Source: an uncultured Pelagibacteraceae bacterium
Lineage (GTDB): Bacteria > Pseudomonadota > Alphaproteobacteria > Pelagibacterales > Pelagibacteraceae
DNA length: 64,000 bases
Reading direction: 5' to 3'
Assembly (NCBI GenBank): GCA_902596325.1
Contig: CACJTN010000001.1
Coordinates: forward strand, 5,035 to 69,034
A program made the position numbers and the translations under genes. Below the pieces are notes generated by a model. That model did no database searches. It saw only the letters and a program-made list of their open reading frames with translations, and was not told the DNA's origin. The stretch's first letter is position 1, and each line of letters begins with the position of its first letter. Of this stretch, positions 1 to 64,000 are shown one piece after another.

Positions 1-555
1 TTTTTTTGCACCTTTTAGCGTGTGAAGTTCTGCTCCTTGTAAATCAATAATCCAGTGGTCATAATTTCTCAAATTTATTTGCTCTTTTTCACAAATCGTA
101 TCTAAGGTTTGCATATCCAATTTAATTTTTTTAATCATCTCAACTTTATGTTTTTCCCATAACAGACCTTTTTTTACATCCTCAGAAAGATTAAAAATAG
201 ATGAACAAGATTGATCTTTGTTTGAGATATTAAAATCAACATTTTTTATATTTTTTTCCCCTAATAAAGCTTTTACAGCTCTCTGATTATGGTAATTATT
301 TACATTTATTTTTAACTCTTCAAAAATTTCTGGGATAGCCTCTATCCAAACAACTTTTTTATTAAACCAATTATAGATTTCTGCCTCTTTTCCTCTGTGA
401 CCACCTAAATGCAAAATACCCCTCGAATTTAATATACACTCGATGTTTTTAAGATTTGGTTTGTCATATGCATAACCGGCTTGACGAGTTCTATTAATTT
501 TAATTAAAGTCCATCCGAAACTATTAAGAACTTTTTTAATAAATTTTTTGATCAT
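1..555 (-). CDS. FkbM family methyltransferase (3' end runs off the window; not in ORF track)
   Basis: Manual translation from ATG at 555: MIKKFIKKVL...GILHLGGHRGKEAE...VVWIEAIPE...DMQTLDTI...WIIDLQGAELHTLKGAKK, matching the FkbM motifs (xGAxxG-like, EA/EP, TLD, IDxQGAEL). Confidence 0.85.
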   Translation of the reverse strand, partial: MIKKFIKKVLNSFGWTLIKINRTRQAGYAYDKPNLKNIECILNSRGILHLGGHRGKEAEIYNWFNKKVVWIEAIPEIFEELKINVNNYHNQRAVKALLGEKNIKNVDFNISNKDQSCSSIFNLSEDVKKGLLWEKHKVEMIKKIKLDMQTLDTICEKEQINLRNYDHWIIDLQGAELHTLKGAKK

Positions 556-563
556 AAATTAAT

Positions 564-1634
564 TTAAATACCACCAATTTTTTTTGGTATTAACTTTTTG
601 AAATACCAATAAAATTGTGAGAAAAGTATATTTTTAGAATTAAACCCGTTGTTAATTTCAAATCTTTTTTGGTTAACATTCTTATTAAAAGATATTGCAG
701 CCGAACTTATATTAGAACAAAGATATATAAAATAATCACAATGCGAAAGTAAGATTGATTCTAAAACTGCCTCTCTTCCAAGTTTATATCTATGTAGATT
801 TCTAGGATATATCTTAAAGGCATCATTGCTGTTAGAACGATATGATGAATTTAAATAAAACAATTTATTTTTAAAATTTTTTTTAAAAAAACTTAAATAA
901 TTCAATTCTTCTGTGACTAAAAAAATCATATCTACATCATTTTCTCTTAAAATTTTTTTTGTTATTTCTTTCATTTGATTTTTTGTTGCGGGTAGTGGAT
1001 GTCCAGCCGATCTTTTGTAGCTAGTTCCTCTAAAATGTATACCAAGAATTTTTTTTTTGTTAAATTTTTTTAAAATTTTTTCATACATTTTTTGTAAATA
1101 TTTGTTTAACTTAATATTTTTATTCAGTAATTGAATTAATTCTCTATCTTTATCAATATTATAAGAAAAAAAATTGAAAAATTTATCACTCGTGACTAAA
1201 ACGTATTTACTTTTGTAGACTTCGTCTAGTGTATATGAATTAAGATTCTCAAAATAATAATTCCAAGCATTGTCATTATTTTTAATTTTCCTTTTTTCGT
1301 TGTAAATTGTTTTAAAATTTTCCATATCGATTACCGGAACAAAATTATATTTTTTACATATTCTTAAGTGGTTTAATATAAAAGTAACGTTTGAAAACAT
1401 TCCGGTTCCTGGAGATCTTTTAATTAAATAAATTATTTCATCTTGATTTAAATGGCCAAAGCTTTTTTGACTTAAATTCAATTTTTCTAAAATCTTTTTA
1501 TCAAATGTTTTATCAAAAGGAATCTCTATATTTGTAGCGGTATCAGCAATATTAATTCTTAAATTTTCATGATTTAAAATACTTGGAGTTTGCAATGTAA
1601 ATTTTTTAATAATTTTTCTAATAAAATTCTTCAT
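564..1634 (-). CDS. Putative fucosyltransferase (NodZ/GT23-like, GT-B fold)
   Basis: GTGMFSN, NAWNYYFE, LGIHFRGT (GDP-fucose-binding HxRxT motif), IFLVTEE, EAVLESILLSHCDYFI..SNIS; gmd/fcl nearby. Confidence 0.65.
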   Translation of the reverse strand: MKNFIRKIIKKFTLQTPSILNHENLRINIADTATNIEIPFDKTFDKKILEKLNLSQKSFGHLNQDEIIYLIKRSPGTGMFSNVTFILNHLRICKKYNFVPVIDMENFKTIYNEKRKIKNNDNAWNYYFENLNSYTLDEVYKSKYVLVTSDKFFNFFSYNIDKDRELIQLLNKNIKLNKYLQKMYEKILKKFNKKKILGIHFRGTSYKRSAGHPLPATKNQMKEITKKILRENDVDMIFLVTEELNYLSFFKKNFKNKLFYLNSSYRSNSNDAFKIYPRNLHRYKLGREAVLESILLSHCDYFIYLCSNISSAAISFNKNVNQKRFEINNGFNSKNILFSQFYWYFKKLIPKKIGGI

Positions 1635-1685
1635 GATAATCTATGTAGCATTATTTAAATTTTTGTATATAAAACATTTCTATAT

Positions 1686-2690
1686 ATGAATACATCTTTG
1701 GTTATCACAACAATAAATAAGCCAAACAAAAATATTTTATCTTTTGATAAAAATTGTAAAAAAAAAAATTGGTCATTTATTGTCATTGGAGACAAAAAAA
1801 CACCAAAAAATTTCAGATTAAAGTATGGTAAATATTACTCAGTTAAAGATCAAAAATCTCTAAATTTTGAATTTGCAAAAAAATGTTTATTCAATAATTA
1901 TGCAAGAAAAAATATTGGATATTTAATATCTTTTAAAAACCACAAAAAAACTATTTTAGAAACAGATGACGATAATTATCCCTATAAAAATTTTTTTAAC
2001 GATAAATATAAAATTAAACAAGCAAAAGTTATAAAAACTAAAAATAGATGGATTAATATTTATAGTTTGTTTATGAAAAGTAAAATTGTTTGTTGGCCTA
2101 GGGGAATACCTTTGAATAAAATTCATAATACAAAAATTAATCTTGGTAAATCTAAAAATGATAAATTTTTTTTACAACAAGGCGTATGTGAAGGCAATCC
2201 AGATGTAGATGCAATTTTCAGACTTATAAACTTGAGAATAAATATAAAATTTAAAAAAAATTTTGAGGTAAATACAAACAAATCTTTTGTTACCCTTAAT
2301 AGCCAAAATACAGTTTGGTTCTCTGAGGCATTCCCATTAATGTACTTACCCGTAACATGTACCATGAGGTGCACGGATATATGGAGAGGATTAATAGCTC
2401 AAAGAATTTTACAAAATGATAATAGAAAAATTCTATTTTTTGGGACTACAATGAGACAGGATAGAAATGACCATAATTTAATAAGTGATTTTAGGCAAGA
2501 GATACCAATGTATCTGATGGATCAGGAAATTCAAAATCATCTATTAAAGTTAAAATTAAAAAAAGGTATAAATAACTATTTAGATAATTTAAATATTTGT
2601 TACGAAAGTTTGATTAAAAAAAATATAATATCAGATAATGAAAAATCGTTTTTAAAGGCGTGGACGAAAGATTACGAAAAAATTTTTTAA
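1686..2690 (+). CDS. STELLO/DUF288 glycosyltransferase-like protein
   Basis: VITTIN, VIGDKKTP, YARKNIGYL, ETDDDN, QQG...NPDVDAIFRL, NSQNT, RCTDIWRG motifs characteristic of DUF288/STELLO. Confidence 0.85.
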   Translation: MNTSLVITTINKPNKNILSFDKNCKKKNWSFIVIGDKKTPKNFRLKYGKYYSVKDQKSLNFEFAKKCLFNNYARKNIGYLISFKNHKKTILETDDDNYPYKNFFNDKYKIKQAKVIKTKNRWINIYSLFMKSKIVCWPRGIPLNKIHNTKINLGKSKNDKFFLQQGVCEGNPDVDAIFRLINLRINIKFKKNFEVNTNKSFVTLNSQNTVWFSEAFPLMYLPVTCTMRCTDIWRGLIAQRILQNDNRKILFFGTTMRQDRNDHNLISDFRQEIPMYLMDQEIQNHLLKLKLKKGINNYLDNLNICYESLIKKNIISDNEKSFLKAWTKDYEKIF

Positions 2691-3790
2691 ATATATTTGA
2701 AGATAACGTTGTAGTACTTTTCACAATTATATTCATAATCAAATCTATCCAATGAATTATAGGCTTTTACAGACATTTTTTTGTATTTATTTTTATTTGA
2801 TTTAAATTTCAAAATTTTATTTGCCAAACTCTTCTCATTTTTAGGAGCGAAAAGCATTCCCAATTTTCCATTTTTCAAAATTTCTCTTGGACCAGTCGGA
2901 CAATTTGAAGATATTATAAATTTTTTTAAGCAAATTGCCTCTAACAGGACATTTGGAAGTCCTTCATATATTGATGATAAAATAAATAAATTTGAGTATT
3001 TAATAAATTTAAAAGGATTTTTTTTAAAATTTAAAATTTTTACATATTTCTCCAACTTATTTTTTTTTATAAAGTATTTCATTTTATCCATGTTAGGTCC
3101 ATAACCTATAATTAATAGCTTTAGATTCACTTTCTTTTTTGTTAAAATATTAATTGATTTTAATAGAGTGAAATGATCTTTCTGATCTGTAAATCTAGCT
3201 ACATTTATAATTTTTAAATCTGCATTTTTAAAAAATTTAAATTTGACTTTTGTCTTACTCATTTTTTTAATTACATCCTTATTTAGTGGATTATAAATGT
3301 GCAAAGTATTTATTTTAAATTTGCTATCTATTTCCTTTTTAAAATCGATACTATTTACAATAATTTTCTTTGGGACATTAAAAAGAATTTTGAAAATTAT
3401 ATTTTTAAGATAATTTTTACTCCACCCTGATGGCGAAGAATTGGATCTTGTAATTAATTTAAATCTTAGAATTAATGACATTATACAACAATAAATATTT
3501 GCTTGAAAAGCAAATACGAGTGATTTTCTTCTTCTAATTTCCTTATAAAGTAAAAGAAGGCATTGAAAATACTTGTAATACTTTGAATATTCTCTTCTAT
3601 TTTTTTTTATTGCGTTTATTATTTTGATATTTCTATTAAAATTATTATTAAATTTAGAATCAAACGTAATTAGCACAATATCCTCGATTTTTTTTGATAA
3701 ATAATTACTTATAATAATTAAATTTTTTTCTACACCACCTCCGTCAATTGACGGCATAAATAGAATTAATCTTTTTTTAATTTTTTCCAT
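2687..3790 (-). CDS. Glycosyltransferase family 4 (GT-B)
   Basis: GGGVEK N-terminal motif, VARFTDQKD, SSIYEGLPNVLLEA (EX7E), SNCPTGPREIL. Confidence 0.9.
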   Translation of the reverse strand: MEKIKKRLILFMPSIDGGGVEKNLIIISNYLSKKIEDIVLITFDSKFNNNFNRNIKIINAIKKNRREYSKYYKYFQCLLLLYKEIRRRKSLVFAFQANIYCCIMSLILRFKLITRSNSSPSGWSKNYLKNIIFKILFNVPKKIIVNSIDFKKEIDSKFKINTLHIYNPLNKDVIKKMSKTKVKFKFFKNADLKIINVARFTDQKDHFTLLKSINILTKKKVNLKLLIIGYGPNMDKMKYFIKKNKLEKYVKILNFKKNPFKFIKYSNLFILSSIYEGLPNVLLEAICLKKFIISSNCPTGPREILKNGKLGMLFAPKNEKSLANKILKFKSNKNKYKKMSVKAYNSLDRFDYEYNCEKYYNVIFKYI

Positions 3791-4398
3791 ATTTTTCTTA
3801 AAATATTTTTTAAAGATTGATTTCTTTCTTGTAAATTATCAAATGGTAAAAGATTATTATCATTTAACTTCTTAATTATAGCTAAGCCTGATGACATAAA
3901 TGAAAAATTTAATTCAAAATTTTCAATATTTTTGGAGTAAATTGATAGTAAAATTTTAAAAGTCTCTTTGTTATTAATTTCGCAATAAAAATTATTTCTA
4001 GGTTGATCTTTTAAATAAGGTAAGTGGGATATATCATCTATAAATATATATCCTTCTTTTCTAATTTTCGGATAATAACCATATATCAGTTTCTTTACGT
4101 GATTTGCTTCATGTAGACTATCAATAAATAATACATCTATCTTCTCTGGCAATTTAGAGTTTATATATTCAAAATTGTCATCTCTTGATTTTAAAAAATT
4201 CCAATTTGAATCATTCAAAATTTTTGAACAATCTTTGATATCAACAGAAAAAAGTTTACCATTATTTGCTTTACAAATTTGAAAAAATTTTTTTGTGGAT
4301 CTACCATTTTCTACTCCCAATTCGAGTATTATTGGATTACTAATCTTAGATATCAAAGGTATCAAAAACTTGTCTAATTTAAGACTATATTCATCCAT
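3766..4398 (-). CDS. Class I SAM-dependent methyltransferase (Methyltransf_24-like)
   Basis: ILELGVENGRST, LFSVDI, DVLFIDSLH, GYIFIDD. Confidence 0.85.
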   Translation of the reverse strand: MDEYSLKLDKFLIPLISKISNPIILELGVENGRSTKKFFQICKANNGKLFSVDIKDCSKILNDSNWNFLKSRDDNFEYINSKLPEKIDVLFIDSLHEANHVKKLIYGYYPKIRKEGYIFIDDISHLPYLKDQPRNNFYCEINNKETFKILLSIYSKNIENFELNFSFMSSGLAIIKKLNDNNLLPFDNLQERNQSLKNILRKIWKKLKKD

Positions 4399-4478
4399 AT
4401 TATATGTTAAACATATTATTCTGTAATAATTAAAAAATATACATAATACTATAAACTTTAAAAAGCAAATTAACTAAA

Positions 4479-5615
4479 TTGAAAAAAAACAAAGTTTATT
4501 ATTGGTCTCCATTTTTAACTCCAATTGCTACACGCAGAGCAGTTATTAATTCTGCATATAGTTTAAATAAATTTAATGATGATTATGATGCAAAGATATT
4601 AAATTTTTTTGGCGAGTTTAATCAAAGTATTAATGACATTAAAAAAAAAAAAATAGAGACAATAAATTTTTATAATAAAAATTTTTTAAAATTTCTTCCG
4701 AAGTATGGAAAATTTTCTAGCAGATTATCATTTTTATTTTTTTTTATTTTTGGCTTTTTTCCACTTTTTAAAATATTAAAAATAAATCCCCCTAAATATT
4801 TAATAATTCATTTAATTACATCTTTACCTCTGAGTATGTTAATATTTTTTAGTTTTAAAACAAAATTTGTCTTAAGAATTTCTGGTTTACCAAGACTAAA
4901 TTTATTTAGAAAAATCTTGTGGAAAATTTCACTAAAGAAAATTCACCTAGTTACATGTCCCTCAAAAGAAACCTATGAATATTTAAAAAATTTAAAACTT
5001 TGCGATGAAAATAAATTAAAAGTTTTATATGACCCAATAATTAACATAAAAGAAATGCGGAATAACATAAAAAAAAAAATTGAGATTGATGAAGATTTTT
5101 ATATGGCTGTAGGTAGATTGACTGCACAAAAAAATTTTGTATTTCTGTGTAAATGTTTCAATAAATTGCTGAAAAAAAACTTAAATTTAAAACTTTACAT
5201 ATTGGGTGAGGGTGAAGACTATTATTTAATAAATAATTATTTACAAAAAAATAATCTAACACAAAATATCAAACTATTAGGCCATATAGAAAATGTTATG
5301 CCTTATTATAAAAAAACAAAAGGGTTTATACTTTCATCTTTATGGGAGGATCCAGGATTTGTTCTTATTGAGGCTGCATTTTGTAGATCGCCAGTATATT
5401 CGTCAAATGCTAAGCCAGGTCCTTATGAAATAATTAAAGATAACATTAATGGAACTAATTTCATTTCAAATGATGTAAATAGTTTTATAAACAAATTTGA
5501 AGTTTTCTTAAAAAATTCAAAAAATAATAAAATAATTTTAGAAAATTTGAAATTAAGCAAAAATTTTACCATATTTAATCATTACATGAAATTTTCAAAA
5601 TATCTGACACAATAA
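4479..5615 (+). CDS. Glycosyltransferase family 4 (GT-B)
   Basis: AVGRLTAQKN, ILGEGED, LSSLWEDPGFVLIEA; TTG start. Confidence 0.85.
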   Translation: MKKNKVYYWSPFLTPIATRRAVINSAYSLNKFNDDYDAKILNFFGEFNQSINDIKKKKIETINFYNKNFLKFLPKYGKFSSRLSFLFFFIFGFFPLFKILKINPPKYLIIHLITSLPLSMLIFFSFKTKFVLRISGLPRLNLFRKILWKISLKKIHLVTCPSKETYEYLKNLKLCDENKLKVLYDPIINIKEMRNNIKKKIEIDEDFYMAVGRLTAQKNFVFLCKCFNKLLKKNLNLKLYILGEGEDYYLINNYLQKNNLTQNIKLLGHIENVMPYYKKTKGFILSSLWEDPGFVLIEAAFCRSPVYSSNAKPGPYEIIKDNINGTNFISNDVNSFINKFEVFLKNSKNNKIILENLKLSKNFTIFNHYMKFSKYLTQ

Positions 5616-7327
5616 TGTTTCTAAATTTTTCTATTTTTGTTATTTTTAGTATTTTAATAATCACTAGCACTTTAGGTTATGGGATATTTTTCAGTAATAA
5701 AATATTTGGCAATTCAAAATATTTAAGTTTACCTTTAAGAGGTTTTTTTGGGATTTTTTTTTTATACTTAATTTCAAGTTTTACTCATCTTATATTGCCA
5801 CATAATTATATGCATAACTCTATTATAATTATTATAGGATTATTTTTTTTTTTTAAACTAGTAAATAAAACAAGAAATCACAAAAAAGATTTAAAGCACA
5901 TAATATTTTTCTTTGTTTGTTTATTTACAGGATTTTTAATTTCCAAAACTAATGAAGATTTTTCTTACTATCACTTGCCTAATTCTCTACAATTTGCAAT
6001 GAATAAACTCGAATTCGGTTTAGGAAATCTTAATCATGGATTTAAACATTTCTCGTCTCTATTTTTAATTAATTCTTTATTTTTTTTACCATTAGTTAAA
6101 TTCTATCTTTTTAATATTACTAATTTTATGTTGCAAATTTTTTTCTTTTCAACTCTTACATTAATACTTCATAATAACTATAAAAATAATTTCATAATCA
6201 TTTTAGCTTTAGTAAGCTTAGTTACATATTTAACCAAATTTTACAGACTTTCAGAATATGGGGCAGATTATTTTGGTCAGTTTTTGGTCTTATTAAGTTT
6301 TATAATTATTTCTTTAAGTTTTTCTGTCTCAAAGAAAACCGCAATTGACAAAAAAGAAATATTTTTAATTGCTATGTATTTAATGATATTCGCAATTACT
6401 ACAAAATTTTTATATGCTATTTATCTTTTAATTCCAATGTTTGTAATTTTTAATCAATATAACCTTAGAGAAATTATAGATCTAATCTTTGAAAAAAAAT
6501 TTTTTACAATATCTATCGTGACAATATTTACTATTATCTTCTTTAATTATACTGCTACTGGTTGTCTTATATACCCTGTGATTATAAGCTGTTTTACCGA
6601 ATCTACAGATTGGTCAGTTCCTAAAGATGCAATTAATCAACTAAACTTACATTATAAAGCTTGGTCTAAAGCAGGAATAGGAGCGGGATATGGTGTTGAG
6701 GATACAAAAAATTACTTATCCGGTTTAAGCTGGATTGATAATTGGATTAAAACATACTTTTTTAATAAGGTAAGTGACTATATTCTTGTTATTTTTTTTA
6801 TTTCATTAATTTTATTATTTGTATTTAAGAAAAATTTAAAAAAAAATAATAAAACTAATTTTAAAGTTAATATTTCTTTAATAAGTTACATTTCAATATT
6901 TATAGTTTTTTCTTTATGGTTTTTTAATTTTCCTAGTTTAAGATATGCAGGATATTCTATTTTTTTTTTACTGCTTGTAGTGCCTTTATGTATTTATTTA
7001 GGGAAAAATTTAAGACCTAATAAAATAATTATTAAAAAGAAAATTAAAATTTTAATAATATTAGCTTTGATCATATTTAATTTTAAAAATATACAAAGAC
7101 TTAATAATGAACTTAATTTGAAAAATTATGAGCACCACAATTTTTTAAATTTTCCCTTCTATTGGGTAGATCATGTAGAGTATAAATCTATTTTAATAAA
7201 TGGGAAGTATTTCTATGAAGTCACTAATAATAAATCTTGCTGGAATGTTCCACCAACGTGTTTAAGAGATAGAAATTATCTAGATATACAAAATAAAAAT
7301 GGATATTTCTTTTATAAAAAAAAATGA
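5615..7327 (+). CDS. Polytopic membrane protein, possible GT-C-fold glycosyltransferase
   Basis: More than 10 hydrophobic segments; loop motif NEDFSYYHLP, TGCLIYP, PSLRY, C-terminal CWNVPPTC; sits between GT genes with 1-4 nt overlaps. Confidence 0.55.
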   Translation: MFLNFSIFVIFSILIITSTLGYGIFFSNKIFGNSKYLSLPLRGFFGIFFLYLISSFTHLILPHNYMHNSIIIIIGLFFFFKLVNKTRNHKKDLKHIIFFFVCLFTGFLISKTNEDFSYYHLPNSLQFAMNKLEFGLGNLNHGFKHFSSLFLINSLFFLPLVKFYLFNITNFMLQIFFFSTLTLILHNNYKNNFIIILALVSLVTYLTKFYRLSEYGADYFGQFLVLLSFIIISLSFSVSKKTAIDKKEIFLIAMYLMIFAITTKFLYAIYLLIPMFVIFNQYNLREIIDLIFEKKFFTISIVTIFTIIFFNYTATGCLIYPVIISCFTESTDWSVPKDAINQLNLHYKAWSKAGIGAGYGVEDTKNYLSGLSWIDNWIKTYFFNKVSDYILVIFFISLILLFVFKKNLKKNNKTNFKVNISLISYISIFIVFSLWFFNFPSLRYAGYSIFFLLLVVPLCIYLGKNLRPNKIIIKKKIKILIILALIIFNFKNIQRLNNELNLKNYEHHNFLNFPFYWVDHVEYKSILINGKYFYEVTNNKSCWNVPPTCLRDRNYLDIQNKNGYFFYKKK

Positions 7328-8070
7328 GACAAAAGCCATTAATTTCGATTGTACTTACTTATTATAAAAAACGCAAATATGTAAATAGAACCTTACAATC
7401 TATACTTCTTCAAAATTATAAAAATTTTGAGTTAATATTTGTATATGATGACAGTGATCTTAAGGACTATAAATATATTAAAAAAATTTTAATTAAATTT
7501 AAAAAAAAAAAAGTTTTACTTAATAAAAAAAATTTAGGTGTATCTCAATCTAGAAATAAAGCTTTAAAGATATGTAAAGGTGAATATATTGCTTTTATTG
7601 ATGCTGATGACATTTGGACTAAATCAAAATTAAACAAACAACTAAAAATAATGCAAAAAAATTTGCTTAACTTTTCATTCACATCATACAATGTAATAAA
7701 TAATCAAAATAAATTAATTAATAAAAGATTTGTCAGCAATGATCCTTCATATGCTTCATTGCAAAAAAAAAACATCATTGGTCTTAGCACAGTAATGTTT
7801 AACAGAGAAATTTTAAAAGATGTAAAATTTCCAAATTTAAAAACCCAAGAAGATTTTGCCGTATGGCTTAATTTATTGAAAAAAGGTCACAAATTATCCC
7901 ATATTAAAAACTTATTATCTTCATGGAGAAAAATAGACGACTCACTTTCTTCAAATAGTTTGCAAAAAGTTATCGATGCATTTAAATTATATTATACTTA
8001 TCAAAATAAAAATTTAACATTATCTATTTATAGTGTAATAGTCCTAGGATATAATAAATTATTTAAATAA
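7324..8070 (+). CDS. Glycosyltransferase family 2 (TuaG-like)
   Basis: LISIVLTYY, YDDSD, GVSQSRN, GEYIAFIDADD, QEDFAVW. Confidence 0.9.
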   Translation: MRQKPLISIVLTYYKKRKYVNRTLQSILLQNYKNFELIFVYDDSDLKDYKYIKKILIKFKKKKVLLNKKNLGVSQSRNKALKICKGEYIAFIDADDIWTKSKLNKQLKIMQKNLLNFSFTSYNVINNQNKLINKRFVSNDPSYASLQKKNIIGLSTVMFNREILKDVKFPNLKTQEDFAVWLNLLKKGHKLSHIKNLLSSWRKIDDSLSSNSLQKVIDAFKLYYTYQNKNLTLSIYSVIVLGYNKLFK

Positions 8071-8077
8071 CTAACTT

Positions 8078-9133
8078 TTGAAAAAAAAAGCTATAATCAC
8101 AGGTGTTACTGGTCAAGACGGATCTTATCTTGCTGAATTATTATTAAAGAAAGGGTATATTGTCCACGGAATTAAAAGAAAGTCCTCAACATTTAACACG
8201 AATAGAATAGATCATATTTACAAAGATATTCATACAACAAAAAATTTCTTTTTACATTATGGAGATCTGGCAGACTCTAATAGTTTGTTTAATATAATAA
8301 ACAGAATTAAGCCGGATGAAATTTATAACCTTGGTGCACAAAGCCATGTGGGGCACTCCTTTGAAATTCCAGAATATACTTCCGAAGTTAGTGGTCTGGG
8401 TACTTTGAGAATTTTAGAAGCCATGAGGTTTCTCAGATTAAAAAAATGCAGATTTTATCAAGCAAGTACATCTGAATTGTTTGGCGAAACCTTTGGAAAA
8501 AATTCTTTTACGGAAAAATCTTTAATGGTTCCTAAATCTCCATATGGTGTTTCAAAATTATATTCTTTTTGGATAACCAAAGTTTATAGGCAGGCTTATG
8601 GTTTTCATGCATCTAATGGAATTTTATTTAATCATGAAAGTCCTCGAAGAGGGGAAACATTTGTTACTAGAAAAATTACAAGGTTTTTTGCAAACAAAAT
8701 TTTAGGATCAAAAGACATACTTTATATTGGAAACTTAGATGCTAAAAGAGATTGGGGTCATGCTAAAGATTACGTAGAAATCCAATGGAAAATTATACAA
8801 CAAAAAAAGCCTGATGATTTTGTGATTGCGACTGGCAAAACAATAAGTGTAAGGGAGTTTATAAATGAATGTTGTAAATATTTAAAATTGAAAATTATTT
8901 GGAAAGGTAGTGGTTTAAAAGAAAAAGCATACTTAGACTTAGGAAAGAAAAAAAAATTAATAATTAAGGTTGATAGAAAATATTATAGACCTTTAGAAAT
9001 TGATTATTTAAAGGGAAATCCAAGTAAAGCAATAAAAATATTAAAATACAAATTAAAGTACAATTTAAAAAATCTCGTTAAGGACATGTTAGATTCTGAT
9101 ATTAAATTAGCTAAATTAGATCAAAAAAAATGA
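8078..9133 (+). CDS. gmd: GDP-mannose 4,6-dehydratase
   Basis: ITGVTGQDGSYLAELLL, YNLGAQSHV, FYQASTSELFG, SPYGVSK, LFNHESPRRGETFVTRKI. Confidence 0.98.
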   Translation: MKKKAIITGVTGQDGSYLAELLLKKGYIVHGIKRKSSTFNTNRIDHIYKDIHTTKNFFLHYGDLADSNSLFNIINRIKPDEIYNLGAQSHVGHSFEIPEYTSEVSGLGTLRILEAMRFLRLKKCRFYQASTSELFGETFGKNSFTEKSLMVPKSPYGVSKLYSFWITKVYRQAYGFHASNGILFNHESPRRGETFVTRKITRFFANKILGSKDILYIGNLDAKRDWGHAKDYVEIQWKIIQQKKPDDFVIATGKTISVREFINECCKYLKLKIIWKGSGLKEKAYLDLGKKKKLIIKVDRKYYRPLEIDYLKGNPSKAIKILKYKLKYNLKNLVKDMLDSDIKLAKLDQKK

Positions 9134-10080
9134 AAAAAAATAGCTATATTTTTCTAGCAGGCCATAAGGGACTTGTTGGAAGCTCATTATTAAATCTTTT
9201 AAAAAGAAAAGGTTATAAAAATATTATTACAGTTGATAAAAAAAAACTAAACTTAAGAGATTATAAAAAAGTTAAAAAGTTTTTTAAAAATAAAAAAATT
9301 GAATATTTAATTATGGCTGCAGCCAGAGCTGGAGGTATAATTGCAAATAGCACAAATCAAAAAGATTTTTTTATCGAAAATGTTGAAATTCAAAACTCTT
9401 TGTTGCAACTTGCCTTGGACAAAAAAATTAAAAGAACAATTTATTTAGGGACTTCATGCATCTATCCTAAATTTGCAAAAAATCCAATTTCTGAAAGTAG
9501 TTTATTGACTGGTGAGCTGGAAAAAACAAATCAATGTTATGCCATTGCCAAAATATCTGGCATCAAGCTTTCCGAAGCATTATTTGAAGATTATAAATTG
9601 AATATTATTTGTATTATGCCAACGAATGTATATGGAAATAACGATAACTTTGATAAAATAAACGGTCATGTAATTCCAGCAATGGTCTCCAAATTTATTG
9701 AGGCTAAAAAAAAATCGAAAAAAATTGTCAAGTTATTGGGAACTGGAAAACCAATTAGAGAATTTATTCACTCCGATGATCTCGCAGAGGCAATATTAAA
9801 ATGTCTTAATGTTTCTTCAAAAAAAATGAATAAAATTTTTAAGGGTAAACTACCGATTTTAAATATCGGTACTGGGGAGAATATTAAAATTTTAAATTTA
9901 GCAAAAATGATATCTAAGTTTTCAAATTATAGTGGAATAATAAAATTTGATAAAAGATTCCCCGATGGGACTTATAAAAAAAATCTTAACTCAAAGATTA
10001 TAAAAAAATTAGGTTGGAAACCACGTATTAGTTTAAAAAATGGACTTAAAAAAGTTATTTTAAAACAGTTTAATATATGA
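9130..10080 (+). CDS. fcl: GDP-L-fucose synthase
   Basis: AGHKGLVGS, AAARAGGI, GTSCIYPK, YAIAKISG, MPTNVYG, REFIHSDDLA; directly after gmd. Confidence 0.95.
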   Translation: MKKNSYIFLAGHKGLVGSSLLNLLKRKGYKNIITVDKKKLNLRDYKKVKKFFKNKKIEYLIMAAARAGGIIANSTNQKDFFIENVEIQNSLLQLALDKKIKRTIYLGTSCIYPKFAKNPISESSLLTGELEKTNQCYAIAKISGIKLSEALFEDYKLNIICIMPTNVYGNNDNFDKINGHVIPAMVSKFIEAKKKSKKIVKLLGTGKPIREFIHSDDLAEAILKCLNVSSKKMNKIFKGKLPILNIGTGENIKILNLAKMISKFSNYSGIIKFDKRFPDGTYKKNLNSKIIKKLGWKPRISLKNGLKKVILKQFNI

Positions 10081-11108
10081 ATATAACCTATATTTTATGT
10101 TTAATAATATTTTTTATATTTATTTATTTTGTATTTAAAAAATATGAAATATTACAAGAAAATGTCAATTATTCAGATCACAAAAAACTTGGTAAAGCCA
10201 ATAAAGCTCCTATACTTATTGGTGGGTTATTTATAGTAACCTTTTTATTGGTATTTTTGCCGATAAATTTAATCTTTTTTAAAATTACCTCAATCTTGAT
10301 TTTTTTAATTGGTATACTTTCTGATAAAAATATTATTTCTAGCCCAAAATTAAGATTATTTTTCCAAATTAGTGTTATTTTTTTTTTAGTACATTTTGAA
10401 AAACTCAATATTGATAGAGTTAATATTGATTTTATAGATCATTTATTAGACATATATTATTTAAATTATATTTTTACAATTTTCTGTTTTGCTGTTTTGA
10501 TAAATGGGAGCAATTTTTTAGATGGTCTAAATGGATTGATATCTGGATATTTTATTTTGGTATTAGCCTCAAGTTTTTATATTTCAAATTATCACATAAA
10601 TCTTAGTAGTAATATCAAAGAGCTAATCAATCTACTTTTAATTATAATAATAATTTTTTATATTTTTAATTTATTCGGAATTGTCTACCTGGGAGATAGT
10701 GGATCTTATCTATTATCGATATCGGTTGGTTTCATTTTAATTAAAATGCATCAACATACAAATTCTATTTCTCCTTACTATATTGCCAACATGCTATGGT
10801 ATCCTGCATTTGAAAATTTATTTTCTTTGTTAAGACGTCTTTTAAGCAAAAATAAAATATCATGTGCTGATAAATTACATCTTCATCAATTAATTTTCAG
10901 ATTTTTAAGGTCAAAAAACATAATTAAAGATGACTGGATGAACACTGTATCTGGGCTTATAGTAATACTGATGAATATACCTTCAATATATATTGCTACA
11001 AATTACTATTTTCACTCTGTTATTTTGGTAAGTATAATTTTTTATAATTTAATTTTATACTTATCAGTCTATTATTTTCTTTCTAAAAATTTTAGACTTA
11101 AAAAATAA
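10077..11108 (+). CDS. MraY/WecA-family undecaprenyl-phosphate N-acetylhexosamine-1-phosphate transferase
   Basis: Multi-TM protein; PILIGG, NGSNFLDGLNGL, YLGDSGSY, DKLHLHQL. Confidence 0.85.
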   Translation: MNITYILCLIIFFIFIYFVFKKYEILQENVNYSDHKKLGKANKAPILIGGLFIVTFLLVFLPINLIFFKITSILIFLIGILSDKNIISSPKLRLFFQISVIFFLVHFEKLNIDRVNIDFIDHLLDIYYLNYIFTIFCFAVLINGSNFLDGLNGLISGYFILVLASSFYISNYHINLSSNIKELINLLLIIIIIFYIFNLFGIVYLGDSGSYLLSISVGFILIKMHQHTNSISPYYIANMLWYPAFENLFSLLRRLLSKNKISCADKLHLHQLIFRFLRSKNIIKDDWMNTVSGLIVILMNIPSIYIATNYYFHSVILVSIIFYNLILYLSVYYFLSKNFRLKK

Positions 11109-11753
11109 TTTTATAATTTCTGATAAAATCAAAAAACCATCCTTCAATTCATTCACTTTTTTTTTGCCACCTATTCTTTTTTTTTCATAAGACGGTATAC
11201 TTGCATAATTCATCTTAGATATTTCAATTTTAATTGGAAACTCGACACAAAACCTAAAATCATTTGATTTAATATTTAACTCCTTAAATTTTGAAGTCTT
11301 TCCTAATACATAAGTGTATAATATATCACTTAAATTAAGTGAGAACAGTAATCTGCCTATCAATGAAAAAATTTTATTACCGATGTATGTGATTATCGTA
11401 TCGTCATCGCTACCTCCTCCACTGAGATATCTAGATGCAAATACAAAATCATTATTTTTACATTTTATTAACATTTTTTCTAAATCCTTATATTCGAAAG
11501 AGCCGTCAGCATTGAATATGCAAAAGTATTTCGTAGAGCACTTATTTATACCTTCAGTAATTGAATTACCATAACCCTTACCCATTTGTTCGTGGATTAA
11601 TATATTAAAATTTTTTACAGAGTTTATAGTTTCTAGATCGTTCTTTGGCAAAGATACAATTATTTTATGATTAAGGTATTCAAGACTTTGCAAAACTTTT
11701 GGAAGCGATTCTTTTTCTTTTTTTGCAGGAATAATTAAAGTTAAATCGGTCAT
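11064..11753 (-). CDS. Glycosyltransferase family 2, DPM1/polyprenyl-phosphate sugar transferase-like
   Basis: IIPAKKEKESL, GKGYGNSI, FNADGS, ASRYLSGGG, RIGGKKK..DG. Confidence 0.85.
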   Translation of the reverse strand: MTDLTLIIPAKKEKESLPKVLQSLEYLNHKIIVSLPKNDLETINSVKNFNILIHEQMGKGYGNSITEGINKCSTKYFCIFNADGSFEYKDLEKMLIKCKNNDFVFASRYLSGGGSDDDTIITYIGNKIFSLIGRLLFSLNLSDILYTYVLGKTSKFKELNIKSNDFRFCVEFPIKIEISKMNYASIPSYEKKRIGGKKKVNELKDGFLILSEIIKLFFKSKIFRKKIID

Positions 11754-11780
11754 AATCTATAAGTATTATTTATTTAAATC

Positions 11781-12419
11781 TCATATGAGAAGATTTCTAT
11801 TTAATAAATTTACTCCAACAACATATTTTGAAAATTTTTGAAATCTGAAATTATTTTTTGGAATAATGTAATTTCTGAATAATTTGTCATTTGAGGCTGG
11901 ATATTTAAATTCCATAATTTCTTTATCAAAATTTATTTTAAAATTTGTTTTTACACTAAAAAATTCAAGTTGAGTATCAAGAGTAGCCCTTATATCCCCA
12001 TGCGCATACTCAAAGTATTCTCTCAGGTATTTTGTTTTAATTATTGGGAACATATTTTTTTTTAAAATTTTTTTCAAATAATTTTCTAATTGGCTGTTGG
12101 GGTAATTTCTTATGTCTTTCTCAATATTGTAAATATTTTTAAGTTTAATTGTATCTTTCCAACCTAGAAAACCATTTTTATTTTTAATCTCTAAATTTAT
12201 AAAATCTGAGGACTCATTATACCATCTAATCCTTGTTTTTAATCTTTGAGTATTACCATCAACATTGTCTTTAAAAGACGAGAAATTCAAATCATCAAAA
12301 TATAAAGAATTAACTATTCTTTTGTCATATTTTTTATAAAATTTGTTTGTAACTAGAAAATTTTTAAATAAGTAAGCATTATTTTTTCTTTCAATATATT
12401 TTCTCTCAAATCTTTTCAT
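11781..12419 (-). CDS. VTC domain (CYTH/TTM superfamily) polyphosphate polymerase-like protein
   Basis: RFERKY (RxExKY), VNSLYFDD, KTRIRWY, LEIKNK, YLREYF, IRATLD, IMEFKY, FSKY motifs. Confidence 0.9.
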   Translation of the reverse strand: MKRFERKYIERKNNAYLFKNFLVTNKFYKKYDKRIVNSLYFDDLNFSSFKDNVDGNTQRLKTRIRWYNESSDFINLEIKNKNGFLGWKDTIKLKNIYNIEKDIRNYPNSQLENYLKKILKKNMFPIIKTKYLREYFEYAHGDIRATLDTQLEFFSVKTNFKINFDKEIMEFKYPASNDKLFRNYIIPKNNFRFQKFSKYVVGVNLLNRNLLI

Positions 12420-12422
12420 TTT

Positions 12423-15038
12423 CTACCTGATTGTTTGTTTTCCATACAGGTTTCCGTACATCATACCCTCAATATTTTTTCCCTCAAGATTGCCAAAAAT
12501 TCTTTTTCCATTTACTTCGAGCGTGCTTATTTTGTCTACTAGGAAAATATCATTACTTTTATTTAAAATTAAATTATCAACTTTTAAATAAGCTGGTCCA
12601 TATTCACTTTTTTTTACAAATACTGCAAATGGAACAGTGCTATTATTTATTTTAATATTAGATATATTTGCTTCAGAGCTGTCTTTAACAGCTATAGCTA
12701 TTTCAGAATTATTAAGAATTAAGTTTTTAATTTTAACTTTAGATCCCTCACCTACGCTTATTGACTTATCTTGCACCTTCTCCGCAAAAAAATTTTTACC
12801 ATTTATTTCTGAATTTGAAAAATCTAAACAATCATTTCCTATATCTCTACACTTTAAATTAATAAATTTTAATTTCCCCTCATCAACATCTACTGCATCT
12901 GAGACCACATCGATTAATTCAACATTCTCTAATTCGGTTTTAGAGTTAATAAAGTTTATAAAATCTTCAGAATGCGATTTTTTAAAAATTGTATCCCTTA
13001 TATAATTTTTACTATTAATAAAGTTTACAGCGCCATATAAACTAAAACCTTTTAAATTTGGAGCCTTTAAATTTTTAAATATTGTATTTGAAATATTATT
13101 TGTATTTCCATTAAATATCAAGCTACCATAATCTGGTTCCAGACCCTCAATTTTTGATTTATTATTTTCATCTCCTGTTATTTGTAAATCCCCGTAGATA
13201 ACTAAAGATGCTCCATTTGATAAATAAATATTTTGATTTTTTTTTAACTTTAGTACTAAGTTTTTATTTAATAGAGTATTTTCTTTAATATTAATGCTAT
13301 CTTCAACTGGTATAATAATCTTACCTTTTTTTATGCTTTTTATAGTATCCTCAAAAGGTTTAAAACTCTTGAAACTTGTTGGGAAATAATTTGAATTTAA
13401 TTTTGGATTATTATAAATATTAAATTTTTTGTTATTATTGTTATAATCACTTATTATAATCTTTTCACAGTTATTTTTCCAATTAATTGTTGAATTTTTA
13501 TATACCCAATATTCTTTTTTCATATCATTTTTTTTTTCACAATTAGGAATAATTTTTATTGGTATAGAATTTAAGAAACCTTTTATAGTTAATCTGTCGT
13601 TATTCTTAGAAAAAATAAATTCATCAAAATTAATATTGTTTATTTTATTCCTAATAAATTTAGCTCTTTTATATAAATATTTATCGTCGTAAATATAAGG
13701 AGCAATACCTTTCCAAAATATCTTATCAACTTTTGAAAAATCTTTATAAAAAGCATTGTTGTAAAGTTTTATTTCATTTTGATATTTACTTAGAAAATTA
13801 TCTATATATTTTTCCTCAGTTATTAAATTTAAATGTTTTAGATATTTTTTTACAAATTCATTTCGTAAATTATCTTTATCTTTTAAAAAAAACTTTAAAA
13901 ACCAATCTCTTTCATCACAGATCCATGAACAGCTTGATCTTTCATTTAAAAAATCTAAAATTATAAAATTAGAAAAATCTCCAGTCCCCTTGTGACCATC
14001 AAAACTAATAGGATCAATTTTACCTATTATTGGGTTATAATAAAATCTTGCACTTCTTGGCAGCGCTCCATGGTAAGTTTCAAGTAAATCAGAAACTGCA
14101 AAATATTTTGCCCACTGATCCCAATTTATGAAATTTTCGTAATCATCTGCTTTATTTTCTTTTAAAGAGTTTAATATTGAATATCCTGATTTAATTTTAT
14201 CTGGATCATTTAAATACCAATCAAACTCTGAGTAAGCTTCAAAAATTATTTCAGGAAAATTTCTTCCTTGTCTATCGTTAATACCAAATATTGGTCCATT
14301 TCTTCTTCCGTTTTTTTCTAATAGTTCTTTTGAAAATCCTTCCTCAATTACAAAAATTCCTCTATCTATTCCATTTACAAAAAAATTTACTACTGAATAA
14401 TCTAAAGAAATTATCTCTGACTCTTTATTTAGTTTTTGAAAAATATACTCATAAATATAGTTTCGAGCTATAGGTTTTTGAATAGAGAATTCTTCTAAAC
14501 CATTTAATCTATCGTCAGAGGTTATATCAATTTTATATGAGGTAATATTTGGTTCTGAAAAATGAATTTCTCTGTCACCTTTCACTCTTAATTTAACGGG
14601 GTATTCAGATTGTTCATATAATAAAGTTCCATTCACATATTTTTCTACCAGACTTCTGTCTACTTTATTTAAATTTTCAAAATTAGCCCTGTTCTGTCTT
14701 TGGAACTCAAGAGCAATAACTGATTTTTGATTCAAATTTAGATAAAGCTTTGGAACTTTAGGTGGCAAAAGATTAAAATAAATGCTTTTAATATAACTAT
14801 TAAGGTAATTTGTAGATTTTTTTGCCTCTAAACCGGTAGTTTTAAAAATTACAGAAGAGATTAAATTTATAATTTTTTCGGGTGTATGAATTTTTTTTAT
14901 TGGACTTAATTGATACCAAAAAAAAATACCTAAAAAAACTATAACTTGAAAACAAAATAAATAGAAAACAAAATTTTTAATATTTTCAAATAATTTGTTT
15001 TTAATAATTTTAAATGAATTTTTTTTTTTTATTAACAT
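12423..15038 (-). CDS. Membrane-anchored CotH-family kinase with C-terminal right-handed beta-helix
   Basis: Single N-terminal TM (FVFYLFCFQVIVFLGIFFWY); VKLRVKGD, SYKIDI, VNFFVNGIDRGIFVIEE, YH..PRSARFYYNP..DPISFD; C-terminal repeats SEDFINF / SDAVDVD / GNDCLDFS / DKSISVGE / IAIAVKDSS. Confidence 0.85.
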   Translation of the reverse strand: MLIKKKNSFKIIKNKLFENIKNFVFYLFCFQVIVFLGIFFWYQLSPIKKIHTPEKIINLISSVIFKTTGLEAKKSTNYLNSYIKSIYFNLLPPKVPKLYLNLNQKSVIALEFQRQNRANFENLNKVDRSLVEKYVNGTLLYEQSEYPVKLRVKGDREIHFSEPNITSYKIDITSDDRLNGLEEFSIQKPIARNYIYEYIFQKLNKESEIISLDYSVVNFFVNGIDRGIFVIEEGFSKELLEKNGRRNGPIFGINDRQGRNFPEIIFEAYSEFDWYLNDPDKIKSGYSILNSLKENKADDYENFINWDQWAKYFAVSDLLETYHGALPRSARFYYNPIIGKIDPISFDGHKGTGDFSNFIILDFLNERSSCSWICDERDWFLKFFLKDKDNLRNEFVKKYLKHLNLITEEKYIDNFLSKYQNEIKLYNNAFYKDFSKVDKIFWKGIAPYIYDDKYLYKRAKFIRNKINNINFDEFIFSKNNDRLTIKGFLNSIPIKIIPNCEKKNDMKKEYWVYKNSTINWKNNCEKIIISDYNNNNKKFNIYNNPKLNSNYFPTSFKSFKPFEDTIKSIKKGKIIIPVEDSINIKENTLLNKNLVLKLKKNQNIYLSNGASLVIYGDLQITGDENNKSKIEGLEPDYGSLIFNGNTNNISNTIFKNLKAPNLKGFSLYGAVNFINSKNYIRDTIFKKSHSEDFINFINSKTELENVELIDVVSDAVDVDEGKLKFINLKCRDIGNDCLDFSNSEINGKNFFAEKVQDKSISVGEGSKVKIKNLILNNSEIAIAVKDSSEANISNIKINNSTVPFAVFVKKSEYGPAYLKVDNLILNKSNDIFLVDKISTLEVNGKRIFGNLEGKNIEGMMYGNLYGKQTIR

Positions 15039-15752
15039 TTATTCACTTAAATTTTCATTTGAATAAAATGATGCAACAATATCTTTCTGGTTTAAATTTC
15101 TAATTCGATCAATTGCTTTCAACTCAGCTTTTTTATTTTTGAATTCAACCCAAAATAAATATATTTCGGTATTTTCTAATATCGTTGATGATTTTAAATT
15201 CAAATAGCTAGTATCCTTTTCTAAAATCTTTATAATTTTTTGTATACTTATTGATTTGTTTTTAATCTCTAGCTGCAAAACATTTATATTTTTTGTATCA
15301 GACATATGAGTATCTGATCTTCTAAATTTACTAAAAATAAATAATATTATAATAATAAAGATTGTTGCAGAAATTCCCACTATATATTGGTTAGCACCAC
15401 ATGCCAAACCAATGCCTATAATTAAAAATAGGTATATTAATTCTTCTGGCTCTTTTATTGCCGCCCTGAATCTTACAATAGACAAAGCCCCCACCAGCCC
15501 AAGAGATAAGGCTAATGAAAATTTTATAACTGTTATTACAAGAGTTGTAGTAATTGACAATGGAACAAAAAGGTCTGAGAAGTAACTTTTATTACTTAAG
15601 GTCATTGCACATTTTACATATACATACTTAACTAATAAAGCCAGAATTGCCGAAAGTAAAAGTGAAATTAAAAAACTAAAAATATCTATTTCAATAGACT
15701 GATTTAAAAAAAAATCTTTAAAATTGTCTAAGTTTTGAACACCTAATTCCAT
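15039..15752 (-). CDS. DUF4956 family membrane protein
   Basis: SLALSLGLVGALSIVRFRAAIKEPEELIYLF..IGIGLACG signature; about 5 TM segments plus a soluble C-terminal domain. Confidence 0.9.
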   Translation of the reverse strand: MELGVQNLDNFKDFFLNQSIEIDIFSFLISLLLSAILALLVKYVYVKCAMTLSNKSYFSDLFVPLSITTTLVITVIKFSLALSLGLVGALSIVRFRAAIKEPEELIYLFLIIGIGLACGANQYIVGISATIFIIIILFIFSKFRRSDTHMSDTKNINVLQLEIKNKSISIQKIIKILEKDTSYLNLKSSTILENTEIYLFWVEFKNKKAELKAIDRIRNLNQKDIVASFYSNENLSE

Positions 15753-15754
15753 TA

Positions 15755-16438
15755 TTATTTCTTATTATTCTCCCAAAACCCTTTTATTAATTTATATGGT
15801 TCAGCAGACTTATTAATTAAATTTTTTGCATCATTAACACTACCATAACCATTAATTATATTGTTATTATTTAATTTATAATTTCGAAACCATATTTCAA
15901 TTATCTCTAACGCTCCAGGATAATTTTTACTTAAATCATCAAAATTATTTAAAATTGAAGAGTTAAAAACAAAACTATTTTGATTTACAGCAACTATTTT
16001 GCTATCGAGTCTACCTTCATCTTTCATATTTATTACTCCTAAAATTTTACCTTTAATAACTGAACCTCTTTTTAATCTTTCGCCTAATAATATTACGTCA
16101 ATAGGATCTCCGTCTCCTCCTATTTCTTTAGAAAATAATGTTTGTGGCACAAATCCATAATTAGATATATATGGCAAGTACTTAATTTTTCTAAAGCTAT
16201 TATTCTGGAATTCCCAACGGATAGAACCATCTTTTTTCCATAATTCCCACTTATCATTATCTCCTGCAGGAATTTCAACAACGACATTAATTGTTCCATC
16301 AGCGTTAAATGCATTATATTCATGAAAAAAATTTTTTTTACCAGTGATTTTATTCTCTAATGAAAAACTTTGAGATTTAAGCAAAAAAAAGAGTAAACCT
16401 AAAAATATAATTAATGAAATTTTTTTTTTTGTCATCAT
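15755..16438 (-). CDS. ppa: Family I inorganic pyrophosphatase with N-terminal signal peptide
   Basis: VVVEIPAG..KWE, NYGFVPQT, GDGDPIDV (DxDPxD), DEGRLDSKIV, WFRNYK; N-terminus MTKKKISLIIFLGLLFFLLKSQSFS. Confidence 0.9.
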   Translation of the reverse strand: MMTKKKISLIIFLGLLFFLLKSQSFSLENKITGKKNFFHEYNAFNADGTINVVVEIPAGDNDKWELWKKDGSIRWEFQNNSFRKIKYLPYISNYGFVPQTLFSKEIGGDGDPIDVILLGERLKRGSVIKGKILGVINMKDEGRLDSKIVAVNQNSFVFNSSILNNFDDLSKNYPGALEIIEIWFRNYKLNNNNIINGYGSVNDAKNLINKSAEPYKLIKGFWENNKK

Positions 16439-16516
16439 AAGATAAATTCTTTATAGATAATAAGAAACAAAATTACAAATTTTGGTTAATCTAAAATATA
16501 ATATATAAATAAATTA

Positions 16517-17302
16517 ATGAAAAGAATATATGCATCTGTTCTGATCACTAACTTTAATAAAGAAAAATTTATAAAAAGAACACTTAATTCTTGTAAAAAT
16601 CAAAATTTTAAAGCTAAAGAAGTAATTATCTTTGATGATTGCTCCACAGATAACTCTTTGTCTGTGATCAAAAAATTTAAAAATTTTAAGTTAATAAAAA
16701 ATAAAAAAAAAATGTTTAAGTCTGGACCACTAAATCAGATATTTGCCATAAGTAGATTGATAAAAGCCTCAAAAGGAGAGATAATTTTTTTGTTAGATAG
16801 TGATGATGAATATAAAAAAGATAAAATTTCTAAAATTTGTAAATTATTTAAAAAAAATAAAAAATTAAACTTTATCCAAGATACACCAATTAATAGTTTA
16901 ACAAAAAAAAAATTATTTTTAAAAAAAAGAAGAAGTTCATATACAGTTTGGCCAAGGTTTTTCCCAACAAGTACAATTGCAGTCAGAAAATCTTATTTTA
17001 AACATTTTTTAAAATTGGTTTTACCAAGCAAGTTTCCGAATTTAGAAATAGATGCCAGAATTTCAATTTATACATATTTAAAGAAAGAATTTGCTTTTAT
17101 AAAACAAAGTTATACCATTTATAAAACTGACACTAATGGAATTACCTCAAACTATAGAAAATATCGAAAAAAATGGTGGATAAAAAGAATGGAAGCTTTT
17201 AATTACACGCTATATCTATCAAAAAAATTTAAATTGGATTTTAAAAAAGGACCAGACTTTTATTTAACTAAATTTATTAATTTCCTCTTAGAGCCTAAAT
17301 AA
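16517..17302 (+). CDS. Glycosyltransferase family 2
   Basis: SVLITNFN, FDDCSTD, GEIIFLLDSDD. Confidence 0.9.
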   Translation: MKRIYASVLITNFNKEKFIKRTLNSCKNQNFKAKEVIIFDDCSTDNSLSVIKKFKNFKLIKNKKKMFKSGPLNQIFAISRLIKASKGEIIFLLDSDDEYKKDKISKICKLFKKNKKLNFIQDTPINSLTKKKLFLKKRRSSYTVWPRFFPTSTIAVRKSYFKHFLKLVLPSKFPNLEIDARISIYTYLKKEFAFIKQSYTIYKTDTNGITSNYRKYRKKWWIKRMEAFNYTLYLSKKFKLDFKKGPDFYLTKFINFLLEPK

Positions 17303-18507
17303 GAAATCATAACACCATAGTTTGTCCAAAAAATTGTTGCTCCATAAGTTGTAAAAAAACTACCTGATGGTAGTAAAGGATTAATATAAATAAGACAAAA
17401 TATTGTTGAACTGATTAAAAAAATTTGATTTTTACTCAGTATTTTTTTGAAAGCAAAAATGAAAGTAATTAAAAAAAATAAAAAAAAACAAGTAAAGCCA
17501 AATATTCCTGTCTCCGCAAGTATTTCAAAATTAATTTGGTGTGGATGTGTAGTTATTACATGCCAATTATTATATTTGACATCGTCTTTAAATTCATCCT
17601 CTATAATTTTTTTTACCTCAACCCTGAAATTTTTTATACCTGACCCAAAAAAAGGGTATTTTTTAAAAACAAGTATTGCAGTTTTATAGTGGGTAAAGTA
17701 AATGTTGGTTTTAATATTATTTGCATTCCATTGTGAAAAATATCTATACTTTAAATTTTCATTTTTATAAATTATTGATGTAAAAACTATTATGCTGACT
17801 AAAGATAAATATAATAATTTAAGCTTATGTTCTCTGAAATAAAAAAATAAAATAATTATAATTGAAAATAATATTTTTATAAAATTGGACCTTTCACCAA
17901 TTAAAAAAGCTATTATTAAAAATATTAATGCAAATGCAAAAATAATTTTATAATCTTTTTTTTTAAAATAGCTATAAATTGTTGCTAAAGATAGCAAACA
18001 AAATCCAAAATAATAGCCACCAATTTTAAGCTCATCGTCTAAAAAACTTGCTAATCTTCCGTCAAGATTTGACTTATGTCCTAATATATTTTTTCCTGAA
18101 AAATATTCAATTAGAAGATCGACGTTAACTACTATAAATACTAATAACCAAGATTTTAAAATTAAATCTTTGTATTTTGTATCATTAATTAAAAATAGGT
18201 ATCTTATTGCCTGAGCTAAAAAAATAAACCTTATAAATCCTGTAGCCCTAAAAATACTTAAAGTGCTATCTTGACTAAAAATCAAATTTACCAGTAATGA
18301 TACCCACAAAAATGAAAGTAAATAGAAGCTCCAGTCATGTAAAAAATTTAATTTTTTTTTAATAAATAATTCTAATATAAAAATAATTGATATTATAATA
18401 GTAATTAGATTTATAATTAATGATCCTGTTAATAGACTAATTGGTAATATCGCCACAAAAAAACTTAGAATCAATAAAGTTTTATTTTTTGATGCAATTA
18501 AATTCAT
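17260..18507 (-). CDS. O-antigen ligase family protein (Wzy_C/WaaL-like)
   Basis: Multi-TM protein; GERS, PFFGSGIKNFR, THPHQINFEILAETGIFG. Confidence 0.85.
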   Translation of the reverse strand: MNLIASKNKTLLILSFFVAILPISLLTGSLIINLITIIISIIFILELFIKKKLNFLHDWSFYLLSFLWVSLLVNLIFSQDSTLSIFRATGFIRFIFLAQAIRYLFLINDTKYKDLILKSWLLVFIVVNVDLLIEYFSGKNILGHKSNLDGRLASFLDDELKIGGYYFGFCLLSLATIYSYFKKKDYKIIFAFALIFLIIAFLIGERSNFIKILFSIIIILFFYFREHKLKLLYLSLVSIIVFTSIIYKNENLKYRYFSQWNANNIKTNIYFTHYKTAILVFKKYPFFGSGIKNFRVEVKKIIEDEFKDDVKYNNWHVITTHPHQINFEILAETGIFGFTCFFLFFLITFIFAFKKILSKNQIFLISSTIFCLIYINPLLPSGSFFTTYGATIFWTNYGVMISYLGSKRKLINLVK

Positions 18508-18590
18508 AATTGGATTTATATTTTTATAAATGTTATTTATTAATACAAGACATTATTAAAAAAGGGCTCATATTTTATTAAATTACAAGC

Positions 18591-18618
18591 TTTACAATAT
18601 TTTTTTTTTATATATAAA
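18591..18618 (+). promoter_or_regulatory. Putative sigma70 promoter of the 5S rRNA gene
   Basis: TTTACA (18591-18596), 16 nt, TATAAA (18613-18618), ending 6 nt before the 5S 5' end. Confidence 0.45.
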
Positions 18619-18624
18619 CTGCAT

Positions 18625-18740
18625 GCCTGGTGATTATTGCGAAAGGGTAATACCCGATACCATTCCGAACTCGGAAGTCAAGCCTTTCTGCGCCGATGGT
18701 ACTTTGTCTTAAGACACGGAAGAGTAGGACGTTGCCAGGC
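18625..18740 (+). rRNA. rrf: 5S ribosomal RNA (stand-alone)
   Basis: GCCTGG...CCAGGC terminal helix, CCATTCCGAACTCGGAAGTCAAG, GCCGATGGTACT, GAGTAGGACGTTGCCAGGC; 116 nt. Confidence 0.97.
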
Positions 18741-18747
18741 TTATCAA

Positions 18748-19635
18748 ATGAAAAAAATTTTAATCGTTACAGGTGGAGCTGGATTTGTGGGCACTAACCT
18801 AATAGAATTTCTCCTAAAAAAAACTAAGCTTCAATTGATAAGTTTAGACAATTATTCAAGCGGTTCAAAAAAAAATCATTTAAATAATAAGCGAATTAAA
18901 TATATAAAAGGTGATACTAAAAACATTCATCGGATTTTAACCAAATATAAAAAAAATATACATACAATTTTCCACTTTGGAGAATTTGCCAGAATATATC
19001 AAAGTTTCAAAAACTTTGATAAATGTTATGAGTCTAATTCTTTAGGTTCTAAAGAAGTTTTTAAATTTTGTTTGGATAATAAAATTAAATTAATTTATTC
19101 AGCCACATCTGCAAGTTTAGGAAATTTAGGGAAAGATAAAAATTTATCGCCATATGCCTTTACAAAAGCAAAAAATTTGGAACTCTTAGAAAATTTAAAA
19201 AAATGGTTTAAATTTAAGTATGAAGTTATTTATTTCTATAATGTTTATGGACCTAGACAAATTAAAATAGGAGATATGGCAACAGTAATTGGAATATTCG
19301 AAAATTCTTATGTTAAAAAAAAACCTTTAACAGTTGTTAAACCAGGCACACAAACAAGAAGATTTACACATATTGATGATACAATTAGGACTTGTTTTGA
19401 GGCTTGGAAAAATAATAGATGTTTACATTATAGTATTTCAAATAAGAATATTTACTCAATATTGGAAGTTGCAAAATTTTTTAAAGTAAAAATCAAATTT
19501 TTACCTAAAAGAGCCGGTGAGAGGTATGCGTCAGCTTTGACCAATTTGTCATATAATAATAAAGTTCATAAGAGATACGGTAAAATACAATTGAAAGACT
19601 ATATAAATTCATTTATTAAAAGACATAAAAAATGA
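18748..19635 (+). CDS. NAD-dependent epimerase/dehydratase (extended SDR)
   Basis: True start is ATG 18748 ([15 protein letters not shown]); YAFTK (YxxxK), FYNVYGP; the ORF-track extension runs through the 5S gene and is spurious. Confidence 0.9.
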
Positions 19636-19757
19636 AAATCGCAAGCTCATTAAAATCCTTAAAAAAAAGAGACCTAAACTCTAAATTAGTTAAGAGGCGA
19701 GGTAGGGTTTATATAATAAACAAAAAAAACCCAAAATTTAAAGCAAGACAAAAGTAA
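19632..19757 (+). CDS. rpmJ: 50S ribosomal protein bL36 (zinc-free type); not in ORF track
   Basis: Manual translation [41 protein letters not shown], 41 aa. Confidence 0.97.
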
Positions 19758-19760
19758 GAC

Positions 19761-20846
19761 ATGATTATTGGGACAGTTTCAGAAAATAAAGAATTAGAAA
19801 AAAGAATTTCGATCACGCCTGAAATAGCAAAAAAATATATCTCAAATGGTTTTGAGGTAATGATTGAAAAAGATCTAGCAACCCACCTTGGTATTCCAGA
19901 TAAAGAATTTTTAGAGGAAGGTTGCAAAATCGACAGTCGAGAGAATGTTTTAAATAAATCAAATATTATTTTACAACTCAATTTACCTGATGAAAAAAGT
20001 ACCAATATTTTAAATGAAAATAAAATATTGATTGGAAATTTTAATTCTTCGTTAAATAAAGAGGTAATTGCTAAAATTTCAAATAAGAATATAAATGTAT
20101 TTTCGATGGAACTTTTACCCAGAATAACCCGTGCTCAATCAATGGACATTTTGTCCTCTCAGGCAAACCTTGCTGGATATAAAGCAGTTTTAGACTCTTT
20201 TGCTATGTTCAAAAAGGCAATACCAATGATGATGACAGCAGCTGGAACAATTTCTGCCGCCAAGGTATTAGTTGTCGGAGCGGGAGTTGCAGGGCTACAA
20301 GCAATAGCAACTGCTAAAAGAATGGGGGCAATAGTTTTTGCAACTGATGTTAGGTTGGCCTCAAAAGAACAAGTTGAAAGTCTAGGAGGAAAATTTTTAG
20401 TAGTCGAGGGTGCAGAAAATTTAGAAACTGAAGGGGGTTATGCCAAGGAAGCTACTGAAGAATTTAAGAAAAAACAGGAGGAACTTCTTGCAGAAACATT
20501 GAAAAAAATTGATGTTGTAATATGTACAGCATTAATTCCAGGCAAAAAGGCTCCAAAAATAATTCAAGAAAATATGATAAAAAATATGAAACCAGGGTCG
20601 GTCATTTATGATTTAGCAGCATCACAAGGTGGAAATGCTGCATTTACTGAGGCTGATAAAATTATTGAAAAAAATGGTGTTACAATTGTTGGTGAAAGTA
20701 CAATTTTAAACAAACTGCCAACATCCGCCTCCAATTTATACGCAAAAAATTTATTTAATTTTGTTTTGAATCTTTATGATAAAGATAATAAAAAAATTAA
20801 TATTAACTTAGAGGATGAAATAGTTAGTAAAACATTAGTTAAATAG
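19761..20846 (+). CDS. pntAA: NAD(P) transhydrogenase alpha subunit, part 1
   Basis: LPRITRAQSMDILSSQANLAGYKAV, GAGVAGLQAIATA, TALIPGKKAP. Confidence 0.97.
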   Translation: MIIGTVSENKELEKRISITPEIAKKYISNGFEVMIEKDLATHLGIPDKEFLEEGCKIDSRENVLNKSNIILQLNLPDEKSTNILNENKILIGNFNSSLNKEVIAKISNKNINVFSMELLPRITRAQSMDILSSQANLAGYKAVLDSFAMFKKAIPMMMTAAGTISAAKVLVVGAGVAGLQAIATAKRMGAIVFATDVRLASKEQVESLGGKFLVVEGAENLETEGGYAKEATEEFKKKQEELLAETLKKIDVVICTALIPGKKAPKIIQENMIKNMKPGSVIYDLAASQGGNAAFTEADKIIEKNGVTIVGESTILNKLPTSASNLYAKNLFNFVLNLYDKDNKKININLEDEIVSKTLVK

Positions 20847-20847
20847 T

Positions 20848-21156
20848 ATGGAAATAGATCCTTTTATATTTAGATTAAGTATTTTTATTTTATCAATTTT
20901 TGTAGGATACTACGTAGTTTGGAGTGTAACACCATCCTTACATACACCTTTGATGTCAGTAACAAATGCAATTTCTTCGGTAATAATCGTAGGTGCAATA
21001 ATTGCAGCATTAGCCGGAGACAATATTAAAATATTTGAGGTTTCAAATATTTTTGGGTTTTTAGCCATAATTTTAGCAGCAATAAACATTTTTGGAGGAT
21101 TCCTAGTCACACAAAGAATGTTAGCAATGTATAAAAAAAAAAAGAAAGATAAATAA
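20848..21156 (+). CDS. pntAB: NAD(P) transhydrogenase alpha subunit, part 2
   Basis: VTPSLHTPLMSVTNAISS, NIFGGFLVTQRML. Confidence 0.97.
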   Translation: MEIDPFIFRLSIFILSIFVGYYVVWSVTPSLHTPLMSVTNAISSVIIVGAIIAALAGDNIKIFEVSNIFGFLAIILAAINIFGGFLVTQRMLAMYKKKKKDK

Positions 21157-21162
21157 ATAGTA

Positions 21163-22557
21163 ATGACAGCAAATATATTAGCAATTTTCTATTTAATATC
21201 TGGGGTTTTATTCATATTAGCATTAAGAGGGTTATCTTCACCTGAGACATCAAGAAGAGGAAACTTCTTTGGTATTATTGGTATGGCAATAGCAGTGAGT
21301 GTAACTATCTTATCTGTGGGTAATTTCTCAACCGGCTTTCTTTATCTAATTGTTTTTCTTTTAGTTGGAGGATCAATAGGAGCTTTTATTGCATTTAAAA
21401 TCCCAATGACAGCAATGCCAGAATTAGTTGCAGGTTTTCATAGTTTAGTAGGATTAGCTGCTGTTTTTGTTGCGATTTCTGCATTTTTAAATCCAGAAGT
21501 TTTTGGTCTTGGAACAGTTGGTAGTATAAAAATTGCTAGCCTAATTGAAATGTCATTAGGAGCATCGATAGGTGCAATAACTTTTACAGGATCTATTATT
21601 GCTTTTTTAAAATTAAGAGGAATAATGTCTGGATCACCAATAACATTTTGGGGACAACATTATTTAAATTTACTGCTCGGTTTATCTCTTGTGGGTTTAA
21701 TATATTATTTATGTGTGACGCAAAGTAATAATTTATTTTGGACAATAATAGCAATTTCATTTTTAGTTGGTATTTTATTGATTGTTCCGATTGGTGGGGC
21801 GGATATGCCAGTCGTAATTTCTATGCTAAATTCTTACTCTGGATGGGCAGCTGCTGGTATTGGTTTTACATTAGAAAATAGTGCTTTGATAATTACAGGT
21901 GCTTTAGTTGGTTCATCCGGTGCAATTTTATCCTATATAATGTGCAAAGGAATGAATAGGTCTTTTTTTAATGTAATACTTGGTGGATGGGGAGCTACTG
22001 AAGAGTCAAATAAATCATCTTCAAAAGAACAAAAGCCTGTTAAGAGTGGAAATTCAGACGATGCTGCATTTTTAATGAAGAATGCATCTTCGGTAATTAT
22101 TGTTCCAGGTTATGGTATGGCTGTAGCACAAGCGCAGCATGCTCTTAGAGAAATGGTAGATGCTTTAAAAAAAAATGGTGTTAAAGTCACTTATGCAATT
22201 CATCCTGTTGCTGGGAGAATGCCAGGTCATATGAACGTTTTACTAGCAGAGGCAAATGTTCCATACGATGAGGTTTTCGAATTAGAGGAAATTAATAATG
22301 ATTTCGCAAATTGCGATGTTGCATATGTAATTGGAGCTAATGATGTTACAAACCCAGTTGCAAAATCTGATCCACAATCTCCCATATATGGTATGCCAAT
22401 ATTGGATGTAGAGAAATCAAAATCAGTCTTGTTTGTAAAAAGAAGTTTATCACCTGGTTATGCAGGTATAGATAATGACCTTTTTTATAGGGACAATACC
22501 TTAATGTTATTTGCAGATGCAAAGAAGATGACCGAAGACATAATAAAGAGTCTATAA
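21163..22557 (+). CDS. pntB: NAD(P) transhydrogenase beta subunit
   Basis: MPELVAGFHSLVG, GGADMPVVISMLNSYSG, HPVAGRMPGHMNVLLAEA. Confidence 0.98.
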   Translation: MTANILAIFYLISGVLFILALRGLSSPETSRRGNFFGIIGMAIAVSVTILSVGNFSTGFLYLIVFLLVGGSIGAFIAFKIPMTAMPELVAGFHSLVGLAAVFVAISAFLNPEVFGLGTVGSIKIASLIEMSLGASIGAITFTGSIIAFLKLRGIMSGSPITFWGQHYLNLLLGLSLVGLIYYLCVTQSNNLFWTIIAISFLVGILLIVPIGGADMPVVISMLNSYSGWAAAGIGFTLENSALIITGALVGSSGAILSYIMCKGMNRSFFNVILGGWGATEESNKSSSKEQKPVKSGNSDDAAFLMKNASSVIIVPGYGMAVAQAQHALREMVDALKKNGVKVTYAIHPVAGRMPGHMNVLLAEANVPYDEVFELEEINNDFANCDVAYVIGANDVTNPVAKSDPQSPIYGMPILDVEKSKSVLFVKRSLSPGYAGIDNDLFYRDNTLMLFADAKKMTEDIIKSL

Positions 22558-22558
22558 A

Positions 22559-23254
22559 TTGACTAAGATTTATTGCGACATAGCAGACAAAAAAATAATA
22601 AAAATTTATAACAAAAAAAAAATTGTAAATGGGTTTACTACTAATCCAAGTTTAATGCGAAAAGCGGGAGCAAAAGATTATCAAAAATATTGTAAGGAAT
22701 TACTTAATATAACAAAAAAACCAATTTCTTTTGAAGTTTTTGCAGATGACGAAAAAAATATGATTATACAAGGAAAAAAAATTAAAAGCTGGGGAAAAAA
22801 TGTTTATGTTAAAGTTCCAATTGTAAACTCAAAAGGTAAATTTACAGGCAGAGTAATTAAAGAACTCAATCAGCAAAAAGTAAAACTTAATATAACTGCT
22901 GTTTACACTGCGAAACAAACAAAAAAAATTTTAAAAAAAATAGATAAAAAAACTAAAGTTATTATATCAATATTTGCAGGTAGAATGTCTGATGCAGGCA
23001 AGGACCCAATACCCGAAATCAAAAAAAGTTTGAATTATGCTAAAAGTTATAAAAATGTTGAAATATTATGGGCGAGCACACGAGAAGCTTACAATTTCAC
23101 TAACGCAAGACAGTTAGGTTGTCATATCATTACAGCACCACCATCAATTATAGAAAAAATTATAAATTTTGGAAATAGTTTTTCAACTTTGACAACCTCA
23201 ACAGTAAAGGCTTTTTTGTTAGATAGCCAAAAATCAAAATTTAAATTAATTTAA
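22559..23254 (+). CDS. tal: Transaldolase (short form)
   Basis: FTTNPS, SFEV (catalytic Glu), VYVKVP (Schiff-base Lys), SIFAGR, LWASTRE. Confidence 0.9.
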   Translation: MTKIYCDIADKKIIKIYNKKKIVNGFTTNPSLMRKAGAKDYQKYCKELLNITKKPISFEVFADDEKNMIIQGKKIKSWGKNVYVKVPIVNSKGKFTGRVIKELNQQKVKLNITAVYTAKQTKKILKKIDKKTKVIISIFAGRMSDAGKDPIPEIKKSLNYAKSYKNVEILWASTREAYNFTNARQLGCHIITAPPSIIEKIINFGNSFSTLTTSTVKAFLLDSQKSKFKLI

Positions 23255-23255
23255 T

Positions 23256-23332
23256 TGGTTGCGGGGGACGGATTTGAACCGCCGACCTCAAGGTTATGAG
23301 CCTTGCGAGCTACCAGACTGCTCCACCCCGCG
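23256..23332 (-). tRNA. tRNA-fMet (initiator, anticodon CAT)
   Basis: CGCGGGGTGGAGCAGTCTGGTAGCTCGCAAGGCTCATAACCTTGAGGTCGGCGGTTCAAATCCGTCCCCCGCAACCA; C1:A72 mismatch, encoded CCA. Confidence 0.97.
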
Positions 23333-23335
23333 ATT

Positions 23336-23530
23336 TTAAATTCTGTTTCTTAATTTGTTAAGTTTTTTTACTCTTTTAATATTTTCTTGAAGAATTCTCT
23401 TCTTTTTCTCTGAAGGTTTTTCGTAATTGTTTTTTAATTTAACGATTTTAAAAAAACCATCCCTTTGAAGTTTTCTTTTTAAAACTCTAAGAGCCTGTTC
23501 AACGTTATTATCTTTAACTTCTATTTTAAT
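23336..23530 (-). CDS. rpsU: 30S ribosomal protein bS21 (start uncertain: ATT at 23530 preferred, TTG at 23542 alternative)
   Basis: IEVKDNNVEQALRVLKRKLQRDG...YEKPSEKK. Confidence 0.93.
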   Translation of the reverse strand: MKIEVKDNNVEQALRVLKRKLQRDGFFKIVKLKNNYEKPSEKKKRILQENIKRVKKLNKLRNRI

Positions 23531-23534
23531 AGCG

Positions 23535-23540
23535 ACCTCC
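23535..23540 (-). promoter_or_regulatory. Perfect Shine-Dalgarno GGAGGT of rpsU
   Basis: Plus-strand acctcc at 23535-23540, 4 nt upstream of an in-frame ATT. Confidence 0.6.
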
Positions 23541-23584
23541 AAAAAAAAGATTAAGTAACATCTAAAATATAATTTGTCTATTAA

Positions 23585-24166
23585 TTATTGCTTATTATTT
23601 GCTGATAATTCTAACTTTTCTTTAATTTTTTTTTCTCTCTTAATCCTTCTTTCGGCCTTTTCTAATGCAAGAATTAAATCTTTTTGACTAAATAAACCCA
23701 TAGCAACAGGATCTTTAGGATTTAAATTATTATAGTTCCAATAATTTTTGTTTCTTATAGATGAAACAGAATTCTTAGTTATTCCAACCAATTTAGAAAT
23801 TTGAGAGTCTTTAAGAGTGGTATGTTGTTTAATTAACCATAAAGCTGCATCAGGTTTATCTTGTCTTTTTGATAAAGGTACGTATTTTTTGATTTTTTTT
23901 TCATCTACTTCAAAATCAATGTCATCATTTTTCAAGTTTAGAGGCCTTTTTTCGTCTTTTGATGAAAGTTCAATTTCATCTCTTGTTAATTGTCCAGACA
24001 TTATCGGATTATAAGCTACTATTCCTTTACCAACTTCACCATCCGCGATACCTTGTATTTCAACCTCATGCATTTTACAAAACTCAGCAATTTGTTTAAA
24101 TGTTAATGTTGTATTCTCAACTAACCAAAGGGCTGTTGCCATTGGCATTAAAGGTGATTTAGACAT
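23585..24166 (-). CDS. trcR: DUF1013 family protein (cell-cycle transcriptional regulator TrcR-like)
   Basis: PLMPMATALWLVENTTLTFKQIAEFC, YVPLSKRQDKPDAALWL, PKDPV.MGL.SQ.DL. Confidence 0.9.
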   Translation of the reverse strand: MSKSPLMPMATALWLVENTTLTFKQIAEFCKMHEVEIQGIADGEVGKGIVAYNPIMSGQLTRDEIELSSKDEKRPLNLKNDDIDFEVDEKKIKKYVPLSKRQDKPDAALWLIKQHTTLKDSQISKLVGITKNSVSSIRNKNYWNYNNLNPKDPVAMGLFSQKDLILALEKAERRIKREKKIKEKLELSANNKQ

Positions 24167-24393
24167 TACTTATTCTCAGATCTAAAATTTTTAAATTTTT
24201 GATTAAATTTACTCACTCTGCCTTTATCAAGTAATTTTTGTTTACCTCCAGTCCAGGCTGAATGTGACTTAGGGTCTATTTCAAGTTTTAATATATCGTT
24301 TTCATTTCCCCAAGTAGACATTGTCTCAAATTGACTTCCATCAGTCATCTCGACTTTAATTTTGTGATAATTAGGGTGTATATTTTTTTTCAT
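24166..24393 (-). CDS. rpmE: 50S ribosomal protein bL31
   Basis: [35 protein letters not shown]. Confidence 0.97.
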
Positions 24394-24400
24394 AACGCGA

Positions 24401-24428
24401 CTTATAGCAAATGATTTGATAAAAACAA
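24401..24428 (-). promoter_or_regulatory. Putative sigma70 promoter of rpmE (extended -10)
   Basis: TTGTTT, 16 nt, TATAAG preceded by TGn; 7 nt from the ATG. Confidence 0.4.
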
Positions 24429-25169
24429 TTAAAACTTATTTAGTCTTTTTAGCATTTTTTGGTTAATATTTTCGCTAGATGCCACTACTTTTATATTATT
24501 TGTTTTTTCTAAATCATAATAATTAACTATTCCTCCTGCTTCTTTTACTATTAAAGTCCCAGCAGCAATATCCCACAAATTCAAACCATTTTGAAAATAT
24601 CCATCTATTCTTCCAGAAGCTACGTATGCCAGATCAAGTGCAGCACTACCAAATATCCTAGCATTCAAATCTGTCGATGATAAACCATTTTTGTTAGTTG
24701 CAAACAGACATTCATCCAGATTTTTTCTTTTTGAAACGCGAATTCTGTGGTTATTAAAAAAGGCCCCCTGATTTTTTTCAGCATAGAATATTTCATTTTT
24801 TATGGGATCAAATATTATTCCTGATATTATTTCATCTCTAAATTTTAAACCTATTGAAATACAAAAATGTGGAACTCCGTGAAGAAAATTTGTAGTACCA
24901 TCAATAGGATCTATGACCCAAATGTAATCATTATCATCATTTTTAATAAACCCTATTTCCTCTGAGAGTATAGAGTATTTTTTTTTATTTTTAGTCAACT
25001 CATTTATTAATACTTTTTCAGTTTTTTTATCAGAATTGGTTACAAAATCTTTCGGTCCTTTTTTAGAGACTTGAAGATTTTCTAATTCACCAAAATCTCT
25101 AATCAAAATTTTAGATGCTTTTTCGCATGCTTTAATCATCAGGTTTAAATTAGGGGAAATAGAATTCAT
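24429..25169 (-). CDS. suhB: Inositol monophosphatase family protein SuhB
   Basis: [36 protein letters not shown]. Confidence 0.95.
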
Positions 25170-25729
25170 TAAACCTTTTTTATGTATTCTAAAGTTCTAG
25201 TATCAATAGTAATTTTATCTCCAGAATTTATAAATGGGGGAACTTGAACCTTTAACTTATTGTTTAATATTGCTGGTTTATAAGATGATGAAACAGTTTG
25301 GCCTTTAATAGCTGCATCTGTAGAAATTATTTCACAATCAATATGTTTTGGTAGTTCTATAAATATTGGTTTTTCGTTATGAAATTTTATTGTTACCTCA
25401 AGATTTTCACTTAACAAAAGACTTTTATCTCCAATAATTTTTTTTCCTACACTTATTTGTTCAAAAGAACTTAAATTCATAAAAACCAAACCACTATGAT
25501 CCTCATACAAATAAGAAAATTTTAATTCTTCAACCATAGCTTTTTCAACATTTTCACTTGATCTGAACCTTTCATTTAATTTTGTTCCGCTACTTAAATT
25601 TTTCATTTCCACTTGATTAAACGCTCCACCTTTACCTGGTTTAACATGTTGAGTTTTTAAAACTTCCCAAAGGTCACTTTTATACTCGAGTAACATTCCA
25701 ACTTTTATCTCGTTAGCATTAATTTTCAT
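25169..25729 (-). CDS. efp: Elongation factor P
   Basis: HVKPGKGGAF, ERFRS, KPA.L, VPPFI. Confidence 0.97.
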   Translation of the reverse strand: MKINANEIKVGMLLEYKSDLWEVLKTQHVKPGKGGAFNQVEMKNLSSGTKLNERFRSSENVEKAMVEELKFSYLYEDHSGLVFMNLSSFEQISVGKKIIGDKSLLLSENLEVTIKFHNEKPIFIELPKHIDCEIISTDAAIKGQTVSSSYKPAILNNKLKVQVPPFINSGDKITIDTRTLEYIKKV

Positions 25730-26349
25730 AAATCAATTTTTTTTGCAGCCTCTTTTGGTTTTAATTTAGAATTACTCCAAATATAACTGGAGATAGCTAA
25801 AAAATTTGGTTTATGCAATATAAGTTTCTTATAATTTTTGTCGGTAATTCCTCCTATGCAAACTATAGGTAATTTAGAAACTTTTTTAGCCTTATTAATA
25901 ATTTGAATCTTGGATCTAATTGCATTTTGTTTTGTTTTAGATTTAAAGAAAGAACCTAATGCCACATAATCGGCTCCATCTTTAGTTGCTTTTTTTACTA
26001 GCTTAATTGAATTATGACAACTAACTCCAATTATTTTTTTCTTTAAAATTTTTCTAGCTTTTTGTAAGCTCATATCCTTTTGTCCTAAGTGACATCCATC
26101 TGCACCAATTTGTTTTGCAAAATAAGGATTATCATTTATTATAAATTTGACTTTAAATTTTTTACAAATTCTTTTTGCTTTTTTTGCAATACTTAAACTT
26201 TTTTTGTAACTTTCACCTTTTAATCTTAACTGAAAAAAAGATATTTTGTTTGTAGATAATACTTCAACAAGATCTAAGAAAAATTTATTATTTTTTATGT
26301 TACTTGGAGATAAGAGATATATGAATTTTTTATTTCTTTTCAAGTTCAT
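25726..26349 (-). CDS. thiE: Thiamine-phosphate synthase
   Basis: FQLRLK, FIIND, ADGCHLGQKD, GVSCH, ADYVALG, IGGI; start moved to ATG 26349 to avoid a long overlap with fba. Confidence 0.93.
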   Translation of the reverse strand: MNLKRNKKFIYLLSPSNIKNNKFFLDLVEVLSTNKISFFQLRLKGESYKKSLSIAKKAKRICKKFKVKFIINDNPYFAKQIGADGCHLGQKDMSLQKARKILKKKIIGVSCHNSIKLVKKATKDGADYVALGSFFKSKTKQNAIRSKIQIINKAKKVSKLPIVCIGGITDKNYKKLILHKPNFLAISSYIWSNSKLKPKEAAKKIDL

Positions 26350-27337
26350 TGCTCCATTTGCCTTGAGAAGCAAGAGAGCACATTTCTGCTCTGTGATTGA
26401 ATATTTTTTGAGTTCCCTTGATATCTTTAATATTTTTTGACCAGTGTTTAAGAGCACTTTGTTGCAAAGCACGACCATATGAATAAGTCATAATAAAGTT
26501 AGTTGTATTATATTTATTTATCAAATTAAGATTTTCTGTAGACTCAATCTCCGACTGACCTCCGGATAAAAATGCTACTCCAGGAACTTCCTGTGGTACT
26601 GAATTTTTAAGACACTCAACTGTTAACTTTGCGACTTCTTCCCCTGAAATTTTTTCTTTAGAATTACTTCCAGCGAGTATCATATTAGGTTTTAAGATGA
26701 TACCTGTTAAATCAACTTTGTTTAAAATTAATTCATCAAAACATTTTTTAATCACAACTGATGTTTTATCATAACAATCTTTTGCAGAGTGATTTCCATC
26801 CATTAGTACTTCAGGCTCAACAATTGGAACCATATTCGCCTCTTGAACAAGTGCAGCATAACGAGCTAACGCATGTGCGTTTGAATAGACTGCTAGTTTA
26901 CTTGGGTATTCTTTAGAAATAAAATAAACACCTCTCCATTTTGTAAATTTTGCACCCAAATTGTTATAAACTTTTAATCTTTCTCTTAATCCATCTAGGC
27001 CCTCAGTAATTTTTTCATTCTCTGATCCTGCAAGCACTTTTGCACCTGTATCAACTTTTATACCAGGATATGTACCTTGATCAGAAATAATTTCAGGAAT
27101 TTTTTTTTTATTTACTTCTTGATTAATTGTCTCGTCATACAAAATGACACCACCTATAAAATTTGACATATTAGAGGCAGTAAAAAGCGTTTCTCTAAAT
27201 GACAATCTATTTTTTGCTGAGGATTCTACACCCACACTTTCAAGTCTCTTAGTCATTGTTCCAGTGCTTTCATCAGCTGCCAGTATACCTTTTCCATTAG
27301 ATATGATTTGTAAGGCTATGTTATTCAATTCTGACAT
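26330..27337 (-). CDS. fba: Class I fructose-bisphosphate aldolase
   Basis: GKGILAADES, KFTKWR, VPIVEPEV, LKPNM, FLSGGQ, YSYGRALQ. Confidence 0.96.
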   Translation of the reverse strand: MSELNNIALQIISNGKGILAADESTGTMTKRLESVGVESSAKNRLSFRETLFTASNMSNFIGGVILYDETINQEVNKKKIPEIISDQGTYPGIKVDTGAKVLAGSENEKITEGLDGLRERLKVYNNLGAKFTKWRGVYFISKEYPSKLAVYSNAHALARYAALVQEANMVPIVEPEVLMDGNHSAKDCYDKTSVVIKKCFDELILNKVDLTGIILKPNMILAGSNSKEKISGEEVAKLTVECLKNSVPQEVPGVAFLSGGQSEIESTENLNLINKYNTTNFIMTYSYGRALQQSALKHWSKNIKDIKGTQKIFNHRAEMCSLASQGKWSNELEKK

Positions 27338-27338
27338 T

Positions 27339-28514
27339 TTAATTTAAAGCTTTTATACCAGGTAGCTCTTTACCTTCAAGATATTCTAAAAATGCTCCAC
27401 CAGCGGTTGAAACAAAATTAAAATTATTTAAACTCCCCGTTTTGTTAATCACAGCAATTGTATCACCACCACCAACAACAGAATAAAGAGAATTATTTTT
27501 TGTATTATTTTCAATAATTTTACAAATTTGCAAACTCCCATTCTCGAAATTTTCATTCTCAAAGTAACCAGCAGGCCCGTTCCAAAAGACAGTTCTACTA
27601 TTTTCTATAATTTTCTTTATTTTTTCTACCGTTTTTGGTCCAATGTCTAAAATTATATCCTCTTTAGATATATCTTTAAGACTTTTAATCTCAGAATGAC
27701 TATCAAAATTCTTACCAACGCGCACATCCTCTGGATAATAAATTTTACAACGGTTCTTCTCAGCGTTCATAAAAATATCATCTATTATATTATTACAATG
27801 GTCCTCTTTTATAGATTTGCCTATTTTAAAACCTTTAAAATTTAAAATATTATTTGCCATACCGCCAACAAAAACTAAATTATCTAATTTATTTGTTAGA
27901 TTTTTAATCAATCCTATTTTTGTTGATATTTTAGATCCACCAATTATGCAAGTGATTGGGCTTTCAATATCAGATGTTATTTTTTTTAACGCATTAATTT
28001 CTGACTGCATTTGCAACCCAGCAAAAGATGGTAAAAATTTTGTAATTTTGGAAACTGAAGCATGATCTCTGTGAGAGCATGAAAAAGCATCATTTACATA
28101 AAAATCTCCCAAGCTTGCAATTTGTTTAGCAAACTTAGAGTCGTTAATTTCTTCTTCTCGATAAAATCTGATATTTTCTAAAAAAATTACCTCCTCCTCC
28201 TGCGTAAATAGTTTATCTTTTGTTATTTCATATAAATTAGAGGTAATAAGTTTTATTTTTTTTTTTATTTTTTTTTCTATATTTAAACAAATAGGCTTCA
28301 AAGAAAGATCATTATTTTTTTTTCCATTTGGTCTACCTACATGAGATATTACTAATATTTTTGTTTTTCTGTTCAGTAAAAAATTAATCACTGGAATAAT
28401 TTTATCAATTCTTGTCTCATCTAAAATATCTTTATTTTTTAGAGGCACATTTAAATCAAGTCTTAGTAATGCTATCTTTCCAGCAAGATTTTCTTGATCT
28501 TCTATATTTTTCAT
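27339..28514 (-). CDS. pgk: Phosphoglycerate kinase
   Basis: RLDLNVP, NDAFSCSHR, GGSK, WNGP, GGGDT, STAGGAFLE. Confidence 0.98.
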   Translation of the reverse strand: MKNIEDQENLAGKIALLRLDLNVPLKNKDILDETRIDKIIPVINFLLNRKTKILVISHVGRPNGKKNNDLSLKPICLNIEKKIKKKIKLITSNLYEITKDKLFTQEEEVIFLENIRFYREEEINDSKFAKQIASLGDFYVNDAFSCSHRDHASVSKITKFLPSFAGLQMQSEINALKKITSDIESPITCIIGGSKISTKIGLIKNLTNKLDNLVFVGGMANNILNFKGFKIGKSIKEDHCNNIIDDIFMNAEKNRCKIYYPEDVRVGKNFDSHSEIKSLKDISKEDIILDIGPKTVEKIKKIIENSRTVFWNGPAGYFENENFENGSLQICKIIENNTKNNSLYSVVGGGDTIAVINKTGSLNNFNFVSTAGGAFLEYLEGKELPGIKALN

Positions 28515-29521
28515 TAAGATTTTTTGTGAATAAATTCAGCTATATCGATCATTCTATTGGAAAAGCCCCATTCATTGTCGTACCATGCTGAAATTTTTCC
28601 CATATACTGCCCAATTACTTTTGTTAAATTTGCATCTATAATGGCGGAGGCAGGATTATGATTAAAATCAATTGAAACCAAATCTTCATTAGTAACATCT
28701 AAAATTTTTTTTTTATTTTTGGCACTAAATCTTTTAAAGGCCAAATTTATAGTTTCTATAGCTAATTTTTTTTGTGTACAAAATATAAATTCAATTAACG
28801 AAACATTTGGTGTTGGGACTCTCATAGCTACCCCCTCCAGCTTTCCCTTTAATGACGGTATAATTTCACCAATGGCCTTTGATGCCCCAGTTGAAGTTGG
28901 TACAATCGATAAACTTGCAGCTCGGGCTCTTCTAGGGTCTCTATGAGAGTTATCAAGAATTCTCTGATCCGAGGTGAATGCATGTATTGTGGTCATAAAA
29001 CCTTTTTCTATTTTAAAATTATTATGTAGAACATGAGCAACAGGGGCTAAACAATTTGTAGTACACGAAGCTGCAGATATTATTCTATCTTTCTTATTAA
29101 TTTGGGCCTCATTCACACCAAATACAACTGTTTTATCTGCATTTTTGCATGGCGCTGAAACTATAACTTTTTTTGCGCCATTTTTTAAATGTGGGAGCAA
29201 CTTTTCTTTAGAATTAAATTTTCCAGTACATTCAAAAACAATATCCACTTTAGATTTTCTCCAATTAATATTATTTAAATCAGTTTCTTGAGTGAAAAAT
29301 ATTTTTTTTTTATTTAATATTAAGCTATCTTTTTTAAAATTAATATCTGCTTTAAACTCTCCATGGATCGAATCATATTTAATTAGCTTTGAGCATTGCT
29401 CAGCACTTGTTCTGTTATTTATATGTTTTATCTCTAAGTTCTTATTTTTTGTTTCTATAATTGAACGGACAATCATTCTACCTATTCTTCCCATTCCATT
29501 AATACCTATTCTTATTTTCAT
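28514..29521 (-). CDS. gap: Glyceraldehyde-3-phosphate dehydrogenase (type I)
   Basis: [29 protein letters not shown]. Confidence 0.97.
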
Positions 29522-31461
29522 AATCTTTTTTTTATCTTCTTAATTATTTCTTTAGAATTTAGGCCAAAATAATCGTATATTTTTTTATAAGGTGCACTTT
29601 TACCAAAACTATTTATTCCAAAATTTAGTCCATTATCACTTGTGTATTTTTTCCAAAAAGCACTTTCAGATGCTTCAATAGAAACCACCAAAGGAGACTC
29701 TTTTAATATTTTTTTCTTATATTTTTCACTCTGTTTGTCAAATATTTCTTGGCAAGGCATCGATATAACTTTGGAGTAAATATTTTCTGTGGCTAATTTA
29801 TGACTTACCTCACAAGCTAAACTAGTCTCTGATCCAGAAGATAGTATTGTAAGTTTAATATGATTTGATGATCTATAAACTTCATAAGCTCCTAATGAAC
29901 ATTTATTTTTCTTTTCTAGTTTTGTTCTTACAGGATTAACACTTTGTCTAGTTAAAGCTATGACGCTTGGAGTATTTTTATTTTTTAATGCTAGTTCCCA
30001 ACACTCAAATGTCTCAATTAAATCAGCTGGCCTAAATACATTTAAATTTGGAATTGATCTTAGACTAGTTAATTGTTCTATTGGTTGATGTGTTGGTCCA
30101 TCTTCACCTAGACCTATTGAGTCATGAGATAAAACATAAATTACTCTTTTTTTCATCATCGCAGCCAATCTAATTGATGGTTTACAGTAATCACTAAAAA
30201 TTAAGAAAGTGCCACCATAAGGAATTAAATTACTATGCAGGGATAATCCATTCATTATTCCACACATAGCATGTTCTCTCACTCCATAATGAATATAGTT
30301 TCCCCTAAATGCGCCAGGCTTTATAATTTTATGATTTTTTGTCATAGTGTTATTCGATCCAGATAAATCTGCAGAACCACCTATTAACAACTTGGAATTT
30401 GAAATAATATCTAAAAACATTTCAGAGCATTTTCTTGTTGCTAAAGGTTTTAAAGTTTTCAAATACTCCTTTTTGAATTTCATTATTGAAAAATTATTTT
30501 TTTTTAATAGGACATTTTGTTTATGAATTTTATTTAAGTTCCTAAATTCTTTTTGAGATAATTTAGAATTTCTTTTACCAATTTTTCTCCATTCTTTAAT
30601 AATTGAATTTGGAATAACAAAACTATCGTAATTCCATTTCAATTTTTTTCTAACTAGTTTCACCTCTTCTTTACCAAGAGGACTGCCATGCGCCGAAGCA
30701 CTGCCACTTTTGTTTGGAGAGCCAAATCCAATTTTTGTTTTACATGAGATTGCAATTGGTTTTTTCGAATTTTGAGCTATTTTCAAAGCTTTGTTTATTT
30801 CTTTAAAATTATGACCATTTATACTTATGTAATTCCAGCCATAGCTATTAAATCTTTTTTTATAATCGTCTGAAACTGCCAAACTAGTCGGACCATCTAT
30901 CGAAATTGAATTATTATCAAATAACAAAATTAAATTTTTTAGTTTTAAATGGCCTGCAAGACTTAATGCTTCATGACTTATTCCTTCCATCAAACATCCA
31001 TCACCAGCTAAAACATAAGTTTTATGATTAATTATTTTCTTACCGTATTGAGCTTTCAGAATTTCTTCAGCTAATGCAAAACCTACAGCATTTGAAATTC
31101 CCTGTCCTAACGGACCTGTTGTTGTTTCTATACCACTGTCTTGCTCAAACTCTGGATGACCAGCACATATAGAATTTAATTGTCTAAAATTTTTGATATC
31201 CTTTAAAGAGACGCTTTTATAGCCCGTTAGATACAATAATGAATACAGTAACATCGAGCCATGTCCCGCTGACAAAATAAATCTATCTCTATTAATCCAG
31301 CTAGGATTTGCAGGGTCAAATTTAATAAAGTTTTTGAATAAAATCGTCGCCACATCTGCCATTCCCATTGGCATACCCGGATGCCCAGAATTAGCTCTCT
31401 GTACGGCATCTACCGACAAAAATCTGATTGAGTTAGCTAAATCTTTGTTATCAATTTTCAA
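29518..31461 (-). CDS. tkt: Transketolase
   Basis: [34 protein letters not shown]. Confidence 0.98.
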
Positions 31462-31513
31462 AAATTATCCTGTATAGACTAAGATGATTCAATTTATTAA
31501 TATAGTTATATAT

Positions 31514-31837
31514 ATGAATTCTTTTAATGAGAAAGAAAAAAAATTACTAGACACTTTAGAAAAATTGAAAAATTTTGAGATATTAACTATTAAAAACTCT
31601 AAAGAAATTAAATTGTTAGAGAACAAAAAAAATCAATTAGAAATTGAAAAAACAGAATTAGTGAAAAAATATAATTTTATGAAGAATGAGTATGAGCAAT
31701 TAAAGGTAAAATTAGATTATTTTGATAAACAGCGAAAAGAGGAAAGTAAAAAAGAAAAAAAATTTGAGGAGAAAATTGATGAATTAAATCAGGAAACGGA
31801 TATTCTGATTGATGAACTAGATAAATGGCAAATGTAA
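31514..31837 (+). CDS. Coiled-coil hypothetical protein upstream of zapA (start 31514 or 31484)
   Basis: Lys/Glu-rich heptad pattern; overlaps the zapA start. Confidence 0.7.
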   Translation: MNSFNEKEKKLLDTLEKLKNFEILTIKNSKEIKLLENKKNQLEIEKTELVKKYNFMKNEYEQLKVKLDYFDKQRKEESKKEKKFEEKIDELNQETDILIDELDKWQM

Positions 31838-32274
31838 ACATAAACTTCAATGGTAAGGATTTTTTATTGTCTTGCGAGGATGGACAGGAAGAACATCTTG
31901 ATGAGCTATCAAAAATATTAAACAATAAATTTAATAAATTGAAAACTACTCTTGGAAATATAGGAGAAAGCAAATTGTTATTAATAACTTCTATAACTAT
32001 TCTAGATGAGTACTATGAAACTAAAAAAAGAATAAATGAAAAAAAAATAGAAATTGATGAAATAAAAAATAAATTCAAAGAACTAAAATCGTTAGTTTAT
32101 GAATTTAAAAAAAATAAAGATATTCAAATACATTTATTAAACGAAAAACAAAAAGAATTAGAAATTGAAATAGAAAAAAATAAAAATAATTATAATTCTA
32201 TTATAGAAGACACTACAAATAAATTAGAAAATTTTATTAATAAAATTAATGTAAATTCATCATTAGACAAATAA
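31825..32274 (+). CDS. zapA: Cell division protein ZapA
   Basis: VNINFNGKDFLLSCEDGQEEHL...GESKLLLITSI; alphaproteobacterial ZapA pattern. Confidence 0.9.
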   Translation: MANVNINFNGKDFLLSCEDGQEEHLDELSKILNNKFNKLKTTLGNIGESKLLLITSITILDEYYETKKRINEKKIEIDEIKNKFKELKSLVYEFKKNKDIQIHLLNEKQKELEIEIEKNKNNYNSIIEDTTNKLENFINKINVNSSLDK

Positions 32275-32276
32275 AA

Positions 32277-32819
32277 GTGAAAAAATCGGATATTAGAAAT
32301 AAAATTTTAAGTATAAGAAAAAATAAGTTTGATCCCTCAAAAAAAATTAATTTCAATATTATTAAAGACTTTATTTTTAAAAATAGTGCTAAACCAGTGA
32401 TTGGCGGTTATGTTCCAGTAAATTATGAAATAGACTGTTTAAATATACTTAAAAAACTCGAGAATGAAAAAATTAAAATAAGCCTACCAGTAATTAAAAA
32501 TAATAATGATATGGAGTTTTATAGACATTCATTTAAATATCCAATGCAAATTAATAAATATGGGATACCAGAACCTTTAAAGAGTAAAATTCTATTGCCT
32601 AATATTTTATTTGTTCCTTTGGTAGCCTTTGATGATAAACTTTATAGGATTGGATATGGTGGGGGATATTACGACAGATATTTAGCGAAATTAGAAAAAA
32701 AAAAGCTTTTCAAATCAATTGGATTTGCTTTCTCTTTTCAAAAGGTTAATGAAATTCCTATTAATAATTTTGACAAAAAACTAGATCTAGTTATTACAGA
32801 GAATAAATTGTACAAATGA
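32277..32819 (+). CDS. ygfA: 5-formyltetrahydrofolate cyclo-ligase
   Basis: GIPEP, VPLVAFD, RIGYGGGYYDR. Confidence 0.96.
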   Translation: MKKSDIRNKILSIRKNKFDPSKKINFNIIKDFIFKNSAKPVIGGYVPVNYEIDCLNILKKLENEKIKISLPVIKNNNDMEFYRHSFKYPMQINKYGIPEPLKSKILLPNILFVPLVAFDDKLYRIGYGGGYYDRYLAKLEKKKLFKSIGFAFSFQKVNEIPINNFDKKLDLVITENKLYK

Positions 32820-33622
32820 AATTTTTATTCTTAGGTGATATAGTTGGCCTTGTCGGTTGCGATAAATTAAAAAAAAATTTACCAGAAATAATTATAAAAA
32901 AAAAAATTGATTTTGTAGTTGTTAATGGTGAAAATTCTTTTGATAGCGGAGTAGGTATAACCGAAAACATTATGAGTGAATTATTATCTTCAGGTGTTGA
33001 TGTTATAACAACCGGAAATCACGTCTGGGATCAAAAAGAGACTTATGATTTTATCAAAAATGAGAAAAGATTACTCAGACCTTTAAACTTAATTGGGGAT
33101 CTACCTGGCAAGGGTTTTAATATTTTTAATTCAAAAAAAGGTTTCAAAGTTGGTGTTCTTAATTTGATGGGAAATGTATTTATGAAAAAGTGTGAAAACG
33201 TTTTTGACGTTTCAAAAAATTTTTTAGATAATAAAAAATTAAAAGCTGACTATGATTTTTTGTTAGTTGATTTTCACGGCGAAATTACAAGTGAAAAAAT
33301 GGCAATAGGACATTTTTTTGATGGTAAAGCAACTTTAGTTGTTGGTACTCATACACACGTTCCAACCAACGATTGTAGAATATTAGTTAAGGGAACAGCT
33401 TATCAAACAGATGCAGGTATGTGTGGAGATTATAACTCTGTAATAGGCATGAATAAAGAAATATCTTTAAATAGATTTTTAAAAAAAACTACAGATAAAA
33501 ACTATCCATCGAATGGAAATGCCTCTCTATGTGGAGTTATCGTAGATGCTGACGATAATAGCGGATTAGCGAACAAAGCTGAGAGTTTTATTTTTAGTGG
33601 AGATCACAAAATAGGAATTTAA
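32816..33622 (+). CDS. ymdB: YmdB-like metallophosphoesterase (TIGR00282)
   Basis: GDIVG, NGEN, GNHVWD, DFHGEITSEK, GTHTHVPT, TDAGMCG. Confidence 0.95.
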   Translation: MKFLFLGDIVGLVGCDKLKKNLPEIIIKKKIDFVVVNGENSFDSGVGITENIMSELLSSGVDVITTGNHVWDQKETYDFIKNEKRLLRPLNLIGDLPGKGFNIFNSKKGFKVGVLNLMGNVFMKKCENVFDVSKNFLDNKKLKADYDFLLVDFHGEITSEKMAIGHFFDGKATLVVGTHTHVPTNDCRILVKGTAYQTDAGMCGDYNSVIGMNKEISLNRFLKKTTDKNYPSNGNASLCGVIVDADDNSGLANKAESFIFSGDHKIGI

Positions 33623-34344
33623 TGGCGGGACATTCTCATTGGGCAGGTATAAAACATAAAAAGGATAGAGTTGATAAAACTAGATCTAAAATATTTTCAA
33701 AACTATCAAAAGAAATTACCGTAGCTGCTAAATTAGGAGATAAAGATCCAAATACAAATTCCAGATTAAGATCAGCAATTCAATCTGCGAGATCTGCTAA
33801 CATGCCTAAAGATAATATAGAAAGAGCAATAGATAAATCAAAATTATCAAAAGAACATAATTTCGAACATTTACGATATGAGGGCTTCGGTCCGAATAAT
33901 ATAGCATGTATAGTTGAGGCTTTGACAGATAACAAAAATAGAACAGCTTCCAATATTAGAACACTTTTTCAAAAAAAAGGTGGATCATTAGGGTCACAAG
34001 GGTCTGCTTCACATAATTTTAAACAAATTGGTGTGATTAAGTTTGATATCAATGAGATCAAAGAAGATGTTATATATAATTATGTAATAGATTTAGGAAT
34101 TGACGACTTATTAATTAAAGATGATTTTTATGAAATTCATTGTGAAAAAAATGAAATTTATAATGTTAAAAAAAAATTGGAAATTAAAATAAAAAATTTT
34201 ATATCAACAAAAATTGAATGGATACCAATTAATTTAGTTGTTCCTATGGAAGATGAAAAGCAAAATCTATATGATTTTATAAATAGTTTAGAGGATAACG
34301 AAGACGTTCAAAATGTTTATACAAATTTAAAATTTACAGATTAG
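33622..34344 (+). CDS. yebC: YebC/PmpR family protein
   Basis: MAGHSHWAGIKHKK, YEGFGP, TDNKNRT, DVQNVYTN. Confidence 0.97.
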   Translation: MAGHSHWAGIKHKKDRVDKTRSKIFSKLSKEITVAAKLGDKDPNTNSRLRSAIQSARSANMPKDNIERAIDKSKLSKEHNFEHLRYEGFGPNNIACIVEALTDNKNRTASNIRTLFQKKGGSLGSQGSASHNFKQIGVIKFDINEIKEDVIYNYVIDLGIDDLLIKDDFYEIHCEKNEIYNVKKKLEIKIKNFISTKIEWIPINLVVPMEDEKQNLYDFINSLEDNEDVQNVYTNLKFTD

Positions 34345-34347
34345 TTT

Positions 34348-34839
34348 ATGTATATTATAAGTATTGACCCAGGTATTTCAGGTGCAATCTGTTTTTTTGA
34401 GAATGGAAGTGTGGTGGATGTAATTGACATGCCATCTATGGCAGACGGCAAAAAAAATAAAAAACAAGTGAATGGTTCCCAAATATATAATGAAATAAAC
34501 TTAAAAATTAAAAACATTGATAAAAAAAAAATTGTTGTTGTAATAGAACAGGTATCTGCAATGCCTGGACAAGGTGTGACCAGTATGTTTAATTTTGGTC
34601 AATCGTTTGGTGTGATTAAGGGAATTTGTTCTGCAATGCAACTACCAATGTATTTTGTTCGACCTGCGAAATGGAAGAAATATTTTAACCTAATTAAGAC
34701 GGAAAAAGAGGCAAGTAGAACAAAAGCTATAGAAATTTTTCCTCAAATATCCTCCAAACTATCAAAAAAAAAGGACAATAATAAAGCTGACGCAATTTTG
34801 ATAGCTAGTTTTTTTAATAATACACATTTAAGTAACTAA
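34348..34839 (+). CDS. ruvC: RuvC-fold Holliday junction resolvase, phage/MOC1-like type
   Basis: IDPGISGA, VIEQV.AMPGQGVTSMFNFG, VRPAKWKK, ADAILIA; occupies the ruvC position after yebC. Confidence 0.8.
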   Translation: MYIISIDPGISGAICFFENGSVVDVIDMPSMADGKKNKKQVNGSQIYNEINLKIKNIDKKKIVVVIEQVSAMPGQGVTSMFNFGQSFGVIKGICSAMQLPMYFVRPAKWKKYFNLIKTEKEASRTKAIEIFPQISSKLSKKKDNNKADAILIASFFNNTHLSN

Positions 34840-34893
34840 TACCTATATCACTAAAGTCAAATTGATGACACAATTTAGTGTGAATAAAGTTTT

Positions 34894-35565
34894 ATGGAAG
34901 CAGATATTGCATCACAAGCTGTTGGTTTAACAAGTACAGATTTTTCAATAGTTCAATTATTTTTAAGAGCAGATATTATAGTTAAATCAGTAATAATTAT
35001 TTTAATTGCAGCATCAGTTTATTCTTGGGCAATTATTTTTGATAAATATAAATTATTTAAAAAAATAAATAAGACCTCTGACGAATTTGAAGAAAAATTT
35101 TGGAAATCGAAATCAGCTGAAACATTTTTTAATAATCTACCAGCTAACATAGACGATCCAATGGCAAAAGTTTTCAGAGTAACAATGCAATCTGTAATTA
35201 AGACAAGATCTAAATCAAATTTATCAGAGAGATTAGAAAGCACACTCCAATCAAATATAGAAAAGCAAATGAACATTATAGAGAAAAATTATACCTTTTT
35301 AGCAACTGTTGGATCCACAGCCCCCTTTATTGGATTATTCGGAACTGTATGGGGAATAATGAATTCATTTCAATCAATAGCAATTTCAAGAAATACCAGT
35401 TTAGCTATTGTTGCACCAGGTATAGCGGAAGCATTGTTTGCGACTGCTCTTGGTTTATTAGCAGCCATACCAGCAGTTATAGCATACAATAAATTTAGCA
35501 GTGACTCTAAAAAGTATTTTCAAAAATTAGAAAATTTTTCAAAAAGATTTATTTCTATAACTTAA
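34894..35565 (+). CDS. tolQ: Tol-Pal protein TolQ
   Basis: LATVGSTAPFIGLFGTVWGIM, VAPGIAEALFATALGL.AAIPA. Confidence 0.97.
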   Translation: MEADIASQAVGLTSTDFSIVQLFLRADIIVKSVIIILIAASVYSWAIIFDKYKLFKKINKTSDEFEEKFWKSKSAETFFNNLPANIDDPMAKVFRVTMQSVIKTRSKSNLSERLESTLQSNIEKQMNIIEKNYTFLATVGSTAPFIGLFGTVWGIMNSFQSIAISRNTSLAIVAPGIAEALFATALGLLAAIPAVIAYNKFSSDSKKYFQKLENFSKRFISIT

Positions 35566-35982
35566 ATGGCTTTTAATCTTAAACGATCATCTAGAGAACC
35601 AATGAGTGAAATTAATGTAACACCATTTGTTGATGTAATGTTAGTCTTATTGATAATTTTTATGGTTACAGCTCCTCTTCTAACAGTTGGTGTTCAAGTT
35701 GATTTGCCAGAAAGTTCAGCAGATACATTGCCTGAGGAACAAGAGCCACTAACACTTACAATTAATTCTAAAGGGGAAATATATATTCAAGAGTCAAAAG
35801 TTGAATATGATAATATAATAGATAAAATTCTTGCAGTTTCAAAAAACAGAACGGATACTAGAATTTATGTGAGAGGAGATAAAACAATTAATTATGGTCG
35901 CGTTCTTGAAATTATGGGTATGCTTTCCGGCTCTGGTTTTACAAAAGTTGCTTTAATATCCGAGCCTTATAAAGAGCGTTAA
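35566..35982 (+). CDS. tolR: Tol-Pal protein TolR
   Basis: EINVTPFVDVMLVLLIIFMVTAP. Confidence 0.97.
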   Translation: MAFNLKRSSREPMSEINVTPFVDVMLVLLIIFMVTAPLLTVGVQVDLPESSADTLPEEQEPLTLTINSKGEIYIQESKVEYDNIIDKILAVSKNRTDTRIYVRGDKTINYGRVLEIMGMLSGSGFTKVALISEPYKER

Positions 35983-35983
35983 A

Positions 35984-36790
35984 GTGTCTAAAAGTATTCT
36001 ATTATCATCAGCATTTCATGCGTTAATAATAATTCTAACGATTGTCACTCTACCTTTTGTCGCTAAAAAACCAGTGGATTTACCCCCCTTAATATCTGTC
36101 GAGCTAATTCAAATTTCTGAGAAGACAAATATTCCTTTTGCACCTAAAGCAAAAAAAATAATTGAGAAAATCAAAGAGGAAGAAAAAAAGCTTGTATCTG
36201 AGCAGGCACCTCCAAAAAAAGTTAAAAAAATTAAACCTGAAGCAATTCCAATGCCAGACCAAAAAGTTGAAAAAATTAAACAAGTAGAAGATAAGCAAAA
36301 TCCTGAAGTAGAGGACAAAAAGGTAAAACAAGTATCTGAATTCGAAAAAAAAGAAATCTTTGATCCCACTAATATTGCAGCATTAATTGATAAGTCTAAA
36401 GAAAATTTAGCTGAAACTGATATAAAGTCTAATAAAATTACTCAATCTCAAGATAAATCATTAAATAACGTAGGATTAACTTTAAGTGAAGAAGATGCGT
36501 TAAAAGCCCAAATATTTGGATGCTGGAGCATACCCTTGGGACTACCTTACAACGAAAATTTAATGGTAAAAATTAAATTGAAATTAAAACCAGATGGCAC
36601 GATAATTGATTCTGAAATACTAGATCATGCAAGAATGAATAAACCTGGTCAAAAGTTTTATAAAGTACTGGCTGAGAGCGCTTTAAGAGCAATTCAGCTA
36701 TGCCAACCTTTGAGAGTTCCATCTACTGGATATGAAAGATGGAAGGATTTACAATTAAATTTTGATGCAAGAGAAATGTTAGAGGGGTGA
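35984..36790 (+). CDS. tolA: Tol-Pal protein TolA
   Basis: TM with SxxxH motif, charged linker, C-terminal CW..P / [13 protein letters not shown]; synteny. Confidence 0.88.
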
Positions 36791-38133
36791 TGAGAAAAAT
36801 TTTATTATTTACTTTATTTTTTCTATTTAATGTAAGTAAAGCATATTCTCTAATAGAAGTAGATATTACTAGAGGAAATCTCAATCCACTTCCAATCGCT
36901 GTATCTCCTCTATTTTCTGACAGTGATACCAAAGAAGAACTCGAAAATGAATCAAACATTATTAAATTAGGAGATAAAATATCTGAAGTTGTTGAAAACA
37001 ATTTAAGAAGAACTGGGTTATTTAATCCTTTAGAAAAAAATGCTTTTTTACAAAATCCCGATGTAGCACATTTAAAACCCAGATTTGAAGATTGGAAATT
37101 AATAAAAGCCCAAGCACTTATAACCGGACAAGTGAAATTTGTAGATGAGAAGTTAAGAGTGGAGTTTAGATTATGGGATGTGCTTGCTGCTAAAGAACTT
37201 ATGGCGCTAGCTTTTACAACTGTACCAGAAAACTGGAGAAGAGTTGGTCATATTATATCAGACAAAATTTATGAGAGATTAACTGGTGAAAAGGGTTATT
37301 TCGATACAAGAATAATTTATGTTGCTGAACAGGGTCCAAAAACAAAAAGAATTAAGAAACTTGCTATAATGGATCAAGATAGTGTTAATACTAAATATTT
37401 AACTTTAGGAAATGAGTTAGTTCTAACTCCTAGATTTAATCCAACAAACCAAATGGTTACATACTTATCTTATTTTAAAAATTTACCTAGAGTTTATTTA
37501 TTGGATATAGAAACTGGGATACAGGAAGTAGTCGGAGATTTTCCAGGAATGACATTTGCTCCAAGATTTTCACCTGATGGAAAAAAAATAATCATGAGTT
37601 TTGCTAAAGATGGCAATTCAGATATTTACACTATGAATTTAGAAAATCGTATTGTAAACAGAATTACCAATCATCCATCAATAGACACATCTCCATCTTA
37701 TTCTCCAGATGGAAAATTTATTACATTTAATTCTGATAGAAGTGGATTTCAACAAATATATGTTATGAAAAGTGATGGCTCTAATGTTAAAAGAATTTCA
37801 TTTGGAAAAGGTTTATATGGAACTCCAGTCTGGTCTCCAAGAGGTGACTTAATAGCATTTACAAAATTACATAAAGGTAAATTTTATATTGGTGTTATGA
37901 GAACTGATGGTAGCGGAGAAAGATTGTTAACTGAAAATTATTATCAAGAAGCACCATCATGGTCTCCAAATGGAAGAGTACTAATTTTTTATAGAGAAAC
38001 AAAATCTAATAGTGAGGGTGAAGGATTTTCAGCAAAACTTTGGTCTATAGATTTAACAGGTTATAATGAGAGACAGGTACCAACAGAAACTGATGGTTCA
38101 GACCCTTCTTGGTCATCATTATTGAGTAATTAA
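36787..38133 (+). CDS. tolB: Tol-Pal beta-propeller protein TolB
   Basis: Signal peptide, GYFDTRI, repeated P.FSPDG / P.WSP (PD40) motifs. Confidence 0.97.
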
Positions 38134-38199
38134 TCCTAATTTGGACATAAAATATTCGATTAATTCAATTGATTTTTAGGCTTGAAAGATCTATTTAGT

Positions 38200-38208
38200 T
38201 GTGGATAA
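38200..38208 (-). promoter_or_regulatory. Consensus DnaA box (TTATCCACA) in the tolB-pal intergenic region
   Basis: Plus-strand TGTGGATAA, a 9/9 match; single copy, so function is uncertain. Confidence 0.4.
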
Positions 38209-38248
38209 ATTAAATTTTAAAGATTTAGACAATTAATTAAGGAGCAGT

Positions 38249-38731
38249 ATGATATCAAACAAAATTTTAAAAAACGTATTCCTGGTATTTTTGTTAAGCT
38301 TTGTTTTGTCTGCATGTGCAACACAAACTAAAAAAGTAGATTCACAGATGCAGGGAGACGTATATACTGGAACTGACACTGTAGAATATTTGGCTAGCGG
38401 TGTCCCAGACAGGGTTTTCTTTGCAACCAATGAGTCAGTTTTAACAACTGCTTCTAGAGATACTTTGAGAAAACAAGCTGCATGGTTAAGAAAGAATTCA
38501 GACATTACAATTGTTTTAGAAGGCCACGCTGACGAAAGAGGAACAAGAGAGTATAACTTGGCATTAGGTGAAAGAAGAGCTAATGCTGCAAAAGACTATT
38601 TGATGACATATGGAATTTCTTCAGATAGAATTTCTGTTATTAGTTATGGAAAAGAGAGACCAGTAGACTCTGGCTCAAATCCTTTAGCATGGTCAAAAAA
38701 TAGAAGATCAGTCTCAGTCAAAGCTAACTAA
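38249..38731 (+). CDS. pal: Peptidoglycan-associated lipoprotein Pal
   Basis: Lipobox LSAC, EGHADERGTREYNLALGERRA, SYGKERP, NRR; AAGGAG ribosome-binding site. Confidence 0.98.
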   Translation: MISNKILKNVFLVFLLSFVLSACATQTKKVDSQMQGDVYTGTDTVEYLASGVPDRVFFATNESVLTTASRDTLRKQAAWLRKNSDITIVLEGHADERGTREYNLALGERRANAAKDYLMTYGISSDRISVISYGKERPVDSGSNPLAWSKNRRSVSVKAN

Positions 38732-38751
38732 GATAAAAAAATTAATAATTT

Positions 38752-38785
38752 AAGACCCTAGATTAAAATCTAGGGTCTTTATTTT
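38752..38785 (+). terminator. Rho-independent terminator after pal
   Basis: Perfect 12-bp stem AAGACCCTAGAT / ATCTAGGGTCTT, 4-nt loop TAAA, followed by TATTTT. Confidence 0.85.
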
Positions 38786-38815
38786 GCCATTATTATTCAT
38801 ACAAATAAAATTTTT

Positions 38816-39808
38816 ATGAAAAAAATTATATTTATAATTAATTATATTTTGTTTTATTTAATTTTTTTGTCGTCTAATTCTTTTTCCGACAACCATAATT
38901 TCAAAGAAATATTAGAAATTATTCAAAATGATATCAAAACTTTAGAAAAAGCAGTTTATTCTGAGAGTAAATTAAACAATGAATTATCAAATAACTCAGA
39001 TGCATTAAATGATAATGCTGAAGATGTTTTAACGAGACATTTATTAAAATTATCAGAGATTGAAACTCAGTTTCAAAATTTAACAAACAGATTTGAGGAA
39101 ATTAACTTTAAGATAGATAAACTTTCAACTAGACTATCAAAAGTACAGAGCGATAATCAATTAAGGTTTCAACAATTAGAGAAATCAGTAAATAAAAATA
39201 TCAGTACAGAGGCAGCAAATATAACATCTTCATCTACATCTAGTGATCCAAATCTAATTTTACCTGGTTCAAGCGAACCTCAAGATCTTGGTTCAATTTC
39301 TTATAAAGATATGACCAGTGAGGAAACAAATCAAGAGACAAAATCAATTGATACTACAGCCTCAGTAGTAACTGAAAATTTTATTGCTGAAGAAAAAATT
39401 TTACCTCAAGCAAATCCACAACAGCAGTATGAATTTGCAACAAGTTTTCTTAAAGTTGGAGATTATAATACTGCAGAGAGAGCATTTAGAGAATTTGTAA
39501 ACACAAATCCAGATCATAATTTAGCTGGTAATGCTCAATATTGGTATGCAGAAACATTTAGAATTAGACAATTATACACCGATGCAGCATCAGCTTACCT
39601 TGAGGGTTATAAAAATTATCCTAAGAGCGATAAAGCTCCAATAAATTTATTAAAACTAGGAGTTTCCTTAGTACAAATTGGTGAAAAAGATCAAGGTTGT
39701 TTGATGATTTTGGGAGTTAAAAAACAATATCCTAACGCAAAAGAATCTGTAATCCAAAAAGCCAAATATGAGGAAAAAAAGTTTGAGTGTAAAAAAAATA
39801 ATTCATAA
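38816..39808 (+). CDS. cpoB: Cell division coordinator CpoB (YbgF)
   Basis: Signal peptide, coiled coil, TPR domain (LAGNAQYWYAE, KAP..LLKLG); follows pal. Confidence 0.9.
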   Translation: MKKIIFIINYILFYLIFLSSNSFSDNHNFKEILEIIQNDIKTLEKAVYSESKLNNELSNNSDALNDNAEDVLTRHLLKLSEIETQFQNLTNRFEEINFKIDKLSTRLSKVQSDNQLRFQQLEKSVNKNISTEAANITSSSTSSDPNLILPGSSEPQDLGSISYKDMTSEETNQETKSIDTTASVVTENFIAEEKILPQANPQQQYEFATSFLKVGDYNTAERAFREFVNTNPDHNLAGNAQYWYAETFRIRQLYTDAASAYLEGYKNYPKSDKAPINLLKLGVSLVQIGEKDQGCLMILGVKKQYPNAKESVIQKAKYEEKKFECKKNNS

Positions 39809-40817
39809 AAAAAATCTTCTTAAAATTTCCGATAAAAAAATAATTGATATTTACCAAAGATTTAAAAAAAATATTGTCTTTTTGAATGGTAAATCTAAAT
39901 TTTCTGCTGGAATTTCAGGCGGACCAGACAGTATGGCTTTAGCTTATTTTCTTAAACTTTATAGTTTAGAAAATAAAATCAGAATAAATTACTATCACGT
40001 TGATCATGGATTAAGACACGGCTCAAAATATGAGGCTTTAATGGTCAAGAAAAAATTAAAATTGATCAAGATAAATTTAAAAATTTTAAAATGGAAAGGT
40101 CAAAAACCTAAGTCAAACATTCAATCCAAAGCTAGAAAATCTAGGTACGATCTTATAAAAGGGAAACTGAATAAAAATTTAATTAATATTATTTTCCTAG
40201 GTCATACAGAAGATGATTTGATTGAAAATTTTTTAATTAGATTAAGCAGAGGATCTGGGTTAAAAGGTTTTGTATCATTTAATTCAAAACTAATTAAAAA
40301 TAATGGTGTTTATTTGTGTAGGCCATTGTTAAATTGTAGCAAAAGTGAGCTCGAGTATACTTCGCAAAAAATTTACAATTTTTATATAAAAGATCCATCT
40401 AATAATGATTTTAAATATAAAAGATCTAGAATAAGGGAAATTATTCAAAAATTAAAAGAGGAAAAATTTAATTTTGAAAAAATCAAATTAACTATATCGA
40501 ATTTAACAAAATCAAATGACGTTATAGAATTTTATGTTAATAACAATTTGGATGAAAACACTATCTTTTTAAAAAAGAAATTCGTAATATTAAAACACAA
40601 TTTTTTTTTACAACCTGAAGAAATAGTATTTAGAAGTTTTTCTAAAATATTGAGCGTTGTAGGTGGTAAGTACTACTCCTCAAGAGGAAGAAAAATCTTA
40701 AATATGATACAAAGAATCGTATCTAAAAACTTTTCAAAGGCTACCTTATCTGGGTGCACAATAGAAAAAATTAAAAAATTGACTATTATTTACCCTGAAT
40801 CATCGAAAAAACTGTAA
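39768..40817 (+). CDS. tilS: tRNA(Ile)-lysidine synthetase
   Basis: SGGPDS, VDHGLR, ARKSRY, GHTEDD..E, RGSG. Confidence 0.95.
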   Translation: MRKKSLSVKKIIHKKNLLKISDKKIIDIYQRFKKNIVFLNGKSKFSAGISGGPDSMALAYFLKLYSLENKIRINYYHVDHGLRHGSKYEALMVKKKLKLIKINLKILKWKGQKPKSNIQSKARKSRYDLIKGKLNKNLINIIFLGHTEDDLIENFLIRLSRGSGLKGFVSFNSKLIKNNGVYLCRPLLNCSKSELEYTSQKIYNFYIKDPSNNDFKYKRSRIREIIQKLKEEKFNFEKIKLTISNLTKSNDVIEFYVNNNLDENTIFLKKKFVILKHNFFLQPEEIVFRSFSKILSVVGGKYYSSRGRKILNMIQRIVSKNFSKATLSGCTIEKIKKLTIIYPESSKKL

Positions 40818-40869
40818 TTCTGTATAATTTGCCTCTTGTTATATTTGCAATAATTCTTAATTATATCGT

Positions 40870-42762
40870 ATGAATTTAAGAAACCTAGCAATGTGGGCAG
40901 TAATAATAGTACTTACTATTGGACTGTACAACATGTTCAAAAATCCCCAAAGATCTATATCACAGAGTAATAATGTTATCTTTTCAGAATTTTTAAATGA
41001 GGTTGATAACGGAAGAGTCGTTCAAGTTGAAATTCAAGGTAATAATATTAAAGGTATACTTTCAAATGGTGAGAATTTCACTACGTATTCGCCAAATGAT
41101 CCAAACTTAATCCAAAGATTAACTGAAAAAGGCGTGAGCATTTCTGCGGCACCGCTAGATGAGAAAATGCCTTCATTGTTTGGTGTTTTATTATCTTGGT
41201 TTCCGATGTTGTTGTTAATTGCAGTTTGGATATTCTTCATGCGACAAATGCAGGGAGGCAAAGGTGGTGCAATGGGTTTTGGAAGATCTAAGGCTAAAAT
41301 GATGAATGAAGTAAAGGGTAAGGTGACTTTTAATGATGTTGCAGGTGTGGAAGAAGCTAAAGAAGAAGTAGAGGAAGTAGTAGAATTTTTAAAAGATCCT
41401 AAAAAATTTAGCAGGCTTGGAGGAAAAATACCAAGAGGATGTTTATTAGTAGGACCTCCAGGTACTGGTAAAACATTGTTAGCTAGGGCAATAGCTGGCG
41501 AGGCAGGAGTTCCTTTTTTTACAATTTCTGGATCTGATTTTGTAGAGATGTTTGTTGGAGTTGGTGCATCAAGAGTTAGAGATATGTTTGAACAAGGAAA
41601 AAAACACTCGCCTTGTATAATATTTATAGATGAGATAGATGCAGTAGGAAGAAGTAGAGGAGCTGGCTTAGGTGGCGGAAACGACGAGAGAGAGCAAACT
41701 TTAAATCAGTTACTTGTTGAAATGGATGGCTTTGATACCAATGAAGGTGTAATTATTATAGCAGCTACAAATAGACCAGATGTTTTAGACCCAGCATTAC
41801 TGAGACCAGGAAGATTTGATAGACAAGTTGTTGTTTCACTTCCAGATATTATAGGCCGAGAAAAAATATTAAAAGTTCATAGTAAAAAGATCTCAATGAC
41901 TCCGGATATAAATTTAAGAACAATTGCAAGAGGTACTCCTGGATTTTCTGGTGCAGATCTTGCTAATCTTGTAAATGAAGCAGCTTTGCTAGCAGCAAGA
42001 AAAAACAAAAGAATAGTTACATATTTAGAATTTGAGGAAGCAAAAGATAAAGTAATGATGGGTGCTGAAAGAAGATCTATGGTCATGACTGAGGACGAAA
42101 AAAAACTTACAGCTTATCATGAGGCAGGACACGCTATAGTCACCATCAATGAAAAAGCCGCCTATCCGATACATAAAGCGACAATAATACCAAGAGGTAG
42201 AGCTTTAGGAATGGTAATGCAACTTCCTGAGAAAGATGAAGTTTCACAAACAAGAGAACAATTGCACGCACAGATGTCAATTGCTATGGGTGGTCGTGTT
42301 GCTGAGGAGTTAATTTTCGGACACGATAAAGTAACTACCGGAGCAGTAAGTGACATTGAACAAGCTACAAAAAGAGCTAGAGCAATGGTTATGAGAGCAG
42401 GATTAAGCAAAGAACTTGGACCTGTGGCTTATGGTGAAAATGAGGAAGAGGTATTTCTTGGAAGATCAGTTGCGAGACAACAAAACATGTCTGAGGAAAC
42501 TGCAAAAAAAGTAGATGCAGAAATTAGAAAATTTGTAGACAAAGGTTACGAAAGAGCAAGAAAAATACTAACTGATAAGATTGATGATTTGCATAAACTC
42601 GCAAAAGCACTATTAACTTATGAAACATTAAGTGGTGAAGAAATTGAGGATATAGTAAACAAAAATGTCTATCCTTCTAATAAGGAAGATCTTAAAGTAG
42701 AGGATGACGACAAAGGATCAGCCTTAGGATCAATTGGGTTAAAACCTAAAATTGTTCACTAA
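40870..42762 (+). CDS. ftsH: ATP-dependent zinc metalloprotease FtsH
   Basis: [15 protein letters not shown] region, HEAGH. Confidence 0.99.
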
Positions 42763-42767
42763 ACTTA

Positions 42768-43817
42768 ATGCAAAAATATTACACAAGAGCGTGTAATTTT
42801 TATTTTGGAAAACATTCATTACAAAAAGTAAAAAAAAAATTAAGTTTACCCTTAGGTGGAAACAAAAATATATCTTTTGATACTATAGAGATTATAACTA
42901 GGACAAGTAAAAAAAAATTAAATATAAAACAATTAAAAAATCTTCCAATAAATATAAAAAAAAAAGTTCTTAGTGATTTAAAAAATATTTGCAGAATAAA
43001 AAAAATTAAGAAACTAAATTTAAATAATATTCCTCTTTTAATGGGTATTTTAAATTTGACACCGGACAGTTTTTCAGATGGTGGTAAATATAATGAAATA
43101 AATGCCTCAAAATCACAAATTAAGAAATTGATTAGATCAGGCGCAAATATAATTGACGTTGGTGGCGAGTCAACGAGACCGGGATCTATAGATGTTAATC
43201 AAAAAAACGAGTGGGATAGAGTCAAAGATACTTTGAAATATCTAAACAAAAAAAAAATTTTTATCTCACTAGATACAAGAAAAACATATGTCATGCGTAA
43301 AGCGGTTTCTTACAAATTAGATTTAATTAATGATGTATCGGGCCTTAGCTATGATAAAAATATTTTTAAATTTCTTAAACAAACTAATTTACCATTTGTT
43401 ATTCATCATATGAAAGGTACTCCAAAAAATATGCAAATAAATCCTTCATATAAAAATGTCCTTTTAGACATTTATGATTTCTTTGAAAGGAAACTCAAAA
43501 AATTAAGAAAATATGGAATTAGACACAATCAAATATTAATCGATCCAGGCATAGGTTTTGGTAAAAATTTGAAACATAATATTACTTTGATTAAAAAAAT
43601 TTCTATTTTCCATTCCCTAGGATTCCCAATATTATTAGGAGTATCAAGAAAAAGGTTTATCCGAGAAATATCTGGTGTAAATGAGAGTAAAAATAGATTA
43701 GGAGGAACATTATCATCTAGTATATATAGTTTAATGCAAGGAGTTCAAATACTTAGAGTTCATGATGTTAATGAAATAAACCAAGGTTTAAAAGTTTTTA
43801 AAAAAATTTATAATTAA
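42768..43817 (+). CDS. folP: Dihydropteroate synthase (with N-terminal extension)
   Basis: MGILNLTPDSFSDGG, GGESTRPG, DPGIGFGK, SRKRFI, RVHDV. Confidence 0.96.
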   Translation: MQKYYTRACNFYFGKHSLQKVKKKLSLPLGGNKNISFDTIEIITRTSKKKLNIKQLKNLPINIKKKVLSDLKNICRIKKIKKLNLNNIPLLMGILNLTPDSFSDGGKYNEINASKSQIKKLIRSGANIIDVGGESTRPGSIDVNQKNEWDRVKDTLKYLNKKKIFISLDTRKTYVMRKAVSYKLDLINDVSGLSYDKNIFKFLKQTNLPFVIHHMKGTPKNMQINPSYKNVLLDIYDFFERKLKKLRKYGIRHNQILIDPGIGFGKNLKHNITLIKKISIFHSLGFPILLGVSRKRFIREISGVNESKNRLGGTLSSSIYSLMQGVQILRVHDVNEINQGLKVFKKIYN

Positions 43818-45148
43818 TGTTAAAAAAATATTTTGGCACTGACGGAATAAGAGGCAGAGTAAATAAAGAAAAAATAAATGGAGAAATGTTTTTCAAATTT
43901 GGCTTAGCAGCTGGCACTTATTTTAAGAACCAAAAAAAAAATAAGCAAATAGCTATAATTGCCAAAGATACAAGATTATCTGGTTATACTTTAGAGCCTG
44001 CACTTGTATCAGGATTAGCCTCAGCCGGAATGCATATATTTACATTTGGTCCACTACCTACAAACGGGTTAGCAATGTTAACAAAAAAAATGCGAGCAAA
44101 TTTGGGTATTATGATTACCGCATCACATAACCCATATCATGATAATGGCCTAAAATTATTTGGTCCAGATGGACTAAAGCTATCTGACTTAATTGAAAAA
44201 AAAATTGAAAAATTGATTGATACCAATATATCTATTAATTTATCTAATCCAAAAATTCTTGGAAGAGTTCAAAGACTTGAGAACGGATCAGAAAAATATA
44301 TTGAAATTTTGAAGAGTAATTTTCCAAATCAGTTTAATTTACGAGGTCTTAAAATTGCAATTGATTGTGCGAATGGTGCAGCTTACAAAGTTGGACCTTT
44401 GTTATTCGAGTCTCTTGGTGCCCAAGTTTATAAAACTGGAATTAATCCAAATGGATTTAATATTAATAAAAGATGTGGTTCTACTTATCCAAATAAAATT
44501 AGAAATTTTACAAAAAAAAATAACGCACATATTGGTATATCTTTAGATGGAGATGCTGACAGAATAATTATATGTGATGAAAATGGCAAAATAGTTAATG
44601 GTGATGCCATAATAGCAATGTTGGCTAAAAGATGGAAAAAAAAAAAAATTTTAAAAGGCGGTGTGATTGGAACTTTGATGTCCAATTTTGGATTAGAGGA
44701 TTACTTTAAAAAAAATAAAATTAAGTTTTTAAGATCACAGGTTGGTGATAGGCATGTTAAGGAACTAATGAAAAAAAATAAATTTAATTTAGGCGGCGAA
44801 CAATCTGGTCACATAATTTTAGGCAAGTTTGCAACAACAGGAGATGGTTTGTTAGTAGCTTTAGAAGTTTTGTTTTCAATGAGAAAAGGAAAAAAAGCGA
44901 GTGAATTATTCAATAATTTTAAACCAACACCTCAATTATTAGAAAACGTAGTTGTAAAAAATAAATCCATAATCAAAAGTGATAAATGTAAAAAAGCTAT
45001 AAATCATGCAAATAAATTAATTAGTGGGAACGGTAGAATGCTTGTTAGAAAATCAGGCACGGAACCAAAAATAAGGATTATGTGTGAAAGTAATGATAAA
45101 AAATTAATTTCTAAATGTATTAATATTGTAAAAAAATCTATTAACTAA
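43817..45148 (+). CDS. glmM: Phosphoglucosamine mutase
   Basis: FGTDGIRG, TASHNP, DGDADR, GEQSGH, RKSGTEP. Confidence 0.97.
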   Translation: MLKKYFGTDGIRGRVNKEKINGEMFFKFGLAAGTYFKNQKKNKQIAIIAKDTRLSGYTLEPALVSGLASAGMHIFTFGPLPTNGLAMLTKKMRANLGIMITASHNPYHDNGLKLFGPDGLKLSDLIEKKIEKLIDTNISINLSNPKILGRVQRLENGSEKYIEILKSNFPNQFNLRGLKIAIDCANGAAYKVGPLLFESLGAQVYKTGINPNGFNINKRCGSTYPNKIRNFTKKNNAHIGISLDGDADRIIICDENGKIVNGDAIIAMLAKRWKKKKILKGGVIGTLMSNFGLEDYFKKNKIKFLRSQVGDRHVKELMKKNKFNLGGEQSGHIILGKFATTGDGLLVALEVLFSMRKGKKASELFNNFKPTPQLLENVVVKNKSIIKSDKCKKAINHANKLISGNGRMLVRKSGTEPKIRIMCESNDKKLISKCINIVKKSIN

Positions 45149-45149
45149 T

Positions 45150-48138
<2,989 letters not shown>

Positions 48139-48186
48139 AACGTTATTTATTTAATAAAGTTTTTTACTTTTACAATGATTTCTTTT

Positions 48187-49161
48187 TCAAGTATTTCTTA
48201 GATTTTTTAATAATTTTTCCAAATCATTTGGCAATTTTGACTGGAAAATTAATCTCTTATTGCTAACTGGATGGGTAAAGCGAATACTTGCTGCATGTAA
48301 AAATTGTCTATTTAAAGTATTTAAAATATTAAATAATTCTTCATCAACGTTTGTTATTTTTTTATATTTTTTTTTATAGTGTTTATCACCAACTATGTGA
48401 TTACCTTTATAACTTAAGTGGACTCTGATTTGATGTGTTCTTCCCGTTTCAAGCTTGCATTCAACTAAACTAAAAGTTGGTGATTTTTCACTCTCGAACA
48501 CTTCAATGGTTTTGTAATTTGTTATAGCTTTTTTACCTTTTGTCAAACTTACTTCCATTAATTGTCTATTTTTAACACTACGCTTTATATAATTTTCAAT
48601 TCTTCCAGACCGAGGTCTAATCTTTCCCCACACCAAAGCAAGATAAACTCTATCTATGGTGTGATTTTTAAATTGTTCCGACAATTTTAAATGACTTAAG
48701 TTATTTTTAGCAATTATTATTAAACCAGAGGTATCTTTATCAATTCTGTGCACAATACCAGGTCTATATTTTTCACCCACGTCAGAAAGATTTTTATTAC
48801 AATATTTAATTAAGGCGTTTACGATAGTTTTATCATAATTTCCTGCTCCTGGATGTATCGATATTCCCGATTGTTTATTTAAAACTAAAATATCTTTATC
48901 CTCAAAAATAATATCCAAATTATAATCGTAAGGTTTTAAAGTGACTTTATTCTCTTCTATTATTTTTAAATAAATTTTATCACCTTGATTGATCTTCTTC
49001 GATGGACTATTTACAACTTGCCCATTTATTTTAAGAAACTTATTTAAAATTAGGTTTTTTATCTTTGTTCTACTCAAATTTTTATAATTTTTACTCAGGT
49101 AATAGTCTATTCTTGGATTGCCTTGAATATTTTCAACAACAAAATTAATGATATTATTCAT
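48187..49161 (-). CDS. rluD: 23S rRNA pseudouridine synthase (RluD/RluA family)
   Basis: S4 domain, GIVHRIDKDTSG, ETGRTHQIRVH, QFLHA. Confidence 0.9.
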   Translation of the reverse strand: MNNIINFVVENIQGNPRIDYYLSKNYKNLSRTKIKNLILNKFLKINGQVVNSPSKKINQGDKIYLKIIEENKVTLKPYDYNLDIIFEDKDILVLNKQSGISIHPGAGNYDKTIVNALIKYCNKNLSDVGEKYRPGIVHRIDKDTSGLIIIAKNNLSHLKLSEQFKNHTIDRVYLALVWGKIRPRSGRIENYIKRSVKNRQLMEVSLTKGKKAITNYKTIEVFESEKSPTFSLVECKLETGRTHQIRVHLSYKGNHIVGDKHYKKKYKKITNVDEELFNILNTLNRQFLHAASIRFTHPVSNKRLIFQSKLPNDLEKLLKNLRNT

Positions 49162-49184
49162 AAATTATAATATTAATAAATAAT

Positions 49185-49261
49185 GCGTCTGTAGCTCAAC
49201 TGGATAGAGCGCCAGATTTCGGCTCTGGAGGTTCAGGGTTCGACTCCTTGCAGGCGCACCA
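49185..49261 (+). tRNA. tRNA-Arg (anticodon TCG)
   Basis: GCGTCTG-TA-GCTCAACTGGATAGAGC-G-CCAGA-TTTCGGC-TCTGG-AGGTT-CAGGGTTCGACTCCTTG-CAGGCGC-ACCA. Confidence 0.95.
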
Positions 49262-49293
49262 ATTACTAATTAACATATTAAATTTTATAATTT

Positions 49294-50085
49294 TTATTCC
49301 CCCATATTTACTAAAGTACCTTTTTTTCTTGCTCCATAAAAAGAAAAATAAAATATTATCACCGACAATGAAAAATAAATTAAATTTAACAACAAAGCAT
49401 TTATAATATTATCATAATTTACAGAGTTATTTATTAATATTGATCTTGCTTCTTCGAATACATATACCAATGGCAATAAATTAGAAATATATTGTAGCCA
49501 TTCAGGCAAGATTGATAGAGGATAATAAACACATCCTAAAGGTGCCAATAGAAAAAGAGATGACCATGCTGTATTTTCAAATGCAGGCCCGAATCTCAAA
49601 AGACCTGAAGTTACCAAAATACCTAGAGTTGTTCCAAACATGTATAAACTTAAAAAAAGTAAAAATAATGGAGCTCCCAGATTTATTATAGAAACCCCAA
49701 ATAAAGGACTCATTAATAAAACTGCTGGTACAATCCCGATTAAAGTTCTTACAAGAGCTGTAAATGTCAAAGCAGTGATAATTTCACTTAATTTTAATGG
49801 AGCTACAAATAAATTTGTAAAATTTCTACTCCATATTTCTTCAAGAAATAACATGTTAAAACTTATGCTCGATCTAAATAAGAAATCATATAGTATTGCA
49901 CAACTTAGTATTACACCTACAGTATTATTGTAATAATCGCTGTACATCGTAAAAAATTTTGAAATAAAACCCCAAAGGATAATTTGAATTGTTGGCCAAT
50001 AAATTAGGTCTAATATTCTAGGGAAAGATCCTCTTATTAAATAAAGATGTCTTATAGACAATGCATACATTCTTCGTAATTTCAT
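49294..50085 (-). CDS. ABC-2 type transporter permease
   Basis: Six TM segments, EEIWSRN..NLF..P, VYYPL..LP.WLQ. Confidence 0.9.
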   Translation of the reverse strand: MKLRRMYALSIRHLYLIRGSFPRILDLIYWPTIQIILWGFISKFFTMYSDYYNNTVGVILSCAILYDFLFRSSISFNMLFLEEIWSRNFTNLFVAPLKLSEIITALTFTALVRTLIGIVPAVLLMSPLFGVSIINLGAPLFLLFLSLYMFGTTLGILVTSGLLRFGPAFENTAWSSLFLLAPLGCVYYPLSILPEWLQYISNLLPLVYVFEEARSILINNSVNYDNIINALLLNLIYFSLSVIIFYFSFYGARKKGTLVNMGE

Positions 50086-50087
50086 AA

Positions 50088-50810
50088 TTATTCTCTTACT
50101 AGCTTTAAAAAAGTTTCTTCAAGATTTACTCTACCATGTTTAAAAATTAATTCCTCACATGTGCCATCATCGATTATTTTTCCTTGTTTCATCATCATAA
50201 TATTCTCACATAATCTTTCTACTTCACTCATGTTATGGGATGCCAGAAGTATTGTTGTATTATTTTTTTTTGCATAATTTTCAATGTATGATCTGACATA
50301 GTCGCCTGTATCTGGATCTAGGCTTGCTGTAGGCTCATCTAACAATAAAATTTCTGGATTATTAATTAAGGATTTTGCCAAAGAAACTCTATTTTTTTGA
50401 CCCGATGATAACTCACCAGTTTTTTTATTTAAAAACTCTTTAAGGTTCAAATCATTACATAATGTATTAATTCTATTTTGAAGATTTTTTACCTCATACA
50501 TTTTTCCATAAACAATTAAGTTTTCTTTGACTGATAGTTTTTTTGGAAGCTCGACATAGGGAGATATAAAGTTCATTTTTTCTAAAACACTTATTCTGTT
50601 TTTTTCAATCTCAATATCTTTGTTATTAATTAAAACCTCCCCTTTAGTTGGTCTAATCAGACCAAGTATCATTCCTATTGTTGTAGTTTTTCCGCATCCA
50701 TTTGGTCCAAGTAGTCCAGTAATTGAACCTTTTTTAATTTCAAAATTTAAATTTTTAACTGCTTCAAAACCTTTATAGTTTTTATATAAATTTTTAATTT
50801 TAATACTCAT
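50088..50810 (-). CDS. ABC transporter ATP-binding protein
   Basis: GPNGCGKTT, LSSGQ, LLLDEPT, SH. Confidence 0.95.
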   Translation of the reverse strand: MSIKIKNLYKNYKGFEAVKNLNFEIKKGSITGLLGPNGCGKTTTIGMILGLIRPTKGEVLINNKDIEIEKNRISVLEKMNFISPYVELPKKLSVKENLIVYGKMYEVKNLQNRINTLCNDLNLKEFLNKKTGELSSGQKNRVSLAKSLINNPEILLLDEPTASLDPDTGDYVRSYIENYAKKNNTTILLASHNMSEVERLCENIMMMKQGKIIDDGTCEELIFKHGRVNLEETFLKLVRE

Positions 50811-51736
50811 TTAATCGAAGCTCTCTGTAGTCTATCATTAATAGTTCGACCAATTCCAATATTTGGAATTTTTTCAACTTCAATTAATTTGAATTTTCTT
50901 TTCTTTATTTTTCTTAGTGTTTTGTATAAATTTTTTCCTGCCTCCTTCAGATTTTTATTCTTTGTTAAATAAAAAAAATTTCTACTTGTGAATTTTTTTT
51001 TATTTATCAAAATGTAAGCACTATTTTTTTTTGGATCTTTTATATTTAATCTAATAGGTATACCTGGAGAGTAGTGTAGCCTTCTTTGTCCTGGATAGTT
51101 TCTTTTAGTATCTGAATTATAATTAAGTCTTACATTTAAAATTTTTTTCAAGTATTCCAATTTTAATCCTCCAAGCCTTATTATTTTTGGTTTGTTAGTC
51201 AAATCAATTATAGTTGACTCTAATCCAATATTTGACCTACCGCCGTTTAATACATACTTAATTTTTTTTCCAAATTCATCTATTACATCATTTTTGGTGA
51301 CGGGACTAATGCTTGAGGATATATTTGCACTAGGTGCCGCCAAGGGGAAATCAATCTTATTTAAAAGACTTCTTATTACTGGATGCTTTGGAAATCTTAC
51401 TGCTAAGTTTTTTTTTTTATTTGTCACGTTGTTATCAATCATACTATTACTTTTCAATCTGAGAATAAAAGTCAATGGTCCTGGACAAAATTTTTTATAG
51501 AGTTTGTAAAAATTTTCATTCAAGTGGCAATCTCTCTCTAGTTGAGATTTACTATAATAATGAACTATAAGAGGATTTTTTTTTGGTCTTTTCTTAAGCT
51601 TAAAAACTTTCGAAACTGCACTACGTGAATATGCATTTGCGGCTAATCCATAAACAGTTTCTGTAGGTATACCTATACATTCATTATTTTTTAAATAGTT
51701 AATAGATTTTTTAATACTGGAATTGTTAATTTTCAT
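50807..51736 (-). CDS. sua5: L-threonylcarbamoyladenylate synthase (Sua5/TsaC)
   Basis: PTETVYGL, KKRP..NPLIVH, PGPLT, APSANIS, GLEST, HYSP. Confidence 0.95.
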   Translation of the reverse strand: MKINNSSIKKSINYLKNNECIGIPTETVYGLAANAYSRSAVSKVFKLKKRPKKNPLIVHYYSKSQLERDCHLNENFYKLYKKFCPGPLTFILRLKSNSMIDNNVTNKKKNLAVRFPKHPVIRSLLNKIDFPLAAPSANISSSISPVTKNDVIDEFGKKIKYVLNGGRSNIGLESTIIDLTNKPKIIRLGGLKLEYLKKILNVRLNYNSDTKRNYPGQRRLHYSPGIPIRLNIKDPKKNSAYILINKKKFTSRNFFYLTKNKNLKEAGKNLYKTLRKIKKRKFKLIEVEKIPNIGIGRTINDRLQRASIK

Positions 51737-51756
51737 GTAATAATTAAATATTTAAT

Positions 51757-52005
51757 ATGAAAGACAAAAATTTACTAGATGATATTAAAATTAAATCATT
51801 AACTGAGCTAACAGAAATAGCAGCTAATCTGGTCAAAAAATTAGAAAAACAGAAGGATTTAGAAAAATCAATTGAAGAATATCAAAAGCTTTTGACTATA
51901 AATAATTTAATTCAAAAAAAATTCCAAAATACTTCAAGAGAAATTTCTGATGAAACTCGTGAAAAAATAAAAAAAATTTTAAATGATGAAAAAAAAATTA
52001 TATAA
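51757..52005 (+). CDS. xseB: Probable exodeoxyribonuclease VII small subunit (divergent)
   Basis: Helical LVKKLE..DLEKSIEEY pattern and the canonical xseB-ispA-dxs order. Confidence 0.6.
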   Translation: MKDKNLLDDIKIKSLTELTEIAANLVKKLEKQKDLEKSIEEYQKLLTINNLIQKKFQNTSREISDETREKIKKILNDEKKII

Positions 52006-52855
52006 AGTTGCAAGAGATACTAACAGTTTCTTAAAAAAATTTTTAAATAAACAAAAAAAAACAAGTCTTATTCACCCAATGAAATATGGCTTATTTCCTG
52101 GAGGTAAACAAATTAGGTCAAAGTTATTAATTGATGTAGGAAAAATTTTTTCTCTTGATAATAAAACTTTATTACATGTTAGCGCAGCAATAGAGTGTAT
52201 ACATGCTTATTCACTAATACACGATGACCTACCATGTATGGATGATGATATTTTTAGAAGAGGTAAATTAACCGTGCATAAAAAGTTTAGTGAGTCGACT
52301 GCAATTCTTGCAGGAAACTCATTATTAACTATTAGTTTTGAAATATTAAGCAGTAATAATTTTAATGTATCAAGTGATGTAAAAAATGAACTTATTCATT
52401 CTATTTCTAGGTGTGCAGGACATTCCGGAGTAGCAGGAGGTCAGCATTTGGATCTGGAATACGAAAAACAAAGAGTTTCTATGTTAAAAATAATAGAGAT
52501 GCAGAGAAAAAAAACTGGAATGCTTTTTGAATTTTGTTGTACTGCACCTACTATCATAAATAAAGATAAAAAAAATTTTAAAAAATTTAGTAGTATTGGA
52601 TCAGATATAGGTTTACTTTTTCAAATAGCTGATGATTTAATTGATCAAAGTGGGAATTCGAAAAAAGTTGGAAAAAAAACAAAGAAAGATCAAAAAAAAG
52701 GAAAAGCCACTTTAATTAGTTTACTTGGATATAAAAATGCTATTAATTATTCATATAAATTAAAAAATGATATTTTTAAACGCTTAAATAAATTTGGTAG
52801 AAATGCAGAGGATTTAAAGGAAACTGTGAACTTTATTTTAACAAGAAGTAAATGA
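51983..52855 (+). CDS. ispA: Farnesyl diphosphate synthase / geranyltranstransferase
   Basis: [35 protein letters not shown]. Confidence 0.93.
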
Positions 52856-54765
52856 AAAAATCTTACAAATATTTAAATAATATAAATTTTCCATCAGATT
52901 TAAGAAAACTTAAAAAAGATGAACTAAAATATGTTGCTAAAGAACTCAGAGAAGAATTAATTGATGCAGTTTCTGAAACTGGTGGTCATTTAGGTGCTGG
53001 TTTAGGTGTGGTTGAATTAACTGTAGCATTGCATTATATTTTTGATACTCCAAACGACAAATTAATTTGGGATGTTGGTCATCAAGCATACCCACATAAA
53101 ATACTCACTGGAAGGAAAGATAAAATCAGAACTTTGAGACAAGGAAATGGATTATCTGGTTTTACAAAACGATCTGAAAGCGAGTATGATCCTTTTGGAG
53201 CTGCACACAGCTCAACCTCTTTATCCTCAGGACTTGGAATTGCTATAGCTAATAAATTATCTAATAAATCTAGTAATGTAATTTCAGTAATAGGAGATGG
53301 AGCAATTAGTGCAGGTATGGCTTATGAAGCGATGAATAACGCAGGAGCGAGCAAGACTAAAATTATAGTAATTCTAAACGATAATGACATGTCAATTGCT
53401 AAACCTGTTGGTGCAATGAGAAGTTATCTTGCAAAAATTCTTTCTGGTAAAATTTATTTTAGTTTTAGAGAAACAGTTAAGCTTATTATTTCTGCTTTTT
53501 CAAAAAGATTTTCAAAAAAAGCAGGCAAGGCAGAAGATTTTTTAAGATCTGCAGTAACAGGCGGTACTTTGTTTAACTCAATGGGATTTTATTATGTTGG
53601 TCCAATAAATGGACATGATTTAGATGCCTTACTACCAGTTCTACAAAATGCAAAAGAAGTAAGTTACGATGGTCCAATTATGATACATGTAAAGACTGAG
53701 AAAGGTAAAGGATATAGTTTCGCTGAAAAATCTGAAGATAAATATCATGGCGTTTCAAAGTTTAATGTAAGCACTGGCAAACAAGAAAAATCGAAATCAA
53801 TTGCACCATCATATACAAAGGTTTTTGCAAATACTCTAATTGAGCATGCTAAAAATGACAGTAAGGTAATTGGTATAACAGCCGCAATGCCATCTGGTAC
53901 AGGTATGGATTTATTTGCAGAAAAATTTCCTGATAGAATGTTTGATGTAGGTATAGCTGAACAACATGCTGTAACATTCGCAGCTGGGCTAGCTACAGAA
54001 GGTTTTAAACCTTATGCAGCTATTTATTCAACATTTTTGCAAAGAGCTTATGATCAAGTTGTTCATGATGTAGCGATACAAAGCTTACCCGTCAGATTTG
54101 CAATTGACAGGGCAGGATTGGTTGGTGCAGACGGACCTACTCATGCTGGTTCATTTGATATTACTTATCTTACCACTTTGCCCAATTTTATTGTAATGGC
54201 TGCGAGTGATGAGGCTGAACTTGTGAAAATGATAAATACTTCTATAGATATTAATAATAGACCTTGCGCATTTAGATACCCTAGAGGCAATGGATTGGGA
54301 GTCGAGCTACCATCAATTGATGAAAAATTAATTGTAGGTAAAGGCAAGGTAGTTAGAGAGGGTAAGAAGGTTGCAATCGTTAACTTTGGAGCAAGATTAA
54401 ATGATATTCTTAAATCCTCAGAAATTTTACAAAAAAAAGGTATAAATTTAACAATAATCGATGCGAGATTTGCCAAACCTTTAGATGAAAATCTTTTATG
54501 GCAAGTAGCTAATGAGCATGAAATTTTAATTACTGTTGAGGAAGGTTCTATAGGAGGTTTTGGCTCTCATGTCTCTAAATTTCTTACAGATAAAAATCTA
54601 CTTGATAACAACTTAAAACTGCGAAACATGGTATTGCCTGATAAATTTATAGATCAAGATAAGCCAGAGCAGATGTACAAAATTGCAGGGCTAGACTCTT
54701 TCAACATTGTTGATAAAGTATTAGAGACTTTAAACTCCAAGGTAATTATCAAAAAAACTAATTAA
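52852..54765 (+). CDS. dxs: 1-deoxy-D-xylulose-5-phosphate synthase
   Basis: [44 protein letters not shown]. Confidence 0.98.
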
Positions 54766-55847
54766 TTTTTGCACTGTGCATTGTGCATTAAAAAGTGATC
54801 TAGCAAAACACAATTCATCATTGCTTCACCGATAGGCACTGCTCTAATTCCAACACATGGATCATGTCTGCCCTTAACAGATATTGAAGTATTCTTTCCA
54901 AATTTGTCTATTGTTTTCCTCTTAGTAAGAATAGATGAGGTTGGTTTTACTGCAAACGATAAAATAATTTCTTGTCCTGATGAAATTCCACCTAAGATAC
55001 CCCCTGCATTATTAGATTTAAATAATGTGCTTTTTCCTTTTTTCGACATCTCATCAGAATTTTGTTCACCAGTTAATTGTGCAGAATTCATTCCGGAGCC
55101 TATATTGACACCTTTAACAGCATTAATACTCATCATTGCAGCTGCGAGATCCATATCTAATTTTGAATAAATTGGTGCTCCTAGTCCTACGGGTATTCCT
55201 CTTGCTCTTACCTCTATAACTGCACCACACGATGAGCCAGATTTACGTATGCTTAATAAATATTTTTCCCAAAGTTTTAAAATTGATTTATCTGGACAAA
55301 AAAGTTTATTTTTTCTTATAAATTTATCATTCCAATTTTTTAAATTACAACCTAAAATCCCTAGTTGGGTAACTGCTCCTACAACGTTGTATTTTTTGCC
55401 TAACTTGATTCTTAATACCTTCTTTGCTATTGCTCCCGCTGCGACTCTAGATGCAGTTTCTCGAGCTGATTGCCTTCCGCCTCCTCTATAATCTCTTATT
55501 CCATATTTTTTTAAATAAGTAAAATCGGCATGACCTGGTCTAAATTTATTCCTAATTGTCTCGTAATCTCGAGATCTCATATCTTTATTATAAATTATTA
55601 ATGAGATAGGAGTTCCAGTAGTTTTTCCTTCAAAAATACCTGAGAGTATCTGAACTTTGTCATCCTCTTTTCTTTGAGTAGTAAACTTTGATTGACCTGG
55701 TTTTCTTCTATTTAATTCGATTTGAATATCATCTGCATTTATTGGGATATTTGGTGGGCATCCGTCAACTACACAGCCAATGGCTGGACCATGAGACTCG
55801 CCCCATGTGGTGAATCGAAATATTTTTCCAAATGTATTAAAAGACAT
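54762..55847 (-). CDS. aroC: Chorismate synthase
   Basis: [33 protein letters not shown]. Confidence 0.98.
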
Positions 55848-55879
55848 TAATATATTATATAAATTATTTTGTTAAAATT

Positions 55880-56506
55880 ATGAATCAAAAAAACTCTCTT
55901 GATATAAATATTTGCTTTGGAGAGCAAAAAAATCCAATTGATCTCTTTAAAGAGTGGTATGAGGAGGCTAAAAAATCTGAAATTAATGATCCTAATGCTG
56001 TAGCTGTTGCTACTTCAGATAATAATTCTATACCAAGTGTTAGAATGGTACTTTTAAAAGATTTTAGTAAAAATGGATTTATTTTTTATACAAATTTAGA
56101 TAGTAAAAAAAGTGAAGATTTAAAATCAAATCCTAATGCCTCAATGTGTTTCCACTGGAAAAGTTTATTAAGGCAAATAAGATTGGTTGGAAAAATATCT
56201 GAAGTTAGCTCGGATGAAGCTGACAAATATTATAATTCTAGAAAATATGGAAGCCGCATAGGCGCATGGGCCTCAAATCAAAGCAAAATACTTAAAAAAA
56301 GGGAGGACCTTTATAAATCTATTGAAAAATTTAAAAAAAAATATCCCGATACGGGGGTAGTACCAAGACCACCTTATTGGTCAGGATGGATTTTAAAACC
56401 AAAAGAAATTGAATTTTGGTTAGATGGTGAAAATAGAATACATGAAAGACTTAAATATGTTATTACAGAAAATGGAGAATGGGATAAATTTCTTTTAAGT
56501 CCTTAA
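55880..56506 (+). CDS. pdxH: Pyridoxine/pyridoxamine 5'-phosphate oxidase
   Basis: RMVLLK, FYTN..SKK, GAWASNQS, RPPYWSG, EFW...RIHER. Confidence 0.96.
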   Translation: MNQKNSLDINICFGEQKNPIDLFKEWYEEAKKSEINDPNAVAVATSDNNSIPSVRMVLLKDFSKNGFIFYTNLDSKKSEDLKSNPNASMCFHWKSLLRQIRLVGKISEVSSDEADKYYNSRKYGSRIGAWASNQSKILKKREDLYKSIEKFKKKYPDTGVVPRPPYWSGWILKPKEIEFWLDGENRIHERLKYVITENGEWDKFLLSP

Positions 56507-57516
56507 TAATCTCTTTCTAAACTAAAGTAAGTTAATTTCTTTAAAGTATCTTTTTCTTTAGTATCATTAAAAATATTTAATGCATTTGAGGCAATATTTA
56601 CAAAATATGACGCTTTCTCATAACATTCATTGATTATGTTATATTTTTTTATCATTTGAATAGTATTTGTGAAATCTTGCTCATTCCTTAAATCTTTATT
56701 AAAATAATTTTTTAGTAATTTTTTTTCATCATTAGATGCTTTTTGATATAAAATTATAATTGGTAATGTAATTTTGCCCTCATAAAAGTCGTTACCTGTT
56801 TCTTTTCCAAATAATTTAATTTCTGAATTATAATCAAGGGCATCATCTGCAATTTGAAATGTTAAACCTAAATTTTTTCCATAAGAATTTAGAGCGTCTT
56901 TAATATTTTGTTCACTTCCAGATAATATAGCACCTACTTTAGTCGCCGAGGCAAATAAAGATGCCGTCTTCCATGAGATAATTTTTAAATATGTTTCTTC
57001 TAAAATATCTATATCGTTTTTATGTTGTAACTGTAGTACTTCACCTTGAGATATTTGAGCAGAGGTAGAAGACAATAATTTTAGTACTTCTAAATCCCCA
57101 TCATCAACCATCATTTCAAAGCATCTACTCAATAAATAATCTCCAACTAATATAGATGATTGATTACCCCAAATATTGTTTAATGTTTTTTTACCTCTTC
57201 TAACCTCTCCATTATCAATTACGTCATCGTGAAGAAGTGTGGCTGCGTGAATTAGCTCAACACAAGCGGCTAGGTTTATATCTCTTCCACCTTTTTTATA
57301 CCCACAGAGTTTTGCTGAGCCTAGAGTTAATAATGCTCTGAGTCGTTTTCCACCTGTATTAAAGTGATATTTAGTCATTCGGTCAACCAAATCCACCTCA
57401 CTATTTAGTTTATTTTTTATTTTCTCGTCAACTAATACCAACTTATCCTCTACTAAGTTTTTTAGATCAAAATATGAGTTGTTAATCTTTGTTTTTAATT
57501 GAATTACGCTTCCCAT
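56503..57516 (-). CDS. ispB: Long-chain polyprenyl (octa/decaprenyl) diphosphate synthase
   Basis: GGKRLR, ELIHAATLLHDDVID..RRG, FQIADDALDY, EGKITLP. Confidence 0.93.
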   Translation of the reverse strand: MGSVIQLKTKINNSYFDLKNLVEDKLVLVDEKIKNKLNSEVDLVDRMTKYHFNTGGKRLRALLTLGSAKLCGYKKGGRDINLAACVELIHAATLLHDDVIDNGEVRRGKKTLNNIWGNQSSILVGDYLLSRCFEMMVDDGDLEVLKLLSSTSAQISQGEVLQLQHKNDIDILEETYLKIISWKTASLFASATKVGAILSGSEQNIKDALNSYGKNLGLTFQIADDALDYNSEIKLFGKETGNDFYEGKITLPIIILYQKASNDEKKLLKNYFNKDLRNEQDFTNTIQMIKKYNIINECYEKASYFVNIASNALNIFNDTKEKDTLKKLTYFSLERDY

Positions 57517-57625
57517 AATTACAAACTATTACAATTTTGTTGATATTATACTTATCAATTGACGCACCTAAATCTTCAACTAAAAGGAGACTTTATATTA
57601 ATATAAAAATTTTATAAGCATAATT

Positions 57626-58432
57626 ATGTTTTCACTTTTCAAAAAAAAAAAGATAATACCACTGATAAAACTTTCAGGTGTAATTGGAAGTGTCGGTAAA
57701 TTTAGACAAGGAATAGATTTTTCAGGACAAGAAGAAATTATCACAAAAGCTTTTTCAATGAAGAAATCCCCAGCTGTTGCAATTTCAATTAATTCACCAG
57801 GCGGGTCTCCAGTTCAATCACACCTAATTCATGATCACATTAGGCAGTTAGCAAAGAAAAATAACAAAAAAGTTATTGTTTTTGCTGAGGATGTGGCTGC
57901 ATCAGGCGGCTATCTAATTTCATGTGCTGGAGATGAAATATATGCAAATAAGAGCTCCATCATTGGATCTATTGGAGTTATATATTCATCTTTTGGATTT
58001 AAAGATTTAATAGGTAAAATTGGAGTTGAAAGAAGAGTTTACACTGCAGGAAAAAATAAAAGTACACTAGATCCTTTCTTAGATGAAAAAGAGGAGGATA
58101 TTAAAAGGTTAAAAAATATTCAACTAGACTTACATAAAGATTTCATTGATGTTGTAGAAAATAGTAGAGCTGCCAAACTAAAAAAAGATAAAGGTATTGA
58201 ATTATTTTCTGGCGAATTTTGGTCAGGTAGAAAAGCACTAGAGCTAGGTTTAATTGATGGTTTAGGAAATGTTAATGATATTCTAAAAAATAAATTTGGA
58301 GAAAATATTATTATTAAAAAATTTGAAAAATCTAAGAGTTGGTTAGCTAGAAAACTATCTTCAGAAACACAAATAGAAAAATTATTAAATACAATTGAAG
58401 AAAAAAATCTCTGGCAAAAATATGGTTTCTAA
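57626..58432 (+). CDS. S49 family peptidase (SppA/SohB-like)
   Basis: [35 protein letters not shown]. Confidence 0.93.
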
Positions 58433-59294
58433 AAAAACTAAAAAACTTATCACATTTCAAGATACCATATTTAATCTCCAGAATTATTGGAGTAATCATG
58501 GTTGTTTAATATTACAACCTTATGACGTTGAGGTAGGTGCAGGAACATTCCATCCTGCAACTACTCTACGTTCACTTGGACCAGATAAGTGGAGAGCTGC
58601 ATATGTTCAACCCTCAAGGCGTCCATCAGATGGGAGATATGGAGAAAACCCAAATAGACTTCAGCATTACTATCAATTTCAGGTATTAATAAAACCATCA
58701 CCTGAAAATATAAAAAAATTATTCTTAGATAGTCTTTCATCAATAGGTATAGATAAAAATGTACATGATATTAGATTTATCGAGGATGACTGGGAAAGTC
58801 CAACTTTGGGAGCTGCGGGGTTAGGTTGGGAAGTTTGGTGCGATGGTATGGAGATAACTCAATTTACCTATTTTCAACAAATGGCAGGTGTTCAATGCAG
58901 TCCAGTTTCAGTAGAACTTACTTATGGGCTTGAAAGAATTTGCATGTTCGTTCAGGAAAAGTCAAATGTGTTCGATATTTTATGGAATAAAGATGGAACT
59001 TTATATAAAGATATTTACAAAGAAAACGAAAAACAATTTTCTAAATATAATTTTGAATTAGCAAGTATCGATTACTTATTTAACTCTTTTGAGAGTTTAG
59101 AAAAAGAGGCTAAAAATTTATTACTCAATAAACTCCCTTTACCTGCTTATGACTATAGCTTAAAGGCTAGTCATGTTTTTAATATTCTTGATTCACGTGG
59201 CGCAATTAGCACAGCTCAAAGAGCAGGATATATTTCCCGAATAAGAGATTTGGTAAAAGAAGTAGGGTTAAAATGGTTAGAGGAAAAAAAATAA
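58422..59294 (+). CDS. glyQ: Glycine--tRNA ligase alpha subunit
   Basis: [47 protein letters not shown]; ATG at 58422 preferred. Confidence 0.98.
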
Positions 59295-61382
59295 ATGTCA
59301 GAATTTTTTTTAGAATTATTTACGGAAGAAATGCCTCCATCTTTGCAGAATAAAGCTAAAATTGAATTTTTAGAGATTTTTAAAAATTTTCTTGATCAAA
59401 AAAAAATATCTTATAACAAATCATTTTATTCTATCTCAACTCCAAACAGACTAATATTTTACTTTAAGGATATAGTAAACGAATTTGAAAAAAAAACAGA
59501 AGAAATTAGAGGTCCAAGAGTTGATGCAAATAATGAGTCTCTGGCAGGTTTCTTAAAATCAAGAAATATATCAAAAAAAAAAATTTTCATAAAAAAAACT
59601 CCAAAGGGTGAGTTTTATTTTTATAAAATTCCATCAATAAAAATTAGCACCAAAAAAATACTACAGGAACATATGCCATTTTTATTACAAAGAATTAAAT
59701 GGAAAAAATCAATGAAATGGGGAAATTATGAATTATCTTGGGGTAGACCTCTTAAATCTATAATGTGTTTGTTTAATGGTACATCATTAAATTTCGTTTT
59801 TTATCATCTTAAAAGTTCCAACAAAACTTTTATAAATAAAGATGATGAGATAAAAACTCGGACATTTAAATATTTTAAATCTTATAAAAATTATTTTAAA
59901 CAAGCTGGAGTTATAGTTGACGATAGAGAGAGAAAGTTGAGCATAAAGAAAAATTTAGAAAAAATTTCGAAGGTAAAGAATTTTAATTTAAATATAAATT
60001 TAAAGCTTTTGGATGAGGTAACAAACATTGTAGAAAAACCCAAGGTAATTTTATGTTCTTTTAATAAAAGATTCCTTGAAATTCCAAAAGAAGTAATACA
60101 ATTAACCATCGAAAATCATCAAAAGTTTTTCCCAATTTCCGATAAAAAAAACAACCTGTCGAATTACTTTTTTTCTGTAATTGATAAAGAGGACAAATTT
60201 GGATTAATAAAAAAAGGCAATGAGAGTGTAGTTGATGCAAGGTTATCTGACGCTGAGTATTTTTGGAAAAAAAATAAATCACAAAGTATGCTTAAATATG
60301 TCCCTAAGCTTGAAAATGTAAATTATTTTAATGGTTTAGGAAATTATCTGGATAAAACAAAAAGAATTAAAAATTTAAGTAGTTTAATTTCAGACGAATT
60401 ATTAATTAGTAAAGAAAAATTAGAGTTAGCATCTACAATTGCTAAAGTAGATTTGCTTTTTGATTTAGTGAACGAGTTTCCAGAAATGCAAGGGGTGTTA
60501 GGAGGATACTTTGCTGAGTCGCAAGGGTTTGAAAAGGAAGTATGTTTAGCAATTAGTGAGCATTATTTGCCTAGCGGGCTGAATAGCAGAACACCAAAAA
60601 ATAATTATAGTATAGCTTTGTCTTTAAGTGATAAACTTGATACCTTGGTAGGATTTTTTGGTTTAGATTTAGTTCCCACTAGCTCAAAAGATCCCTATGC
60701 CTTAAGAAGAATAACAATAGGTCTTATCAAATTAATCATAGAAAACAAAAAATCTTTTAAACTTAAAGAACTGATCGATTATTCTTGCCAGTTGTATAAT
60801 AACCAATCTATAAACTTTGATAGAAAATCTATTCATACTAATCTTTCCGTTTTTATAATAGATAGACTAAAAAATTACATGAAAGAAAGGGGTATAAGAC
60901 AAGATATAATAGAAAGTTCATTAATAGATTTTGATTTAAATAATATTTTTGTAATTTTCACAAAAGCTGACAGACTTAATAAAGTAATAAAAAAACAGGT
61001 TGGAATAGATTTAATAGAAAACTACAAAAGGGCATTTAATATTTTAAATTCAGAAATCCAACAGCAAAATGAAGATTTCAAAGGTTCTGCAGATCCTGCT
61101 TTATTTAAAAGTAATTTTGAAAAAGATCTTTTTAAAAAAATTCACGACATTAGAAAAAATTTTACAAGCATTAACTTAGAAAATGATTATGACAGTCAAT
61201 TATCATTATTAGCTTCTCTAAAAAAAGAAGTAGAAAGTTTTTTTGATAATGTCATAGTTAACGATAATGACATAGTTATAAAAAAAAATAGATTAGAGCT
61301 TTTAAAAATGTTGTGTAATACATTTGATAAATATTTTAATTTTGAAAAAATTGAATTTTTAAATGAAAAAGCTGGTATTTAA
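59295..61382 (+). CDS. glyS: Glycine--tRNA ligase beta subunit
   Basis: ELFTEEMP, KSMKW, EFPEMQG, EHYLP, SKDPYALRR, NRL. Confidence 0.96.
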   Translation: MSEFFLELFTEEMPPSLQNKAKIEFLEIFKNFLDQKKISYNKSFYSISTPNRLIFYFKDIVNEFEKKTEEIRGPRVDANNESLAGFLKSRNISKKKIFIKKTPKGEFYFYKIPSIKISTKKILQEHMPFLLQRIKWKKSMKWGNYELSWGRPLKSIMCLFNGTSLNFVFYHLKSSNKTFINKDDEIKTRTFKYFKSYKNYFKQAGVIVDDRERKLSIKKNLEKISKVKNFNLNINLKLLDEVTNIVEKPKVILCSFNKRFLEIPKEVIQLTIENHQKFFPISDKKNNLSNYFFSVIDKEDKFGLIKKGNESVVDARLSDAEYFWKKNKSQSMLKYVPKLENVNYFNGLGNYLDKTKRIKNLSSLISDELLISKEKLELASTIAKVDLLFDLVNEFPEMQGVLGGYFAESQGFEKEVCLAISEHYLPSGLNSRTPKNNYSIALSLSDKLDTLVGFFGLDLVPTSSKDPYALRRITIGLIKLIIENKKSFKLKELIDYSCQLYNNQSINFDRKSIHTNLSVFIIDRLKNYMKERGIRQDIIESSLIDFDLNNIFVIFTKADRLNKVIKKQVGIDLIENYKRAFNILNSEIQQQNEDFKGSADPALFKSNFEKDLFKKIHDIRKNFTSINLENDYDSQLSLLASLKKEVESFFDNVIVNDNDIVIKKNRLELLKMLCNTFDKYFNFEKIEFLNEKAGI

Positions 61383-64000
61383 TTTTAAATCTAAAATTAC
61401 TAAAAAATTTAAATCCCCTAAAAATATACTAGGAGGCAAAGGAGCTAATCTTGCTGAGATGGGTAGATTAGGTTTTCCAGTACCATCTGGATTTACTATT
61501 TCTACAAATGCATGTGAAGCATTTTACAAAAATAATAAAAAATTAGACAAAAAAGTATTAATTGAGATTAAAAAAGAATTAAGTCAAATTGAAAAAGAAA
61601 TTGGTAAAAAATTCGGTAATACTATCGATCCTCTTCTACTATCTGTTAGATCCGGTGCGAGAGTATCAATGCCTGGTATGATGGATACTGTTTTAAATTT
61701 AGGTCTTAACGATATAACAGTCGAGGCACTTGCAAAAAAAACTAAAAACAACAGATTTGCCAAAGACAGTTACAGAAGATTTATTCAAATGTACTCTACT
61801 GTAGTATTAAATATTGAGAGTTATAAATTTGAGGATTTAATAGAAAATTATAAATTAACCAAAGGCGTACTTTTAGATACTGACCTTGAAACGAATGATT
61901 GGGAGGCGTTAATTAGAGATTTTAAAAATGTTGTAAAACAAGAAACTAAAAAAGATTTTCCTCAAAATGTAGAGGATCAATTAATAAATGCTGTCTCTTC
62001 AGTATTTTTATCTTGGGAAAGCAATCGAGCAAAAACTTATAGAAAGATTAATCGAATACCATCCTATTGGGGAACTGCTGTAAATGTACAATCAATGGTT
62101 TTTGGAAATATGGGAAATAAATGTGCAACTGGAGTAACTTTTACAAGAGACCCATCTAATGGAAATAATGAGATATATGGTGAATATTTAGTTAATGCTC
62201 AGGGAGAGGACGTGGTAGCAGGCACAAGAACACCGCAATATATTACTAAAAGATCAAGACTTAAATCAAATAATAAAGAAATGTCTTTGGAAGAAAATAT
62301 GCCAAAGCTATTTAAACAGCTAAAAAAAATTTTAAAATCTTTGGAGAAGCATTACAAAGATATGCAAGATGTAGAGTTTACTATAGAAAACGGAAAGCTT
62401 TGGATACTTCAGACAAGATCAGGTAAAAGAACTGCCAGATCAGCAATTAAAATCGCAGTAGATATGGTTAAAGAAAAGTTAATAACAAAAAAAGAAGCGT
62501 TATTAAGAATAGATCCTGGATCGCTTGATAATTTGTTACATCCTTCCTTAGATGAAAAAGCCGAGATGAATATAATTGCAAATGGGTTGCCTGCTTCACC
62601 AGGTGCATCAAGTGGAAAAGTGGTTTTTTCATCCGATGAAGCTGAAAGACTTAATTCTATGATGCAAGACACAATATTGGTAAGAGTAGAGACTTCTCCA
62701 GAGGATATAAATGGCATGCATGCGGCTAAAGGAATATTAACTTCAAGAGGAGGTATGACAAGCCATGCAGCAGTTGTAGCAAGAGGCATGGGTAGACCAT
62801 GCGTTTCAGGGTCAAGTGAAATTGAAATTGATTATAAGAAAAAAATTTTTAAAGTTAATAATAAAATAGTTAAGGAAGGAGAAATTATAACAATAGATGG
62901 ATCTTCTGGAAGAGTAATTTTGGGGGAGGTCAAAACTATTAAACCCGATGTTTCAGGTGATTTTCTTAAATTAATGAAATGGGCAGATAAATATAGAAAA
63001 CTTAAAATAAGAACTAATTCTGAAACACCATCTGATACTAAAACCGCGAGAGAATTTGGAGCAGAGGGAATTGGTCTATGCAGAACTGAGCATATGTTTT
63101 TTGATGAAGATAGAATTTTATCTGTTAGGCAAATGATACTTTCAAAATCAAAAAAAGACAGAGATTTAGCTTTGTCTAAACTTTTACCATACCAAAAAAA
63201 AGACTTTATTGAAATATTCAAAATTATGAAAGGTTTACCAGTTACTGTGAGATTGTTAGACCCACCACTACACGAGTTTTTACCAAAAACAAAAGAGGAG
63301 ATTGAAGGTGTTGCGAAATCTTTAGATATTTCTTACAAAGAAGTAGATCAAAGAATACAAGAGTTACATGAACAAAACCCTATGCTTGGACATAGAGGTT
63401 GTAGATTGGCAATATCTTTTCCAGAAATTTATGAAATGCAATGTAAGGCAATATTTGAAGCTTTAGTCGAATGTAAAAAAAATAAAATTAAATCTATAAT
63501 TCCTGAAATTATGATTCCTTTAGTGTCTACTGAGGCTGAGATAAAAATAATGAAAGATCTAGTTATTAAAATAGCCAGAGAGGTAGAAAATAAAACTAAA
63601 ATTAAAATTAATTTTTTGGTAGGCACAATGATAGAATTACCTAGGGCAGCCATTAAAGCTAACGAAATAGCAAAACATGCAGAATTTTTTAGCTTTGGTA
63701 CTAATGATTTAACACAAACAACATTTGGAATAAGCAGAGATGATAGTGGTAAATTTTTAAATGATTATATTGAAAATAAAATTTTTGATGTTGATCCATT
63801 TGTTTCAATTGATGACGGAGTTGGTGAACTAATAAAATTTGCTGCAGAAGAAGGTAAAAAACAAAATAAAAAAATTAAGCTGGGTATTTGTGGTGAACAT
63901 GGAGGAGATCCAAAAAGTATAAATTTTTGTTCAAAAACTGGCCTAGATTACGTTTCTTGCTCTCCTTATAGAGTTCCTGTAGCAATATTAGCTGCAGCTC
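61363..64000 (+). CDS. ppdK: Pyruvate, phosphate dikinase (3' end runs off the window; not in ORF track)
   Basis: Manual translation from ATG 61363: LGGKGANLAEM, LSVRSGARVSMPGMMDT, NAQGEDVVAG, GGMTSHAAVVAR, SFGTNDLTQ, GICGEHGGDP. Confidence 0.98.
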   Translation, partial: MKKLVFNFKSKITKKFKSPKNILGGKGANLAEMGRLGFPVPSGFTISTNACEAFYKNNKKLDKKVLIEIKKELSQIEKEIGKKFGNTIDPLLLSVRSGARVSMPGMMDTVLNLGLNDITVEALAKKTKNNRFAKDSYRRFIQMYSTVVLNIESYKFEDLIENYKLTKGVLLDTDLETNDWEALIRDFKNVVKQETKKDFPQNVEDQLINAVSSVFLSWESNRAKTYRKINRIPSYWGTAVNVQSMVFGNMGNKCATGVTFTRDPSNGNNEIYGEYLVNAQGEDVVAGTRTPQYITKRSRLKSNNKEMSLEENMPKLFKQLKKILKSLEKHYKDMQDVEFTIENGKLWILQTRSGKRTARSAIKIAVDMVKEKLITKKEALLRIDPGSLDNLLHPSLDEKAEMNIIANGLPASPGASSGKVVFSSDEAERLNSMMQDTILVRVETSPEDINGMHAAKGILTSRGGMTSHAAVVARGMGRPCVSGSSEIEIDYKKKIFKVNNKIVKEGEIITIDGSSGRVILGEVKTIKPDVSGDFLKLMKWADKYRKLKIRTNSETPSDTKTAREFGAEGIGLCRTEHMFFDEDRILSVRQMILSKSKKDRDLALSKLLPYQKKDFIEIFKIMKGLPVTVRLLDPPLHEFLPKTKEEIEGVAKSLDISYKEVDQRIQELHEQNPMLGHRGCRLAISFPEIYEMQCKAIFEALVECKKNKIKSIIPEIMIPLVSTEAEIKIMKDLVIKIAREVENKTKIKINFLVGTMIELPRAAIKANEIAKHAEFFSFGTNDLTQTTFGISRDDSGKFLNDYIENKIFDVDPFVSIDDGVGELIKFAAEEGKKQNKKIKLGICGEHGGDPKSINFCSKTGLDYVSCSPYRVPVAILAAA

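Follow-up and report, generated by a model that had tools for sequence, protein, structure and literature searches.

In Gram-positive pel loci, cotH, a poly-phosphate polymerase gene and a DUF4956 gene occur as accessory genes with no assigned function (10.1101/768473). The streptococcal counterparts of these three genes, SIR_1592-1594 of S. intermedius, were found solely with pel in the streptococcal study, and their deletion had almost no effect on Pel or aggregation (10.1101/2024.04.20.589940). No assigned function for the bacterial VTC and DUF4956 families was found in the literature searched. PPK-independent extracellular polyphosphate (polyP) without a known pathway is described for B. 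cereus in the accessible part of a 2026 preprint (PMC13484657), according to which this species has no VTC4 homologue, so the genes described here do not explain that case. With the eukaryotic VTC complex (Vtc4/Vtc3/Vtc1; PDB 3g3q, 8i6v, 7ytj; PMC9911596), the present locus shares a tunnel domain that carries the catalytic residues of Vtc4, a membrane partner whose basic residues are invariant and, as a proposal, the coupling of synthesis to translocation. Unlike it, the locus has a partner of the MgtC/DUF4956 type, and its CotH and pyrophosphatase (PPase) proteins are not matched by any subunit of the yeast VTC.

A mobile three-gene cassette in a SAR11-like genus

The window, which is the whole 64,000-nt stretch of DNA analysed, contains five open minus-strand reading frames separated by gaps of 2, 0, 3 and 27 nt (Table 1). 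The first-pass annotation had described five close-packed minus-strand genes between plus-strand genes, and the coordinates, gaps and plus-strand direct neighbours were confirmed. GC content was 0.237 in positions 1-19700 versus 0.295 elsewhere in the window, and a Pfam search of the flanks revealed WecA-like, GT2, O-antigen ligase and sugar-nucleotide enzymes. The low GC content, the dense glycan genes and the 5S rRNA gene at the right end show that the surface-glycan island is real.

Table 1 Features of the cassette locus and its surroundings.
Feature	Position	Strand	Family or basis
GT4/WecA-like gene, direct neighbour	10077-11108	+	
GT2, polyprenol-phosphate glycosyltransferase type, 229 aa	11064..11753	-	PF00535
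Soluble VTC-type triphosphate tunnel enzyme, 212 aa, candidate polyphosphate polymerase	11781..12419	-	PF09359
Membrane-anchored CotH-fold/beta-helix protein, 871 aa	12423..15038	-	Homologues, profile match, AlphaFold model
DUF4956 predicted inner-membrane protein, 237 aa	15039..15752	-	PF16316
Family I inorganic pyrophosphatase, 227 aa, signal-peptide-like N-terminus	15755..16438	-	PF00719
GT2 gene, direct neighbour on the other side	16517-17302	+	
5S rRNA gene, right end of the low-GC glycan island	18626..18740	+	Rfam RF00001, 85.9 bits

The system proper comprises four of the five genes, GT2 being excluded. The GT2 protein scored over the PF00535 cut-off (E 3e-10) and matched the AglJ, PpgS and dolichyl-phosphate hexose transferase models of NCBIfam, all below cut-off. 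Its orthologues (48-57% identical) sit near a WecA-like gene in the VTC-free genomes G024 and G031, which removes it from the machine to which it had been assigned; close spacing alone does not establish membership. It belongs to the glycan island and is probably co-transcribed here with the cassette.

Of 301 genomes of the genus, 47 had VTC, 46 had DUF4956 and 42 had both; the same three of 14 control genomes matched both families. All three genes were present in 38 of the 50 VTC loci fetched, and the remaining 12 run to a contig end. Internal gaps were ≤30 nt in 82 of 85 cases, and pairwise distances of the three proteins were correlated across 35 loci (r 0.71-0.84; median identities 23-29%). 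DUF4956-CotH-VTC is a mobile three-gene cassette. The proposed co-occurrence of the three families thus agrees with profile counts, loci and short gaps across the genus, and for other bacteria it is already published as the Gram-positive pel accessory set. Like that set, the cassette consists of the same three contiguous families, namely an exported CotH-like protein, a cytoplasmic VTC-like protein and an MgtC-like membrane protein with an ACT domain. Unlike it, the cassette occurs in a SAR11-like Gram-negative genus at many chromosomal sites, its CotH is fused to a beta-helix instead of carrying FN3, His replaces the catalytic Asp, and some loci add a family I PPase that is fused or is predicted to be exported. 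Neither pel genes nor a contiguous pelDEAFG operon were found among the genes flanking the cassette here and in relatives.

Location in the island had been taken to suggest surface modification affecting phage receptors. The island holds for this locus, but a glycan gene lies within two ORFs of only 23 of 39 assessable cassettes and of none of the other 16, which leaves a glycan or a phage receptor conjectural as a target. Many cassettes occupy housekeeping sites, with ilvC/leuA among the neighbours in relatives. VTC and DUF4956 occurred without CotH in four of ten loci from other Pseudomonadota, and this pair therefore has a CotH-independent role. In two of the ten, a Pit (PHO4) gene directly follows VTC, and one of these loci has a phytase-like gene and lacks CotH.

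The Pit and phytase-like neighbours and the housekeeping sites are consistent with a periplasmic phosphate store, in which VTC and DUF4956 would place polyP to serve as a counter-ion or a reserve, the CotH/beta-helix protein with its His substitution would bind the polymer or hydrolyse it, and phosphate would be regained by the exported PPase, a metallophosphoesterase and Pi transporters, leaving the surface glycan unmodified. A periplasmic Pi buffer is reported in SAR11, although the accessible part of that study names free Pi with cation partners, and not polyP, as its basis (PMC7250820). Also against a store, the cassette occurs in about 15% of genomes, independently of ppk1 (15/47 cassette genomes versus 108/254 others; Fisher p 0.2), and no Pho-box-like site was found upstream of it in 36 loci, 16 of which begin ≤40 nt downstream of a gene on the same strand, for instance ilvC. 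We regard this alternative as unlikely.

VTC and DUF4956 proteins

The VTC protein scored over the PF09359 cut-off (E 3e-26, covering residues 3-206), and a search of its profile against solved structures retrieved Vtc4, Vtc2 and Vtc3 alone (all 10 matches; best E 8e-15). R63, R65, K79, E170, K172, S197 and K198 were invariant in the 88 VTC sequences aligned, and K7 was present in at least 90%. In the alignment to 3g3q, R63/R65/E170 correspond to Vtc4 R264/R266/E426, which were changed together to abolish activity of the yeast enzyme (PMC9911596), and K198 to K458, the catalytic residue of Vtc4 (PMC4641920); the Vtc4-type residue set, which also includes K200 and K281, is present. The 212-aa chain contains no hydrophobic segment, and neither an SPX domain nor a three-helix membrane domain was found on it, unlike in eukaryotic VTC with its SPX and fused membrane domains.

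The alternative in which VTC hydrolyses tripolyphosphate or NTPs, as other bacterial tunnel enzymes that stand alone do, the genes forming a phosphate-scavenging set, draws on the nearby exported phosphohydrolases and on E5 of the hydrolase ExExK motif, retained in 61 of 62 VTC sequences (Thr in Vtc4). However, two of the three second-metal glutamates of hydrolysing tunnel enzymes are basic here, R3 and K172 being Arg and Lys as in Vtc4 (three of the four patch positions were mapped), S197-K198 is invariant, and every solved match is a Vtc protein. This makes a hydrolase highly improbable. The earlier designation of VTC as a polymerase is in line with the Vtc4 alignment and with an acidic patch that appears mostly absent, a residue pattern that points to polyphosphate polymerase activity.

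The DUF4956 protein scored over the PF16316 cut-off (E 9e-16), and the family profile matches 6,911 representatives at 50% identity. It also matched MgtC (PF02308) below cut-off (E 7e-5; 23.7 against 31.4 bits); such weak matches occurred in 27 of 150 DUF4956 members, all 150 of which matched DUF4956 itself. Residues 24-147 are predicted to form five helices, and the C-terminus an ACT/ferredoxin-like domain. In the structural model (pLDDT 76), residues 150-235 gave ACT-like matches with Z up to 9.9, a comparison that barely probes the membrane part. G88, A89, L90, S91, R94 and R96 are invariant (150/150) and K100 occurs in at least 90%, so that an invariant small-residue helix terminates in R94/R96/K100. 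No likeness to Vtc1 was detected by Pfam in the 150 members or in the model, whose matches fall mainly in the ACT part. The resemblance is to MgtC plus ACT and no pore was seen in the data, so the channel proposed earlier is an inference, and we describe DUF4956 as a candidate conduit or membrane partner of VTC.

The MgtC-like membrane part and the ACT domain would also suit a system without export, in which VTC makes cytoplasmic polyP, DUF4956 regulates it as an MgtC-like anchor or ACT-domain sensor, and the CotH/beta-helix protein, having lost its catalytic Asp, is a pseudokinase in its own right, which binds a ligand in the periplasm and signals by way of DUF4956. That polyP may remain cytoplasmic is also suggested by the authors of the streptococcal work (10.1101/2024.04.20.589940). 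This scheme leaves unexplained both the recruitment or fusion of exported enzymes that split PPi and phosphoesters and the invariant DUF4956 helix with R94/R96/K100, and we give it only a small chance.

The CotH/beta-helix protein and its associated pyrophosphatase

The 871-aa protein itself had no match in Pfam or NCBIfam and did not reach the PF08757 cut-off; PF08757 was matched by four of its 36 orthologues and is carried by many full-length homologues (34-57% identical). Its profile matched B. cereus CotH (5jd9) with E 5.5e-15. In the AlphaFold model (pLDDT 91), residues 93-468 form a CotH kinase fold (Z 27.0 to Bacillus CotH, rmsd 3.5 Å over 324 residues; Foldseek E 3e-12, TM 0.71 of target) and residues from about 552 to 855 a right-handed beta-helix (Z 26.3 to AlgG), following an N-terminal anchor at about 23-41. 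A single N-terminal hydrophobic segment with none later was found in 30/36 and 86/91 CotH homologues, and positive charge was higher before it in 27/30 and 72/86 of these. This pattern of segment and charge predicts an N-in/C-out anchor and a periplasmic location, as had been proposed for a membrane-anchored CotH acting outside the cytoplasm.

With the Bacillus spore-coat kinase CotH (PDB 5jd9, 5jda; 10.1101/469122), the protein shares the fold, the second catalytic Asp and adenine-stacking aromatics, at 14-15% identity. The second Asp, metal-binding D347 (B. subtilis D251), is kept in 35/36 and 91/91 homologues. F346 aligned to B. cereus Trp245 and F251 lies within one residue of Tyr142; F/Y occurs at 346 in 91/91 and 28/36 homologues and at 251 in 89/91 and 22/36, which fits a nucleotide donor. 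Unlike Bacillus CotH, the protein has a membrane anchor and a C-terminal beta-helix, in this clade Ser329 takes the place of the following Asn, and His323 replaces the catalytic Asp (B. subtilis D228) in 36/36, 91/91 and 52/55 aligned rows, an assignment made by sequence-profile alignment with one gap and not by residue-level structural superposition. Both folds of the proposed CotH-type kinase with a beta-helix thus appear in the model, but ordinary kinase chemistry is not to be assumed of a His variant. From its context, His323 may act as a general base or phospho-His relay.

The beta-helix resembles many unrelated polysaccharide enzymes and related proteins (AlgG/AlgE epimerases, tailspikes, polygalacturonases; Z 21-26), at 8-16% identity and with no clear best family. 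It bears a conserved Asp/Lys ladder of stacked xD/DxD/DK/KD/KK motifs specific to this family. Because the likeness is spread over unrelated enzymes and the motifs are its own, the fold is not proof of glycan binding. Near-invariant positions number 16/296 in the beta-helix, mostly Asp and Lys, versus 10/374 in the kinase fold. Such a pattern would be expected of a metal or polyanion site and counts for a store of polyP; against such a store, the kinase fold retains D347, E233 and H323.

The PPase scored far over the PF00719 cut-off (E 7e-33) and matched 63 solved PPase sequences. E55, K63, R83, Y94, D109, D111, D114, D140, D145, K147, Y187 and K188 are invariant in all six aligned copies, and we take their active-site roles from E. 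coli PPase. The full active-site set is shared with family I soluble inorganic pyrophosphatases, from which the cassette proteins differ by a signal-like N-terminus or by fusion to the C-terminus of a predicted periplasm-facing protein. The N-terminus here has basic residues and a hydrophobic core, and all 16 complete stand-alone cassette PPases begin with such a core. In ten ORFs (33-67% identical), the PPase is fused to the beta-helix end, with the kinase part visible in nine. A family I PPase occurred in six of 301 genus genomes, each time at the cassette and in three arrangements overall, and a membrane H+-PPase for housekeeping was present in 4/4 PPase-bearing relatives. Cassette genes adjoin the PPase in 20 of 80 metagenome loci. 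Among GTDB loci of related exported PPases, 79 of 80 had no cassette gene within 7 kb when scanned with SAR11-derived profiles, and stand-alone close relatives occur in Bacteroidota, Nitrospinota and Planctomycetota. A second predicted exported phosphohydrolase (calcineurin-like) recurs beside the cassette at four loci. The PPase is an accessory to the cassette, yet strictly cassette-linked in the genus; its presence in just six of 47 VTC-bearing genomes indicates that PPi removal is not obligatory. The signal-like N-termini, the strict link and the fusions to the CotH/beta-helix protein agree with the earlier prediction of an exported PPase in the operon and are the best evidence for extracytoplasmic chemistry, while the residues suggest PPase activity in the periplasm.

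A PPase fused to an enzyme is a classic partner of PPi-releasing transfer, and other kinase-fold enzymes without the catalytic Asp transfer nucleotidyl groups. The fusions, the replaced Asp and the largely retained aromatics at 346 and 251 would accordingly fit a CotH fold that draws on a nucleotide such as ATP, which VTC and DUF4956 would deliver or regenerate, and moves its nucleotidyl group, the fused PPase pulling the reaction. However, VTC matches polymerases and neither a nucleotide exporter nor a synthase, a route for periplasmic ATP is not evident, and the PPase is absent from 41 of 47 cassette genomes. We consider nucleotidyl transfer distinctly unlikely.

A candidate route for periplasmic phosphoryl transfer

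We tentatively favour, at somewhat less than an even chance, a split polyP machine that feeds periplasmic phosphoryl transfer by the cassette and the PPase predicted to be exported. Observed gene content, coupling, co-inheritance, residue conservation and PPase fusions in relatives form its basis, together with the modelled folds. In the cytoplasm, VTC would turn ATP into polyphosphate, which DUF4956 would carry over the inner membrane; the CotH/beta-helix protein would use it as a periplasmic phosphoryl donor, and the pyrophosphatase would cleave leftover PPi. Transport by DUF4956 and polyP as the donor are suggested by context; an envelope glycan or glycoconjugate as the acceptor is uncertain because glycan neighbours are lacking in 16 of 39 assessable cassettes. 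More doubtful is the fuller version, in which a split VTC with an MgtC-family conduit exports polyP, the His-variant CotH phosphorylates the envelope without ATP, the beta-helix Asp/Lys ladder grips the metal-bound polymer and the fused or exported PPase clears the PPi stub.

Several observations count against a polyP-fed mechanism: the MgtC-like DUF4956, the PPase in 6/47 genomes, the stand-alone exported PPases elsewhere, the adenine-stacking aromatics, E5, the glycan-free cassettes and the CotH-free VTC/DUF4956 pairs. The nearly absent phenotype of the streptococcal deletion is counted likewise (10.1101/2024.04.20.589940).

The cassette bears on two questions, phosphoryl transfer outside the cytoplasm and the exit of polyP from bacterial cells. 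This variant makes the idea testable, with three or four compact genes and clear candidate residues (VTC K198, DUF4956 R94/R96, CotH H323 and the beta-helix aspartates), and the PPase fusion points to PPi as a periplasmic-side product. The genus is the most abundant marine bacterial genus. If the fuller version is true, about one in six of its genomes would encode a way to extracytoplasmic polyP that does not depend on PPK, along with a phosphoryl-transfer chemistry that is new. For a lineage of the phosphate-poor ocean, phosphate spent or stored in the envelope would also matter ecologically.

Cassette, genomic setting and distribution

The five minus-strand genes are open reading frames separated by gaps of 2, 0, 3 and 27 nt, with plus-strand glycan genes on either side, as the first-pass annotation had described. 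They lie in a low-GC island (window positions 1–19700; GC 0.237, versus 0.295 in the remainder of the window), in which Pfam identified glycosyltransferases, gmd/fcl, a WecA-like gene and an O-antigen ligase. The island ends at a 5S rRNA gene (18626–18740), and we take an rRNA-bounded island of this type to be the SAR11 O-chain region. The source genome comprises 828 kb at 29% GC and is 64.5% complete. These features, together with a Pelagibacteraceae contig bearing a related cassette, point to an organism of SAR11 type.

Genes of the locus, with window positions and basis of assignment
Gene	Position	Strand	Basis
Family I pyrophosphatase (PPase)	15755–16438	minus	Pfam PF00719 over cut-off
DUF4956 membrane protein	15039–15752	minus	Pfam over cut-off
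CotH/beta-helix protein, 871 aa	12423–15038	minus	Fold model and homologues; no Pfam match
VTC protein	11781–12419	minus	Pfam over cut-off
GT2	11064–11753	minus	Pfam over cut-off

Elsewhere in the island, a 356-aa protein (564–1634) belongs to no family, a STELLO-like glycosyltransferase is encoded at 1686–2690, and a 570-aa multi-pass membrane protein that no Pfam family covers (5615–7327) turns up again among the clustered gmd, fcl and WecA genes in several relatives. The 332-aa epimerase ORF as listed (18637–19635) begins within the 5S rRNA gene, and its real start is likely a later Met ([10 protein letters not shown]). Scanning for promoters and terminators gave no more sites than expected by chance (50 versus 45 ± 6). 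Short contigs in four seawater metatranscriptomes of one study touched all five genes, with at most 7% of words, a weak sign of transcription or of one shared transcript.

Among 301 genomes of the source genus (at least 70% complete, own genome included, kin not independent), VTC occurred in 47, DUF4956 in 46 and both in 42. The trio of DUF4956, CotH and VTC was present in 38 of 50 stretches fetched around VTC matches, in the order DUF4956-CotH-VTC in 35 of these, and the remaining 12 run to a contig end; the co-occurrence described in the first-pass annotation is conserved. The median gap inside the cassette is 0 nt, and pairwise distances of its three proteins correlate (r 0.71–0.84, 35 loci) at median identities of only 23–29%. 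With ppk1 in 15 of 47 cassette genomes versus 108 of 254 others, the cassette is independent of that gene, neither excluded by it nor tracking with it. Two genomes, G220 (stretches L056 and L083) and G137 (L043 and L068), carry two divergent cassettes each. An unannotated ORF of 343–348 aa occupies the slot between DUF4956 and CotH in three stretches (L041:4905–5936, L042:12049–13083 and L250:4970–6016), with an N-terminal hydrophobic segment in the first two.

VTC scored over the cut-off in 7 of 400 other Pseudomonadota genomes. At ten VTC loci of this group, DUF4956 was adjacent in all and CotH present in only six, which makes the VTC-DUF4956 pair the core; a Pit transporter follows VTC at two and an HlyD adaptor follows DUF4956 at one. 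The two loci with the transporter are alphaproteobacterial (L256:7021–11012 and L258:8921–12069) and have DUF4956-VTC and then directly the Pit/PHO4 phosphate transporter, without CotH; the former carries an additional phytase-like gene. In L251 (1863–7566), a lamin-tail/Fn3 CotH of Asp type, VTC, DUF4956 and the HlyD adaptor stand in a row as a different cassette variant. In L259 (7017–13658), VTC-DUF4956 has a beta-helix protein of about 880 aa on either side, one with a His-type CotH domain; in the other the kinase profile gave no score.

A glycan-type gene, labelled by hand, was found within two ORFs of the cassette at 23 loci and at none of 16 others, 11 being cut. Sites without such a neighbour include ilvC-leuA, mnmA, rpoD, guaA, tsaD and thyX, and DUF4956 directly follows ilvC in 7 of 36 loci. 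No Pho-box-like site, by the consensus used, was found upstream in 36 loci. Plasmids searched with the CotH protein and phage records searched with VTC gave no match. The surface-glycan target first proposed for this system is uncertain: the island location here suggests that an envelope glycan may be the acceptor, but of the cassettes that could be assessed, two in five have no glycan gene nearby.

The proposal that GT2 is a fifth member of the system did not survive. Of five VTC-free genomes tested, only two have the WecA-like gene, and precisely these two have a GT2 orthologue (48–57% identical) near it; GT2 also keeps beside that gene where the cassette sits elsewhere (L044, L049, L061). 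Membership was thus ruled out, and GT2 is regarded as a resident of the island, since it stays with the WecA-like gene without the cassette. At the ilvC-leuA site in L048 (9704–12257), VTC is directly followed by a GT2 gene and one for a PMT_2 membrane glycosyltransferase; L014 likewise has a GT2 gene there, and in L073 one lies between CotH and VTC.

VTC and DUF4956 as candidate polymerase and conduit

The simplest account of the cassette, which we favour tentatively, is that VTC would make polyphosphate (polyP), DUF4956 would deliver it to the periplasm, the CotH/beta-helix protein would spend it there, and PPase would hydrolyse the PPi that finally remains, allowing Pi to be re-imported; the channel, the donor and the acceptor are inferred.

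Against solved structures, the VTC family profile matched only Vtc4, Vtc2 and Vtc3 (best E 8e-15). By alignment to 3g3q (index plus 185), R63, R65 and E170 pair with Vtc4 R264, R266 and E426, a triple that was mutated to abolish activity of yeast VTC (PMC9911596), and S197-K198 pairs with S457-K458, of which K458 is catalytic (PMC4641920). These five residues are invariant in 88 of 88 VTC sequences. PMC4641920 distinguishes hydrolases from the polymerase among tunnel enzymes by an acidic patch. In the present protein, Arg3 and Lys172 occupy two of the three positions of the second-metal glutamates, which agrees with Vtc4, and Glu5 is retained. This pattern favours a polymerase rather than a hydrolase, in line with the first reading, and renders a plain triphosphatase highly improbable. 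Unlike eukaryotic Vtc4, the protein has neither an SPX domain nor a membrane domain.

In the DUF4956 model (pLDDT 76), residues 24–147 form five helices, and a C-terminal alpha/beta domain matches ACT-like folds. At the end of a small-residue helix (80–94) stand R94 and R96, both invariant, and K100, which is nearly so; judged by charge, these residues probably face the cytoplasm. Basic residues also line the entrance of the yeast VTC channel (PMC9911596), so those of DUF4956 are compatible with a polyanion conduit by analogy. No Vtc1/Vtc4 membrane domain appeared when DUF4956 was searched by fold and by sequence, the lists being filled by the ACT domain. A complex prediction of VTC with three DUF4956 copies (20–237; copy number guessed) gave scores of 0.21 and 0.17, below the mark of 0.32, which speaks neither for nor against binding. 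All 150 aligned members match DUF4956 and 27 match MgtC weakly; cytoplasmic polyP with an MgtC-like regulator, a reading close to the suggestion by authors working on pel loci that polyP may remain cytoplasmic (10.1101/2024.04.20.589940), is improbable in our estimate.

The CotH/beta-helix protein

Residues 93–468 of the model (pLDDT 91) match Bacillus cereus CotH (Z 27.0, rmsd 3.5 Å, 324 residues) and residues ~552–855 match beta-helices (Z 21–26) with no clear best family; no Pfam family was matched. A profile of close homologues (A1) matched no solved structure, and a broader one (A5) matched 5jd9. In two homologue sets, 30 of 36 and 86 of 91 members carry a single N-terminal hydrophobic segment and none later, mostly preceded by positive charge, from which kinase fold and beta-helix are predicted to be periplasmic; the outward-facing membrane anchor first proposed agrees with this pattern.

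Residue roles follow a preprint (10.1101/469122) that cites the primary paper (Nguyen 2016). Aligned by profile to 5jd9, D347 corresponds to the metal-binding Asp, F346 to Trp245, and F251 lies no more than one residue away from Tyr142. Opposite the catalytic Asp (B. subtilis D228) stands His323, a position that is His in 36/36, 91/91 and 52/55 aligned rows. The lamin-tail/Fn3 CotH of L251, in contrast, keeps the catalytic Asp.

The beta-helix had been read as the part that holds the substrate. It has 16 near-invariant positions (D692, D714, D717, D719, D736, D739, D757, K758, S761, G763, E764, K785, D786, S788, K809 and K810), standing on successive rungs, whereas the kinase fold has 10. This pattern resembles a functional site, either catalytic or for metal/polyanion, more than a passive holder. 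Metagenome contig L194 encodes the kinase and the beta-helix as two distinct genes within one cluster.

Predicted exported phosphohydrolases and prior knowledge

PF00719 was found in only six of the 301 genomes, all six copies within the cassette, and the other 295 yielded no family I pyrophosphatase. PPase lies upstream of DUF4956 (three), between CotH and VTC (two) or fused to the CotH/beta-helix C-terminus (one), and its active-site residues are intact. A membrane H+-PPase is present in four of four PPase-bearing relatives checked; none was found in the 64.5% complete source genome.

Metagenomes scanned with an alignment of the PPase gave 80 loci, with cassette genes beside PPase in 20, all among the best 31, and eight fusions (kinase part visible in seven, one cut). 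The GTDB scan also gave 80 loci, one with the cassette, a Pelagibacteraceae contig whose fusion protein has 978 aa; in Bacteroidota and others, related PPases of lipoprotein type occur on their own. A PPase clade with signal or lipoprotein N-termini from Bacteroidota, Nitrospinota and Planctomycetota (L090–L098, L102, L104, L109, L173–L178) likewise does not adjoin the cassette. The ten fusions, 33–67% identical to one another, are not ten independent events, as the FastTree tree (75 rows) allows a single origin. A search of a large protein database for longer PPase homologues gave two matches (400 and 521 aa), too short for a CotH fusion; since fusions do exist, that search was insensitive.

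A hydrophobic core stands at the N-terminus of all 16 complete stand-alone cassette PPases, and a PPase attached C-terminally to the beta-helix would share the side of the membrane on which the kinase fold lies; its export, as first annotated, is predicted. A signal-peptidase motif was discarded as evidence because a truncated ORF also passed. The portion of PMC11210485 available contains no exported bacterial family I PPase. Nucleotide-dependent transfer releasing PPi, in which PPase would pull the reaction forward, seems unlikely.

In four loci (L064:5005–5967, L068:2456–3358, L183:58–996 and L194:4955–5824; 22–34% identity among three), the cassette adjoins a gene for a calcineurin-like phosphoesterase whose N-terminus contains a hydrophobic segment. 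Among the ORFs searched it occurred nowhere else, and it was not found in the window's genome. It is a possible second exported phosphohydrolase partner. Enzymes that split phosphoanhydrides and phosphoesters are thus repeatedly recruited to the system's outer side, within the limit that 41 of 47 cassette genomes lack PPase. A periplasmic polyP store with hydrolysis is a rather unlikely reading beside spending by the CotH/beta-helix protein.

In two preprints, cotH, a poly-phosphate polymerase and DUF4956 are accessory genes of Gram-positive pel loci (10.1101/768473; 10.1101/2024.04.20.589940); the latter reports no clear Pel phenotype on deletion of the set and did not find it outside pel. 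Clostridium perfringens NELoc-2 lists VTC and CotH genes, with no mechanism in the part of PMC2879425 available. Full-text literature, including few subscription papers, returned no function for bacterial VTC with DUF4956, no PPase linked to them and no SAR11 report of them.

The cassette is real, conserved and mobile, and represents a variant of a gene set that is published but unexplained. Its strict link and fusion to a predicted exported PPase and its His-for-Asp change sharpen a testable hypothesis of polyP export to, and use in, the periplasm.
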